A DNA stretch of 64,000 bases from an uncultured Acidimicrobiia bacterium (GCA_963836205.1 CAWIIV010000015.1:128001-192000); one strand, 5' to 3'. Counted from the stretch's first letter, positions 1 through 64,000 are shown. Translations and numbers: made by a program. The notes: a model not told the origin generated them from the sequence alone.

Positions 1-125
1 TGCCGTTGTTCGTCGCCGGGCGACTGACGTAACCGATCGAGAACGCCGCCCACGGAGCGATACCCGGCGCTGGGCAGGAGCGGGGCCGCGTCAGAATTCG
101 GCAGTTCCTGTCGGGATGCAGCGCC

Positions 126-3100
126 TTACACACGACTCAACGGTTCTGTGGGGCTCGGCCTCGGCACGGTCATAACGACCGTCTTAATGGAGAGGCCGGC
201 CGCGCTCAGTTCTATCGCCTGTTCCGACAGCACTTCCATCAAATGCACTGCCGTGGGTGCCTTGAGTCTGCTACGCCGGTAGTCACCCTGCGCCCAGAGT
301 TCTGGCGGATACCAGCCGACGACAAATATGCCAACACCTGTCTGCGCTTCCGGTAGGTAACGATTGACAAGCTGATCCCGCTGGGCAGTCAGCAGATCCT
401 TGTTCCACGGACACTTCACCTCGATGACGACGCGCAACCGCTCCGGCGTGGTATGCGACAAGGCGTCGGCCGGAACGTTGGCCTCGACGATGATGTCGGG
501 TTTGTCGCCAGCTCCGTACGGGTTGGACGCCTTGATAAGCACTTCACGGTGGACAGCGAGCCCGCGTCCCTGCAGCCTCAGGTCCAACTCATGAGCGATG
601 AACGCCGCAAGCGCCGCCTCCGGCTTTGGTCGCCACCGTTGATCACTCCCGCGGCCCGTCGGAACCCGATCCCAAAGGAACTCACCGGAACGGACCATCT
701 CCTCGTTGATGGCCGACAGAGTCTCCTCGACGAGCCAACCGAGTTCCTCGGAACTGCGCACGAGACGACGTCTTACGTCCATAAGGAGCGCTTGAACACC
801 TTCGGGTGGCGGCGGTAACCACACGGTCGCAAATAGGGCGATGCGTGCCCGGATGAGGTTGGATGTAACTACCGAGCGAAGCGGGAACAGGTCGTGCAAC
901 TCCGCGAGGATACGAACGGATTCGTCTGTCCCGCGGTTGGCGACCGTGGTTAGGACGCCGTCTCGCATCCGGCGTGCCTGCTCATCCGGGGTGAAGAAGT
1001 GCGCGCCGATCGCCTCCCGATCGTCCTCGGGTGGGTATAGTTCGGCCAGCCAAACGTACAGACCTACAAGCTGGTGCTCATCCAAGTTCGCCGACAGCTT
1101 CACTTCCCGGTGTCCTGACGCGATAGTTGCTGCGACGCTCCTACCGAGTTTGGTGTCCCCCGAGATAAGTGGGAATAGCCGACGCCACGCCACCGGGACG
1201 ACTTCGAGCAGCACCTCGACTGCAGTCGCTGCCACGGGATGAGCGCGTTCATCCGTCGCCCGCCCCAACAGGTCGACGACGAGGTCCTCGGCCGCGTTGG
1301 CGTCGGTTCGAGCGAGGCGCTCGAACAGCATCTCCCAAGCAAACGATGCATTGGCCAGACTCTCACCGGGCTCGAATGAGCGAAACGGGTCACGTGCCTC
1401 GTCCTCGGTCGGGGAGGTCGGCGGACCAAGCAGCGCGTCGGTAAGTTCGTGCAGCAGCTCAAGCCAGGTAGCCAAGACAGTTGGTTCCGCGGAGGGGTCG
1501 ACCAGGCGGACTTCGGACGCCACGGAGCCGCGTCGCAATTCGCCTCGGACGTACCGTCCGAGAAGGGCCGCGAACCGGGAAGGGTCTGCTGCCAGGACAC
1601 GCCTGAGGAGAACGGCCTTGTGATCTGGATCACCAGTCCGAACCGGGACCGAGTTGTACCAGAGCACTGCCCCCGTCCACGACGCCAGGCGCGTAGAGGG
1701 GACGTCGTCAAGTTGGCCGAGCTCATCAAGAAGCCTCAGAGCGAGGTACCCCGCCCAGGCACGTTTGTCGTAGCGGTCCGTGCCAAGCCACTCGTCGGCA
1801 CGGTCGTTCTCCCTCAGCAGGTATGCATGGGCCGCCTGAGCTAGCCGCGCTGGCGCGTCAGCGCCGAGGGCGCCGACGCCCGGGAAATCGAGCAATCGAT
1901 CGTCACGGCGAAGAGGTCCGCGACTGAAGCCCGGTGGGAACTGCAGGTTCCACGCAAGCAGCCAGAACTCCGAGACGTCGCGCCTGCAGACACGGTCATA
2001 TAGTCGAGCCAAGTCTTCGCGCAGCCGCTCATCGTTGGCTGGGTCGACGTGGCGAACCCTGGGCCGCTGCTGCCGCTGGTGCCATTCTCGAAGTCGATTG
2101 GCCGTCTCGCCAGCGAGTGGCATCGCGTCGAAATAGGGCGCAAGGGCGTCCCAGTTGACGGTTCCCTGCTGTTGCCATGCGACCTCTATCGCGGCCGAGT
2201 CCAAGTAATCAAACAATTGGACCGCCACCTCGCCCATGGCAAGCGCGGACGAGCGATCGCCATCGGCTTCTAACTCGATCGCCCGGTCCAGGGCCCAGCC
2301 GAAGTCTTTTGCGTCAAGAAGCCGCGAGCGTGGCGGCGGGTCTCCGTCGTCACCCTCGACAGGCGGAAAGTGGGTATTCGCGCGCCAGGCGCGGATTAGT
2401 TTGAACGCATCGGCGCCGTCGAATCCACCATCCGTCGCTCGGGAACGGACGAGCGCGTCGGCCAATAGCCGTCGCTTCTTCGTTGCTGTTTCCGGATCGT
2501 GAGCATCAGATTCATCCAACCCGATCGGTAGGATCGGTTCCTGGAGTCGCTGGAATCGGAGCCAGAGGAGGCGAGCAACCAGTGGCAGGAGCCGTACCGG
2601 CTCTGCGTTCGACAGCGCACGGTCCACCAGTGCATCGATCAGCGTTACGTCAAGCAAGCCGAGCGGGATTTCGTCCTCGTCGATGTCCTCATCATCGTCG
2701 TCGGACGGCTGGTCAAGCTCAGTGGGATGCAGCGCAGCGGCGGCGGCCCACGTCAGCACCCCTTCCAGCTCATCTTCGGCCACACGGGCCGCGAAGTCAC
2801 GTAGGAACATCCAGTAGCTGCCGATCACGCTCCTCCGGCGGCGGGCTACGAGTAGCGGAAGGATTTCCTCGGTGGGTACGTACTGCGGCCAGAGGTCGTC
2901 AAGCAGGTTCCCCTTGAGTTCATCGTCAGGATCGTCGATCCGGGCATGGTCTCGTAAGCGCTGAAGAATCTCGCGCAGGCGCGCCGCCGCCGCTTCTGGG
3001 TCCCCAGCGAGAACCGCAGCGGCAGCCATCGACCGCATGTGCGAGTTCCACCCCGAACCCTCGACGATCTCTAGCAACCTGGCCGTGAGCTCGGCGGAGG

Positions 3101-4604
3101 TTGCATGGGCTGCCAATCGCAGTGCCAGTCGGCACTGGGCAAAATCCGGCCACTGGTTGGGCTGCACCGGATGCCCGTTGAGCACCGCAATCACCTGATC
3201 GGCTAGACCCGGGTGGGAAAGGCGGAGACTGCCAATCCAGGCCCGCTCGCCAAGCTCGAATTCATCGGCTTTCGACAGTAGCGACGCCGCAACGATCGAC
3301 CGCAGGTCATCAGACTCCATGTATGAGTCGTGACCGATCAAGCTCTGTGGGTCTGCCTCCGCGAGCCAGCGCCCGGTGCCGAGATCCATTGAAGCAAGCC
3401 AGGCGGCCGTCTCTCGCAACGGGACTGGCACCGTGCGGGTTCCGTCGGGCCCAGCAACGAGCAACAGCGCTTCCAGCTGGCGTTGGGGCAGCCGTCGGCG
3501 GTGCAAGTAACGGGCGGCTAGGAACGCTGCATGGGAGGCGTGGCCGAAGGTCCGGCGCGCCCCGCCGCTTGAGAACAACTGCGAGGCGAGCGTGTCGTGA
3601 ACGAGGCTGAGAGTCACACGAAATGGGCCCGACGCGGTTAGTTCGTCGCCATCGGAGACGACGCTCGCGCGGAGATCTGTTCTTGGCCTGATAGCTAGAT
3701 CGGGCCCCATGTACACGGCCCGACGGCCGCTAAGGAGCAGCACTGCTGCGATCCGCTCGGCGATTTCCATGCGCTGATCGACTGTGGACGGCCGGTCGTG
3801 CTCCGGATTGTGCTCGGCGAGCAGCTGTCTGACCCCGTTGGCGAACAGCCATTGCGCTCCGTGATCCAGGTTGCCTGTCTCGACGAAGGTCTGAACGAGG
3901 AGCTGAAGTGTGAGCGGGCTCGCTGCCAGGGATCCCGCACCCGCCTGTACCGCAAGCTCGATGAGACGCTCCCCGTCGATACCCGCGCTCGCCGCTAGCG
4001 CGACCGCTTCGGCCCGCCGGAGTGGCGCCAGATCGACGAGTAGATATGCCTTGAACGAGGCTTCCAGCACCTCGTGGAGATTCCGCGGTAAGTCTGCTGT
4101 CCGGCAGCCGATAATGAGTCGTAACGCCGAGGTGTCGCGGTCGGCGAGAGCGCTAAAGAGCCGCTGTGGAAGCCGCTGGACCATCGGGCTTTCGTCAAGG
4201 CCGTCGATTATCACCGTGATCTCTGGGAGCGATTCCGGATTGCCGGACTCGTGAAGAATCGCCTGGGGGAGGCCTCGGAGAATCGGGTGAATCTCCTCAG
4301 CAAAAGTGTTTGCATCGAGATCCGAGCCATCGCGCCACTGAAGAACGCCGTCCTTGCTACGGAGGTGTTGGGCGATCGCCCGCAGTGTCGTCGTCTTTCC
4401 AAGCCCTGGCTCGCCCAATACCACCAGCGCATTGGCCTGGGCCGCAGCGACCGGTGTCAGCAGGTCGCCCGGCCGCGCTCTGGCGATGGTCGATGCGACG
4501 GAGACGGCGGAGTCGAGGAATCCATCGGGATCGACGGGCGTCGGCAACTCGTCGTCGGATACAGCTCGGACCCGGCAAACGCGGTCAACCTCAAGTTCGA
4601 ACAC
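126..4604 (-). CDS. NACHT/STAND-family NTPase with long helical region and C-terminal PD-(D/E)xK nuclease-like domain; candidate anti-phage NLR-like protein
   Basis: 1492-aa ORF. Walker A GEPGLGKTT, Walker B IIDGLDE, CRT sensor and SPLTL (GxP-like) motif. The C-terminus has E..REV..GDKPDIIV...VVIEVK..QL..RYL, a PD-(D/E)xK pattern. Confidence 0.75.
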   Translation of the reverse strand: MFELEVDRVCRVRAVSDDELPTPVDPDGFLDSAVSVASTIARARPGDLLTPVAAAQANALVVLGEPGLGKTTTLRAIAQHLRSKDGVLQWRDGSDLDANTFAEEIHPILRGLPQAILHESGNPESLPEITVIIDGLDESPMVQRLPQRLFSALADRDTSALRLIIGCRTADLPRNLHEVLEASFKAYLLVDLAPLRRAEAVALAASAGIDGERLIELAVQAGAGSLAASPLTLQLLVQTFVETGNLDHGAQWLFANGVRQLLAEHNPEHDRPSTVDQRMEIAERIAAVLLLSGRRAVYMGPDLAIRPRTDLRASVVSDGDELTASGPFRVTLSLVHDTLASQLFSSGGARRTFGHASHAAFLAARYLHRRRLPQRQLEALLLVAGPDGTRTVPVPLRETAAWLASMDLGTGRWLAEADPQSLIGHDSYMESDDLRSIVAASLLSKADEFELGERAWIGSLRLSHPGLADQVIAVLNGHPVQPNQWPDFAQCRLALRLAAHATSAELTARLLEIVEGSGWNSHMRSMAAAAVLAGDPEAAAARLREILQRLRDHARIDDPDDELKGNLLDDLWPQYVPTEEILPLLVARRRRSVIGSYWMFLRDFAARVAEDELEGVLTWAAAAALHPTELDQPSDDDDEDIDEDEIPLGLLDVTLIDALVDRALSNAEPVRLLPLVARLLWLRFQRLQEPILPIGLDESDAHDPETATKKRRLLADALVRSRATDGGFDGADAFKLIRAWRANTHFPPVEGDDGDPPPRSRLLDAKDFGWALDRAIELEADGDRSSALAMGEVAVQLFDYLDSAAIEVAWQQQGTVNWDALAPYFDAMPLAGETANRLREWHQRQQRPRVRHVDPANDERLREDLARLYDRVCRRDVSEFWLLAWNLQFPPGFSRGPLRRDDRLLDFPGVGALGADAPARLAQAAHAYLLRENDRADEWLGTDRYDKRAWAGYLALRLLDELGQLDDVPSTRLASWTGAVLWYNSVPVRTGDPDHKAVLLRRVLAADPSRFAALLGRYVRGELRRGSVASEVRLVDPSAEPTVLATWLELLHELTDALLGPPTSPTEDEARDPFRSFEPGESLANASFAWEMLFERLARTDANAAEDLVVDLLGRATDERAHPVAATAVEVLLEVVPVAWRRLFPLISGDTKLGRSVAATIASGHREVKLSANLDEHQLVGLYVWLAELYPPEDDREAIGAHFFTPDEQARRMRDGVLTTVANRGTDESVRILAELHDLFPLRSVVTSNLIRARIALFATVWLPPPPEGVQALLMDVRRRLVRSSEELGWLVEETLSAINEEMVRSGEFLWDRVPTGRGSDQRWRPKPEAALAAFIAHELDLRLQGRGLAVHREVLIKASNPYGAGDKPDIIVEANVPADALSHTTPERLRVVIEVKCPWNKDLLTAQRDQLVNRYLPEAQTGVGIFVVGWYPPELWAQGDYRRSRLKAPTAVHLMEVLSEQAIELSAAGLSIKTVVMTVPRPSPTEPLSRV

Positions 4605-4891
4605 CGGTTACACGATCGCGCATGGACCAGTTGTCTGGCGGCGGGATTGCGCCTCCAGGTGGTGGCGGCCTACGTGGTTGACCGCGGCGTTCAAGGGCTC
4701 CTGCAGAGGTCCCGGCGCGGAGGATCGGTAACCGCGCCTCGGGCGTTGATGCCGTTCGCTGCCCAACGCCGGCTCGTGGCGGGAACCCGCATTCGCGTCA
4801 GGCAGATCGTGCTCCGACCAGTACGGAAGGGAGTGCCCAGGGTGATGCGTCCATGCGCACGACGAGTCGTCCATATGGCCGGTTTCACGAG

Positions 4892-6284
4892 TCATCGATT
4901 GAGTGCGTCACGACAGCGAACATTCATTTTGCCAGTCCAGTACATCACGGCGCCCGGGACGACATGAGAGATGAAGACTATTCCTATTACTATCTTCATG
5001 ACGCCAGATATAGATGAAAACAATGGCACAAATAGGGCCACTAGAGAGATTACTACGATCAGAACATACATGGGCAACATGAAATAGTTGTCAACGTTCC
5101 ACCCCACCAGGCCCATTCCCGGAACCACGCGTTTCTGGTAGACCGGCTCGCGAACAAATTCCTCCCAGTCGCGGAGCACTTCCTCCGCGGTGCCCTCAGT
5201 GCCTACATTGCTCCGGAGGATGATAAAATACCCGCGCTTTAGCGTAGCAAAAATGCAACCCCATGCGATCGTGAGATAAGTTACATTGAGTAGGAGGATC
5301 GCCAATGATAGGACAGCTGCAGGGGTAGTTCCGATATCCTTAGCCAACTTGTCAACCCCGTCCAGTGCAGCCAATGCCACGAGACCAAATAGAGCACCGA
5401 TGTACCCAAAGGACACCTGGAATGCCTCATCTTGGAAGTAATTGGCCTCGGCCTTGATAACATTCAGGCCGTCGTCACCCATCGTCGACCTCGGCTTGCG
5501 GATAGGATTGGTCCCATATTTGTCTATCCCGAATAGCAATCGACTGGGGTAGCGTTCCCATCTGTAACAGCCTCCGCCGAAGGGAACCGCGATTACGCGG
5601 ATCCCTGCCCAGAACACTACTTTGAGAGCAAACCAATAGGGGTTTTCGAGTTGGAAGCGGCGCCAGGAGGTCGCTACGATCGGGTCTCTGATGTACGTCA
5701 CTCGACCGATTCGTGCGATTCGCCGAAGAAAGTCAGCGTCCTCAGCAACAGCAAAATCCTCGCGGAACCCGCCGATCGCCTGAAAGGCACTCCGGCGTGC
5801 AATGATCAGCGACCCCAGCCCTTGCGCGATCCCTAGGCGGGCAAGGACCGAGATATAGCTGTCAGCGACGACGTAGCACGTCCGGACAAACCAGGTCCCG
5901 CCTATCGGAGCAAGCCTGTAATGGACCGCGACTACATCCGGCGAAGACAGCATGCGACGTGCAGCGCAGAAAACACCTTCATTTACTGGCGTGTCTGCAT
6001 CCATGAAGGCGATGTACGATCCACTGGAGACTTGAGCGCCGCGATTGCGACCGACGGCTGGGGTTCCACCAGCAACGACTCGGCATCCCATTCGTTCGGC
6101 GATCTCCCGCGTTCGCGTCAGTCGACGCATGGTCCGCTACGACCACTTCCGTTATATGGTCGGTCTTGAGGGAGGCAAATAGGGTCCTTTGTAGCCAGCC
6201 CTCCTCATTCCAGGTCGGGATTACTGCACTGATGGATTCTGTGTCGAGTTTGCACGCGGCGCAACAATGCCGTCGCCTGCACAT
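4892..6284 (-). CDS. Glycosyltransferase family 2 (frameshift at ~6112) in frame with a ~197-aa 4-TM membrane domain (possible separate start at 5482)
   Basis: The N-terminus ISAVIPTWNEE...VVVADHASTD lies in one frame and (A)TREIA..GRNRGA..FMDAD..EDADF in the next. Removing one A at 6112-6113 gives DHASTDATREIA. The hydrophobic C-terminal part is AT-rich relative to the flanks. Start uncertain. Confidence 0.6.
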
Positions 6285-6754
6285 CAGTGCGCCTTTATCG
6301 GTCAAGGTTCGGGCCCGTTCTTCTGAACGGCTGTCTCCGCGGAAGAACCGGAGAGACAGCCAGGATCGAGAGTCACAAAACGCCCACTATTTCAGGCGAG
6401 CCCTCGGGACGTGGCATCGCTCTGCTCCTTGACCCGGCTTCAAGCGTGTCGCCCGGCGGTCAACTGAACGGCGATGTGTCGGCCATCGGATCACGGGGGG
6501 ACCGAGAAGTGCCGATCTCTCTCGGGTGGCCGGGACGACGAGATGTGTTCGAAGGCGGACGATATCGCTCCGGGGCGATCGCTAGCCACCCTGGACAACA
6601 GGCACGTCGGGGTGGTAGTCACCGTCCCCTGCCGCGTGCAGGCGCGGCACGTCGGGCGCGCGCTCCTGGGTCGTGGTCGTTGCCCTGAAGGGATTCCTTG
6701 CTGAATTCCGAGGCGGGTGGTCCGTTTGGGACCATGGTCGGCTACGATCGCACC

Positions 6755-6916
6755 ATGGTTCGCGTCGAACTTGATCGGGTCGAAGCGCTTGAACTGCTCG
6801 GGATGACGCTTGCGCACCTTAGTGACGCCGAGGCCAGGGGTGAGCTTTCCCCCCGAGTTCCGCTGCTGATGGCGGTCCGAGACAAGCTCGCACGCGCCCT
6901 TCGGGAGGAGCCATGA
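6755..6916 (+). CDS. Small hypothetical protein (53 aa), translationally coupled to the downstream HTH gene
   Basis: TACGAT -10-like hexamer 6 nt upstream of ATG 6755; ATGA overlap with the next gene; helical composition. Confidence 0.5.
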   Translation: MVRVELDRVEALELLGMTLAHLSDAEARGELSPRVPLLMAVRDKLARALREEP

Positions 6917-7176
6917 GTTACACCGACGCACAGGTGTCGTCCGCAGTCTCGGCCATGGAGAAGTACCGAGGCGGCGAAACAGGTGAGGTTGGCGCTGCTC
7001 TCGCAGTCGTCGGCCTGAGCGCTGAACGCACGTCCAAGGAAGAGCGGATCCGCGACGACATGATCCGCGTCGCCCACCGCGCCGGAGCCTCACTTCGCCA
7101 GCTCGCGGAAGTGTCCGGCCTGGACCGCAAGACGGTGACGGCGATTGTCGCGGCCTCCGGTACCGCCGGCTCGTAG
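6913..7176 (+). CDS. Small helix-turn-helix DNA-binding protein
   Basis: GGAGGAG RBS; C-terminal AHRAGASLRQLAEVSGLDRKTV HTH signature. Confidence 0.65.
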   Translation: MSYTDAQVSSAVSAMEKYRGGETGEVGAALAVVGLSAERTSKEERIRDDMIRVAHRAGASLRQLAEVSGLDRKTVTAIVAASGTAGS

Positions 7177-7257
7177 TCGGGCCGACGTCACGGCCGCCCA
7201 ATGGCCGGCCGCGACCCCGCCGTGCGTTGGGCAGCGCTCACGGCCGCGGCCCCCTCG

Positions 7258-8010
7258 TCACGTGTACATCAGTGAGCCCGGCGTCGTGAGGAGTGACCCC
7301 GTCTCCAGCCACGTCTTGAGTCCCGATAGCACCATGGGCCAGCCGCCGTAGATCTGCTCGTTGGCGCCTTCGGGGAGTTGGTCGTGGGTGACGAGGAGGC
7401 GGCAGGAGTCGCCCACCGGCTCGATCTCCCAGGTCACCCGGGACGTGCCCTCCGCCTTCACGTCGTCGCCCCAGAGGGCCACCATGGTCTGCACCAGCCG
7501 GCGAGGCGGGTCGACCTCGATGTTCTCCCCCGCGACAAGAGGCCCCTCGACACCGGGGTTGGTCAGCTCGTATCGCGACCCGGGCGTCCAGTCGGAGCTC
7601 ACCCGGTTGCCGAAGTGGTACTTGCTGCGGATGTCGCCGTCGGTGATCGCCTCCCACAGGCGCTCGGGCGTGGTGCGGATGTAGATCTCGAACACCTTCT
7701 CCATCGGAGTCTCCAATCTGTGCTTGAGGTCGCTGAGGGCGGCAGCCCACGGCTCGGCGTACTTGCTCACCCACCGGTCGTGGACGAGGCGGATGGGGAC
7801 AGGGTTCAGGAAATGGAGCTTCTCCCGGCCCCGGCGCCGGGTGACCACCAGGCCTGCCTCCTCCAGCTGCTTCAGGTGCTTCATCACACCGAAGCGGGTC
7901 ATCGGGAGGCGCTCCTCCAGCGCGGTCAGCGTCTGGCCGTCCTCACGGAAGAGCTCGTCGAGCAGGCTGCGCCGGGTGGGATCGGCCAGGGCCTTGAATA
8001 CCTCGTCCAC
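7258..8010 (-). CDS. ArsR-family regulator fused to SRPBCC (AHSA1/START-like) domain
   Basis: VFKALADPTRRSLL..KHLKQLEEAGLV ArsR motif followed by VFEIYIRTTPERLWEAIT..GW..VLSGLKTWLETG SRPBCC. GTG 8010 chosen from the promoter position (track start 8022). Confidence 0.9.
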   Translation of the reverse strand: MDEVFKALADPTRRSLLDELFREDGQTLTALEERLPMTRFGVMKHLKQLEEAGLVVTRRRGREKLHFLNPVPIRLVHDRWVSKYAEPWAAALSDLKHRLETPMEKVFEIYIRTTPERLWEAITDGDIRSKYHFGNRVSSDWTPGSRYELTNPGVEGPLVAGENIEVDPPRRLVQTMVALWGDDVKAEGTSRVTWEIEPVGDSCRLLVTHDQLPEGANEQIYGGWPMVLSGLKTWLETGSLLTTPGSLMYT

Positions 8011-8017
8011 GCTGCTC

Positions 8018-8047
8018 ACCATACGTGACTAAATAGTCACCTGTCAA
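8018..8047 (-). promoter_or_regulatory. Sigma-A-type promoter with palindromic operator (likely ArsR autorepression)
   Basis: TTGACA (8047-8042), 18-nt spacer, TATGGT (8023-8018). Perfect inverted repeat GTGACT-N4-AGTCAC at 8025-8040 lies within the spacer. Confidence 0.75.
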
Positions 8048-8051
8048 CCAG

Positions 8052-9245
8052 TCAGTCGGGCAGAAGGGGAACGGTCATCCCCTCGTCCCGGCCGAGAAGC
8101 ACCGCCCGGGACACCGCCGAACGGCCGAATCGCTCCCGCACTTCGTCGAGGGCGGCGTCGAGGGCGGCCGCGTCGATGCCGTCGAACGGCAACGGGAGCT
8201 GCACCGCCCCGTCGTTGTCGAGGTTGGTGATCGCAACCCCCACCAACGTGAGCCCCTGGCGCTCGATCAGGGGCGTGGCCGTGGCCAGCAGGTCGCGGGC
8301 GGTGGCGAGGATGGCCCGGGTCTCGGCGGTGGACCGGGCCAGGGTGTGGGAGCGGGTCGCCCGGGTGAAGTCGTCGAAGCGCAGCCGGAGGACGACCGTG
8401 CGGCCCACCCGCCCCGCGGCCCGCATCCGCCGGGTGACGCGGTCGACCAGCGCCACGAGGGACGCGTCGATGTCGGCCGGCGACTTCGGTGACCGGCCGA
8501 GGGCGTGTTGGGAACCCATCGAGCGCCGGCGGCGGCCGACGACCACCGGCCGGGGATCGCGGTTGTGGGCCAACGCGTGCAGGTGCCGGCCCGACGCCAC
8601 CCCGAGCATCGCCACCAGCGCCCCCTCCGGCAGCCGGGCCACCTCCCCCACCGTGAGGATGCCCCGGTTGCGGAGCTTCTCGGCCGTGATCGGACCGACA
8701 CCCCACAGCCGTTGGACGGGCAACGGGTGGAGGAAGGCCAGCTCCCGGTCGGGGGGGACCAGCAGCAGGCCGTCGGGCTTGGCCACGCCGCTCGCCACCT
8801 TGGCCAGGAACTTGGTGCGGGCCACGCCGACGGTGATGGGCAGCCCGACCCGCCGCCGGACCTCGCTCCGCAGCCGGACCGCGATCTCGAGCGGCGTACC
8901 GCGCAGGCGCCGCAATCCGCCCACGTCGAGGAACGCCTCGTCGATGGAGATGCCCTCCACCAGCGGGGTGGTGTCGTCGAAGACCTCGAACACGGCCTTG
9001 CTGGCCGCCGAGTACGCCTCCATCCGGGGCGAGACCACCACGGCCCACGGGCACAGGCGCCGGGCCTGGGCTCCCCCCATGGCGCTGCGCACCCCGTAGG
9101 CCTTGGCCTCGTAGCTGGCGGCCAGCACCACCCCTCCCCCCACGATGACCGGCCGACCCCGGAGTTGGGGTGCGTCGCGCTGCTCGACCGACGCGTAGAA
9201 CGAGTCGAGATCGGCGTGGAGGATCGTCGCCTCGTCGTGGGACAC
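8052..9245 (-). CDS. dinB: DNA polymerase IV (Y family)
   Basis: ILHADLDSFYASVEQ, AASYEAKAYGVRSAM, SIDEAFLD, KFLAKVAS..KPDG and LWGVGP motifs. Confidence 0.93.
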   Translation of the reverse strand: MSHDEATILHADLDSFYASVEQRDAPQLRGRPVIVGGGVVLAASYEAKAYGVRSAMGGAQARRLCPWAVVVSPRMEAYSAASKAVFEVFDDTTPLVEGISIDEAFLDVGGLRRLRGTPLEIAVRLRSEVRRRVGLPITVGVARTKFLAKVASGVAKPDGLLLVPPDRELAFLHPLPVQRLWGVGPITAEKLRNRGILTVGEVARLPEGALVAMLGVASGRHLHALAHNRDPRPVVVGRRRRSMGSQHALGRSPKSPADIDASLVALVDRVTRRMRAAGRVGRTVVLRLRFDDFTRATRSHTLARSTAETRAILATARDLLATATPLIERQGLTLVGVAITNLDNDGAVQLPLPFDGIDAAALDAALDEVRERFGRSAVSRAVLLGRDEGMTVPLLPD

Positions 9246-9258
9246 GAACGTATGTTCG
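9245..9258. promoter_or_regulatory. LexA (SOS) box at the dinB start
   Basis: CGAAC-GTAT-GTTCG matches the Gram-positive/actinobacterial CGAAC-N4-GTTCG consensus and abuts the dinB GTG. Confidence 0.85.
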
Positions 9259-9270
9259 CACGCCCCTACG

Positions 9271-9870
9271 TCATCGGTAGCGGACCCGGTATCGCAGGTG
9301 GGTGACGTCGACGCCCTCGGCCACCGAGGTCGGCCCCTCCAGCTCGTAGGGAGCACCCTTGAGCTGGTCGAAGAACGGGGTGCCCGCGCCGAGGATGACG
9401 GGGACGAGGTCGACCCAAATCTCGTCGAGGAGCCCGGCGTCGAGGCACTGGCGGGCGATGGTGCCCCCGTTGACACCGACCACCTTGTCGCCGGCGAGCG
9501 CCTGGGCCTGCTCGATGGCGTTTTCGATCCCGTCGGTGACGAACGTGAAGGGCGCGTCGGGGCGGGGCCAACCGTCGGGGACGGTGTGGGTCATGACCAC
9601 CACCGGGCGGCCCAGCGGGTGGTTGCCACCCCACCCGTCGGTGAAGTCGAAGAGCTTGCGCCCGACGACGAGGGCGCCGGTCATGTCGATGAGCTGGCGG
9701 AGGTGCCTGGCGCTGACGTCGGACACCTGGATCGGAATCTCGGGGTGGGTGGTCGGGACCACGACGTCGCCGTTGTTGTACCACCGGAAGAGGTACTCGA
9801 AGCCCGTCTCGCCCGGCCCGGAAATGTAGCCGTCCAACGACATGCTGGCCCCCGTGAAGACCATGCCCAT
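9271..9870 (-). CDS. Dihydrofolate reductase-like (RibD C-terminal) family protein
   Basis: SMSLDGYISG, VVGRKLF, GGTIARQCLDAGLLDEI..VPVILGAGTPFF; GAGGAG RBS before ATG 9870. Confidence 0.88.
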   Translation of the reverse strand: MGMVFTGASMSLDGYISGPGETGFEYLFRWYNNGDVVVPTTHPEIPIQVSDVSARHLRQLIDMTGALVVGRKLFDFTDGWGGNHPLGRPVVVMTHTVPDGWPRPDAPFTFVTDGIENAIEQAQALAGDKVVGVNGGTIARQCLDAGLLDEIWVDLVPVILGAGTPFFDQLKGAPYELEGPTSVAEGVDVTHLRYRVRYR

Positions 9871-9905
9871 GATGCGCTCCTCTCGGCGTCGACCGCTGCT
9901 ACTAG

Positions 9906-9932
9906 GACGCCGTCCCGCCCGGGAACTCATCG
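9906..9932 (-). promoter_or_regulatory. Putative SigG/ECF56-type promoter CGATGA-N18-GTC
   Basis: Minus-strand CGATGA (9932-9927), 18 nt, GTC (9908-9906) upstream of the RibD-like gene. Confidence 0.5.
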
Positions 9933-9966
9933 GCTCGCCGCCGGGATCTGGGTTAGACAGCGGGCG

Positions 9967-10699
9967 ATGGCGCCGCTCCCCCGCCCGTTCGACGACGTTC
10001 TCCAGGAGGTCGGCAGCCGCCTGACCGACGAGGCGTCACGCGACTACCTGCGGTTCCACGCCCGGCGGTACCGGCACCTCCTCGCCGCAGTCGGCCGACG
10101 TCGTGGGCCACCGTCGACCGGAAGCGGTTCGGGTCCTCGACGTGGGCATCGCCTACCAGACGGCCCTCTTCCGGGCCATGTGGCCGGACCTCGTGGTCGA
10201 CACCCTCGGCTTCGGCGACGTGCGGTTCGCGCCCCGACCCACAGAGCGTCACTTCCACGTCGATCTCAACGAGACGGCGGGCGTCGAGGTGGTCGACGGG
10301 GGCCACGATCTCGTCGTCCTGGCCGAGGTCATCGAGCACCTCTACACCGCGGCGCCGACCGTCCTCGCCTTCCTCCGCCGCTTCCTCCGGACGGGCGGCA
10401 CCCTCCTCCTCCAGACGCCGAACGCCGTCGCCCTCCCCCGCCGGCTCAAGATGCTCGCCGGCCGCAATCCCACCGAACCCATCCGTCCCGACCGCTTCGA
10501 CCCCGGCCACTTCCACGAGTACACCGTCGGCGAGCTCACCGCCGCCGCCCGGGCTGCCGGCTTCGACGTCGGCCGCACCGACCTGGCCAACTACTTCGCC
10601 AACGGCGGCGCCGTCCGCCGGCGCTACAACGAGCTGGTCGCGCCCCTGCTCCCGGGCTCGCTCCGGGACGGGATCACCATGGTCCTCACCGCCCGCTAG
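9967..10699 (+). CDS. Class I SAM-dependent methyltransferase (frameshift near 10095-10125)
   Basis: N-terminus MAPLPRPF..YLRFHARRY in one frame; VRVLDVGI, DLVVLAEVIEHL, GGTLLLQTPN and HFHEYT in the next. Confidence 0.7.
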
Positions 10700-11652
10700 C
10701 GCCGGACGTACGGGTAGCGGCCGGCGAAGCCGACCCGGGCGATGCGCAGCGACCGGGCCCCGCCGCCCTTGTAGCCCACCGAGGCCGGCGTCCACCCGTG
10801 GAAGGCCATGCGCAGGTCGCCGTCGTGGTCGACGAAGAACTCCTGGCCGCCGGGGCCGGCCGCGGGCACGCCCGACCGCAGCCAGGGGCGGGCGGTGGTC
10901 GCCTTGGTGAAGGGTCCCGTCACCGAGGCCGACGTGGCGTAGCCCACCGAATACCGCCCCGACTCCCACCAGTTCGCCGAGTAGAAGAGGTAGTACCGGC
11001 CCCGGGCGTGCACCATCGAGGGGGCCTCGATCAGGGGACGCTCCCAGCGCCGGTCGTGGGACAGGAGCGCGGTCGGGCTGCCGGCGAGCGACCCGCCGTC
11101 GGCCGACAGGGGCTGGATCCAGAGGCTGGACGGGTTCTGGAGGGCGTTGTCGTCGCTCTTCCACAGCAGATAGGCGGTGCCGTCCCCGTCGACGAAGGGG
11201 CTGGGATCGATCGAGCCGCCCCGGTCGAGCTGGAACACCAATGGAGCGGTCGAGCTGTCGACGAACGGCCCCTCCGGGCTCGCCGACCGGGCCCACGAGA
11301 TCGCCTGCCGGTCCGACTGCGGCTCCCGGACGACGTAGTAGAGGACGTAGCCACCGGCCCGGGGCAGCACCACGGGCGACCAGGTGCGCCCGGCCCCCGC
11401 CCAGGCAGGCAGGGTGGGCAGGGCGTCGCCCAGGTGCGTCCACGCCACCAGGTCCGACGATCGCATGACCTGCACGTTGTGGCCGCCGGCCTCGGTGGCG
11501 TAGGCGTAGTAGGTCCCGTCCACGTGGAGGACAAAGGGGTCGGCGAAGTCGCCCGGGTGCACCGCCGCCGCCATCGCCCGTCGGCTGCGCCGGGTCAGGC
11601 GCAGGTACCAGGCCCGGAGCGGCTCGCCGACGGTGAGGCCGCGCCGCACCAC
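10696..11652 (-). CDS. Glycoside hydrolase family 43 protein
   Basis: FADPFV, WSPVV, IDPSPF, IEAPSM, YYLFYSAN and GPGG motifs of the GH43 five-bladed propeller. Confidence 0.85.
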   Translation of the reverse strand: MVRRGLTVGEPLRAWYLRLTRRSRRAMAAAVHPGDFADPFVLHVDGTYYAYATEAGGHNVQVMRSSDLVAWTHLGDALPTLPAWAGAGRTWSPVVLPRAGGYVLYYVVREPQSDRQAISWARSASPEGPFVDSSTAPLVFQLDRGGSIDPSPFVDGDGTAYLLWKSDDNALQNPSSLWIQPLSADGGSLAGSPTALLSHDRRWERPLIEAPSMVHARGRYYLFYSANWWESGRYSVGYATSASVTGPFTKATTARPWLRSGVPAAGPGGQEFFVDHDGDLRMAFHGWTPASVGYKGGGARSLRIARVGFAGRYPYVRR

Positions 11653-11925
11653 TCGACCACGACGTCGTCCCGCGGGCGACGGCCCTGCACGTTCGCCATC
11701 ACGCCGGTCGACGACGGGCTACGACTTCTCGAGCGGGATCTGGCAACCCTTCGCCCGGGCACCGCCGGCGACGAGCTCGTAGACGAGGCCGGCCGCGAGG
11801 TCGTGGCGCTCCGACCCCCCGGCCATTGCGTACACGCGTCCGCCGACCAGTTCGTGTCGTCGCTCGCTCCCCTGCTCACCCTCCACGAAGTCCACGAACG
11901 ACGTGATGGCCATGGCCTCCGTCAT
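11649..11925 (-). pseudogene. Truncated Uma2 (DUF820) family endonuclease remnant
   Basis: RHELVGGRVYAMAGGSERHD is the typical Uma2 N-terminus. The ORF stops after 68 aa and the PD...EV core is missing. Confidence 0.65.
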
Positions 11926-11982
11926 CCGCCCATCGTAGGACCGGCGCCGCCTTTGCGGTCCGCCACACCGTGGTGACGGCGC

Positions 11983-13347
11983 CTACGGGACGCGGGTGAA
12001 AGCACCCAGGCCGTGGGTGTCGGCCTCGACCACGATCGCCTCGCCCAGCTTGATGCTCTCGGTGGAGAGGAGGTCGGTGCGCTCGAGCAGCGCCGCCACC
12101 AGCGTGGCCCGGGGGACTGCGGTGGACTCGGTGTGACCGTGGATGCCGGCCCGGGTCGACAGGAGCGACACCGGACGGGTGGCTTGCCCCCACAGGTCGA
12201 GGAGCGACCGGGGAGTCGCGTTGCGGCTCCCGTGGTGACCGACCTTGTAGAGGTCGATGGCGCCCAGCCGCCTCTTGAGCGCCGGGCTCCTCTTGAGACG
12301 GTCGAGGGTGAACTGCCAGTTCTCGATCTGCCCGTCGCCGGGGAAGAGGAGGCGCCGGTCGCCGACCTTCAGCAACAGGATCAGGCTGGTGTTGTTCAGG
12401 GCGTCGTCGAGTGATCGGACGATGCGCTGGAGGGAGTGCATCTGCTGGCTTCGCAGCCGGTCGGCCAGCCAGCGGGCGGGCCCGGCCGGGATCAGCTGTT
12501 CGAGATCGGAGACGCCCTCGGCCAGCGCCTCGGCGGCCGCGGCCTGGTCGCCGGCGGTCTCGCCCACCGGGTCGTCGTCGTCGGGGTCGCCCAGGTCGAG
12601 CGTTCCCAGGGGAAGGCCGGTCGTGACCACTCCCTGGTAGAGCATCCAGTACTCGGGGTCGCGGGCCCGGGCGTTGACGACGCCGGGGAACTGGTCGACC
12701 GTCGGGGGCCCCAGTACCTCCACCCCCAGGCCGGGGACGATCGACTCGATCTTCGACGCCACCCCGGCGTGGAGGTACTCCCCGTCCGTCGCGGCCGACC
12801 ACTTCCTCAGCCGTTCGATCGCCTCCGCGTTCTTGAGCTGGTCCTCGGCCATCCGCCGGACCCGGCCCCGCAGGCTCGACGTGCTGGCGCTGCTGTCGAT
12901 GGCGCCCGCCAGCGCGTGGGCGAAGCCCTCCGCGTCCCCGAGGCTCTTGAGCAGCCCCCGGGATCTGGTGCCGACGAGACCGGTGGCATTGGCCGGGATG
13001 TCGGGCTCCTCGGTCCAGGGCCGCACCACGAGGTCGGGATGCAGCTTCGCCAGGACGTCGGCGGCGGCCTGGTTGCCGAAACCGGACAGATGGTCGCGGT
13101 GGCGGTGGGTGACGATCACCACGTCGAGCTTGCCGTCGCAGTCGGCCGTGATCTGGTTGGCGAGGGCCTCCATGTTGAGCTTCGCCCGAGTCGGAGAGTG
13201 CGTGCTGCCGAAGTCGATCAGCACGTGGCGCTCCTTCCGTCCACCGGGGACGGGAGGCTGGGCGTAGCGGAGGCTGAGCAGGAAGCAGTCGCCGAAGCCG
13301 ACCTGGTACATCCGCACCGTGACGTGCTCGGGAACGATCGAAGGCAT
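11983..13347 (-). CDS. ComEC/Rec2-type metallo-beta-lactamase-fold hydrolase (putative nuclease), cytoplasmic
   Basis: RMYQVGFGDCFLL, LIDFG, THRHRDH (HxHxDH), NNTSLIL, LFPGD, YKVGHHGSRNAT; no TM segment or signal peptide; starts 3 nt after the protease stop. Confidence 0.8.
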   Translation of the reverse strand: MPSIVPEHVTVRMYQVGFGDCFLLSLRYAQPPVPGGRKERHVLIDFGSTHSPTRAKLNMEALANQITADCDGKLDVVIVTHRHRDHLSGFGNQAAADVLAKLHPDLVVRPWTEEPDIPANATGLVGTRSRGLLKSLGDAEGFAHALAGAIDSSASTSSLRGRVRRMAEDQLKNAEAIERLRKWSAATDGEYLHAGVASKIESIVPGLGVEVLGPPTVDQFPGVVNARARDPEYWMLYQGVVTTGLPLGTLDLGDPDDDDPVGETAGDQAAAAEALAEGVSDLEQLIPAGPARWLADRLRSQQMHSLQRIVRSLDDALNNTSLILLLKVGDRRLLFPGDGQIENWQFTLDRLKRSPALKRRLGAIDLYKVGHHGSRNATPRSLLDLWGQATRPVSLLSTRAGIHGHTESTAVPRATLVAALLERTDLLSTESIKLGEAIVVEADTHGLGAFTRVP

Positions 13348-13349
13348 CG

Positions 13350-15110
13350 CTACCACGCCTCCCCGGCCTGTCCGGCCGGCTGGTGGAGGGCGGCGAAGCG
13401 TTGCCCCTTGGCCGCGCCGGTCGAGAACCCGAGCCGGGCGCTGCTGTCGAACACACCGCTGCGGGCCAGGAAGTTGAGCCGATCCGTCTGGCGTCGCGGG
13501 TCCCCCAGGGGCTTTCGGATGTGGTATTTGGCCCGGCCGAACTGATCGAACACGAGTGTCCCCCCGCCGAAGAGCTGCACCTTCGTCTCCGGGCGCAGCA
13601 GCATGCTCAGCTCGACGGCCTCCCCGTCGCCGCCGCTCGCCTTCGCCCACCGCCGGGCCAGCTTCCGGAACTCGGCGACGGTCAAGTCGTGCAGCTGGAC
13701 GTAGTCGGCCACCGCCTCGTTCACCACCAAGCCGTCGGGGCCGACCCGAACCGCGGGGCGCACCGACTCGACGTGGGTGTAGAAGCTGGTGTCGACCCCG
13801 AGCCAGGCGGCGTTCTCCCACACGAACCGGAAGACCTCGTCGACGTCGGTGCGGAGTGCACCGAAGTTCAGGCCCCGGTACGCCGGCGGCGTCGGGAGGG
13901 TGGCCAGGTTCACCACCCGGCCGTCGGTCGGCTGCGCGATCCCGAAGCGCTTGAAGCTCTTGATCAGCGTCTTGCGGTAGGAGCGGACGTCGTCGGGCGC
14001 GACTTCGGCGTCGGCCAGCAGGACGGCGCCCAGGAAGTCCTCGAACTCGAAGTCGACGGGCGGGAGGTAGTCGATCGCCCGCAGGCTCATGCGCAGGAGG
14101 TGCTCGGCCGACTTGGCGCCCTCCTCACCGGCCCGGTCGCGGTCGAGGCGGAGGTCGTGGCCCATCAGGGCGGTCAGGCGGTTGGTCCAGATCCCGACCA
14201 GGGCGTCGAGGACGGCCGCGACCAGGATCTCCCCCCGCAGGTGGGACTCCTCCCACACCCGGTTCGTGCGCCAGTCGGCCGGCAGTTTGAGGATCGCCGA
14301 CTGGCGGAGCCCGCCCCGGGTGCCGTTGAGAGCCCCGCCCATCTGCTCGGCCAGGGACAGGAGCAGGCCGGCCCGGAGCACTGGGGCGCTCACCTTGACC
14401 GCGTCGATCCGTCCGTCCGCCTCGGCGGGGCCGAGCGCCAGGTTCATGACCTCCTTGACCGAGAACACCGACAGGAGGGCGACGATGTCGGCCAGCGCCT
14501 CGTGGAAGGCGGCCTGGTCGGGCAGGCTCGGCTCGAGGAAGCGGTGGCGCAGGCCGTCGAGGACGGCGTGGGCCGTCTCGTGGGCCACCACGTCGTGCGA
14601 CAGGCAGGTGAAGGTGAGCTCCCGGCCGGGGTCGAAGTATCCGAAGAGCACGGCCCGGTCGTCGTCGGAGTAGTAGGCGTTGGCCTCCTTGAAGGCGTGG
14701 GGGACGAGGTAGAGCTGATGGCCGTTGAACGACCACGGCAACCGCCGGCCCAACGCCGACTCGAAGGCGGCCAGCGTGCGGGCGGCGATGGCGTAGACGT
14801 TCTGGGCGTGGAAGGCGGGGTCGGTGAGGATGTCGCGGTTGGTGATGGTGGCGAAACGGTCCTGGTAGACGAGGTTTCCGTGCTCGTCAGCCACGGTGAG
14901 CACGGCCGGCGGGGTGAGCTTGCCGGTGGTGGCGTCGTAGTCGACGGTGAGGAACCGGGCCGACGTCGGCCCCGGATCGAGCCGCTGCACCGGCACCCGC
15001 ACCTTGGCCGTGAGAATGCGCCCGTTGGCCTTCTTGACCCAAGGGTCCTGGGCGACGATGGTCATCTCCACCGTCTGGGGGGCCAAGTCCGACTGGATAA
15101 GCACGCTCAT
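13350..15110 (-). CDS. Thermolysin-like (M4/M36-like gluzincin) zinc metallopeptidase without signal peptide
   Basis: ANAYY, DVVAHETAH (HExxH), AFHEALADI (third ligand), EESHLRG; no signal or propeptide visible; start approximate. Confidence 0.75.
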   Translation of the reverse strand: MSVLIQSDLAPQTVEMTIVAQDPWVKKANGRILTAKVRVPVQRLDPGPTSARFLTVDYDATTGKLTPPAVLTVADEHGNLVYQDRFATITNRDILTDPAFHAQNVYAIAARTLAAFESALGRRLPWSFNGHQLYLVPHAFKEANAYYSDDDRAVLFGYFDPGRELTFTCLSHDVVAHETAHAVLDGLRHRFLEPSLPDQAAFHEALADIVALLSVFSVKEVMNLALGPAEADGRIDAVKVSAPVLRAGLLLSLAEQMGGALNGTRGGLRQSAILKLPADWRTNRVWEESHLRGEILVAAVLDALVGIWTNRLTALMGHDLRLDRDRAGEEGAKSAEHLLRMSLRAIDYLPPVDFEFEDFLGAVLLADAEVAPDDVRSYRKTLIKSFKRFGIAQPTDGRVVNLATLPTPPAYRGLNFGALRTDVDEVFRFVWENAAWLGVDTSFYTHVESVRPAVRVGPDGLVVNEAVADYVQLHDLTVAEFRKLARRWAKASGGDGEAVELSMLLRPETKVQLFGGGTLVFDQFGRAKYHIRKPLGDPRRQTDRLNFLARSGVFDSSARLGFSTGAAKGQRFAALHQPAGQAGEAW

Positions 15111-15197
15111 GCCGTCCACGCTCCCACCATCCGCCGTCGCTCCCGTTTTAGGCCGCGGGACCACGTTCGTCAACCGCCGTCCGTTCGAGGAGGCGCC

Positions 15198-15224
15198 GGT
15201 CACATCGGAGTGAGCCGATCCGTC
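15198..15224 (+). promoter_or_regulatory. ECF41-type promoter upstream of the sigma gene
   Basis: GGTCACA (15198-15204), N16, CGTC (15221-15224); close to the ECF41 consensus TGTCACA-N16-CGTC. Confidence 0.7.
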
Positions 15225-15261
15225 ATAGTCCGTGACGGATCGCGACCGGAGAAGGGTGACG

Positions 15262-16140
15262 ATGGACAACGCCGATTGGCTGACAGACCAGTTCGAGGCG
15301 AGCCGACCGCACCTGCGGGCGGTCGCCTACCGGATGCTCGGCTCCCATGCCGAGGCCGAGGACGCGGTGCAGGAGGCGTGGCTCCGGCTCAACCGCGCCG
15401 ACCGCTCCGGCGTCGAGAACTTGGGCGGCTGGCTGACGACGGTGGTCGCCCGGGTCTGCCTCGACAGCCTGCGCTCCCGCAGGACTCGCCGGGAGGAGCC
15501 GGCCGGCACGCAGCCGGCAGAGGCGACAGCCGGCCTGCGCGCCCCTGACGACGACCCCGAGCACCAGGCCCTCCTAGGTGACTCGGTCGGGTCCGCCCTC
15601 CTCGTCGTGCTCGACCTGCTGGCTCCCGCGGAGCGGGTCGCGTTCGTGCTCCACGACGTGTTCGCGGTGCCGTTCGACGAGATCGCCGACATCGTCGGCC
15701 GCTCACCCGAGGCCGCCCGCCAGCTCGCCAGCCGGGCCCGTCGCCGGGTCCGGGGCACCGACAGCGCTCCCGAGGTCGATCTCGTCCGCCAACGCCAGGT
15801 CGTCGACGCGTTCCTCGCCGCCGCCCGCAGCGGGGACTTCGACGGCCTGGTGGCCCTGCTCGACCCCGATGTCGTCCTCCGCCCCGACGCCGCCGCCCTG
15901 AGCATGGGGTCGTTGCCGGTGACCCACGGTGCGACCGAAGTCGCCGCCGCGCTCGCCGGTGGTGCCAGGGCAGCCCGGGTCGCCCTGCTCGACGGCGTCG
16001 CCGGACTGGTCTGGGCCCCGGGCGGACGGACCCGGAGCGTGATCGCCTTCACGGTGGTCGACGGGAGAATCGTCGAGATCGACGTCACCGCCGATCCCGA
16101 GCGCATCTCCGACATCGACATCGTCCTCGTCACCGACTGA
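15262..16140 (+). CDS. ECF sigma-70 factor with C-terminal SnoaL-like extension (ECF41/SigJ-like)
   Basis: LRAVAYRMLGSHAEAEDAVQEAWLR, ERVAFVLHDVF, RQLASRARR, then AFLAAARSGDFDGLVALLDPDVV. Confidence 0.9.
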   Translation: MDNADWLTDQFEASRPHLRAVAYRMLGSHAEAEDAVQEAWLRLNRADRSGVENLGGWLTTVVARVCLDSLRSRRTRREEPAGTQPAEATAGLRAPDDDPEHQALLGDSVGSALLVVLDLLAPAERVAFVLHDVFAVPFDEIADIVGRSPEAARQLASRARRRVRGTDSAPEVDLVRQRQVVDAFLAAARSGDFDGLVALLDPDVVLRPDAAALSMGSLPVTHGATEVAAALAGGARAARVALLDGVAGLVWAPGGRTRSVIAFTVVDGRIVEIDVTADPERISDIDIVLVTD

Positions 16141-16162
16141 TCGCCACCCGCGGTCGGCCGCC

Positions 16163-16189
16163 GGTCACATCCGCCCCGTCGTATCCGTC
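16163..16189 (+). promoter_or_regulatory. Second ECF41-type promoter upstream of the YciI gene
   Basis: GGTCACA (16163-16169), N16, CGTC (16186-16189); identical geometry to the site at 15198. Confidence 0.7.
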
Positions 16190-16223
16190 AGAGAGGTGAC
16201 GGATACGACCACGAGGAGGACCG

Positions 16224-16583
16224 ATGCAATTCGTGCTGCTCATCTACCAAGGCACCACTCCCCTACCCGGGTCGGACGCGTGGGACGCCCTCCCGGCCGA
16301 CGAGCAGAAGCAGATCTACGCCGACTACGGCGCCCTCAACCACGCACCCGGCGTCACGCCCGGCCTCCCTCTGGGGCTGCCCGAGCAGGCCACCACGGTG
16401 CGGGTGGAGGGCGGCAAGCCGGTCACGGCCGAGGGCCCGTACGTCGGGATGAAGGAAGCCGTCGCTGGCTATTTCGTCCTCGAGGCCGACGACATCGACA
16501 CGGCCATCGAGCTGGCGGCCCAGGTCCCGGCCGCTCGTCTCGGCGGCGCCATCGAGGTCCGTCCGGTCGAGAAGTACTGGTAA
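16224..16583 (+). CDS. YciI (DGPF-domain) family protein
   Basis: MQFVLLIY, ATTVRV, EGPY..KEAVAGYFVLEA, GAIEVRPV; AGGAGG RBS. Confidence 0.9.
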   Translation: MQFVLLIYQGTTPLPGSDAWDALPADEQKQIYADYGALNHAPGVTPGLPLGLPEQATTVRVEGGKPVTAEGPYVGMKEAVAGYFVLEADDIDTAIELAAQVPAARLGGAIEVRPVEKYW

Positions 16584-16804
16584 CACCCCAAGTTGGCGCC
16601 GACGACCACGGCGGCGGGACGCTGGCCGAGGGGTCCCGGTCGCGGGCGGCACGGGCCGGGCGCAGGGGGCACGACGTCCGCTCGGGTAGTCTCGGCGCTC
16701 GGTCGGCGGGGGAGGTCGGCGATGGCGGTCGGAACGGACGGGTACGGCGACAACCGGTTCCCCGGGACCCCACTCGCGAGCCCGGCCCCCACGGGCGCCG
16801 ACCG

Positions 16805-18847
16805 ATGACCAGCGACGGGCGGGAGGCAGTCGAGCTCCGGGTCCACGGCGTCGGAGGAGCCCACGGGGCCAAGATGCTGGGCTACGAGTCGTTGGCGGAC
16901 GACGTCGTCGTCGTAGAGAGGGGCAAGGACACCCGGATCCTCGCCCGCAGTCGCGACTCGAGTGTCGAGAGCTACGACTGGGGCGATCTGACCTCCGGAT
17001 CGGGCTTACGGTCCCTGTGGATCGTCCTCCTGCCGTTCACCCTGATGAACGTCGCCGGCTGGATGCACCCGCCCGTCGACCAGAGCTCGCCGGGCACCGT
17101 GAGGTGGATCCGCAGGCTCGTCCATTTCCTCTCGCTGATGCTCACGGCCATCTACGTGATCACGCTCGGGGTCATCGTGGTCGACCTGATCGGTTGGCAG
17201 TGGTCGCGGCGTTTGGCCCTGCCCGACAACGAAGCCGGCTACCCCGTGGCGCTCGAGTCGACGCTCGGCACCACCCGTTGGGTGTCGACTGCGGCCCTGA
17301 TCGTCGTCGCAGTCCTGATCGGGGGGCTCCGGCTTCTGGCCGGACGGTCGCAGCTGCGGTTCGAGCGGAAGGAGCCCGCAGCCGAGTTGCGCGCGGGCCT
17401 CACCGGGGAGGAACCGTGGGGCGACGACGAACGGCTGACCAGTCGTGGCTTCTTCTTCCACCCCGACGCTGCCTCGCGACTCTTGTTCCGTCATACCGTG
17501 GTCGCGGGACTGAGCTTCGCGGTCGTGGCCGGACTGACCGTCTGGCGGGCCTGGCTCCACCCGAGGAAGCTGGACGAGAGCCTGAAGATCTACGAAGCGC
17601 TCACCCTGCCCACAGTGTTCGTCATCGCCTCGATCTTCGTGCTGGCCTTCCTGTCGCGACGCAGCCCGCGGAGCGCCGGTCACCCGTGGGTCTCGGGCGG
17701 CCCTGCGATCGCGGCCACGCTCGCCTTCGCCGTGCTCAACGCAGTCTCCGCCGGCATTCACGTGCTCCTGATCCTGGTCCTCAACGTCTTGCCGCCGAGG
17801 CCGGAAGCCGCCGAACGCCTACGGGCGGGACCGGAGGTCAACGCGGTCGACCTGTGGGGCGTGGTCTCCATCGTCTTGGTGCTGGCGGGGCTCACGCTCT
17901 ACGTCCTGGCCAGGCATCGTCGGCCGCCAGACGACCTCCCGCCACGGACGACGCCGGTCGACCTCCCGCCCGACGGAGCCGACGAAGCGGTCAGAAAGGC
18001 CGTCGCCAAGAGCCGCTTCATCGCCCTCCTCGCCCGCCGCAGCGGTCGCATGGCGCAGGGCCTGGCGGCGGCGCTGCTGCTCTCGTACACCGTGCTGGTC
18101 CTCTACCGGATCATCAGGGCCGACGGCATCTTCCTCCCCGCTCCCCGCGACCTCACGAGCCCCCTCTACGTCATCGGCTCGGGCGTGCTGCTGCTGGTGG
18201 TCGCCGTGCTCGTGCTCATGGTGCGCCAGTCGTTCGGCGGTGCCCAGACGCTCGCGTCGACCCTGTGGGACGTCCTGACCTTCTGGCCCCGCCGATTCTC
18301 GCCGCTCGCCGTCCGGGCCTACTCGGAACAGGCGATCCCGGAGCTGCAGGGCCGCATCGTCCACCACGTGCGCGGCGACGACCGGCCCCGGGCCCTCGTC
18401 CTGAGCGCCCACAGCCAGGGCTCGATCCTCGGGTTCGCCGCCCTCGACTCCCTTCCCGACGACGACCTCCGCCACGTCGCCTTCGTCACCTACGGATCGC
18501 CGATCTCCACCATCTACACCACCTTCTTCCCCGCCTGCTTCGGGGGCGACGAGGTCGGGCAGCTCCGGTCACGGGTGCCGTCCCCCGGCACGGGGCTGGT
18601 GGGATGGAAGAACTTCTACCGGCAGACCGATCCCATCGGCGGGCCCGCCTTCGGGGAATCCGATCCCGCCGACCAGGAGCTGGCCGACCCCTTCCCCGGC
18701 ACGGCCGCCGACCCGGACCCGTCGACCCCGCCTCGGGAGCGTGACCGGCCACCCTGGACCCAGGTCGCCGGCCACTCCCACTACCACGCCGAACCGGTGC
18801 TCAAGCGCTGGGTCGCCGCGGTCAGGTCGGCGTTGACGCAGGCGTAG
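16805..18847 (+). CDS. Polytopic membrane protein with split alpha/beta-hydrolase (lipase-like) domain
   Basis: N-terminal ELRVHGVGG, many TM segments, C-terminal LWDV.TFWPR, SAHSQG nucleophile elbow, TYGSP, TDPIGG and GHSHY. Confidence 0.75.
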   Translation: MTSDGREAVELRVHGVGGAHGAKMLGYESLADDVVVVERGKDTRILARSRDSSVESYDWGDLTSGSGLRSLWIVLLPFTLMNVAGWMHPPVDQSSPGTVRWIRRLVHFLSLMLTAIYVITLGVIVVDLIGWQWSRRLALPDNEAGYPVALESTLGTTRWVSTAALIVVAVLIGGLRLLAGRSQLRFERKEPAAELRAGLTGEEPWGDDERLTSRGFFFHPDAASRLLFRHTVVAGLSFAVVAGLTVWRAWLHPRKLDESLKIYEALTLPTVFVIASIFVLAFLSRRSPRSAGHPWVSGGPAIAATLAFAVLNAVSAGIHVLLILVLNVLPPRPEAAERLRAGPEVNAVDLWGVVSIVLVLAGLTLYVLARHRRPPDDLPPRTTPVDLPPDGADEAVRKAVAKSRFIALLARRSGRMAQGLAAALLLSYTVLVLYRIIRADGIFLPAPRDLTSPLYVIGSGVLLLVVAVLVLMVRQSFGGAQTLASTLWDVLTFWPRRFSPLAVRAYSEQAIPELQGRIVHHVRGDDRPRALVLSAHSQGSILGFAALDSLPDDDLRHVAFVTYGSPISTIYTTFFPACFGGDEVGQLRSRVPSPGTGLVGWKNFYRQTDPIGGPAFGESDPADQELADPFPGTAADPDPSTPPRERDRPPWTQVAGHSHYHAEPVLKRWVAAVRSALTQA

Positions 18848-18989
18848 GCCGGCGGTGCTACGGTGCGCCGATCACGGAGGCGCGCCAGAGCGGAGCACTC
18901 GGGGATGCCCATGCGCTCGGTCTGTCGTCGGTCTACCGGCAGGTGCCCGTCCTGCCGCCGCTGGCGCGTCCGACCCTACGGGCATCGGT

Positions 18990-19403
18990 TCAGGCCTGCG
19001 GCTGACCGATGTTGACCATCCACGCGACGCCGAACTGATCGATGCACATGCCGAACTCATCGCCCCACATCTGCGTCTCCAAGGGGACCGCGACGCTTCC
19101 GTTGGCCGACAGGTTTTCCCAGTAGCCGCGCAGCTCGTCGGCGTCGTCCCCGCTCAGGCTCACCGCGATGTTGTTGCCGGGCGAATGCTCCATCCCAGGT
19201 GGCGTGTCGGCCCCCATGAGCGTGAAACCGCTCGGGGTTTCCAGCATGCCGTGCATGATGTTGTCGGCACCGGGGCCGTCGCCTCCGCCGTATTCACCGA
19301 AGGTGTTCACATGCAACGTGCCGCCGAAGACGCTCTCGTAGAACTCCAGGGCGGCCCGAGCATTGCCGTCGAAGGTGATGTAGGGATTGAGTCGAGAGCT
19401 CAC
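18990..19403 (-). CDS. VOC/PhnB (glyoxalase-like) family protein
   Basis: LNPYITFDGNARAALEFYESVFGG..IMHG..WGDEFGMCIDQFGVAWMVN; AAGGAGG RBS before GTG 19403. Confidence 0.9.
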   Translation of the reverse strand: MSSRLNPYITFDGNARAALEFYESVFGGTLHVNTFGEYGGGDGPGADNIMHGMLETPSGFTLMGADTPPGMEHSPGNNIAVSLSGDDADELRGYWENLSANGSVAVPLETQMWGDEFGMCIDQFGVAWMVNIGQPQA

Positions 19404-19439
19404 CTGATCCTCCTTGGTCGCGTCCAGCCGGTCCTCAGA

Positions 19440-19466
19440 GACTCCAGCACAACGGCGGACTCTTCG
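19440..19466 (-). promoter_or_regulatory. Putative SigG/ECF56-type promoter CGAAGA-N18-GTC
   Basis: Minus-strand CGAAGA (19466-19461), 18 nt, GTC (19442-19440); same geometry as the site at 9906-9932. Confidence 0.4.
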
Positions 19467-19849
19467 CCCACCGGCCCGGTCGCGCCAGCGACCGGACTGG
19501 TGGCGTCGCGGGTGCCGAGGCGGCCGGTGCAGGCGGCGTGCGGGTCGACTCTGGCGCCAGTGGCGACCCCGGTGTCCTCGGGACGGGTTGCCGGGCCGCG
19601 ATCTGCACCGTGCGCATCGGGATCGGTGAGCGGAAACAACACGTGACCGTGCCGGCTCCCGGAGATCGGTTGGACGAAGGCGCGGCCTTTCGCCGGCCGG
19701 GGTGTGCGGTGGCCGCCGAGTGCCGTCGGCGGTTTCGCGCCGTCGGTGGGGTCCGAACGACCGAGAATGGGATAAACAAGAAGGCGAGTTTCTCGTCCAT
19801 CCGATCGGACGTCCGGAGGTTCGAAGGCAAGGTGTTGGTGACGCGCTGC

Positions 19850-20599
19850 ATGCCACGATTCCGGCTGACGATGCTAATGCTGGCGCTCGTGGCCGCAACG
19901 GCCGCCTGCTCCGAGGTGAAGAACCTCGCCACCGGTGAGTGCAGCGGCGACAAGCCGTTCGTGCTGGTCATGGTCGATGGTTCCTCCACCCAGAACGACC
20001 CTGCGCTGATCGCCGAGCAGGTGGACGTGGTGGAGGCCGTCGCCCGCAGGACGAGCAACGAGTGCGGCCGCCTGCGGGTCGAGCGGTTCCGGGGCTCGGC
20101 CAGCGACGTCGACACCCTCCTCGACCGCGACGTCACCCCTGAGGGGGCCACCGCCGGCAACCGCGACCGCAACCGCGACGACCTTCTGGAAGAGATCCGC
20201 AATGAGGTGGAGCAGCGTATCGCCGGCTCCGCGGCGCAGGGCGGGAGCGATCCAGTGGGCGCCATGGGCCGGGGGGCCCGGCTCCTCGGCCAGGAGGACC
20301 GGGAGCACAAGCAGCTGATCCTGGTCACCGACGGGGTCCAGTCGGCCGAGCCCAACCTGGCCACCGAGGAGCTCACCGCCGCCACCGCCAGCAGCTTCGT
20401 CGACCAGGCCGGCGACCTCCCCGACCTCTCCGGCATCGACCTGGTGGTCACCGGCGTTGGCCGGGTGAGCGGCCCCCAGCCCCCGTCGTCCTACATCAAC
20501 GGGCTGGTGGCCTTCTACGAGGAGGTCTGCGAGCGCTCCGGGGCCGCGTCGTGCCGGGTCGTCGACGCCCTCCTCCTGCCGGGAGGCAGCGGTTCGTGA
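19850..20599 (+). CDS. Lipoprotein with vWA-like domain
   Basis: Lipobox ATAAC after a hydrophobic stretch; VMVDGSST (DxSxS-like MIDAS), GGSD and LILVTDG. Confidence 0.65.
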   Translation: MPRFRLTMLMLALVAATAACSEVKNLATGECSGDKPFVLVMVDGSSTQNDPALIAEQVDVVEAVARRTSNECGRLRVERFRGSASDVDTLLDRDVTPEGATAGNRDRNRDDLLEEIRNEVEQRIAGSAAQGGSDPVGAMGRGARLLGQEDREHKQLILVTDGVQSAEPNLATEELTAATASSFVDQAGDLPDLSGIDLVVTGVGRVSGPQPPSSYINGLVAFYEEVCERSGAASCRVVDALLLPGGSGS

Positions 20600-22452
20600 G
20601 CTCACCTTCCTGGGACTTCCCGTCCCCGTCCGCGAACCCGGGCCTCGACGACGACGACGAGCGCGAGCAGATCGAGGCCCTGGAGCGGGAGCTTCTGGAG
20701 CAGCTCGAACGCGACAACGGGGCGCCGGCGCAGGACCACGTCGAGGCGCTGGACCGGCTGCACCGGGAAGAGCAACAGGAACGGGAGCAGATCGAGGCGC
20801 TGGAACGGGCGCAGGTCGATGCCCTCGAGCGGGAGCACCGGGAAGAGGAACAGGAACGGGAGCAGATCGAGGAGCTGGAGCGGGAGCAGCTGGCCCAGAT
20901 GGCCCAGATGGGCTCGCTCGCCGCGGCCGACCGCGAGTCGGCGGATGTCGAGGCTGCTGGCTTCGATGCTGCTGGCTTCGATGCCGCTCGCTTCGATGCC
21001 GCTCGCTTCGATGCCGCTCGCTTCGATGCCGCGGAGCAGGCCGAGCGCGACGAGCTCGAAGAGCTCGAACGGGAGTCGCTCCGGCAGCTCGAACAACTCG
21101 AGCGCCAGCAGAACTCCTCCGCCGCCGCCGCCGCCGCCGCCCCTCCCCCGCCGCCGCCCGCGCCCCGCCCGAGGACCGACGCGCCGACCCGGGACGCTCC
21201 GGCGACGCCCGTCGTCGAGACCCGACCCGGGCCCGACGCCAAGGCCAGGGCCGCCCAGTTCCTGGCCGAGGCCAACGCCCGCCAGGCGCTGGAGGAGGCG
21301 ACCAGGGGCGGACCGCCCGCGGCGTCGACCGAGCTTCGTGATGCGGACGAGCGCTCCAGGGCGGCCCGAACCATCGTCGAGCACCGCCACCAGAACCTGG
21401 TCGAGGCCAACGCCCTGCTCACCGAAGCGAGAAGGGTCCTGGCGCCGATCGCCTACCGAGGGCTCTCCGACCGCACCTACCTACGCCGCAAGATCATCCT
21501 GGGGATCGGCGAGGCGGTGAGCCTGGCCGTCGCCTTCTCGGCCGCATTCGACGTCGCCCCCCTGGAGGGACTGCTGCTGTCCGGCGCCATCGCCCTCGCC
21601 TTCGTGATCGCCGGCGACCTGGGCGGCGTCCTGCGGATCGTCGCCGAGAGGTCACGGCTGTCGGCGGCCCTGGAGGACGACGCGGTGCACCTTGATCCGA
21701 GGTACCACCACATCCTGTACCACGCCCGACAACCATGGCTCTCCATGATCGGTGGGGGGACCGCCGCCGTCTTCGCCCTGGCCACGGTTTCGGTCGGTGT
21801 GCTCCGAGCCGCCAATCAGGGCAGCGTCGGGCTGGCGGCCGGGCTCGGTTTGCTCACCGTCAGCCTTGCCATCGCCGCCGGGTTGTCGAGCTGGCAACAC
21901 GCCAGCATCGGCTCCGAGATCATCGACCACCTCCAGCGGGAGGAGGAGGCGGCCGCCCGCCGCCTCAAGCGGGCCGCATCCAATCGCGCCCTGCGCCGGC
22001 CCCAGATCATGACCGCGGTGAGCAGCCAGGAGTACGACCTGCCATCGCGCGCACCCGACCTGGATTGGTCGGCGCCCGATGTCGACTGGCAGGCGGCGCC
22101 CACCGCCGAGCTGCCGGCGCTGCGGCCCGAGCGGGGCGGGCGGTCGAGACGGGCGGGGCGGGAGAGGCCGGCGAGGGCGAAGCGGGAACGGGCCTCAGGC
22201 AGCCTGGTGGGAGCGGCCGCGGCCCGAGGCGCCGTCTTCCTGGCCACCCTCCCCGGCAAGCTCCGCCGAGCCGAAGACTCCGGTCCCAGTCCCAGTCCTA
22301 CGAGAGAGTCCAAGAAGGTGTCCAAGAGGGAGTCCAAGATCGAGGACATGTCGGTGTCGGGTGACGGCCCGGGGGCGCTCGGAGAGAGTGCGGGCCCGAT
22401 CGAGGCCGTCGCCTTCCGGCCGCCCATCCAGAGCCCGAAAAAGTTCGGGTGA
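20596..22452 (+). CDS. Membrane protein: acidic coiled-coil repeat N-terminus, ~4 TM helices, basic disordered C-terminus
   Basis: GTGA overlaps at both ends; EREQIEALER and AARFD repeats; four hydrophobic segments. Confidence 0.65.
   Translation: MSSPSWDFPSPSANPGLDDDDEREQIEALERELLEQLERDNGAPAQDHVEALDRLHREEQQEREQIEALERAQVDALEREHREEEQEREQIEELEREQLAQMAQMGSLAAADRESADVEAAGFDAAGFDAARFDAARFDAARFDAAEQAERDELEELERESLRQLEQLERQQNSSAAAAAAAPPPPPPAPRPRTDAPTRDAPATPVVETRPGPDAKARAAQFLAEANARQALEEATRGGPPAASTELRDADERSRAARTIVEHRHQNLVEANALLTEARRVLAPIAYRGLSDRTYLRRKIILGIGEAVSLAVAFSAAFDVAPLEGLLLSGAIALAFVIAGDLGGVLRIVAERSRLSAALEDDAVHLDPRYHHILYHARQPWLSMIGGGTAAVFALATVSVGVLRAANQGSVGLAAGLGLLTVSLAIAAGLSSWQHASIGSEIIDHLQREEEAAARRLKRAASNRALRRPQIMTAVSSQEYDLPSRAPDLDWSAPDVDWQAAPTAELPALRPERGGRSRRAGRERPARAKRERASGSLVGAAAARGAVFLATLPGKLRRAEDSGPSPSPTRESKKVSKRESKIEDMSVSGDGPGALGESAGPIEAVAFRPPIQSPKKFG
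20953..21027 (+). repeat. In-frame 15-bp tandem repeat x5 (AAGFD/AARFD)
   Basis: gctgctggcttcgat x2 then gccgctcgcttcgat x3. Confidence 0.9.
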
Positions 22453-23030
22453 CCCGGCGCCGCCTGGTTCTGATCGCGCTGGCGCTCCTGGCCGCCGGGT
22501 CGGCGTGCGGCGGGTCGTCCTCCGACGAACCCAACGCCTCGGCCACGACCCGGGCCCCGGCGGCCACGCCGACGACCACGGCCGGGGGGACGCCCCGGCC
22601 CGGCATGCCGACGGTCCCCACCGGCGACGAGCGCTCCATCCCCCGGGCCTCCACCGAAGAGGCGGTGATCGAGGGCCGGCCGGCGGTGATCGTGACCCTG
22701 CCCGAGACCGTCCTGTTCGACGTCGGCCAGGCCGTGTTGCGAGCCGACGCCGAGCCGTCGCTCCAGGGGGTGGCCGACCTCGTCGGCGACCACCCCGGCG
22801 CCCGCACCGAGGTGCTCGGGCACACCGACTCGACCGGATCGGCCGACTTCAACCAGTCGCTGTCGGAGCGCCGGGCGGCGGCCGTGTCGGACTGGCTCGC
22901 CGGCCATGGCGTCGACCCCTCCACCCTCACCAAGGTCGGCTACGGCTCCGCTCGACCGGTCGCCGACAACGCCACCGCCGACGGCCGGCAGGCCAACCGC
23001 CGGGTCGAGGTCATCGTCCACCTGGCCTGA
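22449..23030 (+). CDS. OmpA/MotB-family peptidoglycan-binding lipoprotein
   Basis: Lipobox GSAC; VLFDVGQAVL, GHTDSTG, NQSLSERRA, GYG..RPVADN...GRQANRRVE. Confidence 0.88.
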   Translation: MTRRRLVLIALALLAAGSACGGSSSDEPNASATTRAPAATPTTTAGGTPRPGMPTVPTGDERSIPRASTEEAVIEGRPAVIVTLPETVLFDVGQAVLRADAEPSLQGVADLVGDHPGARTEVLGHTDSTGSADFNQSLSERRAAAVSDWLAGHGVDPSTLTKVGYGSARPVADNATADGRQANRRVEVIVHLA

Positions 23031-23303
23031 TACCCACCGAGCCGGCGTAGTTCGAGCAGCAGCGACTCGATATCGACCGGCTTGGCGACGAAGGCATGAC
23101 GCCTGGTCCCAGGCACGCCTGCGGTGGATCGAGCCGTGGCACCGACCCGGCGGCCACCAGGCCCGACTCGTAGGCGTAGATCACGAGCTGCGGCACGGCC
23201 CGCCAGCACCGTCGTTGCTCGGCTCCATCCTCGATCCCGCACCCTTCAGAGCACCGCCGCCCGCTGATCGATCCGGAAGAGTTCCGGCACCGGCACTGAA
23301 CGA

Positions 23304-25199
23304 TCAGGGGAGATTCACGGCTCCGACATCGGCGCCGCCGTCTGGAGCCCGGTCATCCGCCCGACCTCGACCCGACGGGGACCAGCGACGGGTCGGAAGG
23401 CACGGAGGCGTTCGACCGCCTGCCGGTACCTCCGGCGTTGCTCGCTCGGCGGGACCCGGGCCGGACTCGGCGACCATGTCGAAAGAGGTGTGACCTCCAC
23501 CCTGCCCCCGACGCTCGTCGAGGACCTCGGACACCGTCGTCGCCCCGGCGAGCAGCTTCCGGGCCTCGTCGAGCTCGTCGGTCATGAGGTAGGTGAGGCC
23601 GAGGGCGGCGCTCGCTTGGGCCTCGCCCGCCGTGATCCCCAAGGTGCGGAAGCGCTCGCGAGCCACTTCGAGGTGCGCCCGGGCCGGCGTGACCGCACCG
23701 TCGTAGACCTCGGCCACGCCTTGGAAGAAGCGGGCCCATGCCTCGAGCGGCTCATCGCCGAGCCGCTTGCTCAACTGGCGGGCTTCGACCAGGTCGAGCT
23801 CGGCGGCCCTCGCTCCGAACAGCACCATGGCGAGCAGGCCGGCGGTGATCTGCACGACCACTCGATCCCGGTCCCGCGCCTGACACAGCTCGAGCATCGA
23901 CCGGGCCAGCCGGAGGCCGTCGGCCTGACCCACCATGATGAACAGGTCCTTGGTGCGGGCCAGCAGCCTTACGCCCGCGTAGGGATCCGCGGTCAACGCC
24001 CACTCCGCGGCCAGGCGGACGTTGGCGTAGTCATCCTCGAGGCCGGCCACCACCTGCTGCGCGTCGAGCGACGGCCAGCTGGCGGATGCGTCGTCGCCCC
24101 GCGAGGCGTAGTGGTGCAGGTGGCGGGATGCGGCGGCGGCCGCCTCGCCCGCGTCCACCAGCAGCTCCCACGCGTACTCGCGCACCGCCTCCAGCAGCCG
24201 ATACCTCGTCCGGCTCCCGGCGCTCGGGACGACCGTGACCAGCGACGTGACGACGAGCCGCCCCAGCATCTCCCGCGTCAACCCGGGGGCGACCGCCTGG
24301 GCGGCGGCGGCGTCGAACCCGTCGACGAACACCGCCAGCCGCCGGAACGCCCGTTGCTCCGTGGGATCGAGGAGCTGGTGGCTCCACTCGACTGCGGCCC
24401 GCATCGACCGGCGGTGCGACGGCCTGCGCCGCCGGCGCCCCGTGGGTTGGCCCAGGCTCCTGTCGACGCTTGCCAGGATCTCGGCCACCGACATCGTGGC
24501 CACACTCGCCGCCGCCAGCTCGATCCCCAGCGGCAGGTGACCGAGGCGGGCGCAGAGCCGGGCCAGCACCACCTCGTCGTCCTCGTCCACGACGAAGTCC
24601 GCCCGCCGCGTCCGGGCCCGCTCGACGAACAGACGACCGGCGTCCTCGGGCGCCAGCGGGTCGACGGTCCAGACCATCTCGCCACTGATGTCGAACGACT
24701 CCCGGCTGGTCGCCACGATCCGGACACGGGGGCACCGGCGGAGCAGGGCTGCCGCCAACTCGGCGCACGAGTCGACGACGTGCTCACAGTTGTCGAGGAC
24801 GAGGAGGACATCGTGGGCGTCGATCTGGCGGCCGACCGCGTCGACCGCGGCCGCCCCGCCCGGGCTGCGGACGCCTAACCTACGGGCCGCCTCCGCGGCC
24901 ACGTCCGACATCGGCGGTACGGCCGCCAGATCGACCAGCCAGGCGCCATCGGCCGGCGGCGGGTCCAGCCGCCCCGCAACCTCCAGGGCCAACCGGGTCT
25001 TGCCCACGCCGCCGGGCCCGGTCATGGTCAGCAACCGGGTCCGGCGCAACGCCTCGCCCGCGGCGCCGATCTCCCGCTCCCGCCCGATCAGGGCGGTGAC
25101 TGGCACCGGGAACCCCGACCGGCCACTCACCCGCGGATCTGAGCCTCCTCGATCCGCCGCACCCGCGCCCTCGCCCGCGCCCGCCTGTGGCTGCACCAT
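23304..25199 (-). CDS. STAND (NB-ARC-like, LuxR/AfsR-associated) ATPase with TPR region; C-terminus degenerate, no HTH
   Basis: LIGREREI, TGPGGVGKTRLA, LVLDNCEH, ATSRE, GHLPLGIELAAA; low-complexity tail and an apparent frameshift near 23430. Confidence 0.75.
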   Translation of the reverse strand: MVQPQAGAGEGAGAADRGGSDPRVSGRSGFPVPVTALIGREREIGAAGEALRRTRLLTMTGPGGVGKTRLALEVAGRLDPPPADGAWLVDLAAVPPMSDVAAEAARRLGVRSPGGAAAVDAVGRQIDAHDVLLVLDNCEHVVDSCAELAAALLRRCPRVRIVATSRESFDISGEMVWTVDPLAPEDAGRLFVERARTRRADFVVDEDDEVVLARLCARLGHLPLGIELAAASVATMSVAEILASVDRSLGQPTGRRRRRPSHRRSMRAAVEWSHQLLDPTEQRAFRRLAVFVDGFDAAAAQAVAPGLTREMLGRLVVTSLVTVVPSAGSRTRYRLLEAVREYAWELLVDAGEAAAAASRHLHHYASRGDDASASWPSLDAQQVVAGLEDDYANVRLAAEWALTADPYAGVRLLARTKDLFIMVGQADGLRLARSMLELCQARDRDRVVVQITAGLLAMVLFGARAAELDLVEARQLSKRLGDEPLEAWARFFQGVAEVYDGAVTPARAHLEVARERFRTLGITAGEAQASAALGLTYLMTDELDEARKLLAGATTVSEVLDERRGQGGGHTSFDMVAESGPGPAERATPEVPAGGRTPPCLPTRRWSPSGRGRADDRAPDGGADVGAVNLP

Positions 25200-25260
25200 G
25201 GCCTCACGCTAGGTGGTCGCCGCGGATTGGCGCAGTGCCACAGGAGCCGCTGGAGCGAGA

Positions 25261-25288
25261 AGAGCCGGCGCGTTCCGGCACCGGCTCT
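25261..25288 (-). terminator. Hairpin downstream of tRNA-Pro
   Basis: AGAGCCGG...CCGGCTCT inverted repeat 13 nt past the CCA end. Confidence 0.45.
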
Positions 25289-25301
25289 GACCTGCACCTT
25301 C

Positions 25302-25379
25302 TGGTCGGGCTGAGAGGATTTGAACCTCCGGCCTCCTGACCCCCAGTCAGGCGCGCTAACCAAGCTGCGCCACAGCCCG
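25302..25379 (-). tRNA. tRNA-Pro (GGG), CCA encoded
   Basis: CGGGCTGTGGCGCAGCTTGGTTAGCGCG-CCTGA-CTGGGGG-TCAGG-AGGCCGGAGGTTCAAATCCTCTCAGCCCGACCA forms a cloverleaf. Confidence 0.96.
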
Positions 25380-25426
25380 TACGCGGCAATGGTAGTCCGA
25401 TGCGCCGGATGGGAGAGACTGACGCC

Positions 25427-26194
25427 ATGAGGTCGAAGATCGTGAGTTTCCTCGCCGCGCTGGCGAGCGTCGCAGTATCCCTGGCGCTGTCCACCGCCAC
25501 CCCGGCCGGGGCGCAGACAGCTCCGCCGGCACCGAGGGGCCTGGGCGCCCTGCTCGGCAGCATCCTCGGGCGGGGCGGGTCGACCACGCCGGTGCCACCG
25601 GCCACGCCCGCGGCTCCGACGAGTTCCGCCCCGGTACCCGCCGGTCCGGCCACGCCGCTCGCGGTCGAGCAGCGCCTGGCCGAGCTCCGGTACGACGTCG
25701 GCCCGGTCGACGGCGTGATCGACGGGCTCGCCGCCTCTGCCGTCATGGCCTTCCAGAAGGTGCACGGCCTCGCCCGCACGGGAGAGCTCACCGACGCCAT
25801 GGCCACCACCATCGTCGGCGCGTCCGGCCTCCCCACCCCCCTCGTCGCCAGCTCCGACGCCAACAAGGTCGAGATCGACCTCACCCGCCAGGTGCTCTTC
25901 CTCTACGAAGGTGGCGCCCTCTCCCGGATCCTGCCCATCTCGTCGGGCACCGCCGAGACGCCGACCCCCACCGGGTCCTACCGGGTCTACCGCCAGGCCC
26001 GCGGGTGGGAGACCAGCCCCCTGGGCCGGCTCTACAACTCCCAGTACTTCGTCGGCGGCTACGCCATCCACGGCTCGCTGTCGGTGCCGAACTACCCCGC
26101 GTCCCACGGCTGCGTCCGCCTCACCATGAGCGCGGCCGAGTGGTTTCCCGACCACGTCCGCATCGGCACCCCGGTCTACGTCCTCGGCGGGTAG
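25427..26194 (+). CDS. Secreted L,D-transpeptidase (YkuD) with peptidoglycan-binding domain
   Basis: Signal peptide; VDGVI..AVMAFQKVHGL..TG PG-binding motif; IHG..ASHGCVRL catalytic motif. Confidence 0.88.
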   Translation: MRSKIVSFLAALASVAVSLALSTATPAGAQTAPPAPRGLGALLGSILGRGGSTTPVPPATPAAPTSSAPVPAGPATPLAVEQRLAELRYDVGPVDGVIDGLAASAVMAFQKVHGLARTGELTDAMATTIVGASGLPTPLVASSDANKVEIDLTRQVLFLYEGGALSRILPISSGTAETPTPTGSYRVYRQARGWETSPLGRLYNSQYFVGGYAIHGSLSVPNYPASHGCVRLTMSAAEWFPDHVRIGTPVYVLGG

Positions 26195-26215
26195 CCGGCC
26201 CCACCGAGCCCGCGG

Positions 26216-26413
26216 CTAGAGGTGGTGGACCACCCACCCGATGCCCTGCACCGTCCGCCACCCGAGGTAGAGGACCACCGTCACCACCAGCAGCTTGAAG
26301 TGCCACGGGGTGCGGCGGGCCTCCCCCACCACCTCGTGGCAGGTGGGACACCCACCCTCGGCATCGAGCTCGTCCTCGGGCCGGTATTTCTCGCAGCCCT
26401 CGCACCAGGGCAT
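26216..26413 (-). CDS. Small zinc-ribbon plus TM protein
   Basis: CEGC...CPTC followed by PWHFKLL and a TM helix. Confidence 0.7.
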   Translation of the reverse strand: MPWCEGCEKYRPEDELDAEGGCPTCHEVVGEARRTPWHFKLLVVTVVLYLGWRTVQGIGWVVHHL

Positions 26414-26437
26414 CTACTGGGGCATTTCGTCGGGCAA

Positions 26438-27532
26438 TTACGTCCGGCGGATGGCGAGGATGGCCACGTCGTCGCGCAAGGGGACGGTGGCGAAGTCGCG
26501 GGCCGCGGCCAGCAAGCTCTTGCACAGCACGTCGGCGCCCACCCGGGGGTCGCGGCGGACGTGGGAGGCGATGCGGTCCTCGCCGAAGAGCTGGTCGCCG
26601 GCCCGGGCCTCGGCCAACCCGTCGGTGTAGAGCAGCAGCAGGTCGCCCTTGTCGAGGGAGAGCTCCCGGCTGATGTAGGTGGCCTTGGGGTCGAGGGTGA
26701 GCATGGGTCCGGTGGATCGTAGGGGCCGCACCTCGCCGTCGTGCCACAGCCAGGCCGGTGGGTGCCCGGCGGATGCGTAGCGCAGGGTGTTGGCCGCCTG
26801 GTCGAAGAGCACCACGCACATCGACACGAACTCCTCGGGCGCGGCCTGGGCCGAGATCACCACGTTGAGCTCCTCCAGCGCCTGGGCCGGGTCGCGGTAC
26901 TGGCGGAGGAACACCCGCAGCAGGTACTTCACCTGGAAGGCGGTGATGGAGGGCTCGATGCCATGGCCCGACACGTCGCCGATGACGGCCGCCAGCCGCT
27001 GCGGACCGGTGGACGTGAGGTCGTAGAAGTCGCCGGCCATGAGACCGGTGCCGGGCTCGTAGGCCCGTCCCACCTCGAGGCCCTCGAACTCGGGCAGCTC
27101 GACGGGGGCGAGGCGGGCGGCCCACCGCCGCGGAGCCAGCTCCTCCTGGCTCAGGGTCTCCTCCGCCCGCCGCTCGAGGGTGGCCCGTTGCTCGAGCAGG
27201 TTGGCCTCCTCGATGAACCGGCGGCCGTACACCAGGGTCATGGCCAGGGGGATGCCCAGGAGGAGGAACGGCGCGCTCACCCAGTCCCCGTCGGACACGG
27301 ACACCAGGGCGGCGATGATGCCGGCGGCGGCGTACAGGAAGGTGTTGTGCACTTCCTTGCGGTAGGCGGACCGGGCCAGGGCAGCCGCCACCGGGCTGGC
27401 GACGCGGTCCGGTCCACCGCCGCCGCTTATCCGGCGCCACGAGCGGTGCAGTCGCAGGGCCGAGCGTCCCCAGACGATCGCCGCCACGCCACATCCGACG
27501 GCCACCAGGAGGAGGACCGGGTACTTCGACAC
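26438..27532 (-). CDS. Membrane-bound SpoIIE/RsbU-type PP2C phosphatase
   Basis: N-terminal TMs; AGDFYD, IGDVSGHG, SAGHPP, LLYTDGL, DDVAIL. Confidence 0.9.
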   Translation of the reverse strand: MSKYPVLLLVAVGCGVAAIVWGRSALRLHRSWRRISGGGGPDRVASPVAAALARSAYRKEVHNTFLYAAAGIIAALVSVSDGDWVSAPFLLLGIPLAMTLVYGRRFIEEANLLEQRATLERRAEETLSQEELAPRRWAARLAPVELPEFEGLEVGRAYEPGTGLMAGDFYDLTSTGPQRLAAVIGDVSGHGIEPSITAFQVKYLLRVFLRQYRDPAQALEELNVVISAQAAPEEFVSMCVVLFDQAANTLRYASAGHPPAWLWHDGEVRPLRSTGPMLTLDPKATYISRELSLDKGDLLLLYTDGLAEARAGDQLFGEDRIASHVRRDPRVGADVLCKSLLAAARDFATVPLRDDVAILAIRRT

Positions 27533-27553
27533 TGTGGGAATGCTATTCCCTCC

Positions 27554-27631
27554 TCAGTTCCGGGCCCGCATCAGTTCCGGGCCCGCATCAGTTCCGGGCC
27601 CGCATCAGTTCCGGGCCCGCATCAGTTCCGG
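27554..27631. repeat. Perfect 17-bp tandem repeat x4.6 at the 3' end of der
   Basis: tcagttccgggcccgca at 27554, 27571, 27588 and 27605, plus a partial copy at 27622 containing the der stop codon. Confidence 0.95.
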
Positions 27632-28980
27632 CGACGCACGCGGAACTTCAACGGCGTGGGACCGAACCCGAAGTGCTCCCGGATCCGCCGTTCGAGGAAG
27701 CGGATGTAGGGCGCGGGCAGGTCGCGGGTGGTGAAGAGGATGAACGTGGGCGGGTCGGTGGTGCCCTGCGTCGCGTACATGATCTTGCCCTGCGGTGCCG
27801 GCTGCTGGGCCTGGGCCGCCTGGATGACCTGGTTGAGCTCGCGGGTGGGCACCCGCCGGTGGTAGGCCTCGATGGCCTCGTCGAGGGCGGGCAGCAGCTT
27901 GTGGACGCCCTTGCCCGACAGGGCGCTCATCTTGAGCACCGGGGCGTAGCCGAGGAACGACAGCCGGTCCTCGACCCCGGCCACCACCTCCAGCCGGCGC
28001 TCGGGGCCCTTGCCGTCCGCCTTCCCTTCCGGGGCGTCGAGCAGGTCCCACTTGTTGAGGACGATCACCACCGGGCTGCCGGCGGCGTCGATGCGCTCGG
28101 CCAGGCGTTGGTCCTGGTGGGTGACGCCTTCGGTGGAGTCGATCACGAGGAGGGCGGCGTCGGCCTCGTCGATGGCCTGGAGGGCCCGGACCAGCGAGTA
28201 GTACTCGGCCCCTTCGCCGATGCGGTTCTTGCGGCGCATGCCGGCGGTGTCGATGAACCGGATGGGTCCCTCGTCGGTCTCGACGACGGTGTCGATGGTG
28301 TCGCGGGTGGTGCCGGGCAGGTCGTGGACGATCGACCGCTCGGAGCCGATCAGGCGGTTGAACAGGGTGGACTTGCCCACGTTGGGGCGGCCGACGATGG
28401 CCACGCCGGGGACCTTGGCCTTGCCGTCGGTGCCGGGCTCGGGCGGGGGGGCGACGGGCTCGGCCGGCAGGGCGCCGACCACCGCGTCGAGCAGCTCGCC
28501 GCTCATGCGGCCGTGGATGGCGCTGACCGGGTAGGGGTCGCCCAGGCCCAGGCTGGCGAAGGCCCAGGCGTCGGACTCGCGGGCGGCGCCGTCGACCTTG
28601 TTGGCCACCACCAGCACCGGCCGTCCGGAGCGGCGCAGGATGTCGGCCACGCGGTCGTCCTCGTCGGTGACGCCCACGGTGGTGTCGAGCACGAACAGCA
28701 CCACGTCGGCCGTCTTCATGGCCTTCTCCGCCTGCCGGCTGACCTGCTCGTCGAGGGCGTCGCCGCCCGTCAGCCACCCGCCGGTGTCGACGATGAGGAA
28801 GTCGCGGCCGGCCCAGTCGGCCTCCACCTCCTTGCGGTCGCGGGTGACCCCCGGGCGCTCCTCGACGATGGTCTCCCGGCGGCCGACGATGCGGTTGACC
28901 AGGGTGGACTTGCCCACGTTGGGCCGTCCGACGACGGCGACCATGGGTAGGCGGGCGGTGGGCCGCACCTGGGTGGTCAT
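27622..28980 (-). CDS. der: Ribosome biogenesis GTPase Der (EngA)
   Basis: Two GRPNVGKSTL G-domains, DTGG/DTAG, NKVD/NKWD and a KH-like C-terminus. Confidence 0.96.
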   Translation of the reverse strand: MTTQVRPTARLPMVAVVGRPNVGKSTLVNRIVGRRETIVEERPGVTRDRKEVEADWAGRDFLIVDTGGWLTGGDALDEQVSRQAEKAMKTADVVLFVLDTTVGVTDEDDRVADILRRSGRPVLVVANKVDGAARESDAWAFASLGLGDPYPVSAIHGRMSGELLDAVVGALPAEPVAPPPEPGTDGKAKVPGVAIVGRPNVGKSTLFNRLIGSERSIVHDLPGTTRDTIDTVVETDEGPIRFIDTAGMRRKNRIGEGAEYYSLVRALQAIDEADAALLVIDSTEGVTHQDQRLAERIDAAGSPVVIVLNKWDLLDAPEGKADGKGPERRLEVVAGVEDRLSFLGYAPVLKMSALSGKGVHKLLPALDEAIEAYHRRVPTRELNQVIQAAQAQQPAPQGKIMYATQGTTDPPTFILFTTRDLPAPYIRFLERRIREHFGFGPTPLKFRVRRRN

Positions 28981-30330
28981 CGGCGGGCGAGGGCCCTGCG
29001 GAGGGACACGCCGTCGGTGGGGACGATCTCGACCGGCCGGGGGAGGTCGCCCGGGCTGGTGCCGTCGAGGAAGAGGCCGTTGGACAGGCAGACGTCGGGG
29101 AGGAGGTAGCGGTGGCCCTCGGGCTGCTCGGCGAGGGTGCGGGACACGTCCTCCCCCACCAGGAGTCCGGTGACGCCGATGTTGCCGCCGAAGAACCGGT
29201 TCTCGACGGGTACGACCCGGACGCCGTCGTAGCCGGCGAGGAGGGGCGTGAGGACGCGGGCGCCGTAGTCGCCGGTGAGGACCGCGATCGGGGCGCCGGA
29301 GCGGGGTCGGAGGGTGACCGATCCCGGCGCCCGGGGCGCTCGGTAGCCCTCGGGAGGGGCACCGTCGACCCAGGCGAAGAAGCCGGGTTGGACGCCGACA
29401 CCCTCTTGGGTATGGCCCGTGAGCTCGAGCTCGAACACCCGGGCCATGCCCACCCCGTCCTCGTGCATGGGGAAGCCCTCGTAGGCGTCGGGCTCGGGGA
29501 ACGGGCGTGTCGGCCAGCAGGTAGTACTCGTCGGCGGCGAAGGCGACCCGCCGGCCGAGGACGGCGAGGAACACCGACTGCCAGTCCTCCACCAGGTCGA
29601 CGACGGCGGCCGCCTCCTCCGGGGTGTGGGCCCGCATCGAGCCCTCGTTGGAGTACCGGCTCACGCCCAGGGGGACGACGCAGACGGTGGCCAGCTCCGG
29701 GTACTGGTCGAGGACGCCGGCCATGGTGTCGTCGAGGATGGCCCCGTCGTTGACGCCGGGGCACACCACCACCTGGCCGTGGACCTCGATGCCGGCGTCG
29801 AGCAGGGCCCGCAGCCACCGCAGGCTGGTGGCACCCCGCCGGTTGCGCAGCATCCGGGACCGCACCTCGGGGTCGGTGGCGTGGATGCTCACGTTGATCG
29901 GGCTGAGGCGCTCGGTGATCACCCGCTCGAGGTCGAGCTCGGTGAAGCGGGTGAGGGTGGTGTAGTTGCCGTAGAGGAACGAGAGGCGGTAGTCGTCGTC
30001 CTTCACGTACAGGCTGGGGCGCAGGCCCTTGGGCAGCTGGTAGATGAAGCAGAACTCGCAGTGGTTGTCGCACGTGCGTACCTGGTCGAACAGGGCGGAG
30101 GACACCTCCGCGCCGAGGGCCGCCCCCTCCGCCTTGGGCACGGCCATGCTCATGGACAGGCCGCCCCGGCGCACGTCGAGCTCAAGGTCGGCCTCGTCGG
30201 CCAGCAGCCGCCACTCGATCACGTCACGGGGAGCGCGCCCGTCGATGGCGAGGACCTCGTCGCCCGGCAGGAGGCCCGCCCTGGCGGCCGGCGATCCGGG
30301 CGCGACGGCAACGACGACGGGCACGGACAT
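28977..30330 (-). CDS. DUF512 protein (PDZ plus Fe-S/radical SAM-like); frameshift at ~29503
   Basis: PDZ GSPAARAGL; CDNHCEFCFIYQLP, DDDYRLSFLYGNY; C-terminal EDGVG..NRFFGGNIGVTGLL is in another frame. Confidence 0.85.
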
Positions 30331-30386
30331 GCTTCAAGGATAGGGCCGATCGGCCCGTGTTCCGACGGGCGTCCCGGGCGCGGGGG

Positions 30387-30438
30387 CGAACCGGTGACGG
30401 AAATGGGTCCTCTGGCCACCGGAAGTGTCACCGGTTCG
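30387..30438. repeat. 52-bp palindromic interspersed element (REP/MITE-like)
   Basis: Terminal inverted repeats CGAACCGGTGAC...GTCACCGGTTCG; similar to the reverse complement of the units at 41457-41576. Confidence 0.7.
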
Positions 30439-30495
30439 GGGGGGCGGGGGCGGGGGGCGCGACAACTCGGCCCGACGCGGCCTAGCCTGGGTTCC

Positions 30496-31536
30496 ATGGC
30501 CGTCGATCGGGTGCTGCTGGCCGCGCCGCGGGGGTTCTGCGCGGGTGTGGAGATGGCGATCAAGGCGCTGGCGTGGATGGTGCGGGTCTTCGAGCCGCCC
30601 GTCTACTGCTTCCACGAGATCGTCCACAACCAGTTGGTTGTCGACCGCTTCCGGCGGCTGGGCGTGGTGTTCGTCGACGACGTGGCCGACGTGCCCGACG
30701 GCGCCCCCCTCATGCTCAGCGCCCACGGGTCGGCCCCCGAGGTGGTGGCCGCGGCCCGGGCTCGCACCGGGGGATTCGTCGTCGACGCGGTCTGCCCCCT
30801 GGTCACCAAGGTCCACCACGAGGTGAAGGTGCGGGCGGGCAAGGGGTATTCGATCGTCTACGTCGGCCACGACGGCCACGACGAGGCGGTGGGCACGATG
30901 GCCGTGGCCCCGTCGGCGATCCACCTGGTGGAGTCACAGGCCGACGTCGACGCCATGCCCGACCCCGGCGGCCCGGTCGCCCTCCTGGCCCAGACCACCC
31001 TCAGCCACCACGACTGGGCCGACGTGCTGGAGGCCACCCGCGCCCGCTTCCCCGAGCTGTGGATGCCCTCCCGCAGCGACCTGTGCTTCGCCACCACCAA
31101 CCGCCAGTCGGCCCTCACCGAGATCGCCCGCAGCGCCGACGCCATCGTCGTGATCGGGTCGGCCAACTCGTCGAACACCGTCGCCCTGGCCAAGGTGGCC
31201 ACCGCCGCCGGCTGCCCCCGGGTCTACCGGGTCAACAAGGCCGACGAGCTGCCCGACGACCTCTCCGGCGTGGTGGGGGTGACGGCGGGGGCGTCGGCGC
31301 CCGAGGAGCTGGTGCGGGCCGTCATCGACCGGCTGGCCCCGGAGAACGGCGTCGAGCTGGTGTCGGTGACCGACGAGGACGAGTACTTCCCCCCTCCCCG
31401 GGAGCTGCGCGAGCTCATGCACGCCCTCGACGTAGTGGTGAGCGTCACCCTCGGGGCGGCGGCCCCGGCCAACTCCCCGTTCGTCGACGACCGGGTGGTG
31501 GCGGCCAGCGACGTCCTCGACGCCCTGGCCACCTGA
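30496..31536 (+). CDS. ispH: 4-hydroxy-3-methylbut-2-enyl diphosphate reductase
   Basis: LAAPRGFCAGV, IVHN, SAHG, DAVCPLVTKVH, QTTLS, CFATTNRQ, SSN, GVTAGASAPE. Confidence 0.96.
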   Translation: MAVDRVLLAAPRGFCAGVEMAIKALAWMVRVFEPPVYCFHEIVHNQLVVDRFRRLGVVFVDDVADVPDGAPLMLSAHGSAPEVVAAARARTGGFVVDAVCPLVTKVHHEVKVRAGKGYSIVYVGHDGHDEAVGTMAVAPSAIHLVESQADVDAMPDPGGPVALLAQTTLSHHDWADVLEATRARFPELWMPSRSDLCFATTNRQSALTEIARSADAIVVIGSANSSNTVALAKVATAAGCPRVYRVNKADELPDDLSGVVGVTAGASAPEELVRAVIDRLAPENGVELVSVTDEDEYFPPPRELRELMHALDVVVSVTLGAAAPANSPFVDDRVVAASDVLDALAT

Positions 31537-31540
31537 CCGG

Positions 31541-32299
31541 TCAGACCACCGCGAACGGCGCCGTCGCCACCACCGGCGGCCCGTCGAACGACCAGGTCAC
31601 CTTGGCCACATAGCTGCCGGCGACCCCTTGGCTCCACTGGACGGGCTGGGTCAGCGTCTGGCCGGGGGCGAACGCAGTGTCCTGGAAGGCGTCGGCGATG
31701 AGGCCGCTGCCGGGCACGACCGGGTTGCCGTTGGAGTCGTTGACCTCCTGGGTCGCCGAGTAGCTGAAGTAGTAGCAGGGCGCCCCCGACGTGTTCCGGA
31801 GCACGGCCGTGCCGCTCACCGGCTGGCCGGCGACGAAGGTGGCCGGCATCGTCAGTGTCGCCTGCATCACGGCCGGGCCGCAGCGGGGCTGCATGGGGCC
31901 GGGGATGGTGGTCTCGGGGACGGCCGCCGGCGGGGTGGTGGCGACGGTGGTCTCCGGCGCCGCGAGGGCAACAGTGGTCGTCACCGGAACCAGGGTGGTG
32001 GCGGTGGGCGCCTCCACCGTGGTGCTGGGGGCGTCGACCGCGAAGAGGGTGCCGCCGGTGGCCGGGGCCGCGGTGACGGTGGTGGTTGCCCGGCTGCCCG
32101 CCGCCAGCTGGGTGGTGGGCTCGTCGCCCGGACCGACCACGGAGACGACGCCGGCCACCGCCACGAGGAGGGCGAGGCCGCTCCCGACACCGCCTGCCAG
32201 CCGCCGGCGGCGGCGGATGCGCTCGCCCCGGCGCACAACGTCGCCCAGCAGCTCGTCGCGCGAGCGGTTCGGGGCTACGTCGTCATGATTCCAGGCCAA
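31541..32299 (-). CDS. Putative single-pass anti-sigma factor with Thr/Pro-rich linker and extracellular Cys-containing domain
   Basis: VVRRGERIRRRRR then a TM helix; overlaps the 3' end of the ECF sigma gene; start approximate. Confidence 0.65.
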   Translation of the reverse strand: MAWNHDDVAPNRSRDELLGDVVRRGERIRRRRRLAGGVGSGLALLVAVAGVVSVVGPGDEPTTQLAAGSRATTTVTAAPATGGTLFAVDAPSTTVEAPTATTLVPVTTTVALAAPETTVATTPPAAVPETTIPGPMQPRCGPAVMQATLTMPATFVAGQPVSGTAVLRNTSGAPCYYFSYSATQEVNDSNGNPVVPGSGLIADAFQDTAFAPGQTLTQPVQWSQGVAGSYVAKVTWSFDGPPVVATAPFAVV

Positions 32300-32798
32300 C
32301 GGGGACCACCTCTTCCATGCCGGGACCGAGGCGTGAGCGCAGGGCGCCCAGACCACGGTGGATGTGGGTCTTGACACTGCCCACCGAGATGCCGAGGGCG
32401 ACGGCGACCTCGCCGTCGGAGAGGTCGCCCAGGTATCGGAGGGCGACCGCCTGGCGCTGGCGGCGGGGCAGGGAACCGAGGGCCGCCACCAGGGCGACGC
32501 GGAGCACGACCAGGTCCTCGGCGTCGGGGCCGGCGGCCACGGGGAGGGCGATCACGTCGGGATGACGGCGGACCCGGTCGACGGCCAGGTTGGCGGCCAC
32601 CCGCAACACCCACCCGTCGCGGTATTCGAGGGTGGAGACCCGGGGCCAGTGGGCGTAGGTGCGGGCCAGGGCCTCGGCCGCGATGTCCTCGGCCACGTCG
32701 GTGTCGCCGACCAAACGGCGGGCCAACTTGAAGGCGCGGGGGAACAGCTCGTCGAATGCCTGCTCGAATCCTTCGTGTATCGCCGTCGCCCCGGTCAC
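32283..32798 (-). CDS. ECF sigma factor (SigE/sigma-24-like)
   Basis: AEDIAAEALARTY, GWVLRVAANL, LPRRQRQAVALRY, LGISVGSVKTHIHRGL. Confidence 0.9.
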   Translation of the reverse strand: MTGATAIHEGFEQAFDELFPRAFKLARRLVGDTDVAEDIAAEALARTYAHWPRVSTLEYRDGWVLRVAANLAVDRVRRHPDVIALPVAAGPDAEDLVVLRVALVAALGSLPRRQRQAVALRYLGDLSDGEVAVALGISVGSVKTHIHRGLGALRSRLGPGMEEVVPVGLES

Positions 32799-32801
32799 AA
32801 A

Positions 32802-33545
32802 CTAGGAAACGTCTGGCGGCGGCGTTTCGTTGACACGATGTTGAGATTCCTTCGAGCGGATCTCGCGGCGGCCCTCGGCCTCGTCCAGCAGCCGTTGCAG
32901 CTCCCGTTGGAGGGCGTGGGTGAGCTCGTGGGTGGCCTTGCGGGACGGGTGGCGCCGGCCCTCGGGCAGGGGCGCCGGGTACAGCGGCGGGCCGACGATC
33001 ACCCGCACCTTCACCGGACGGGGGATGCGGGCTCCCTTGGGCATCGACCGCTCGGTGCCACCGACGCCGACAGGGACGATCGGCACGCCTGCCCGGCTGG
33101 CGACGTGGGCCGCCCCGTCGTACAGCTCCTCCACCACCGGCCCCGACCGGCGGGTGCCCTCGGGGAAGAGGACGAGCCCGTCTCCCTCGCCCAGGACCTC
33201 GACCGTGCGGCGCAGGGCCTCGCGGTCGACCTTCCCCCGGGCCACCGGGTAGGCGCCCATGGCGGCGATGATCCGCCCGAACCACGGGTACTTCCAGAGC
33301 GATTCCTTGCCCATGAACCGCATCCGCCGCTTGGTGACGACCGACATGAGGGCGAAGTCGAGGTTGGAGCGGTGGACGGGGGCGAGGACGAACGCGCCGG
33401 TGGTGGGCACGTTGTCGAGGCCCTCGTAGGAGGCCCGGAAGTAGAGCCGGCTGAGCACCGACGTCGCGTTGCGGACGATCCAGTACAGGACCAGCCCGAT
33501 CATCCGCATGGTGCTCGGACGCTTCCACCGGCGCAGGCGTTTCAC
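32802..33545 (-). CDS. plsC: 1-acyl-sn-glycerol-3-phosphate acyltransferase
   Basis: PVHRSNLD, FMGKESL, LFPEGTR, VPIVPV; GTGA overlap with cmk. Confidence 0.85.
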   Translation of the reverse strand: MKRLRRWKRPSTMRMIGLVLYWIVRNATSVLSRLYFRASYEGLDNVPTTGAFVLAPVHRSNLDFALMSVVTKRRMRFMGKESLWKYPWFGRIIAAMGAYPVARGKVDREALRRTVEVLGEGDGLVLFPEGTRRSGPVVEELYDGAAHVASRAGVPIVPVGVGGTERSMPKGARIPRPVKVRVIVGPPLYPAPLPEGRRHPSRKATHELTHALQRELQRLLDEAEGRREIRSKESQHRVNETPPPDVS

Positions 33546-34166
33546 CGGAGAAGGCCCACGATCTCGTCGACCACCTCGTCGACGCTCCGTCCGGTGCTGT
33601 CGATCACCACCGCCCCGTCCGGCACCACCAGCGGCGACACGGCCCGGGTGGAGTCGAGGCGGTCGCGGCGACGGACGTCGTCGGCGTCCTCGTCCGACCG
33701 GCGCTTGGCCCGCTCCTCCGGGCGTGGCCGTCAGGAACACCTTGAGCTCGGCGTCGGGGAAGACCACGCTGCCGATGTCGCGGCCCTCCACCACCGCCCC
33801 CCCGTGGTCCTCGACCCACCGGCGTTGCAGGTCGACCAGCCGGGCCCGCACCTCGGGTACGGCCGCCACCGCGCTCACCAGGCGGCCCACCCAGGGGGTG
33901 CGCATCTCGTCGGTGACGTCCTCCCCGTCGACCAGCACCCGCTCCCCCACCATCCGGAGGTCGATCGCGTCCGCCACCCGGGCCAGGTCGGCCGGTTCGA
34001 GGTCGGGGCCGATCTCGCCCGCCTCGCACCGGCGGAGGACCCCCACCGCCACCGCCCGGTACATCCCTCCCGTCTCCAGGCAGTCGAGACCCAGGCGGCC
34101 GGCGACGGCCCGGGCCACAGTGGACTTTCCGGAGCCCACCGGCCCGTCGATCGCGATCACACGCAT
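33542..34166 (-). CDS. cmk: Cytidylate kinase; frameshift at ~33720
   Basis: IAIDGPVGSGKSTVA, VEGRDIGSVVFPDAELKVFLTA; C-terminal RRDRLDSTRAVSPL..IDST is in a shifted frame. Confidence 0.88.
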
Positions 34167-35413
34167 CGGCGGAGATCATCCTCGAAGCCGGGATAGCTGG
34201 TGGCCACCGCGTCCCAACCGTCGACGACGGTGTCGCCGGCGGCGGCCATGGCGGCCACGGCCATCGCCATGGCCACCCGGTGGTCGCCGTGGGACCGGAC
34301 GTGACCGCCGTGGAGGCCGCCGCCTCCCGTGCCGGTACCGGTCACCGTGAGGCCGTCGTCGGTGGGCTCGACCTTGCCCCCGAGGGCCGACAGCTCGCTG
34401 GTCACGGTGGCCAACCGGTCGCTCTCCTTCACCCGCAGCTCGCCCGCCCCCCGGAAGGTGGTGGTGCCCTCGGCCACGGCCGCGGCCACGGCCAGCACGG
34501 GGATCTCGTCGATCAGGCCCGGGATCTGGTGGCCCTCGACGTCGGTGCCGTGGAGGTCGGGCGAGTAGCGGGCCCGGAGCGACCGCTCCCCCACCCGCTC
34601 GACATCGGCGCCCATGGCGACCAGCACGTCGAGGAACCCGGCCCGGGCCGGACCGAGGTACACGTCGTCGATGACCAGCTCACTGCCGGGGACGATGCAC
34701 GCCGCCACCACCCAGAAGGCGGCCTGGGACGGGTCGCCGGGGACGTCGAGCTCGAACGGGTGGAGGGCCGACGGCCGCAGGCGGACGATGCCGTCGGCCA
34801 CCTCGATGTCGGCGCCGGCCGCGTCCAGCATCTCCTCGGAATGAGCCCGGGTCGGCGTCGACTCCCGCACGACCGTCTCCCCCTCCGCGCTCAAGGCGGC
34901 CAGCAGGATGGCCGCCTTGACCTGGGCGCTGGCCACCGGCATCTGATAGTCGATGCCGTGGAGGCCGCCGCCCCGCACCGTGATCGGCGGCAGGCGCCCG
35001 CCGTCGCTCCCCTCGACCGTGGCCCCCATCAGCCGGAGGGGCTCGGCCACCCGGTCCATCGGCCGGCGGGCGATGGACTCGTCCCCCGAGAGCACCGTCA
35101 CCCAGTCGAAGCCGGCGCACAACCCGGCCAGGAGGCGGATGGTGGTGCCCGAGTTGCCGACGTCGAGCACCCCCGAGGGCTCGTGCAGCCGGGACCGCCC
35201 GCCCGTGACCAGGTGACCGTCGACCACCGCCCCCAGTGCCTGGACCGCGGCCGCGGTGCCGGCCACGTCGGCACCGGGCGAGAGTCCCCGCACCACGGAG
35301 ATTCCCTCGGCGAGGGCGGCCAGGATGAGCGCCCGATGGGAGATCGACTTGTCGCCGGGAACCCGCACCTGTCCCCGCAGCGGCCGTCCCCCCTCGATGC
35401 GGAGGCTGGTCAC
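34157..35413 (-). CDS. aroA: EPSP synthase (class II)
   Basis: PGDKSISHRA, GNSGTT, RRPMDRV, SAQVK, PGDPS, IDEIP, LRVKESDR, DHRVAM. Confidence 0.95.
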   Translation of the reverse strand: MTSLRIEGGRPLRGQVRVPGDKSISHRALILAALAEGISVVRGLSPGADVAGTAAAVQALGAVVDGHLVTGGRSRLHEPSGVLDVGNSGTTIRLLAGLCAGFDWVTVLSGDESIARRPMDRVAEPLRLMGATVEGSDGGRLPPITVRGGGLHGIDYQMPVASAQVKAAILLAALSAEGETVVRESTPTRAHSEEMLDAAGADIEVADGIVRLRPSALHPFELDVPGDPSQAAFWVVAACIVPGSELVIDDVYLGPARAGFLDVLVAMGADVERVGERSLRARYSPDLHGTDVEGHQIPGLIDEIPVLAVAAAVAEGTTTFRGAGELRVKESDRLATVTSELSALGGKVEPTDDGLTVTGTGTGGGGLHGGHVRSHGDHRVAMAMAVAAMAAAGDTVVDGWDAVATSYPGFEDDLRRCV

Positions 35414-36468
35414 GCGAGGGCCCGCCACGACGGCCGGAAGCCCCGATCGGTGAGGGCGGCCCGCACGTCGTCCACCGCCTCCCGGCGTACGACCATCACC
35501 AGCACGCCCTGGGGCCCCTCGACCGAGTGGGCGATCTCCAGGTCGACGATGTTGACGCCCATCTCGCCCAGCAGGGTGGTGACCTCGGCCAGGACTCCCG
35601 GGCGGTCGGGGACGGGCACCCGCACCTCGGCCAGGTCGTCGGGCACCGGCACCCGGGCGGGCAGGTTCACCCGGGCCGCCCGGGCCCGTTCCAGCTCCAC
35701 CAGGAGGCCGTCGCGGTCGCCCGTGGCCACCAGGTCGCGCATGCCGGCCAGGGCCGCCAGCAGGCGGTCGAGGGAGGCCACGATGGCGTCGCGGTTCTCG
35801 GCGCAGATGTCGGGCCAGATGGCGGGCGAGCCGGCGGCCACCCGGGTCATGTCGCGGAACCCGCCCGCGGCCAGCCGGAGGACGGCCGCGTGCTCCTCCC
35901 CCCGGTCGGCGGCCAGGGCCATGAGGGTGGCCGCGGTCAGGTGGGGGACGTGGGAGACGAGCGCCACCAGCTCGTCGTGGCGCTCGGGCGGGAGGGCGAC
36001 CACGTCGGCACCCAGGGACGTGACGACGGAGCGGACGCGGGCGAAAGCGTTGGGGTCGGTGTCGACGGTGGGCGTGAGGACCCATGTGGCCCCCTCGAAG
36101 AGGCCGGCGTCGGCCCCGTCGACCCCTTCCTGCTCGGAGCCGGCCATCGGGTGCCCGCCCACGAACCGGGGGTCGGCGACCGCCGCCGCCAACGGCCCCT
36201 TCACGCTCCCGACGTCGGTGACCAGCCCGCTGCCGGCCGCCAGGGCCGCTCGCGCCTCGCCGGGGATGGATGACACCGGCGTGCACACGAAGGTCACGTC
36301 GGCGTCGGGGTCGTCGCCCACCGCGTCGAGGGCGCCGAGGACGAGCGCCCGCTCCGCCCGCTCCTGGTTGGCGTCGCGGCCCGTCACGTGCCATCCCCGG
36401 GCTCGTAGGGCCAAGCCGATGGAGCCGCCGATGAGCCCCGTCCCGATCACGACCGCCCGGTCGGTCAC
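35410..36468 (-). CDS. tyrA: Prephenate/arogenate dehydrogenase with ACT domain
   Basis: GTGLIGGS, TDVGSVK, GGHPMAGSE, HD..VSHVPH, GFRDMTRVA; ACT motif PDRPGVLA. Confidence 0.92.
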   Translation of the reverse strand: MTDRAVVIGTGLIGGSIGLALRARGWHVTGRDANQERAERALVLGALDAVGDDPDADVTFVCTPVSSIPGEARAALAAGSGLVTDVGSVKGPLAAAVADPRFVGGHPMAGSEQEGVDGADAGLFEGATWVLTPTVDTDPNAFARVRSVVTSLGADVVALPPERHDELVALVSHVPHLTAATLMALAADRGEEHAAVLRLAAGGFRDMTRVAAGSPAIWPDICAENRDAIVASLDRLLAALAGMRDLVATGDRDGLLVELERARAARVNLPARVPVPDDLAEVRVPVPDRPGVLAEVTTLLGEMGVNIVDLEIAHSVEGPQGVLVMVVRREAVDDVRAALTDRGFRPSWRALA

Positions 36469-36833
36469 ACCGGCAGGTCGTCGTTCAGACCGGCCGCCCC
36501 CTCCAGGTAGACGTGGCGCAGCTCCGACCGCGGCCGCTCGGTGGACAGGTGCATGAGGACCCGGATGCACCGGGGGGTGCCGTGGGGGACGCTCAGCTCC
36601 CGGGCCGAGAGAAGGGGGACGTCGCCCAGCCCCATGAGCCGGGCCGGGGTGGCGGGGAAGGTAGCGGTGAGGTCGTCGGTGGCGGTGAAGAGGATGCTGA
36701 TCAGGTCGTCCTTGTCCACCTGGTTGCGGGTGATCATCTCCGTGATGAGGGTCTGGACGGCCTTGGTGATGGCCGCCTCGGTGTCGGACTCGACCGTGGT
36801 CGCGCCCCGCAGAGCTCGAACCGCAGCAGGCAT
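36465..36833 (-). CDS. aroH: Chorismate mutase (AroH class)
   Basis: VRALRGATT, FTATDDL..FPA, CIRVLM, HVYLEGA. Confidence 0.93.
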   Translation of the reverse strand: MPAAVRALRGATTVESDTEAAITKAVQTLITEMITRNQVDKDDLISILFTATDDLTATFPATPARLMGLGDVPLLSARELSVPHGTPRCIRVLMHLSTERPRSELRHVYLEGAAGLNDDLPV

Positions 36834-36926
36834 GGGACGAATGTACCTGCGCTGGGCACCGGTGGGGGCGGTCGGAGACGTCCCGACGATGTAGTCGGCG
36901 ACGCGGTGACTATGTACTATGAGGGC

Positions 36927-37160
36927 GTGAAGACGATCACCATCACCATCCCGGAGGATCTCGACGACCGGGCCGCGTCCGAGGCGCGAAGGCGTGGGAT
37001 CTCGAAGTCCGAGTTGATCAGGCGAGGCCTCGACGCGGTTCTCCCCGCGGTGCCGGCGGGGCAGCCGGACGACGACCCGTGGCGCACGCTCGCGGGATTC
37101 GGGAGCCCGGGCACCTCGGTCGGGCCGGGTGAGATCGACCAGGTCGTCTACGGCGGTTGA
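36927..37160 (+). CDS. vapB: Ribbon-helix-helix (CopG-like) antitoxin
   Basis: KTITITIPEDL..EARRRGISKSELIRRGL; overlaps the PIN gene; TACTAT 6 nt upstream. Confidence 0.8.
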   Translation: MKTITITIPEDLDDRAASEARRRGISKSELIRRGLDAVLPAVPAGQPDDDPWRTLAGFGSPGTSVGPGEIDQVVYGG

Positions 37161-37573
37161 AGTTCGCAGACACAGGGTGGTGGGTGGCCTGGACCCTCCC
37201 GCACGACGGTCGCCACGGTGACGCCATCGGGATGCTGGTGACGGTTGGGCGTACAGAACAGGTGATCACCACCAACCTCGTCGTCGGTGAGACTTGGACG
37301 TTCCTCCGACGTAAGGACAGCCACCGGACGGCCCTGGCGTTCGTCGACCGCGTCGAGGCCCTCAGGGCCGACGGACGCCTGGTGGTGCACCGGGTCACCG
37401 AGGAGCAGGAGGCGGCGGCCTGGGACTGGCTCCGACGGCACGACGAACGCGTCTACTCCTTCGTGGACTCCACGAGTTTCCGGGTGATGCGCGACCGTCG
37501 ACTCCGGGAGGCGCTCGCCTTCGACCACGATTTCCTGGCCGCCGGCTTTCTGGAGGTGCGAGGGCGATCCTGA
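37157..37573 (+). CDS. vapC: PIN-domain ribonuclease toxin
   Basis: FADTG, VVGETWT, YSFVDSTSF..M, ALAFDHDF acidic PIN residues. Confidence 0.88.
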   Translation: MKFADTGWWVAWTLPHDGRHGDAIGMLVTVGRTEQVITTNLVVGETWTFLRRKDSHRTALAFVDRVEALRADGRLVVHRVTEEQEAAAWDWLRRHDERVYSFVDSTSFRVMRDRRLREALAFDHDFLAAGFLEVRGRS

Positions 37574-37587
37574 GCGGCGGGCGGCGG

Positions 37588-38370
37588 CTAGCGGTTGGCC
37601 CGGTTCGACGGCTGGCGGCGGGTGCGGACCTCGGCCACCGACTCCTCCAGGCCCCGGACCTCTTCCGGCGTGAGGGGCCGCCACTCGCCGGGGGCGAGGG
37701 CGCGGTCGCTCACCGGGCCGATGCGCACCCGCACCAGGCGCACCACGTGGTGGCCGACGGCGGCCAGCATCCGCCGGACCTGGCGGTTGCGGCCCTCGTG
37801 GATGGTGAGCTTGAGGATGCGGGGCTCCACGGTCGACGCCCGGGCCGGCGTCGTCATCCCGTCGTCGAGCATGACGCCCGTCCGCAGCTGGCGGACCTGG
37901 CCGGCGGTGGGGATGCCGTCGACCTCGACCAGGTACTCCTTCTCCACCCCGTAGGAGGGGTGGGCCAGCCGGTGGGCCAGGTCGCCGTCGTTGGTGAAGA
38001 TGATGAGGCCCTCGGTGTCGGCGTCGAGCCGGCCGACGGAGAACACACGCGGCTCGCGGGGCATCAGATCGAGTGCCGTCGCCCGGCCCTGGGGGTCGGA
38101 CGCGGTGACGACGGCCCCCTTGGGCTTGTTGAGCAGGTAGTACACAAGCCCCGGCCGCACCGAAACGGGCACCCCATCCACGGCCACCTCGGCCACGTCG
38201 GGGTCGACCCGTCGCCCGAGGATGGCGACCTCGCCGTCGACGGTGACCCGCCCCTCCTCGATCAGCTCCTCGCACGACCGCCGGCTGCCGAACCCGACTG
38301 CGGCCAGCACCTTCTGCAACCTGTCCCCCGAGGGCAGTTCAGGATCAGTCAAGGGCCCCTGGTCAGTCAA
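37588..38370 (-). CDS. rluB: rRNA pseudouridine synthase (RsuA/RluB family)
   Basis: S4 motif RLQKVLA..SRR; LLNKPKG, VGRLDADTEGL, EGRNRQVRRM; located after scpB. Confidence 0.9.
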   Translation of the reverse strand: MTDQGPLTDPELPSGDRLQKVLAAVGFGSRRSCEELIEEGRVTVDGEVAILGRRVDPDVAEVAVDGVPVSVRPGLVYYLLNKPKGAVVTASDPQGRATALDLMPREPRVFSVGRLDADTEGLIIFTNDGDLAHRLAHPSYGVEKEYLVEVDGIPTAGQVRQLRTGVMLDDGMTTPARASTVEPRILKLTIHEGRNRQVRRMLAAVGHHVVRLVRVRIGPVSDRALAPGEWRPLTPEEVRGLEESVAEVRTRRQPSNRANR

Positions 38371-38941
38371 GGGACGACGTCCCGCTGCCGAGGGCCTTCT
38401 CGATGGCTTCCACCATCTCCGGGCCCGGGACGAAGCTGGAGAGGGGTGGCAGGTCGGCTATGGAGTCGACGCCCAGCTTCTCGAGGAACAGGCGGGTGGT
38501 GCCGTAGAGGACGGCCTGGCCGGGGCCGGGGTCGCGGCCGACCTCCTCGATGTAGCCCCGGTGGGCCAGGGTGCGCATGACGGCGTCGGCGTTGACGCCC
38601 CGCACCGACGCCACCTGGGGCCGGGAGACCGGCTGGCGGTAGGCGACGACGGCCAGCGTCTCCAGGGCCGCGCCCGACAGGCGGGCGGGCTGGCCGTCGA
38701 GCACGAAGCGCTCCACGTACGGGGCCAGGTCGGGATGGGTCTGGAGCCGGTAGCCGCCCGCCACCCGGGCCAGCACGAAGCCCCGCTCCTCGTCGCCGTA
38801 GGCCGCGGCCAGGGCCGCGCACTCCTCGTCGATCCGGGCCGGGCTCACCTCCAGCAGTTGGGCCAGCAGGTGGGGCTCCACCGGCTCCTCGGCCACCAGC
38901 AGGACCGCCTCCAGGGCTCGGGTGAGCTCGCTACGAGCCAT
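38363..38941 (-). CDS. scpB: SMC-Scp complex subunit ScpB
   Basis: LEAVLL, VAGGYRLQT, LSGAALETLAVVAYRQPVSR..VRGVN, YGTT..FL. Confidence 0.95.
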   Translation of the reverse strand: MARSELTRALEAVLLVAEEPVEPHLLAQLLEVSPARIDEECAALAAAYGDEERGFVLARVAGGYRLQTHPDLAPYVERFVLDGQPARLSGAALETLAVVAYRQPVSRPQVASVRGVNADAVMRTLAHRGYIEEVGRDPGPGQAVLYGTTRLFLEKLGVDSIADLPPLSSFVPGPEMVEAIEKALGSGTSSLD

Positions 38942-39713
38942 AGCTGTCGGCCCCCGCGGCCAGGGACGATGCGACCTCGTCGCCTCCAGTCCACATGATG
39001 CGCAGCTCGCCGAAGGTCGACGCCTGGTCGAGCTCGACCAGGCCCTGCTTGTAGAGCTCGAGGACGGCGAGGAAGCGCACCACCACGTCGATGCGGGCGT
39101 CGAGGCCGGCGGTGACGTCCCGGAAGGTGGTGGTGCCGGCGGCGGGGATGGTGGCCAGGAGCTCGGCGACGGCGTCGCCCACCGAGATCCGGATCGGCGT
39201 CATGTGGACGATGGACACCTTGGGCGGCGGCCTGGGGCTGGCCGCCCGTACCAGGGCCCGGGCCAGGTCGGCGGGCGTGACGCCGGCCAGGAGGTCGGGG
39301 GCAAGGGCCAGGAACCAGGGCTCGGGACCGGCGGTGCGGGGAGCGCTGCGGGCGCCGGCGTCGAGCATGCGGGCCAGGTTCTCGCCGGCCTGGGAGAAGG
39401 TCTTGCACTCCAGCAGCTGGGCCAGCAACAGGTCGCGCTGCTCGAACAGGGCCAGATCGTCGTCGTCGATGCCTTCGCCGGGGGCCTGGGGAAGGAGCCG
39501 CCGGGCCTTGAGCTCGACCAGCGTGGCCGCGATGAGCAGGAACTCGGTGGCCGTCTCCAGGTCGAGGGGGCCCATGCGGTCGAGCTCGGCCAGGTAGGCA
39601 TCGACGATGGCGGAGAGCGACACCTCGTAGAGGTCGACCTCCTGGCGGGCGATCAGGTGGAGCAGCAGGTCGAACGGCCCTTCGAAGACCTCGGTGCGGA
39701 CCTCGTACGGCAC
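38931..39713 (-). CDS. scpA: Segregation and condensation protein ScpA
   Basis: FEGPFDLLLHLI, EFLLIAATLVELKARRLLP, VVRFLAVLELYK..Q..FG. Confidence 0.94.
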   Translation of the reverse strand: MPYEVRTEVFEGPFDLLLHLIARQEVDLYEVSLSAIVDAYLAELDRMGPLDLETATEFLLIAATLVELKARRLLPQAPGEGIDDDDLALFEQRDLLLAQLLECKTFSQAGENLARMLDAGARSAPRTAGPEPWFLALAPDLLAGVTPADLARALVRAASPRPPPKVSIVHMTPIRISVGDAVAELLATIPAAGTTTFRDVTAGLDARIDVVVRFLAVLELYKQGLVELDQASTFGELRIMWTGGDEVASSLAAGADSYGS

Positions 39714-39784
39714 GGTCACCGACACTACCGGCGGAGGCCCTCCGCCCGGCGCATACCATCGCCCTCCATGGAGGAGCTGTAGGC

Positions 39785-40768
39785 ATGGCACGGGTGCTCT
39801 CGGGAATCAAGCCCACCGGACGCGTCCATCTCGGCAACTACCTGGGCGCCCTCCGGCACTGGGTGACCGAGCAACACGAGTCCGACAGCTTCTACACGGT
39901 GGTCGACCTCCACGCCCTCACCATCGAGCACGACCCCGTCCAGCTGCGGGAACGCACCCTGGAGCTGGCCCGGGTGCTGGTGGCCGTCGGACTCGACCCC
40001 GACGTGGCCACCCTGTTCATCCAGAGCCACGTGGCCGAGCATGCCGAGCTGAGCTGGCTGATGGAGGCCACCGTCACCTACGGCGAGCTGCACCGGATGA
40101 TCCAGTTCAAGGAGAAGTCGAGCGGCCAGGAGTCGGTCCGGGCGGCCCTGCTCACCTATCCCGCCCTCATGGCGGCCGACATCCTCCTCTACGACGCCGA
40201 CCGCGTCCCCGTGGGCGAGGACCAGCGCCAGCACCTCGAGCTTGCCCGCGACCTGGCCATCCGCTTCAACCACCACTACGGGGCGACGTTCGTGGTGCCG
40301 GAGGCCGCCGTCCCCACCGTCGGGGCCAGGATCATGGACCTCCAGGACCCGACGTCGAAGATGGGCAAGTCGTCGGTGTCGGGGGCGGGCACCGTCTACC
40401 TGCTCGACGATCCCGCGGAGGTGGTCAAGAAGGTGCGGCGGGCCGTCACCGACGCCGAGGCCGACGTCGGCTTCGACGTGGAGAACAAGCCCGGCGTGTC
40501 GAACCTGCTGTCGATCCTGGGCGCGGCCACCGGCCGGTCCCCCCAGGAGGCGGCAGCCGGCTACAGCCAGTACGGCGCCCTCAAGGCCGACACCGCCGAC
40601 GCCGTGGTCGAGCTGCTCCGACCGATCCAGGAGCGTTACCGGGAGCTGGCCGCCGACCCCGGCGCCACCGGCGCCATCCTCCGCAAGGGCGCTCAGAAGG
40701 CGGAACAGGTGGCGTCGGCCACCCTCTCGCGGGCCCAAATGGCGATCGGGCTCCTTCCGCCCTCGTAG
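39785..40768 (+). CDS. trpS: Tryptophan--tRNA ligase
   Basis: SGIKPTG..HLGNYLGA, YPALMAADIL, VPVGEDQ, KMGKS. Confidence 0.96.
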   Translation: MARVLSGIKPTGRVHLGNYLGALRHWVTEQHESDSFYTVVDLHALTIEHDPVQLRERTLELARVLVAVGLDPDVATLFIQSHVAEHAELSWLMEATVTYGELHRMIQFKEKSSGQESVRAALLTYPALMAADILLYDADRVPVGEDQRQHLELARDLAIRFNHHYGATFVVPEAAVPTVGARIMDLQDPTSKMGKSSVSGAGTVYLLDDPAEVVKKVRRAVTDAEADVGFDVENKPGVSNLLSILGAATGRSPQEAAAGYSQYGALKADTADAVVELLRPIQERYRELAADPGATGAILRKGAQKAEQVASATLSRAQMAIGLLPPS

Positions 40769-40787
40769 CGCGCGTACTGTGTGCGCC

Positions 40788-41411
40788 GTGAGACGAGGAC
40801 TACGCCCCGCGTTCGCAGCCGTCATCGTTCCCCTCGTCCTTCTCGCCGGCTGTGGCAGTGACCCAAAGGCCCCCGACACCGACGCCCCCGCCGGCTTCAC
40901 GGTGGCGAAGGACGACAGCGCCGGCTTCGCCGTCGCCATCCCGGCCGACTGGCTGAAGATCCCCCTGAGCGAGGACCTCTCCGAGTTCAACGAGGGCGCC
41001 AACAAGCTGCGGCTCGAGAATCCCAACCTCGGCACCGCCATCGTGCTCGCCCGCAGCCTGGCCCAGGCCGGCGGCCGGCTCTTCGCCGTCGACCGCGAGG
41101 GCACGTCGATCGTGAACCTCACCGTCGGCAAGGCCAAGGAGAAGACGCTCGACGAGATCATGATCGCCACCAAGCCGGCCCTCACCGAGCGGGCGGGGGC
41201 CACCGAGATGTCGGACGAGGCCGTCAGCCTGCCGGCCGGGCCCGCCACCCGCCTGCGGTTCAAGCTGCCGCTGGAGAGCGGCGGCGAGACCGTCATCCTC
41301 GACGAGACGCAGTTCTACCTGCTCAAGGACGGCAAGGCCTACATCCTCACCATCGTGTCGGCCGACCCCGCCCTCGGCACCACCGTGGCCGACACCCTCC
41401 GCATCCGCTAA
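40788..41411 (+). CDS. Lipoprotein (LpqN/PsbP-like fold possible)
   Basis: Lipobox LAGC; GFAVAIPADW...AYILTI..TLRI pattern. Confidence 0.7.
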   Translation: MRRGLRPAFAAVIVPLVLLAGCGSDPKAPDTDAPAGFTVAKDDSAGFAVAIPADWLKIPLSEDLSEFNEGANKLRLENPNLGTAIVLARSLAQAGGRLFAVDREGTSIVNLTVGKAKEKTLDEIMIATKPALTERAGATEMSDEAVSLPAGPATRLRFKLPLESGGETVILDETQFYLLKDGKAYILTIVSADPALGTTVADTLRIR

Positions 41412-41456
41412 CCGGCCGAGCGGGCCTTGCCGTCCGCCGGCCGGGTGCCGGGCCGC

Positions 41457-41576
41457 CGCCCAACTGGTGACACATCTGGTGGTCCTGGCCACCGGATCCG
41501 TCACCGGTTCGCAGACAACGCCCAACTGGTGACACATCTGGTGGTCCTGGCCACCGGATCCGTCACCGGTTCGCAG
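41457..41576. repeat. Two identical 58-bp palindromic units (period 62) between convergent genes
   Basis: cgcccaactggtgacacatctggtggtcctggccaccggatccgtcaccggttcgcag at 41457 and 41519. Confidence 0.92.
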
Positions 41577-41582
41577 GGGGGC

Positions 41583-42470
41583 TCAGGTGTCGTCCTGGGC
41601 CCGGACGGCCTCGGCCTGGGCTCCGACGACAGCCAGGTCCTCCACCCCGGTGACCTGGATGGCCCCGGCGCGGTAGCGGCGGCGCTGGCGGATCTCGAGG
41701 CGGCGGGCCACTCGGCTGATGCTGTAGTTCACGATGATGTACATCACGGCCGCCACCGACACCGACTGCAGGGTGTTGTCGAAGAACTCCCCCGCGATCT
41801 GGGACCGTCGCAGGAGCTCCTCGACCAGGATCACGAAGCCGAGCGACGTGTCCTTGAGCAGGGTGACGAGCTGGCTGACGATGGCCGGGATCATGCGCCG
41901 GAAGGCCTGGGGGACGACCACCAGCAACATCGTCTGCCAGTAGCCGAGCCCGACGGCGAAGGCGGCTTCGGTCTGGCCCCGGTCGAGGGAGAGGATCCCG
42001 GCCCGGAAGACCTCGCCCAGGATGGCGCTGTTGTACAGCGTGAGGCCGAGCACAAGGGCGTTGAACTTGGAGATCTCGAGGCCGACCTCGATCAGCCCGT
42101 ACCCGCAGAACAGGATGAGGACGTAGAGGGGCAGGCCCCGGAAGAACTCCACGTACGTGGCCGCCAGGAACCGCACCACGAAGGTCCGGGACAGGCGGGC
42201 GAGAGCGAGGAGCGTCCCCAGCACGATCGACAGGCCCATCGCCAGGCCGGCCACCTTCAACGTGGTGAGCAGCCCGAGCAGGAAGAACCTCCACTGCCTC
42301 CAGATGGTGAACGGCCTCCAGACGTCGCCATCGAACTGGCCCCGCTCCTGGAGCCGCAGCACGAGCATCACCAGCAGTCCGACGATCACCACCACTGCCA
42401 CCACCGAGGCGACCCGCGCCTGGCGACGACCGCGGGGCCCGAGGGCGTCGGCGAGGACGGGGGCGGTCAC
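41583..42470 (-). CDS. gluD: Glutamate ABC transporter permease
   Basis: VLADALGPRGRR, YVEFFRGLP, EVFRAGI..GQTEAA, PQAFRRMIP, KDTSLG. Confidence 0.85.
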   Translation of the reverse strand: MTAPVLADALGPRGRRQARVASVVAVVVIVGLLVMLVLRLQERGQFDGDVWRPFTIWRQWRFFLLGLLTTLKVAGLAMGLSIVLGTLLALARLSRTFVVRFLAATYVEFFRGLPLYVLILFCGYGLIEVGLEISKFNALVLGLTLYNSAILGEVFRAGILSLDRGQTEAAFAVGLGYWQTMLLVVVPQAFRRMIPAIVSQLVTLLKDTSLGFVILVEELLRRSQIAGEFFDNTLQSVSVAAVMYIIVNYSISRVARRLEIRQRRRYRAGAIQVTGVEDLAVVGAQAEAVRAQDDT

Positions 42471-43114
42471 CTTCGGAACGCGACCTTGTGCTCGATCCAC
42501 CCGACCACAGCCCCGGCGGGAAGGGTGAGGACCAGGTAGGCCAGGCCGGCGCCGAGAAGGGCGGGAAAGAACTGCGCCTCGGCCGAGCCGATCGCCTCGC
42601 CGGTTTTGGTGAGGTTGGGCACGGCGATGATGGTGACGAGAGCCGAGTTCTTGATCAAGGCGATGAAGATGCTGCCCAGGGGCTGGACGACCGTTCGCAT
42701 CGCCTGGGGCATGATCACCTGGCCCAACGTCTCCGGGAACGTCAGCCCCAGCGACCGGCCCGCCTCCGCCTGGCCGACGGCCACCGAGTTGATCCCCGCC
42801 CTGACCGCCTCGGCCACGAACGTGCCGGTGTAGGTGGTCAGGACGATGATCCCGACCCAGAACCGGGACATGGAGATCCCGATGGCGGGAAGGAAGCCGA
42901 ACCAGAACAGGAACATCAACAACGCCAGGGGCGTGTTGCGGAAGATGTTCACGTAGGCCGTGCCCGCCGCCCGCAGCGGAGGCACCGGGCTGACCCGGAA
43001 CCCGGCCACGACGGTGCCCACGACGAAGGCCAGGGCGAACGCCACCAGCGTGAGGACGGTGGTGTCCACCATCCCGGCGAGGTAGGCGTCGAGGTTGTCG
43101 ACGACGATGTTCAC
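42467..43114 (-). CDS. gluC: Glutamate ABC transporter permease
   Basis: RVSPVPPLR..YVNIFRNTPL, EAVRAGINSV..GQAEAGRSLG. Confidence 0.85.
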   Translation of the reverse strand: MNIVVDNLDAYLAGMVDTTVLTLVAFALAFVVGTVVAGFRVSPVPPLRAAGTAYVNIFRNTPLALLMFLFWFGFLPAIGISMSRFWVGIIVLTTYTGTFVAEAVRAGINSVAVGQAEAGRSLGLTFPETLGQVIMPQAMRTVVQPLGSIFIALIKNSALVTIIAVPNLTKTGEAIGSAEAQFFPALLGAGLAYLVLTLPAGAVVGWIEHKVAFRR

Positions 43115-43151
43115 GCCGCCCTAGCCCTTCGGTCGTGGGCCGGTGGCCGGG

Positions 43152-44162
43152 TCAGCCGGTGGTGGTCGTCGTGGCGGCTTCCGTCGTCGTGGTGGCGACG
43201 GTGGTCGTGGTCGCCCCGGCGGCGGTCGTGGTAGGTGCCGGTGCCGGTCCGGCCGAGGTGTAGCGGTCGACGGCCGGCGGCGTGTCGGGCGTCGGGACAC
43301 CGAGCTCGCCCAGGGTGGCCTCGAAGGCCTCCTTCCAGTCGCCGTTGGCGTAGATCTCCTCCAGCCGGTCGTTGACGAAGGTGCGGAAGGCGTCGTCGCC
43401 CCGCTGCACGCCGATGCCGTAGGGCTCGTCGCTGAACTTCTTGCCCACGATCTTGAGGTCGTCGGGGTTGGCGTCCACGAAGCCGAGGAGGATCGAGTTG
43501 TCGGTGCTGACCGCGTCGACGTTGCCGTTGAGGAGGTCGTCCTTGCACTGGCTGTAGGTGTCGTACTCGATGAGGGTCGCCGCGGGTGCCCGCTCCTTGA
43601 TGCGGGTGGCGGGCGTGGAGTTGCGGACACTACAGACGCTCACGCCCGAGACGAGGGACTCGACGCCGGTGATGGTGGTGTTGTCCTTCTTGACCATGAT
43701 GTCCTGGCCCGCGATGTAGTACGGGCCGGCGAAGTCGATCCGCTGCTTGCGGGCGTCGTTGATGGTGTAGGTGGCCACCACCATGTCGACCGTGCCCTGC
43801 TCGATGACCGTCTCCCGCACCGGCGTCGGGGTCTCGATGAACTCGATCTTGTTGCCGAGGTCGGACGCGTCGCCGCCGAAGATGCCGGTGGCGATGAGCT
43901 TGGCGATCTCGACGTCGAAGCCCTCGACCTGGTCGGTGAGCGGGTTCTTCTGGCCCAGGCCGGGCTGGTCGAACTTGGTGCCCACCACGATCTTGCCCTT
44001 GGCCTGGATCTCGGCCATCGTCGAACCGGCGGCGAAGGACGGCCCGCCCGACGTGGTGTCGGAACCGCCGACTGTGGGCGTGTCGTCGTCGTCGCCACAG
44101 GCGGCGCCCATCAGGGCCACCGTCAAGAGCACGATCGGGAACAACCACCGCTGCTTCTTCAT
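43152..44162 (-). CDS. gluB: Glutamate ABC transporter substrate-binding lipoprotein
   Basis: Lipobox GAAC; VGTKFDQPG, GFDVEIA, VATYTINDARK, FAGPYY, STDN, EPYGIG. Confidence 0.88.
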   Translation of the reverse strand: MKKQRWLFPIVLLTVALMGAACGDDDDTPTVGGSDTTSGGPSFAAGSTMAEIQAKGKIVVGTKFDQPGLGQKNPLTDQVEGFDVEIAKLIATGIFGGDASDLGNKIEFIETPTPVRETVIEQGTVDMVVATYTINDARKQRIDFAGPYYIAGQDIMVKKDNTTITGVESLVSGVSVCSVRNSTPATRIKERAPAATLIEYDTYSQCKDDLLNGNVDAVSTDNSILLGFVDANPDDLKIVGKKFSDEPYGIGVQRGDDAFRTFVNDRLEEIYANGDWKEAFEATLGELGVPTPDTPPAVDRYTSAGPAPAPTTTAAGATTTTVATTTTEAATTTTTG

Positions 44163-44201
44163 CCTCTGCCTCCAGGTTGAACGTTGGCCACAAGCACGTG
44201 G

Positions 44202-44990
44202 CTAGTGCTCCAAGATCTTGGATAGGAAGTCGCGCGCCCGCTCGGACTCTGGTCTGGCGAAGAATTGGTCGGGTGGGGCGATCTCGACGATACGGCCTCC
44301 GTCCATGAAGGCTACCCGGCGGGCCGCGGAGCGCGCGAAACCCATCTCGTGGCTGACCACGATCATGGTGGTTCCCTCGGCCGCCAGCTCGATCATCACG
44401 TCGAGCACTTCCTTGATCATCTCCGGGTCGAGGGCCGAGGTGGGCTCGTCGAAGAGCATGAGCTTAGGGCTCATGGCGAGGGCCCGGGCGATGGCGGCCC
44501 GCTGTTGCTGGCCACCGGACAGCTCGGCCGGGTAGGCGTCGGCCTTGGCCGCGATCCCCACCCGCTCGAGGAGCTGCATGGCCTTGTCCTTGGCGTCGGA
44601 CTTCGACATCTTGCGCACCTTGATCGGCCCGAGGGTCAGGTTCTGCAGGATCGTCTTGTGGGCGAACAGGTTGAACGACTGGAACACCATGCCCACGTCG
44701 GCCCGCAGCCGGGCCAGGGCCTTGCCCTCCTCGGGCAGGGCCACGCCGTCGATGGTGATGGTGCCCGAGGTGCAGGCCTCGAGGCGGTTGATGCAGCGGA
44801 TGAGGGTGGACTTCCCCGAGCCCGACGGCCCGATGACCATCAGCACCTCGCCCCGGCCGACCTGGAGGTCGACGTCGTGGAGGACGTGGAGGTCGCCGAA
44901 GAACTTGTTGACCTTGTCGACGACGACAAGGGGCGTGGCGGGGGCGGCCGGCGCCGACGGTGCTGCGGGGGCGGCGGGCGTGGTGGTCAT
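44202..44990 (-). CDS. gluA: Amino-acid ABC transporter ATP-binding protein
   Basis: GPSGSGKST, GMVFQSFNLF, LSGGQQQR, LFDEPTSALDPE. Confidence 0.9.
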   Translation of the reverse strand: MTTTPAAPAAPSAPAAPATPLVVVDKVNKFFGDLHVLHDVDLQVGRGEVLMVIGPSGSGKSTLIRCINRLEACTSGTITIDGVALPEEGKALARLRADVGMVFQSFNLFAHKTILQNLTLGPIKVRKMSKSDAKDKAMQLLERVGIAAKADAYPAELSGGQQQRAAIARALAMSPKLMLFDEPTSALDPEMIKEVLDVMIELAAEGTTMIVVSHEMGFARSAARRVAFMDGGRIVEIAPPDQFFARPESERARDFLSKILEH

Positions 44991-45415
44991 GCGAAGGCTC
45001 CCTTCCGGGGCAGGCGGCTCGACGCCGCGGCCATGGCCAGCAGACCGGAAAGGGCCACCACGGCCCCCGCCGCCCCCGCGGTGAGCACCCGGCGGAGGGA
45101 GGCGTCGCGGCAGGCGTGGTCGCGGGCCAGGTCGAAGAGGGTGGCGCCGCCGGAGGCAGTGGAGGCGTCGCCCAGGGCGGTGCCGCATTCGACCGAGACT
45201 GCCGCCGCGGGGGCGGCGTCGAACGAGCGCAGGCGGAGGAGGGGATCGTCGACGACGCTGGCATCGACCGGCATGGAGAGGAAGGCGAAGGCGATGACCA
45301 CTCCGAGCACGGCGACGACGGCCGCCAGTCGCCGGGCCCGCACCCGCCGGGGCGCCCGCCGCGCGGCCAGGGACCGTCTGGCCTGCTTGGCTCGCTCGGC
45401 CACCCTCAGTGCCAT
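44987..45415 (-). CDS. Hypothetical 2-TM protein with a Cys pair
   Basis: Two hydrophobic segments flanking VECG..C; ATGA overlap with gluA. Confidence 0.55.
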   Translation of the reverse strand: MALRVAERAKQARRSLAARRAPRRVRARRLAAVVAVLGVVIAFAFLSMPVDASVVDDPLLRLRSFDAAPAAAVSVECGTALGDASTASGGATLFDLARDHACRDASLRRVLTAGAAGAVVALSGLLAMAAASSRLPRKGAFA

Positions 45416-45558
45416 TGCGCCCCGCACTGTACAGAACCGGCGTCTCCCGCCGCAGGAACGGCGGGCGTGCCGCCGGTGGTCGGTTGTGCAGCCGTGCCGG
45501 TCTGTCGCGTACAACTACCGACTCGGTTCACCGCCGGCGGTGTCCGCCCGTTGTGGAG

Positions 45559-45897
45559 TTACCGCAGCGATGCGCAGTTGATGCAGCGGCGGGCCTCGGG
45601 CTTGGCCTCGAGGCGGGCGGGGCCGATGGGCTCCCCGCAGCGCTCGCAGGTGCCGTAGGTGCCGTCGTCGAGCTTGCGCAGGGCGTCCTCCACCTGCACC
45701 AGCGTCTCCTTCAGCGTTCCGACCAGCACGTCGACCTCGCCCCGCTCGGCTGTCACCTGGCTCGTATCGGCGAAGTTCTGGTCGAACGTGATCGATCCCG
45801 CGTCGCCGTCGCCCAGCTCGCCGAGGCGGGCGAGCAGGTTGTTGTGCTCCTCCTCGAGGGATTTGCGCAGGTCAGCAAGGACGGTATCGCTCAACAC
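45559..45897 (-). CDS. TraR/DksA C4-type zinc-finger protein
   Basis: Coiled coil, ALRKLDDGTYGTCERCGEPI..RLEAKP..CINC. Confidence 0.9.
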   Translation of the reverse strand: MLSDTVLADLRKSLEEEHNNLLARLGELGDGDAGSITFDQNFADTSQVTAERGEVDVLVGTLKETLVQVEDALRKLDDGTYGTCERCGEPIGPARLEAKPEARRCINCASLR

Positions 45898-45909
45898 AAG
45901 GCCCGTAGC

Positions 45910-46842
45910 CTACCTTGACCGGCCACTCCGGGCGCGGGGATGGGCCGCGTCGTAGATCCGGCGCAGCCGTTCGGTCGACACCTTGGTGTACACCTGCGTC
46001 GTCGAGATGGACGCGTGGCCGAGCAGTTCCTGCACCACGCGGATGTCGGCCCCGTGGTCGAGCATGTGGGTGGCGCACGAGTGACGGAGCACGTGGGGGG
46101 TGAGCCGGCTCCCCAGGCCGACCTTGTCGCCGTAGTGGCGGACGATGCCCCACGCCCCCTGCCGTGACAACCGCCCGCCCCGCACGTTGAGGAACACCGC
46201 TTCCGAGTCGCCCCGCCGGGCCCACCGCTCGGGCGCCATCGCGCCCCGCCCGGCGGGGGCCAGCCACGCCAGCAGCGCCTCCCGCGCCACCCGACCCACG
46301 GGCACCACCCGCTCCTTCGACCCCTTCCCGAACGCCCGCAAGAGGCCGGCGTCGAGGTCGAGGTCGGCGAGCGACAGTCCCACCAGCTCCGACACCCGCA
46401 GGCCGCAGGCGTACAGAACCTCGAGGATGGCCCGGTCGCGGCGGGCAGGGGCGTCGTCGCCCGCCACCGCCCCCAGGAGGGAGAGGACCTCCTCCTCCGA
46501 CAGGGCCTTGGGCAAGCCGGCCGGGACGCGGGGCGGGCCGACCTCCTCGGCCGGGTTGCCCTCCACGTCGCCCTCGTCCTCCAGGAACCGGTGCAGGGAG
46601 CGGACCGCCACCAGGGCTCGGGCCACCGACGACGGCGCCCGCCGGGCGGCCCGCAGGAAGGCCACGTAGTCCTCCACCACCGGTTCGGTCACGTCGGCCA
46701 CGGCCAGTCCCCGTCCGGTGAGGAACTCCGCGTAGGCGGCCAGGTCGCGCCGGTAGGCGGCCAGGGTGTTGAGCGACCGGCCCCGCTCCACCGCCAGCCA
46801 CGACAGGTACTCCTCGGCCTCGACCGGGAGCGGCCGGCTCAC
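45910..46842 (-). CDS. xerD: Tyrosine recombinase XerD
   Basis: [64 protein letters not shown]; conserved position after ald. Confidence 0.92.
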
Positions 46843-47970
46843 TCCGTGAGCAGGGCGATCGGGTCGGCGGCGACGCGGCCGAGGGCCTCCGCCACCGCCG
46901 GGTTGGCCACCTCCCCGGCCACCGTGTTCACGCCCATCCGCAGGGCCGGGTCGAGGGCCACGGCGGCCAGCACCCCGTGCTCGGCCACCTCCACCACGTA
47001 GGGAAGGGTGGCGTTGGTGAGGGCGTAGGTGGAGGTGTGGGGCACCGCCCCGGGCATGTTGCCGACGGCGTAGTGGAGGACGTCGTGGACCACGTAGACG
47101 GGGTCGGCGTGGGTGGTCTCCCGGGTCGTCGCGACGCATCCGCCCTGGTCAACGGCAATGTCGACGATCACCGCCCCCCGCTTCATACCCCGCACCATGT
47201 CGTCGGTGACGACGACGGGCGCCCGCCCGCCGGCCACCAGCACCGCCCCGATGACGAGGTCGGCCTCGGCCACCGCCCGCTCCACCGCCCCCCGGTTGGA
47301 GGCCAGGGTCATGATCCGGCCCTTGTGGATCTGGTCGACCCATCGCAGCCGGTCGAGGTTCTTGTCGAGGAGGATGACCTCGGCCTCCATGCCCTGGGCG
47401 ATCCAGGCCGCGTTCCACCCCACGTTGCCCGCGCCCAGCACCACCACCCGGGCCGGGCGCACGCCGGGGGCGCCGCCCAGGAGGACTCCCCGCCCGCCCT
47501 GCTCCCGCTCCAGGAAGTGGGCCCCGATCTGGGGGGCCATGCGCCCCGCGACCTCGCTCATGGGGGCGAGCAGGGGGAGGGCGCCCCCGCCGCCGGGGGC
47601 GGGCGCGGCGAGCTGCACCGTCTCGTAGGCGAGCGCGGTGGTTTTGGCCGCGAGGAGGGCGTCGGCCACCGCCGGGTAGGCGGCCAGGTGGAGGTAGGTG
47701 AAGAGGACGGTCTCGGTCCGCAGCCGCCGGTACTCGTCGGGCTGGGGCTCCTTGACCTTCACCACCAGGTCGGCCGACCAGGCGTCGTCGGCTATGACGA
47801 TGGACGCGCGCCGCCGCCGCGTACTCGGCGTCGGGGATGGACGAGTCGCGGCCCGCCCCCTCCTGCACCAGCACCCGGTGACCGTGGGCCACCAGCTCGC
47901 GGGCGCCGTCGGGGGTGAGGGCGACCCGGTGCTCGCCCGCCTTGGTCTCGGCCGGGACGCCGACGATCAT
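46839..47970 (-). CDS. ald: Alanine dehydrogenase; frameshift at ~47805
   Basis: [20 protein letters not shown] in one frame; [25 protein letters not shown] and NMPGAVP in the next. Confidence 0.9.
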
Positions 47971-48224
47971 CCGGCGCAGGAAGGGTCGTCGATGACCACG
48001 ACCGGCGCCTGGCGGGTGGTGGAGTACACCCGGTGGCCGTGGCCGTCGCACTTGTGGGCCACGTTGGCGAACTGGTCGGGGAAGTTGATGACCTCGGCCG
48101 CCGAGTCGTCGTAGTCGCCCACCGGCGCGTCGCCCCGGCCGCGGGCGTCGTTCCGGGCGTTGCACCCCCCGGCGGCCAGGCCCAGGGCCAGGGTCAGCAC
48201 GGCGATTGTCAGCCGTCGTCTCAC
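47967..48224 (-). CDS. Small lipoprotein of unknown function
   Basis: RRR-hydrophobic-AGGC lipobox; GDAPV..FPD.FANVAHKCD; ATGA overlap with ald; start approximate (track start 48248). Confidence 0.65.
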   Translation of the reverse strand: MRRRLTIAVLTLALGLAAGGCNARNDARGRGDAPVGDYDDSAAEVINFPDQFANVAHKCDGHGHRVYSTTRQAPVVVIDDPSCAG

Positions 48225-48414
48225 GGTGCCTCCTCGTCTCGGTCCCACACTCCCGCCAGTGTGGCCGAGGCCCGGTCCGGCCGGCGCCGCCGCCAGCGTC
48301 CGGTCGTCCTGTGGGCGCAGGCGTCAGCCTGCCGGGCGAGAGCCATGGTCGGCCGGGAGAGTTGGCCTGTGGGTTGACCATGGCATCCGCGGGCGGATGG
48401 CCGAGGGCTGAGGC

Positions 48415-49150
48415 AATGGAATGTCGCCGTTGGTGCCCCAGTACGTCGTGGCTCCGCCCTGGACATACCAGACACCGGTGGAGGAGCGGAACACGCCGAT
48501 GTCGTGTTGCCGTTACCGTCGAAGTCGGCCGTCTGACGAACCGCATCATCGGTTCGCTGGAACAGGAACACGTCCAGGGTGCCGTTGGCGTCGCTCTGGC
48601 CCGCCACCAGGTTGGTGGCGAGCGATCCGAAGGCCACGAACGCCCGTTGGCGCTGATGGCCGGCACGATACTGCCGCCGCCGCCCGTTGTCGCGGTGCTG
48701 GCCGGCGTGTGCGCCACCAGCGTCACCGCCTCCGTGGCCCGCTGGAAGAGGAAGATGTCGTTGTTGCCGTTGGCGTCGCTCTGGCCGGCCACCAGGTTGG
48801 TGGCGGCCGACCGGAAGGCCACGACCCCCCGATCGGCGCTGACGACCGGGTCGAAACCGACGCCGTTGGCCCTCGTGGTCGCGCTGGCCGGCGTGTGCGA
48901 CACAGCGTCAGCACCCCCGTGGCCTGCTCGAAGAGGAAGATGTCGTTGCCGTTGGCGTCGCTCTGGCCCGCCACCAAGTCGATGGCCGTCGACGAGAAGG
49001 CCACGAACGCCCCGTCGGCGCTGATGGCCAGCTCGATACTGGTGCCGTTGGCCGTTGTCGTCGCGCTGGCCGGCGTGTGCGACACAAGCGTCACCGCCTC
49101 CGTGGCCCGCTGGAAGAGGAAGATGTCGTTGTTGCCGTTGGCGGCGGTGC
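48415..49150 (-). pseudogene. Decayed partial copy of the beta-propeller/FG-GAP repeat gene (~3.3 propeller units plus one FG-GAP unit)
   Basis: VSHTPASATT..AISADGAFVAF..GQSDANG units with several indels; no start codon or signal peptide. Confidence 0.8.
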
Positions 49151-49262
49151 TCAGAGGAAGGGGTCGTAGATGGCGGGAAGGAAACGGAACGGGAATGTCG
49201 CCGTCGGCTCCCCGGTACGTCGTAGACCCCCCGCTCCTACGGTGAGCTCGACGGCAAGGCTC

Positions 49263-50692
49263 AGTTGCGTCCACAGACGTGGTGTACGAGTCGGCGCTGA
49301 GGGCCTGACGGCCTGACCATCCCCCCGACGCGACGACCACCGCGTCAACCTCAGAAGGAAGAGACCAAGCAACCAACTGAGGAGGAACACGGTGGTCCCT
49401 GACACCTTTAGCGCACTCGCCTGGCTGCGCAAGCACATCGACGGCGAGGGCGGCAACGACGTCATCCGCGACATGGTCAAGGTCTTCGCCGAGCAGCTCA
49501 TGTCGGCCGAGGCCGACAACGCCTGCGGCGCGGCCTGGGGCGAGCGCAGCCCGGAGCGGGTGAACTCCCGCAACGGCTACCGCGGCCGTGGCTTCGACAC
49601 CCGGGCCGGCACCATCGAGTTGGCCGTGCCCAAGCTGCGCTCGGGCAGCTACTTCCCCGACTGGCTGCTCGAGCCCCGCCGGCGGGCGGAGAAGGCCCTG
49701 GTGGCGGTGGTGGCCGAGGCCTACGTGGCCGGCGTGTCGACCCGGCGGGTGGACGCCCTGGTGCAGTCCATGGGCATCGACGGGATCTCCAAGTCCCAGG
49801 TCTCGGAGATGGCCCGCAGCCTCGACGCCGCCGTCGACGCCTTCCGCTCCCGGCCCCTCGACGCCGGGCCCTACGCCTACGTGGCCATCGACGCGCTGAC
49901 CCAGAAGGTGCGGGAGGAGGGCCGCATCGTCAACATCGCCTGCGCCGTGGCCTGCGGCGTCAACGCCGACGGGCACCGGGAGATCCTGGGCATGGACGTG
50001 TTCACCACCGAGACGGGAGCAGGCTGGACGACGTTCCTGCGGGGACTGGTGGCCCGGGGCCTGTCGGGGGTGTGCCTCGTCGTCTCCGACGCCCACGAGG
50101 GCCTCAAGGCCGCCATCGCGGGGGCGCTGCCGGGCGCCACCTGGCAGCGCTGCCGGACCCACTTCGTGCGCAACCTGCTCTCCAAGGTGCCCCGCTCGGC
50201 CCAGACCATGGTGGCCACGGGGGTGCGCACCATCTTCGAGCAGCCCGATGCCACCCAGGTCGTCGCTCAGCACGCCCGGGTGGTGGAACAGCTGGTGGCC
50301 AAGTACCCCGAGGCCGCCGGGATGCTCATCGACGCCCGGGCGGACCTGTTGGCCTTCACCACCTTCCCCAAGGAGCACTGGCGCCAGATCTGGTCCAACA
50401 ACCCCCAGGAGCGGCTCAACAAGGAGCTGCGCCGGCGCACCGACGTGGTCGGCATCTTCCCCAACCGGGCCGCCGTGATCCGCCTCGTGGGGGCAGTGCT
50501 GGCCGAGCAGAACGACGAGTGGGCCGTCGCCCGGCGCTACATGTCCCCCGAGCTGCTGGCCAAGGCCCGAATGATCGTCATCGACGGAGGGCTCGATGAC
50601 ACGACCAACGACACCGACCTGGCCAAGGTGGGGTAAACAAGTCCCCGAGGTTGACGTGGTGGTGGTCATACACCACGTCCGTGGACGTGACC
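49263..50692 (+). mobile_element. Complete IS256-family insertion sequence (~1430 bp)
   Basis: Imperfect terminal IRs (AGTTGCGTCCACAGACGTGGTGTACGA versus the reverse complement of the right end, GGTCACGTCCACGGACGTGGTGTATGA); flanked by direct repeat GCAAGGCTC at 49254-49262 and 50693-50701. Confidence 0.9.
49392..50636 (+). CDS. IS256 (Mutator) family transposase
   Basis: RNGYR, PKLRSGSYFP, GVSTRRV, AIDAL, VSDAHEGL, QRCRTHF, NPQERLNKE; GGAGG RBS. Confidence 0.95.
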   Translation: MVPDTFSALAWLRKHIDGEGGNDVIRDMVKVFAEQLMSAEADNACGAAWGERSPERVNSRNGYRGRGFDTRAGTIELAVPKLRSGSYFPDWLLEPRRRAEKALVAVVAEAYVAGVSTRRVDALVQSMGIDGISKSQVSEMARSLDAAVDAFRSRPLDAGPYAYVAIDALTQKVREEGRIVNIACAVACGVNADGHREILGMDVFTTETGAGWTTFLRGLVARGLSGVCLVVSDAHEGLKAAIAGALPGATWQRCRTHFVRNLLSKVPRSAQTMVATGVRTIFEQPDATQVVAQHARVVEQLVAKYPEAAGMLIDARADLLAFTTFPKEHWRQIWSNNPQERLNKELRRRTDVVGIFPNRAAVIRLVGAVLAEQNDEWAVARRYMSPELLAKARMIVIDGGLDDTTNDTDLAKVG

Positions 50693-51130
50693 GCAAGGCT
50701 CAGCGGCGTAGCCCGTGACGGCGCGCCCGGGGCCGCTCGGTAGACGAGAACTCCCCCCAGTGCAGGGCCGCCAGACTCGCAGACGACGACGTAGGGTGTC
50801 TCGTCCACCGGTGCTTCGGGGCACGGGTTTGCGCCACACGGTCCCTCATCCACCGGCAGCGATTCGCAGGGTGTGGCGGCGCACGGGTCCTCAACGACCG
50901 GACTCGATTCAGGAGTTAGCACCGCACGGGCCATCGTCCGGCACGACCGGTTCACACGGGTTGCGTCGCACGGCCCCTCGTCCGGGAGCACCGATCCACA
51001 GGGCTCGGCGCCACACGGCTCCTCCTCGGCGACGCTCACGCTGCGGGCCCCGCCGAATGCGCCATCGGACCGCCCGCAAGCACGATCAGCGCGAGCAGCC
51101 CCCCGTCGCGCCGGCCAGGTGCGGATCCGG
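50693..51130 (-). pseudogene. IS-interrupted, decayed secreted protein with Cys-Pro repeats; 3' end lies at 49151-49262
   Basis: Signal-like LLALIVLAGG; ~5 copies of a 45-bp DEGPCGANPCESLPV unit. The frame ATPLSLAV continues across the empty site into ELTVGAG...DIPVP..AIYDPFL-stop (with indels). Confidence 0.55.
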
Positions 51131-51256
51131 CCTTCGGTTGACGGTATCGGACCGTGCACACGGTGGAATCTCGAGCATCTGCCACCCAGCGGTGAACGAT
51201 GATGAACCTGCTCGGACCGGGACCGAACCCCTGAGGCCGTGCGTGGACGCTCGTGC

Positions 51257-53632
51257 TCAAGAGAAGGGGTCGTAGATGGCGTATGGCAACGGGACGGGAA
51301 CGTCGCCGTTGGCGCCCCAGGTGGTCGTGGCTCCGCCCTGGACGTACCAGACACCGGTTGCGTCGCGGAACACGGCGATGTCGGTCGTTCCGTTGCCGTT
51401 GTAGTCGCCGGGGGCGGGGACGTCGCCGTTGGCGCCCCAGTACGTCGTGGCTCCGCCCTGGACGTACCAGACACCGGTTGCGGGGCGGAACACGGCGATG
51501 TCGGTGGTGCCGTTTCCGTTGTAGTCGCCGGGGACAGGGACGTCGCCGTTGGTGCCCCAGTACGTCGTGGCTCCGCCTTGCACGTACCAGACACCGGTGG
51601 CCGGGCGGAACACGGCTACTTCGGTGCTGCCGTCGCCGTTGTAGTCGCCGGGAACGGGGATGTCGCCGTTGGTGCCCCAGTACGTCGTAGCGCCGCCCTG
51701 GACGTACCAGACACCGGTCGAGGGGCGGAACACGGCTACTTCGGTCGTTCCGTCTCCGTTGTAGTCGCCGGGAACGGGGACGTCGCCGTTGGTGCCCCAG
51801 GTGGTCGTGGCTCCGCCCTGGACGTACCAAACGCCGGTGGTGCGCCGGAACACGGCGATCTCGGTCGTCCCGTTTCCGTTGTAGTCGCCGGGAACGGGAA
51901 GGTCGCCATTGGTGCCCCAGTAGGTCGTGGCTCCGCCCTGGACGTACCAGACACCGGTGGAGGGGCGGAACACGCCGATGTCTGTGGTGCCGTTTCCGTC
52001 GAAGTCGGCCGGCGGACGAGCCGCGCCATCGCTTCGCTGAAACAGGAACACGTCGGTAGCGCCGTTGGCGTCGCTCTGGCCCGCCACCAGGTTGGTGGCG
52101 CTCGACGAGAATGGTACGAACGCCCCGTCGGCGCTGATGGCCGCCTCGGCACTGCCGAGGTTGGCCGTCGTGGTGGCGCTGGCCGGCGTGTGCGACACCA
52201 GCGTCACCACCCCCGTGGCCCGCTGGAAGAGGAAGGCGTCGTAGTTGCTGTTGGCGTCGCTCTGGCCCGCCACCAGGTTGGTGGCTGTCGACGAGAAGGC
52301 CACGAACGCGCCGTCGGCGCTGATGGCCGGATCGAGACCGCCGGCACTGGCCGTCGTGGTGGCGCTGGCCGGCGTGTGCGACACCAGCGTCACCACCCCC
52401 GTGGCCCGCTGGAAGAGGAAGGTGTCGAAGTCGCCGTTGGTGTCGCTCTGGCCCGCCACCAGGGTGGTGGCTGTCGAGGAGAATGCCACGAACGCCCCGT
52501 CGGCGCTGATGGCCGGATCGAGACTGAGGCCGCTGGCCGTCGTGGCGCTGGCCGGCGTGTGCGACACCAGCGCCACCACCCCCGTGGCCCGCTGGAAGAG
52601 GAATGTGTCGTAGTTGCCGTTGCCGTCGCTCTGGCTCACCACCAGATTGGTGGCGAGCGAGTGGAAGGCCACGAACGCCCCGTCGGCGCTGATGGCCGGG
52701 CCGAGACTGTCGCTACTGGCCGTCGTGGTGGCGCTGGCCGGCGTGTGCGACACCAGCGTCACCACCCCCGTGGCCCGCTCGAAGAGGAAGGTGTCGAAGT
52801 CGCCGTTGGCGTCGCTCTGGCCCGCCACCAGGTTGGTGGCGGTCGAGTGGAAGGCCACGAACGCTCCGTCGGCGCTGATGGCCGGCTCGAGACTGGCGCT
52901 GTTGGCCGTCGTGGTGGCGCTGGCCGGCGTGTGCGAAACCAGCGTCACCACCCCCGTGGCCCGCTGGAGGAGGAAGATGTCGAAGTCGCCGTTGGCGTCG
53001 CTCTGGCCGGCCACCAGATTGTTGGCGAACGAGAAGAAGGCCACGAACGCCCCGTCGGCGCTGATCGCCGGCTCGGAACTGAAACCGTTGGCCGTCGTGG
53101 TGGCGCTGGCCGGCGTGTGCGAAACCAGCGTCACCACCCCCGTGGCCCGCTGGAGGAGGAAGATGTCGCCGGTGCTGTTGGCGTCGCTCTGGCCGGTTGC
53201 CAGGTTGGTGGCGGTCGAGCGGAAGGCCACGAACGCCCCGTCGGAGCTGATGGCCGGCTCGGAACTGATCCCGCTGGCCGTCGTGGTGGCGCTGGCCGGC
53301 GTGTGCGATACCAGCGTCACCGCCCCCGTGGCCCGCTCGAAGAGGAAGATGTCGTTGTTGTTGTTGGCGTCGCTCTGGCCCGACACCAGGTCAGTGGCGC
53401 TCGACTGGAAGGCCACGAACGCCCCGTCGGCGCTGGACGACGGGGATTGGCTGTCACCGAGGACTGCCGTCGCCGGCCCGACCGGCGTGTGCGACACGAG
53501 GCTGACCTGGCCGTTGGCGGCGCTTGCCGGCGCCGGGCCGGAGACCAATGCCAGACCGCTCAGCACCATGGCCAGGGCCAGATGGCTGACGCAACGCCGC
53601 CGCACTGGTGGGCCTACCCGTCGGGTGTTCAA
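51257..53632 (-). CDS. Secreted repeat protein: 8 TolB-like beta-propeller units (62 aa) plus 6 FG-GAP/VCBS-like Ca-binding units (40 aa)
   Basis: Signal peptide ending ASA; PAISADGAFVAF units; DYNGNGTTDIAVFRP..G.WY units; start uncertain. Confidence 0.85.
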   Translation of the reverse strand: MNTRRVGPPVRRRCVSHLALAMVLSGLALVSGPAPASAANGQVSLVSHTPVGPATAVLGDSQSPSSSADGAFVAFQSSATDLVSGQSDANNNNDIFLFERATGAVTLVSHTPASATTTASGISSEPAISSDGAFVAFRSTATNLATGQSDANSTGDIFLLQRATGVVTLVSHTPASATTTANGFSSEPAISADGAFVAFFSFANNLVAGQSDANGDFDIFLLQRATGVVTLVSHTPASATTTANSASLEPAISADGAFVAFHSTATNLVAGQSDANGDFDTFLFERATGVVTLVSHTPASATTTASSDSLGPAISADGAFVAFHSLATNLVVSQSDGNGNYDTFLFQRATGVVALVSHTPASATTASGLSLDPAISADGAFVAFSSTATTLVAGQSDTNGDFDTFLFQRATGVVTLVSHTPASATTTASAGGLDPAISADGAFVAFSSTATNLVAGQSDANSNYDAFLFQRATGVVTLVSHTPASATTTANLGSAEAAISADGAFVPFSSSATNLVAGQSDANGATDVFLFQRSDGAARPPADFDGNGTTDIGVFRPSTGVWYVQGGATTYWGTNGDLPVPGDYNGNGTTEIAVFRRTTGVWYVQGGATTTWGTNGDVPVPGDYNGDGTTEVAVFRPSTGVWYVQGGATTYWGTNGDIPVPGDYNGDGSTEVAVFRPATGVWYVQGGATTYWGTNGDVPVPGDYNGNGTTDIAVFRPATGVWYVQGGATTYWGANGDVPAPGDYNGNGTTDIAVFRDATGVWYVQGGATTTWGANGDVPVPLPYAIYDPFS
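51290..53500 (-). repeat. Intragenic tandem repeats: 120-bp x6 (~51290-52010) and 186-bp x8 (~52030-53500)
   Basis: Periods measured directly (51301/51421/51541 and 53115/53301). Confidence 0.9.
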
Positions 53633-53710
53633 CGCCGCCTCCGTCCCCCGGGCGTCCTCGTCACGCCAAGGTGCCAGACGGTAATCGTAGGCTCCCGCGG
53701 TCGGCTGCGA

Positions 53711-55886
<2,176 letters not shown>

Positions 55887-55960
55887 TCAGCCTACCGCGG
55901 CCGCCGCACCGGCCGAAGGACCGGCGATGGCCTGGACTTTCGCCGGCGGGACCGTCCCCT

Positions 55961-56970
55961 TCACTCGCCGACGGAGTTCCAGTAGGCCTTGAGGAGGCGG
56001 AGGATGCCTGCGCCCACGCGGCGAAATCCGAACCACGCCACGGTCAGAACGAGGAAGCCCCAGATGCCGACCCACATCGCCGCGCCGAAAGCGTCGGTCG
56101 GCTCCTCCGAGAGCTCAGGGGCGGTGACCGCCAGGACCGAGAACCAGGCGACGGCGTAGACGCCGAGCATCCAGGGCCGAACCTTCCGCCGGGGCGGGGA
56201 CGCGTCGCGGTCCCAACTTTCGGGGCCCAGGTTCCGACGCCCGTCGCGGACACGCACCCAGACGCCACGGCCATCAGCCCCAAGCCGCCGAGCACCCCGA
56301 ACGCCACCCAGAGGTCCCAGGGGGGCTGGTTGGCCTCGCCGAGGACGCTGACCCGCTCGGGGTTGGAGCGGTCGACGAGGACGGTCACGGGACCTCCCTC
56401 CCGGTATCCCGTCGCCTCATCGCTGCGGATCTCCTTCCTCCGGGGACGTTCCTGCCACGTGAACTCGACGACGATGTGCTCGCCCCCGACGAAGCTGGCG
56501 TCCTCTTCCAGCACCACCTCCGCGACCACGCCCGGCACCCGGGCCCCATTTCGTTCCAGTCCCATGGCCCGGTAGTCGACGACGCCCTGGACGACGGAGG
56601 CGGCGACGACGAGAGCGAGGCCGGCGCCGAGCCAAGGCCAGGCCCGTCGGGGGATCCGCCGGGCCTCGGTGGCGGTCGGGTCGGCGGAGCGGCGGAGACG
56701 GTGGGCGTCGGCGTCGGTCACCCCGGCGACCAGCGCGTCGACGCCTGTCGCCGCGAAGGCTCGACGGGGCAAGGGAGCCGGTAGCTCGGGGGCATCGTCG
56801 TCCCACGCCTGGTCGGGGCCGGCAGGGGCCGGCCACGTCGGGGATGGCGCCCGGCGGGTGGGGGCGCGTGGGGCCTCCGCCCGTCGCTCGGCCGCCTGTC
56901 GCAGGATCCAGGGGACGGACTCGTCCCCGGCGGGCTGCTCGTCCAGCGTGCGGGTGCCGTCCGCCATCAT
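55961..56970 (-). CDS. Membrane protein (DUF3592-like); frameshift at ~56260
   Basis: AAGGAGG RBS; TM, GARVPGVV..VEF..G.PVTVLVD..NP, TM; the last two TMs are in another frame (55961..56257). Confidence 0.55.
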
Positions 56971-57061
56971 CTTCCTCCTTGTTCCGCCGACTCTCCCAGC
57001 GGGGCGTCCCCCTGATTGTCGGCCCGCGGCCGCGGTCCCGCCAGGGGCGATCGGCCTCTCC

Positions 57062-58453
57062 TCAGGCCAGGGTGACCAGGACCGCCTCGACGTCGGCGAT
57101 GGTGGTGCGGGGGTTGACGATGCAGAGGCGCAGGATCGTCTCGCCGGCGTGGGTGGAGGGGACGACGAAGGCCACGCCCGACTCGAGCAGCCGGCGGGAC
57201 CAGGCCACATAGTCGGCCGGCGACCAGCCGAGGCGGCGGAACGCGACCACGGACAGCTCGGGCTCGGCCACCAGGGCCAGGTGGGGCGCCTGGCGGACGA
57301 GGTCGGCGGCGGCCGCCGCGATCGCCAGGCAGCGTTCGACGGCATCGGAATACGCCCGGGTGCCGTAGGCGGCCAGGGAGAACCAGAACGGGACGCCGCG
57401 GGCCCGCCGGGTCAGGTGGACGGCGTAGTCGGACGGGTTCCAGTCGCCGCTCTCGTGCAGGACCTCCAGGTAGGCGCCGTGCTGGGCGTGGGCGGCCTTG
57501 GCCCACGACGGGTCGCGATAGAGGAGGATGCACGTGTCGAACGGGGCGAACAGCCACTTGTGGGGGTCGACGATGAACGAGTCGGCCCGCTCGATGCCGG
57601 CGAAGCGGGGTCGCACCGACGGCGCCGCCAGCGCGGCCAGGCCGTAGGCCCCGTCGACATGGAGCCACACCCCGGCCGCGGCGCAGGCGTCGGCGACCGA
57701 CGCCAGGTCGTCGACCAGCCCGAGATTGGTGGAGCCGGCGGTGGCCACGACGGCGCACACCCGGTCGCCGACCTCGGCCAGCACCGGGACCAGGGCCGCG
57801 CCGGTGAGCCGGTCGCCCGGCACGACCACCACCTCTGCGTCCATGACCTCGGCCACCGCGTCCACCGAGGCGTGAGCGGTCGAGCCGACCACCACGGCCC
57901 ATCGGGAGGGACGTTGGCCGGCCCGCCGGGCCAGGGCCGAGTGGCGGGCCGCCACCAGCGCCGACAGGTTGCCGATCGTTCCCCCGGAGACGAAGACCCC
58001 ACCCGCGCCGGGGGGCAGTCCGGCCAGGTCCGCCACCCAGCGCAGGGCCTGGTTCTCGGCCCATACCGCCCCCGCCCCTTCCAGCCAGGAGCCGGCGTAG
58101 ATGGAGCACGCCCCCACCACGGCGTCGGCCAGGATCGACGTCTCCGTCGGTGCGGCCGGGATGAAGGCGAAGTAGCGAGGGAAGTCGACCGAGAGGCAGG
58201 CGGGCTCCAGGATCTGAGTGAAGATCCGCAGCACCTCGTCCGGGCCCAGGCCGTCGTCGGTGATGCTCGGCCCGGCGGCGGCGTCGAGCTCGGCCGGTGT
58301 GCGCGGGTGGCCGAGGGGGACGCCCTCGATGTCGGACCGGGCCCGACGTAGGGCGAAGGCCAGCGCGTCCCGGGCGAAGCCGTCCATGGCCGCGTCGAAG
58401 CGGTGCATGCCGTCGACCGGCTCGGCCGGCTCGGCCGGGTCGACCTCCGTCAC
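57062..58453 (-). CDS. Group II PLP-dependent amino-acid decarboxylase
   Basis: PRYFAFIP, GGVFVSGGT.GNL, ATAGSTNLGLVD, WLHVDGAYG, VDPHKWLF, LRLCIVNPRT. Confidence 0.9.
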   Translation of the reverse strand: MTEVDPAEPAEPVDGMHRFDAAMDGFARDALAFALRRARSDIEGVPLGHPRTPAELDAAAGPSITDDGLGPDEVLRIFTQILEPACLSVDFPRYFAFIPAAPTETSILADAVVGACSIYAGSWLEGAGAVWAENQALRWVADLAGLPPGAGGVFVSGGTIGNLSALVAARHSALARRAGQRPSRWAVVVGSTAHASVDAVAEVMDAEVVVVPGDRLTGAALVPVLAEVGDRVCAVVATAGSTNLGLVDDLASVADACAAAGVWLHVDGAYGLAALAAPSVRPRFAGIERADSFIVDPHKWLFAPFDTCILLYRDPSWAKAAHAQHGAYLEVLHESGDWNPSDYAVHLTRRARGVPFWFSLAAYGTRAYSDAVERCLAIAAAAADLVRQAPHLALVAEPELSVVAFRRLGWSPADYVAWSRRLLESGVAFVVPSTHAGETILRLCIVNPRTTIADVEAVLVTLA

Positions 58454-59595
58454 GTGCCGGTGATGGCGGAGAACCGGGTCTGGAGGGCTTCCTCCTCGGC
58501 CGACGTCGTGCCCGCCCAGAACGACAGCCGGCGGCGGGTGGCCTCGTCGGGGAAGAGGACGGGGTTGGCGGCCAGGGCGGCGGCGTCGCCCCCGGCCCGC
58601 TCCAGTTCCTCCCGCACGCCCAGGACCGGGCTCACGTACTGGACGGCGGCGGTGATGCGGGCCGCGTTGGCCGGGTCGTAGACGAAGTTCATGAACTCCC
58701 CCGCCGAGGCTACGTTGTCGGCCCCCTTGGGGATCACCATGCTGTCGAACCAGCGGATGCCGCCCTCGGCCGGGATCACGAAGCGGATGTCGGGCCGGCG
58801 GGCCTGGAGCTGGACCACGTCGCCCGACCACGCCAGGCAGGCCGCGAACTCGCCGCTCTCCAAGGCGTCGACGTACTCGTTGCCGGTGAAGCGGGCCACC
58901 TGCCCCGAGGCCACCACGTCCTCCAGCCGGTCGAGGGCAGCGTCGGCGGTGGCGACGGAGGCCCGCCCGGGGTCGTCGCCCCGGGCCAGCATGAACAGCC
59001 CCACCACCTCCCGCATCTCCGACACCATCCCCACCCGGCCCTTGAGCCCGGCGTCGAGAAGGTCGGCGAAGGCGCCGAGGGGGCGGCCGGTGAGGGCGGG
59101 GTTGTAGGCGACGCCGGTGATCCCGGCCTGCCACGGCATGTGGAAGCGGGCCCCCCGGTCCCACGCCGTACCCAGCAGGGCGGGGTCGACGTTGACGTGG
59201 TTGGGGACGTGCTCGAGGGGGACCTCGTTGAGCAGGCCCCGCTCCAGCAGCTGGGACACCACCCAGTAGGTGGGCACGACGATGTCGAAGCCGGTGGCCT
59301 TGCCCTCGAACAGGGTCGGACCGAAGACCTCGGCCAGCCCGAACTGGTTGTCGCTGTAGTCCTCCGAATAGTCGACGGACGTGCCCGTCTCGGCGCTGAA
59401 CCGGTCGACGGTGCCCACCTCGCCATCGCCGGTGGTGTCGATGTACTGGGGCCAGTTGAGGACCCGCAGCCGGCCCGTGGGGTCGCCCGAGTCTCCCGAC
59501 GGGGCCGACTTCAGGCCTCCTCTTGAGCAGGCCGCACCCAGGGCGAGGGCGCCGGCGCCGGCCAGGAACGTCCGCCTGCTGATGCGAGTGGTCAT
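58450..59595 (-). CDS. Tat-exported polyamine (PotD/PotF-like) ABC substrate-binding lipoprotein
   Basis: SRRTFL twin-arginine plus GAAC lipobox; NWPQYID, DIVVPT, PWQAGITG, AWSGD, IPAEGG..W.D.MVIP, FMNFVYDP. Confidence 0.88.
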   Translation of the reverse strand: MTTRISRRTFLAGAGALALGAACSRGGLKSAPSGDSGDPTGRLRVLNWPQYIDTTGDGEVGTVDRFSAETGTSVDYSEDYSDNQFGLAEVFGPTLFEGKATGFDIVVPTYWVVSQLLERGLLNEVPLEHVPNHVNVDPALLGTAWDRGARFHMPWQAGITGVAYNPALTGRPLGAFADLLDAGLKGRVGMVSEMREVVGLFMLARGDDPGRASVATADAALDRLEDVVASGQVARFTGNEYVDALESGEFAACLAWSGDVVQLQARRPDIRFVIPAEGGIRWFDSMVIPKGADNVASAGEFMNFVYDPANAARITAAVQYVSPVLGVREELERAGGDAAALAANPVLFPDEATRRRLSFWAGTTSAEEEALQTRFSAITGT

Positions 59596-59605
59596 GGCGC
59601 CGTCC

Positions 59606-60986
59606 TCACCGGTAGTCGTTGATGCGCAGCTGGTAGCCCCACAGGGCGGCCACCAGGGCTCCGAGGACGAGGAGCAGGGCGGCGGTGGGGACGCGGGACG
59701 TGCGATCGGCGGCCGTCTCCAGCCCGGCCAGGAACTGGCCCCGGCTCTGGCCCAGGACGGCCTCGACCGAGAAGTTGAACCCGTTGAACTCGGCGTTGGA
59801 GCGGCCCACGGCGATGGCCCGGGCATCGGCCGGGGACGAGGCGGACCGCAGGGCGGCCACCGTGTCGCGGTAGCGCTGCCAGCGCTCGGCGACCTCGGCC
59901 ACGGCCGCCCGGGACCGGGGCGTGGCCGACGTGGTCGCGGCCTGGCCCGAGGAGGCCGCCCGGGGCGCCTTCGGCGGTACCCGCCCGGATGGCGGCCGGC
60001 GACCCCGGGCGTGACCCCGCCGGAACCGCCACCGTGCGACATCTGGGCGTCAGCGCCGCCCGCTGGTTGGAGTTGCCGGTGACCAGGGCGAGGGTCTCGT
60101 TGGCCTTGGCGCCGAAGCCCGCCGTCTGGAGCTGGGCGGTGAGGGCGATCGAGTCGTATCCCTGGCGGCGGGCGTCGCGGATGGCGCTCCCGCTCCCCCG
60201 CTCGGCCAGCACCAGCCAGACCAGGGCCGCGGCCAGGGCCAGGGTGCCCACCGCCAGGGGGAGGTTCACCAGCCGGCGGCTGGTCTTGGCCACCTGGGCC
60301 TGGCCGAAGCCGAGCACGGCCAGCCCCAGGGCGACCACGACGAGGGCGACGATCCATCCCTGGGTCCGCCGGCCCTCGTCCTGGCGGAGGCGCTCCTGAG
60401 TGGCGGCGGTGAGGGCGGTGAGGTCGTCCTGGACGATGGCATTGCCCAGGCTCACGCTCTGCACCAGGTAGTCGCCGGCCTCGGCCACGCCCGCCCGGTT
60501 CGACGCCCGGGCCGCCTCCACCAGGCCGGCGTACGTGCTCACCCGCACCGACACCCGCTGGAGGAGGTCGTGCACGCCGGCGTCGTCGCCCACCCGGGCC
60601 GCGATCTGCTCCATCTGCTGCTCGGCCCGGGCCAGGGCCTGCTCGTAGAGGCGGCGCTGCTCGGGGTCCTCGTCCCGTCCGCTCAGGAAGGCGGCCGTCT
60701 GGGCCGCGTCGGCCTCGGCCAGGCTGGAGACGAGCTGCTGGGTGGCCACCAGCACCGGGCCGCTGTTGGTGCGCACCCGGTTGGTCGCCCCCCGCATCCG
60801 GGCCGCGGAGGCGGTGGCCGCCACCGCCGCCAGCACCAGCACCACCACCGCCGCCAGCGACCACAACCGGTAGCGCCCGGGCGTCGACCCGCTGGCCGCC
60901 CGCAGCCGCTCGACGGTGCGGGCCACCACGTTGCCGCCCGCCGGCGGGGGCGGGTCGGGCGACCGGGCGGGGGTGAACGTGGTCAC
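59606..60986 (-). CDS. GlnX-like 4-TM membrane protein; frameshift(s) at ~59930-60040
   Basis: STPGRY, SLAEADAAQTAAFLSG, Y.GLVEAARA.NR.G, RRLVNLPL; C-terminal G..LRINDYR in another frame. Confidence 0.7.
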
Positions 60987-61765
60987 GGGTTCTGGCGGAT
61001 GGTGATCGAGGTGAAGGCGCCCACCAGCAGGCGGTCGCCGTCGTGGAGGACCCGGACCACGCCGGGGGCGATGGGCTCGTCCTCGTCGTTGATCCACGTG
61101 CCGTTGGTGGAGCCCACGTCGACCACGGCCCACGATCCGTCGGCCTGGCGCTGGAGGGCGGCGTGGCGGCGGGAGACGGCGGGGTCGTCGACCGGCGACG
61201 AGAGGTCGATGTCGGGGAAGTAGCCCTTGGACTCGCTGCGACGGCCGATCGACATCTCGTCCCCCACGAGGGGGATGTCGCGGGGCACGAGGGCGTCGGG
61301 GAAGGTGACCACCCCGGCGGTGACGTTGCCGTCGAAGAAGACCCGGTCGGCGCCCACGAGCGCCGTCCACCCCGACGGGACCGCTGCCGGCATCACGGTG
61401 GTGCCCGAAACCGATGGGGTACCCGCGGCTACGGGGACTGCGCCTGAACCACCGGGGGCCGGCGGGGGGATGGGGGTGGGGTCGGGCGGGGCGGGCATCT
61501 GGCCGCTGACGAAGTCGAGCCCGCACACCTCGCAGAACACGTCGTCGGCGGAGCGGGGGGCGCCGCAGAAGTAGCAGGTGTCGGACGGTGCGCCGTCCGA
61601 CGGGTCGACGGCCGACGGCGGGATCGGCGTCGGATCGACGGCCGCGGCCGCCGCGGAGGCCGTCCCCGCCGCGGCCGGGCCGGCGATGGCGGCGCCGCAC
61701 GTGTCGCAGTAGTCGCTGGTGGCCGACTCCGACCCACAGGTGGCGCACGGGTAGGTCGTGGTCAT
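60983..61765 (-). CDS. FHA-domain protein with two N-terminal zinc ribbons
   Basis: CATC..CDTC, CYFC..CEVC; IGRRS, DPAVSRRHA, DVGSTNGT. Confidence 0.9.
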   Translation of the reverse strand: MTTTYPCATCGSESATSDYCDTCGAAIAGPAAAGTASAAAAAVDPTPIPPSAVDPSDGAPSDTCYFCGAPRSADDVFCEVCGLDFVSGQMPAPPDPTPIPPPAPGGSGAVPVAAGTPSVSGTTVMPAAVPSGWTALVGADRVFFDGNVTAGVVTFPDALVPRDIPLVGDEMSIGRRSESKGYFPDIDLSSPVDDPAVSRRHAALQRQADGSWAVVDVGSTNGTWINDEDEPIAPGVVRVLHDGDRLLVGAFTSITIRQNP

Positions 61766-63094
61766 GACTGGTTGGCTCCTTCGTCGGGGTTGGCGGCCGG
61801 GGGTGGACTGGCGGGGGCGGCGGCGCCCTTCTGCACCCGCACCGTCCGCGTCGACCGGGTGTCGAGCTCCATCTCGTCGAGGGCGTCGACCTCCCGCCGC
61901 ACCCGGACGGTGCCGGTGTCGGCGTCCTCCACCTCCACCACCTTGCGCAGCAGCTTCACCGTCCCGTCATTCCCCGATTGGGTGGCCAGCTGCACCGCCC
62001 GCCCGAGCTTCACGGTGGCGGTGTCGATGTCGCCGTCCTTGCGGGCCTGCAACCCCTCCTGGATGGCCTGGGCCAGCTCCGCCTGCCCGGTGTAGTGGGC
62101 CACCTGGGAGTTGATCCTCGTCGACAGGGCCTCGTCGTCGGTCCACACCGCCCGCACCAATCCCTGGGACACCGGATCGTCGCCCACCATGAGGCTGATG
62201 CGGGCCGCCAGCCGCTCGTCGCCCACGGCCGCCGGCAGCACGTCGACGCACACGTGGTAGTCGCGGGTCTCGTCCCCCGACCAGGCGCCGGTGGGATAGT
62301 CGTTGGTGAGGGCGTTGACCGGTGCCGCCTTGGCCGTGATGTCCTCCACGCTGGGGGCCACCTGGCGGACGAAGCGCACGGTGGAGCCCTTGGGCGACCA
62401 CATCCGCAGGCGGACATCGGCCACCGACTTGCCCAGGGCCCGCTCCAGGAACGCCTGGAAGTCGTCGTCCATCTCGTCCGGCTGCTTGATGATGTCGACC
62501 TCGCCCAGCAGGCCGGAGGCGATGTGGCGCAGCTCCTCCACCTCCCAGTCGGCGCCCGACGCCGCGGGTGTCGCACTGGTAGACGCCCGCGGCCCGGGCG
62601 ATGCCGCCGTCGAGGTCGTCGCGGGTCTCGCCCTGGTTGATCCCGTCGGTGAGGAGGTAGGCCAGGCGGATGGCGCCGGCGTGGGGCGTGAGCAGCTCGG
62701 TGGTGCGGTCGAGCCAGGTCGACATGGCCGTGCCCCCGCCGGCCCGCAGGTGCTCGGCCGCTTGGGCGCCCTGGCTCCGGGTGTGGTCGTCGGCGGCGAC
62801 CAGCCCGCCCTCGTCGGGATAGGCCAGGCGCCCGTGCTCGGTTCCCGCCACCAGGGCGAACAACGTGCCGTCGGGCAGGAGGCGGATGGCAGTGGCCGCC
62901 GCCCGGCGGGCAGCCCGGATCTTGGTGCCGGGGACCTCCATCGAGCCGCTGGTGTCGACGATCAGCACCACCGCCTTGTCGGTGGTCCCCGGCCCGGCGG
63001 CGGCGTCCTCCCCGGTGACGGTGACCACCGCGTTGACCTCGGTCGCCCCCTCGGGCAGGAACTCGTTCTGGTACACGGACGCGGAGAAGCTCAT
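61762..63094 (-). CDS. vWA-domain protein; frameshift at ~62555
   Basis: VYQNEFL, IVDTSGSM, GGTAM, LLTDG; extra G in GTCGGGCGCC; C-terminal TGAW..ETRDYH, HYTGQAEL and STRTVR. Confidence 0.85.
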
Positions 63095-64000
63095 GCGGCG
63101 GGTCCTTTCGAGGCGGGACGGGGAAGGTCGACCAGCACGACGGTGATGTTGTCGCTGCCGCCGGCGACGTTGGCGAAGTCGACCAGGCGGCGGGCGGTTG
63201 GCAGGAGGTCGGTGCGGTCGCCGGCGGCGGCGGCGGCCACGTCGGCCGCGGTCTCGGCGTAGTTCCAGAGGCCGTCGGAGCAGAGCAGGAGCCGGCCCCG
63301 GCCGGGGGCGGTGAACGACGACAGCCGGGCGTCCCACGAAGGGTCGGCGTCGGCGCCCAGCCAGCGGGTGATCACGTGCGCCCGGCGGTCGGCGTAGGCC
63401 TCCTCCGCCGTCATGGTCCCGGCACCGATGACCTCGGCCGCCCACGAGTCGTCGGTGGTGAGGGTCTCGGGCTCGCCCTCGGCCGGCAGCCACATCGACC
63501 GGCAGTCGCCCAGGGTGGCCAGCTCGACCTGGGCCCCGTCGACCACCGCGGCCAGGAACGTGCACGACGGGGCGCCCAGGCGGGGGTCGGGCACCCACGC
63601 CAGGGCCAGGACCGCATCCCGGGCGGCGGCGTAGGCCGCGGGAAGGGCGCCGGCCGCGCCGGGGTCGGCCACCAGCACGGCCAGGGCGGCGTCGGCCGCG
63701 GCCTGCGACGCGGCGTCGGGGTCGACGGTCGTGGAGACGCCGTCGCACACGACCGCGACCACCCGGCCGTCGTCGGTGACGGCCATGGCGAAGGCGTCCT
63801 CGTTGCGGTGGTGGCGCTTGCCCCGGTCGGTGACGGCCGCCATCCCGTCGGCCTCCGCCTCCATGTGGTCGCGGGCCGCGGGCTGCTTCAATCCGCAGAC
63901 GCCGCAGTACCCCTCGACGATCTCCACCCCGGCCGCCCCGCACGACGGGCAGGGAGCGGCGAACGTCGACGCGGTCGGGCACCGAGAGGCCCTGGTCGTC
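63091..64000 (-). CDS. PP2C-family Ser/Thr phosphatase with N-terminal zinc ribbon (5' end outside window)
   Basis: YCGVCG, TDRG..H.RNEDA, VCDGVS, GDCR, LT.DDSW, ITRWLG, CSDGLWNY, GGSDNITV. Confidence 0.88.
   Translation of the reverse strand, partial: TTRASRCPTASTFAAPCPSCGAAGVEIVEGYCGVCGLKQPAARDHMEAEADGMAAVTDRGKRHHRNEDAFAMAVTDDGRVVAVVCDGVSTTVDPDAASQAAADAALAVLVADPGAAGALPAAYAAARDAVLALAWVPDPRLGAPSCTFLAAVVDGAQVELATLGDCRSMWLPAEGEPETLTTDDSWAAEVIGAGTMTAEEAYADRRAHVITRWLGADADPSWDARLSSFTAPGRGRLLLCSDGLWNYAETAADVAAAAAGDRTDLLPTARRLVDFANVAGGSDNITVVLVDLPRPASKGPAA

Follow-up and report, generated by a model that had tools for sequence, protein, structure and literature searches.

A cytoplasmic thermolysin-like protease paired with a ComEC-type MBL-fold hydrolase: a candidate metalloprotease-gated pro-nuclease module

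The window analysed here is a 64,000-nt stretch of DNA from an uncultured Acidimicrobiia bacterium (GCA_963836205.1 CAWIIV010000015.1:128001-192000), and all positions are numbered along that whole stretch. Two adjoining open reading frames on its minus strand, both real and lying where the initial annotation had placed them, encode a thermolysin-like gluzincin of 586 aa (13350-15110), whose third-codon-position GC (GC3) of 0.94 is host-like, and a soluble ComEC-type MBL-fold hydrolase of 454 aa (11983-13347), a candidate pro-nuclease. All features located below within these genes are likewise on the minus strand. The junction reads TAG-CG-ATG, with the protease stop at 13350-13352 and the MBL start at 13345-13347, so the gap is 2 nt and not the 3 nt first reported. 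Within the last codons of the protease (G-E-A-W-stop), a GGAGG (13358-13362) lies 10 nt before the MBL ATG as its Shine-Dalgarno sequence, and this embedding suggests that translation of the MBL is coupled to that of the protease.

The neighbours in the window are ordinary (GH43, methyltransferase, RibD_C, DinB and ECF sigma factor genes). No infection sensor gene adjoins the pair there; a STAND-like ORF (126-4604) comes no closer than 7.4 kb, beyond unrelated genes. A decayed Uma2 nuclease had been described directly downstream. A short remnant resembling the N-terminus of the Uma2-family endonucleases is present at 11722-11928 on the minus strand, but the assignment is only weakly supported, being below the Pfam Uma2 cut-off (E 0.005, 16.8 bits against 27, model positions 4-44 of 172), and the remnant is outside the conserved module.

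In the protease, residues 106-184 match Pfam Peptidase_M4 (PF01447) marginally, at 23.4 bits for a cut-off of 22.4. The Pfam scan returned neither Peptidase_M4_C (PF02868) nor an FTP or PepSY propeptide, and the profile search found no match to any PADLOC or NCBIfam model. The fold is clearer: Foldseek searches with the AF2 model (pLDDT 88.9) retrieved thermolysin, LasB, aureolysin and the M36 fungalysins (E 5e-5 to 1e-3; TMt, the TM-score normalised to the target, 0.5-0.63; probability 1.00), at 9-17% identity to the solved M4/M36 enzymes. The catalytic motifs are intact, as originally noted. They comprise the zinc-binding and catalytic HETAH (residues 177-181, 14568-14582), with H177, E178 and H181 invariant among 44 sequences; HEALAD (residues 203-208, 14487-14504), found by alignment and motif scan, with the third zinc ligand Glu204 and with Asp208; and ESH (residues 288-290, 14241-14249), whose invariant His290 may correspond to thermolysin's transition-state His. 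Homologues of the protease form 2343 clusters, and the HExxH...HExxxD arrangement was kept in 120 of 120 near and in 120 of 120 longer homologues. Signal peptides in the homologues had been named as a finding that would count against the proposal, and a crude hydropathy test detected an N-terminal hydrophobic stretch in none of the 120 homologues of either protein. The enzyme is thus without signal peptide or propeptide, in agreement with the initial annotation.

Beyond the catalytic core, the AF2 model shows a confidently folded C-terminal domain of beta-hairpin and helix units (about residues 410-586, 13353-13883), a candidate sensor or docking domain. PDB matches found by Foldseek stop at the thermolysin core, and against the ESM Atlas the best score for this domain is only 0.78. 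It is kept family-wide, including in relatives fused to an S8 subtilisin domain, one of which, from M. extorquens, aligns up to residue 577. Searches with Pfam, NCBIfam and PADLOC revealed no recognisable sensor domain in the protease.

The MBL protein is matched by Pfam Lactamase_B (24.1 bits) and, weakly, by the NCBIfam models for Avs1a (50.9 bits against a cut-off of 420), 6A-MBL and ComEC (TIGR00361, 22.4 bits against 190). PADLOC adds MBL-type LmuA (62.4 bits), PDC-M48B (40), Avs1a (36) and RTasMBL (34). Judged by sequence, the protein is a distant relative of the defence MBLs, far under the cut-offs of their families. Its AF2 model (pLDDT 85.3) has the ComEC MBL domain 9ic4 as top Foldseek match (E 5.4e-10, TMt 0.75), and the best PDB match by sequence is also a ComEC structure (9vc6, E 0.075). 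The second structural match is the phosphorylcholine esterase Pce, and for this reason the substrate need not be DNA. The motif set is complete and the ComEC membrane domain absent, both as first described. HRHRDH, the HxHxDH metal-binding motif (residues 81-86, 13090-13107), is invariant among 42 sequences. LNNTS (residues 317-321, 12385-12399) contains the invariant Asn318, which by comparison with Pce is a candidate metal ligand at the motif 3 position. Motifs 4 and 5, identified by alignment (12226-12342), run from PGDG (residues 336-339), with the invariant bridging ligand Asp338, to HHGS (residues 371-374), with His371 and His372. Both HxHxDH and HHG[ST] were kept in 120 of 120 MBL homologues, and none of these 120 showed a TM-like segment in the hydropathy test.

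Between motifs 2 and 3 (H86 to N318) lies an insertion of about 230 residues with two loops of interest. One, a candidate gating loop at residues 243-287 (12487-12621), is variable in the alignment columns and of low confidence in the model, in which residues 228-232 and 254-265 have a pLDDT under 50; on either side of the loop lie the conserved motifs D-P-E-[YF]-W (230-234) and P-G-P-x-R-W-L (288-294). The other, a second candidate gating or recognition loop directly after a core strand, comprises a W-T-E-[DE]-P motif and the loop that follows (about residues 111-128, 12964-13017; pLDDT about 70-73).

The first loop contains 12 acidic and no basic residues, and its acidic segment DLGDPDDDDPVGETAGD (residues 251-267, 12547-12597) had been proposed to act as an autoinhibitory DNA mimic. 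This candidate was rejected. In a 189-sequence alignment, residues 258-279 occupy columns with 75-95% gaps within a variable loop, and outside a small actinobacterial subclade the loop is short and non-acidic; the mimic claim fails because about 75-95% of family members lack the segment.

The broader idea of a zymogen fared better. According to the text of Tuck et al. (2025, PMC12799240), two disordered insertions gate the pro-nucleases HamM and Avs1a, which a trypsin-like protease activates; for CanC the activator is a caspase. That of Evans et al. (2025, PMC12642450) reports that double cleavage yields a Zn-dependent dsDNA nuclease, and distinguishes three MBL clades, associated with trypsin-like, caspase-like and S8 proteases. 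The analogy with Avs1 drawn at the outset thus finds experimental backing in these accounts of related MBLs and, because both describe pro-nucleases unlocked by proteases, a zymogen reading of the MBL appears, by analogy, well founded.

The conservation of the pair, a check set beforehand, was confirmed. A tblastn search of 80 genome loci placed a same-strand MBL homologue directly downstream of the protease in 79, which are all the loci that could be tested, since in the remaining one (L078) the contig ends at the protease. These loci span at least 10 phyla, including Actinomycetota, Chloroflexota, Acidobacteriota, Pseudomonadota, Verrucomicrobiota, Planctomycetota, Gemmatimonadota and Nitrospinota. 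The same order was present in 9 of 9 plasmid regions inspected (6 of the MBLs checked by HMM or BLASTP, 3 judged by size and position only). Furthermore, two proteins join both enzymes in a single chain (P0242, 1272 aa, and P0243, 1271 aa), placing HxHxDH (residues 909-917) after the gluzincin motif (residue 408). Pairwise distances of the two partners correlate strongly (r = 0.93 over 70 rows; Mantel test, 0 of 999 permutations as high), a correlation that would also arise from linkage alone.

Complex prediction for the protease and the MBL gave an ipSAE of 0.44 (runs 0.47, 0.40 and 0.44) against 0.02 for the best control, with at least 63% of contacts shared between runs and partner pLDDT of at least 74. 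Among 157 solved complexes, 116 pass the ipSAE mark, as do 2 of 215 mismatched pairs; those that pass at 0.60 or below are only 18 of the 157 and both mismatches. As we used our own alignments, these calibration counts hold only roughly. The prediction lends weak, model-based backing to contact between the partners. We consider it likely that the pair is a functionally coupled conflict module.

What accompanies the pair varies. Most loci hold it alone, and about a quarter add a variable hydrolase gene, encoding a patatin, a Tle1-like, an astacin-like or a caspase protein; PLD is another hydrolase found in this third slot. Further relatives are fused to S8 subtilisin, TIR (P0241) or lipase-like domains. 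S8 fusions make up 102 of the 120 longer protease homologues listed, whereas the window protease itself has no S8 domain. The M. extorquens S8 fusion aligns to residues 42-577 of the protease (31% identity, E 2e-62), and its MBL partner matches that of the window protease (E 1e-19).

Such a collection has the look of an effector bundle, and one could propose that the gluzincin and the MBL are co-regulated parallel effectors, neither being the substrate of the other, the protease attacking phage or host proteins and the MBL nucleic acid. The lack of a recognisable sensor and the weak complex prediction would agree with this, as would activation from elsewhere, through transcription, a small molecule or an unlinked sensor. 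We nonetheless regard independent action as rather unlikely, and activation from elsewhere no less so. The order and adjacency of the two genes are invariant while all else varies, and the single-chain fusions join exactly these two enzymes. In addition, the MBL is the protease substrate in the experimentally studied relatives described in the text of PMC12799240 and PMC12642450, and the long insertion of the window MBL has its disordered loops in the region where gating loops are reported for those relatives.

A further alternative inverts the logic, as in a toxin-antitoxin system: the gluzincin would degrade a constitutively toxic MBL nuclease, or the reverse, and phage interference with the protease would unleash the nuclease. 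Antitoxin-toxin operons typically show tight translational coupling like that seen here, where the protease gene comes first, and in most loci the pair stands alone. However, an antitoxin would not usually be an enzyme of 586 aa with an additional conserved domain, constant degradation is hard to reconcile with a one-chain fusion, and the characterised relatives work the opposite way in the account of PMC12799240. Both the degradation scheme and its release by phage are, in our judgement, improbable.

The genomic context bears on whether the pair serves in conflict at all, and the defence neighbourhood that had been anticipated was found on plasmids, while most chromosomal loci have ordinary neighbours. 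The pair occurs on conjugative plasmids. On one plasmid, HamA (3.9e-145) and HamB (1292 bits) follow a patatin-gluzincin-MBL array after 115 nt; on a Hymenobacter plasmid, an LmuB-like ATPase (2.2e-20) is directly upstream of the pair; on others, a CBASS cyclase (5.9e-146), PtuA/PtuB-like (Septu-like) genes, a ThsA-like SIR2 gene and a GajB-like helicase are nearby. Conflict-type or mobile neighbours were counted at about a dozen of 68 non-redundant loci, and across 80 loci no STAND gene recurs beside the pair. A relative was present in 2 of 50,697 phage records, an observation that bears neither way.

The chromosomal neighbours are mainly metabolic or transport genes, and these could point instead to a housekeeping or stress role, in which the pair would turn over peptides and a phosphodiester substrate, either nucleic acid or a head group of the phosphocholine type, in the cytoplasm. 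Stable synteny within Microbacterium, a mostly phylum-coherent family tree (14 label changes in a quick tree, for a minimum of 9), the host-like codon usage and the fold match to Pce are all consistent with such a role. Against it stand the sparse distribution, with at least 550 matching stretches among 185,579 species genomes, the different genomic positions of the pair between lineages, the plasmid loci beside Hachiman, CBASS, Septu-like and SIR2 genes, the TIR and S8 fusions, and the kinship of the MBL to defence MBLs. We give this role only a small chance. A secreted or contact-delivered toxin cassette is barely credible: although neighbouring genes match Pfam T6SS_Tle1-like_cat (E 3.5e-75 at L022, 2.1e-70 at L069) and Patatin, and both are known families of type VI lipase effectors, an N-terminal hydrophobic segment was found in none of the 120 homologues of either protein, a scan of 235 neighbour ORFs detected no secretion-system genes, the pair has no conserved small neighbour gene of the immunity type, and it is common in Actinomycetota.

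The explanation that we favour is that the pair may well be the metalloprotease version of a protease-gated MBL pro-nuclease, of an anti-phage or anti-plasmid conflict type. On whether the MBL is activated through cleavage by the gluzincin, which we propose by analogy, our expectation is evenly balanced. Both proteins would be cytoplasmic and made from one translationally coupled transcript, as the 2-nt gap and the embedded Shine-Dalgarno sequence suggest, and fold and motifs point to the MBL being a ComEC-like di-metal phosphodiesterase, which the insertion of about 230 residues between the metal motifs would keep inactive. Upon an infection or stress signal, active gluzincin would cleave one or two flexible loops of the MBL, for which residues about 111-128 and 228-290 are the candidates, and the cut MBL would be released as a non-specific DNase that causes cell death or arrest. 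The gluzincin could act as its own sensor through the C-terminal domain or, at loci that have one, a sensor encoded nearby could drive it. The third gene or fused domain (patatin, Tle1-like, PLD, astacin-like, caspase, S8 or TIR) might supply a second effector or a tier of a cascade.

More speculatively, and with probability running against it, the gluzincin might be a minimal immune hub, a self-contained sensor and master protease that would detect infection by way of its C-terminal domain and license several latent effectors, whether separately encoded next to it or part of the same protein. With a similarly low expectation, we suggest that such a hub would license the MBL everywhere, and the patatin, Tle1-like, PLD, astacin-like, caspase, S8 and TIR proteins in subsets of loci.

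With the secreted M4/M36 enzymes (thermolysin, LasB and aureolysin; fungalysin), the window protease has in common HExxH, followed some 20 residues later by a Glu, and the two-lobed thermolysin fold; unlike them, it is without signal peptide and propeptide, cytoplasmic, and longer by about 175 C-terminal residues. The MBL, whose best match by structure and by PDB sequence is the ComEC/Rec2 MBL domain, differs from ComEC/Rec2 in the absence of the membrane competence domain and of the OB-fold domain, and in about 170 extra residues inserted between its metal motifs; no competence genes are near the pair in the window.

As described in the text of the two 2025 papers, the systems combining a trypsin-like protease with a gated MBL (HamMAB, Avs1/Avs2/Avs4, Lamassu and DRT variants) resemble the window pair in that the MBL is soluble and ComEC-like, and its intact metal motifs are separated by a long insertion containing disordered loops. 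The PADLOC models matched by the window MBL include those of precisely these MBLs (MBL-type LmuA, Avs1a and RTasMBL). In those systems as in this family, the MBL gene adjoins and co-evolves with the protease gene and occurs in defence islands. Their protease is however a serine protease and ours a thermolysin-fold zinc enzyme; their MBL gene is upstream, whereas here the protease comes first; and the window protease carries no fused known sensor (STAND, HamA, LmuA or RT). Conserved Ile cut sites were not identified in the window MBL family. The pair is also distinct from AVAST type 1 (Avs1), with an Avs1a score of 50.9 against 420 bits and no adjoining protease-STAND NTPase. The gluzincin falls outside the protease types described in these texts (trypsin-like, caspase-like and S8), neither of which, in PMC12799240 or PMC12642450, mentions a metalloprotease partner. 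As far as these descriptions go, it is the metalloprotease partner that is new, trypsin-like, caspase and S8 partners of MBL pro-nucleases having already been described.

Canu (CanABC), in the description of Tuck et al. (2025), resembles the window pair in having an unfused protease gene ahead of the MBL gene, loci of variable make-up that include additional genes, and a proposed logic in which the protease licenses the nuclease. It differs in its caspase/paracaspase fold with an Ig-like domain and its CanB partner, where we find a gluzincin carrying an extra C-terminal domain and, in most loci, only the two genes. The nearest described group is probably the S8-associated 'Clade 3' of Evans et al. 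(2025), matched here through the text description of its S8 neighbours. The S8 proteins found in our survey carry a C-terminal module homologous to the entire window protease, with the gluzincin motif intact in 120 of the 120 longer homologues, and homology extends to the MBLs, those of the S8 proteins being related to the one in the window. The window protein differs in having no S8 domain, and the text of that paper names the subtilisin and not the gluzincin module. If the gluzincin were indeed an immune hub, the activator of the nuclease in the subtilisin-associated MBL clade would be this overlooked gluzincin module rather than the subtilisin.

The high GC content of the window, about 0.70-0.75 around the gene pair, produces many spurious ORFs, and we used third-position GC (GC3) to pick out two real genes at the locus, both on the minus strand. 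Gene A (13350-15110) encodes a gluzincin, or thermolysin-like zinc protease, of 586 aa, and gene B (11983-13347) a ComEC-type MBL hydrolase of 454 aa. The initial annotation was right about both genes and all their motifs: the protease has HETAH at residues 177-181, HEALAD at 203-208 and ESH at 288-290, the MBL has HRHRDH at 81-86, PGDG at 336-339 and HHGS at 371-374, and the acidic segment DLGDPDDDDPVGETAGD lies within the MBL gene (12547-12597). The genes had been placed 3 nt apart; the actual gap is 2 nt, with the junction reading TAG-CG-ATG. A GGAGG is found 10 nt 5′ of the MBL ATG, within the final codons of the gluzincin gene, and the two genes are probably translationally coupled. The final four gluzincin codons (13353-13364), which hold this ribosome-binding site, encode a C-terminal G-E-x-W that is invariant or nearly so across the actinobacterial and Chloroflexota clade; translational coupling, by constraining the nucleotides, may explain part of this protein conservation. 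Gram-negative relatives have a longer gap between the two genes and a gluzincin tail without conservation. No promoter or terminator was found in a scan of positions 11500-15400, and the upstream neighbour of the pair is a divergent ECF sigma factor. Downstream, the decayed Uma2 nuclease initially proposed corresponds to a truncated minus-strand fragment (11722-11928) with the MBL gene on one side and a GH43 gene (10696-11652) on the other. Over 41 residues it matches the beginning of the Pfam Uma2 model, which makes the identification plausible but weak (E 0.005, 16.8 bits, cut-off 27), and it lies outside the conserved unit, flanking-ORF clustering having revealed no such neighbour of the pair in other loci.

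Protein A is a cytoplasmic gluzincin of thermolysin fold. Its sequence matches Pfam Peptidase_M4 only marginally (23.4 bits, residues 106-184) and PDB sequences at chance level alone (E 0.33 and above). Neither the window protein nor four plasmid relatives matched any NCBIfam or PADLOC model, so neither library has it under the name of a defence protein. AF2 modelled the protein with confidence (pLDDT 88.9, pTM 0.90), and the 27 top Foldseek matches of the model are all M4 or M36 fungalysin enzymes (E 5e-5 to 4e-3; target-normalised TM-score, TMt, 0.44-0.63), with thermolysin, LasB, aureolysin, vibriolysin, ProA and protealysin among the M4 members. A search of the ESM Atlas with the whole protein retrieved weak M36/M4 leads; all other clusters were either unnamed or carried the automatic label 'serine protease'. 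The HExxH...HExxxD signature is intact in all 120 near and all 120 longer homologues. Canonical M4 enzymes are secreted, whereas protein A is not: it had been described as lacking a signal peptide, and indeed none of 120 homologues had a hydrophobic segment at the N-terminus in a crude hydropathy test. Residues ~410-586 form an additional well-folded domain in the AF2 model, for which Foldseek returned no match and the ESM Atlas a top score of 0.78, below use. This domain is the obvious candidate for sensing or for keeping the protease silent.

By sequence, the MBL has a weak match to Pfam Lactamase_B and marginal matches alone to PDB sequences (ComEC, E 0.075). Its model (pLDDT 85.3) has the ComEC MBL domain 9ic4 as top structural match (E 5.4e-10, TMt 0.75) and the phosphorylcholine esterase Pce as the second. 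Sub-threshold similarity to defence MBLs was obtained in PADLOC (MBL-type LmuA, 62.4 bits; also PDC-M48B, Avs1a and RTasMBL), and NCBIfam likewise gave Avs1a (50.9 bits, cut-off 420), 6A-MBL (32 bits) and ComEC (22 bits) below threshold. In the available part of its source, 6A-MBL is named just as a jumbo-phage defence, with no protease mentioned alongside (10.1101/2025.09.30.679545). All 120 MBL homologues retain both HxHxDH and HHG[ST]. In the window protein, ~230 residues separate HxHxDH (81-86) from an invariant Asn318, making this stretch far longer than in the 266-residue ComEC domain, and the AF2 model has low-confidence segments in this insertion at residues 228-232 and 254-265. The initial annotation took the acidic stretch for an autoinhibitory DNA mimic. 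However, in an alignment of 189 sequences residues 258-279 fall in columns with 75-95% gaps, and non-actinobacterial MBLs have short, non-acidic loops, so that a conserved acidic DNA-mimic element is rejected. The motifs that are conserved are D-P-E-[YF]-W (230-234) and P-G-P-x-R-W-L (288-294), which flank the variable loop, together with W-T-E-[DE]-P (111-115). These three are better candidates than the acidic stretch for recognition or cut sites.

To assess conservation, one genome per species was scanned, yielding at least 599 pattern matches, of which at least 550 encode a relative; the best 80 loci were kept. They span at least 10 phyla, and in 79 of them an MBL homologue lies directly 3′ of the gluzincin on the same strand; in the 80th, the contig ends 10 nt past the protease match. 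Furthermore, two longer proteins, P0242 (1272 aa) and P0243 (1271 aa), carry gluzincin and MBL in a single chain in the order of the pair. Gluzincin and MBL distances correlate with r = 0.93 over 70 rows, a value reached by none of 999 permutations, although linkage alone could account for this co-variation. Gluzincin and MBL genes thus make up a genuine module of two, conserved across a wide range of bacteria. The family is also sizeable: clustering at 90% identity of the 8000 candidates scored per protein gave 2343 gluzincin and 4764 MBL clusters. A gluzincin profile search of 1.84 billion representatives (50% identity clusters) returned 4703 matches at E<=1e-3, a count that may include ordinary M4 enzymes, with 3353 at 1e-10 and 1338 at 1e-30. 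A quick tree separated an Actinomycetota/Chloroflexota clade (28 rows, including the window) from a Gram-negative clade (42 rows) and required 14 phylum changes where 9 is the minimum, which indicates mostly vertical inheritance within phyla and some transfers.

What varies is the company of the pair. Flanking-ORF clustering, with families named by Pfam, placed a co-oriented hydrolase gene directly beside it in 24 of the 80 loci: a patatin-like phospholipase in 12 (10 upstream, 2 downstream), a Tle1-like DUF2235 protein in 6 (Pfam E 3.5e-75, 1.8e-67 and 2.1e-70 in the three scanned), a weakly astacin-like metzincin in 5 and a caspase in 1. In plasmid loci PLD occurs as a further third gene. 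GC3-filtered gene picking missed real upstream Tle1-like genes in five loci (L013, L014, L019, L022 and L023); two were scanned separately and the rest are named by cluster membership alone. When representatives of the third-gene families were compared with the window by tblastn, nothing better than E 0.1 was obtained, which leaves the window with the pair alone. In two Acidobacteriota loci (L045 and L064) that hold the astacin-like gene, gluzincin and MBL, the second gene upstream of this trio encodes a full-length serpin (~5170-6370; Pfam E 5e-122 and 5e-123); lying beside a protease module, it may be regulatory. The gluzincin is also found fused: among the 120 longer homologues listed, 102 carry an N-terminal S8 subtilisin, several have lipase-like N-termini and one has a TIR domain. 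The metagenomic protein P0241 (1043 aa) bears TIR_2 (residues 300-419) ahead of a gluzincin module, which shares 50% identity with the window protein over 97% of its length.

Genomic context was examined on chromosomes and plasmids. Once 12 near-duplicate loci, mostly Microbacterium, were left out, the chromosomal neighbours proved mostly ordinary (235 ORFs within 2.5 kb, 68 loci). About a dozen of these 68 loci have conflict-type or mobile neighbours, encoding CHAT, caspase, NERD, PLD, IrrE-UvrD-PD-(D/E)XK and cyclase-STAND proteins, transposases, a recombinase and serpins. A relative was present in 114 of 72,556 plasmid records and in just 2 of 50,697 phage records. In the nine plasmid regions inspected the gluzincin is always followed by an MBL-sized gene, and the suspected defence-island context is borne out there, since annotation places defence-type genes within 7 kb in eight and PADLOC confirmed the neighbours in six of the nine. 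In an Agrobacterium tumefaciens plasmid (pAtH25_79a, 5746-14018), patatin, gluzincin and MBL genes are followed 115 nt on, on the same strand, by a complete Hachiman (PADLOC, HamA 3.9e-145, HamB 1292 bits). Possibly a metalloprotease-nuclease pair has here been recruited by a Hachiman system, in parallel to the published HamMAB. In a Hymenobacter monticola plasmid (4466-10258), an LmuB-like SMC-type ATPase (PADLOC 2.2e-20) immediately precedes gluzincin and MBL, with spacings of 25 nt and 13 nt; this operon resembles Lamassu, with the pair in the place of LmuA. The other PADLOC neighbours are a CBASS cyclase (5.9e-146), PtuA/PtuB-like genes, a ThsA-like SIR2 and a GajB-like helicase.

Two STAND-like ORFs of the window, both on the minus strand, were considered as partners and rejected, being distant, separated by unrelated genes and not conserved at other loci. 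The first (126-4604, 1492 aa) lies in the lowest-GC part (0.59-0.64, against 0.70-0.75 elsewhere) and has weak AAA_16, NACHT and nSTAND-type P-loop matches, all at or below cut-offs; horizontal transfer may have brought in a STAND-like conflict gene here, but it is not linked to the pair. The second (23304-25199, 631 aa) matches AAA_22 with 29.5 bits and nSTAND1 with 23.4 bits. On the plus strand, a run of long candidate ORFs (16196-22452; 883, 353 and 633 aa) without Pfam, NCBIfam or PADLOC match precedes an OmpA-family gene (22449-23030). Finally, a 902-aa minus-strand frame (27622-30330) combines PDZ, Radical_SAM_2 and DUF512 (residues 5-287) with a complete Der/EngA double GTPase (460-899), and is either a true fusion or two neighbouring genes joined by longest-ORF calling.

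Published work provides a framework for the function of the pair. According to the text of Tuck et al. (Science 2025, PMC12799240), Hachiman and AVAST MBL nucleases are 'gated' pro-nucleases whose active site is blocked by two disordered insertions; a trypsin-like protease cuts the pro-nuclease to give an active DNase, and caspase-nuclease (canu) loci operate alike. The text of Evans et al. (bioRxiv 2025, PMC12642450) again reports double cleavage and a Zn-dependent dsDNA nuclease, divides the MBLs into three clades by protease (trypsin-like, caspase-like and S8 subtilisin-like) and adds that alpha/beta-hydrolases too can be protease-activated zymogens. By analogy, the insertion of the window MBL would gate its nuclease and the gluzincin would cut this insertion. 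The zymogen logic of the initial annotation is thus well founded by comparison, but its acidic DNA-mimic detail fails. We observe the folds and intact sites, cytoplasmic location, adjacency, fusion, co-variation, plasmid defence neighbours and a long, partly disordered MBL insertion. Prediction of the gluzincin-MBL complex gave an ipSAE of 0.44 (top control, 0.02), with at least 63% of contacts shared between runs and partner pLDDT of at least 74. Among reference pairs, 116 of 157 solved complexes reach the pass mark, as do 2 of 215 mismatches, yet passing scores of 0.60 or under comprise just 18 of the 157 solved complexes and both passing mismatches, and the prediction lends weak support to an interaction.

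Other explanations were weighed. That gluzincin and MBL are parallel effectors without a protease-substrate relation is unlikely. An inverse, toxin-antitoxin-like logic is improbable, and we give equally little credence to a housekeeping role, with which the ordinary chromosomal neighbours and the Pce structural match of the MBL agree, but against which stand the sparse distribution of the pair, the plasmid islands and the TIR/S8 fusions. A secreted toxin cassette is barely credible.

The S8 proteins adjoining related MBLs contain the entire gluzincin module; that of M. extorquens matches the window gluzincin over residues 42-577 (31% identity, E 2e-62), and the window MBL has homologues in the MBL partners of S8 proteins (E 1e-19 and 2e-28). 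These similarities suggest that the published S8 clade is probably the sister of the window family, and the gluzincin may be the constant partner. Through this family one can also re-examine whether subtilisin or gluzincin is the working protease of the S8-fused relatives. The invariant core with its swappable hydrolase slot is a clean system for studying how one protease gates several effectors, and it yields a defined gene pair, candidate cut loops and active-site mutants for testing. Its commonest form consists of just two genes without a recognisable sensor, spread over soil and water phyla scarce in phage-defence work (among them Actinomycetota, Acidobacteriota, Chloroflexota and Verrucomicrobiota). 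Neither main text (PMC12799240, PMC12642450), nor one supplement of the former, uses the words metalloprotease, metallopeptidase, zincin or thermolysin; a metalloprotease label may still stand in Fig. 4A or S2 of PMC12799240. A text-based literature search likewise turned up no report of a metalloprotease acting with a pro-nuclease. Bacterial immunity has been known since late 2025 to make widespread use of protease-licensed death effectors, to date with serine (trypsin-like, S8) and cysteine (caspase-like) proteases, and the gluzincin-MBL family would bring to them a fourth catalytic class, the thermolysin-type zinc protease.
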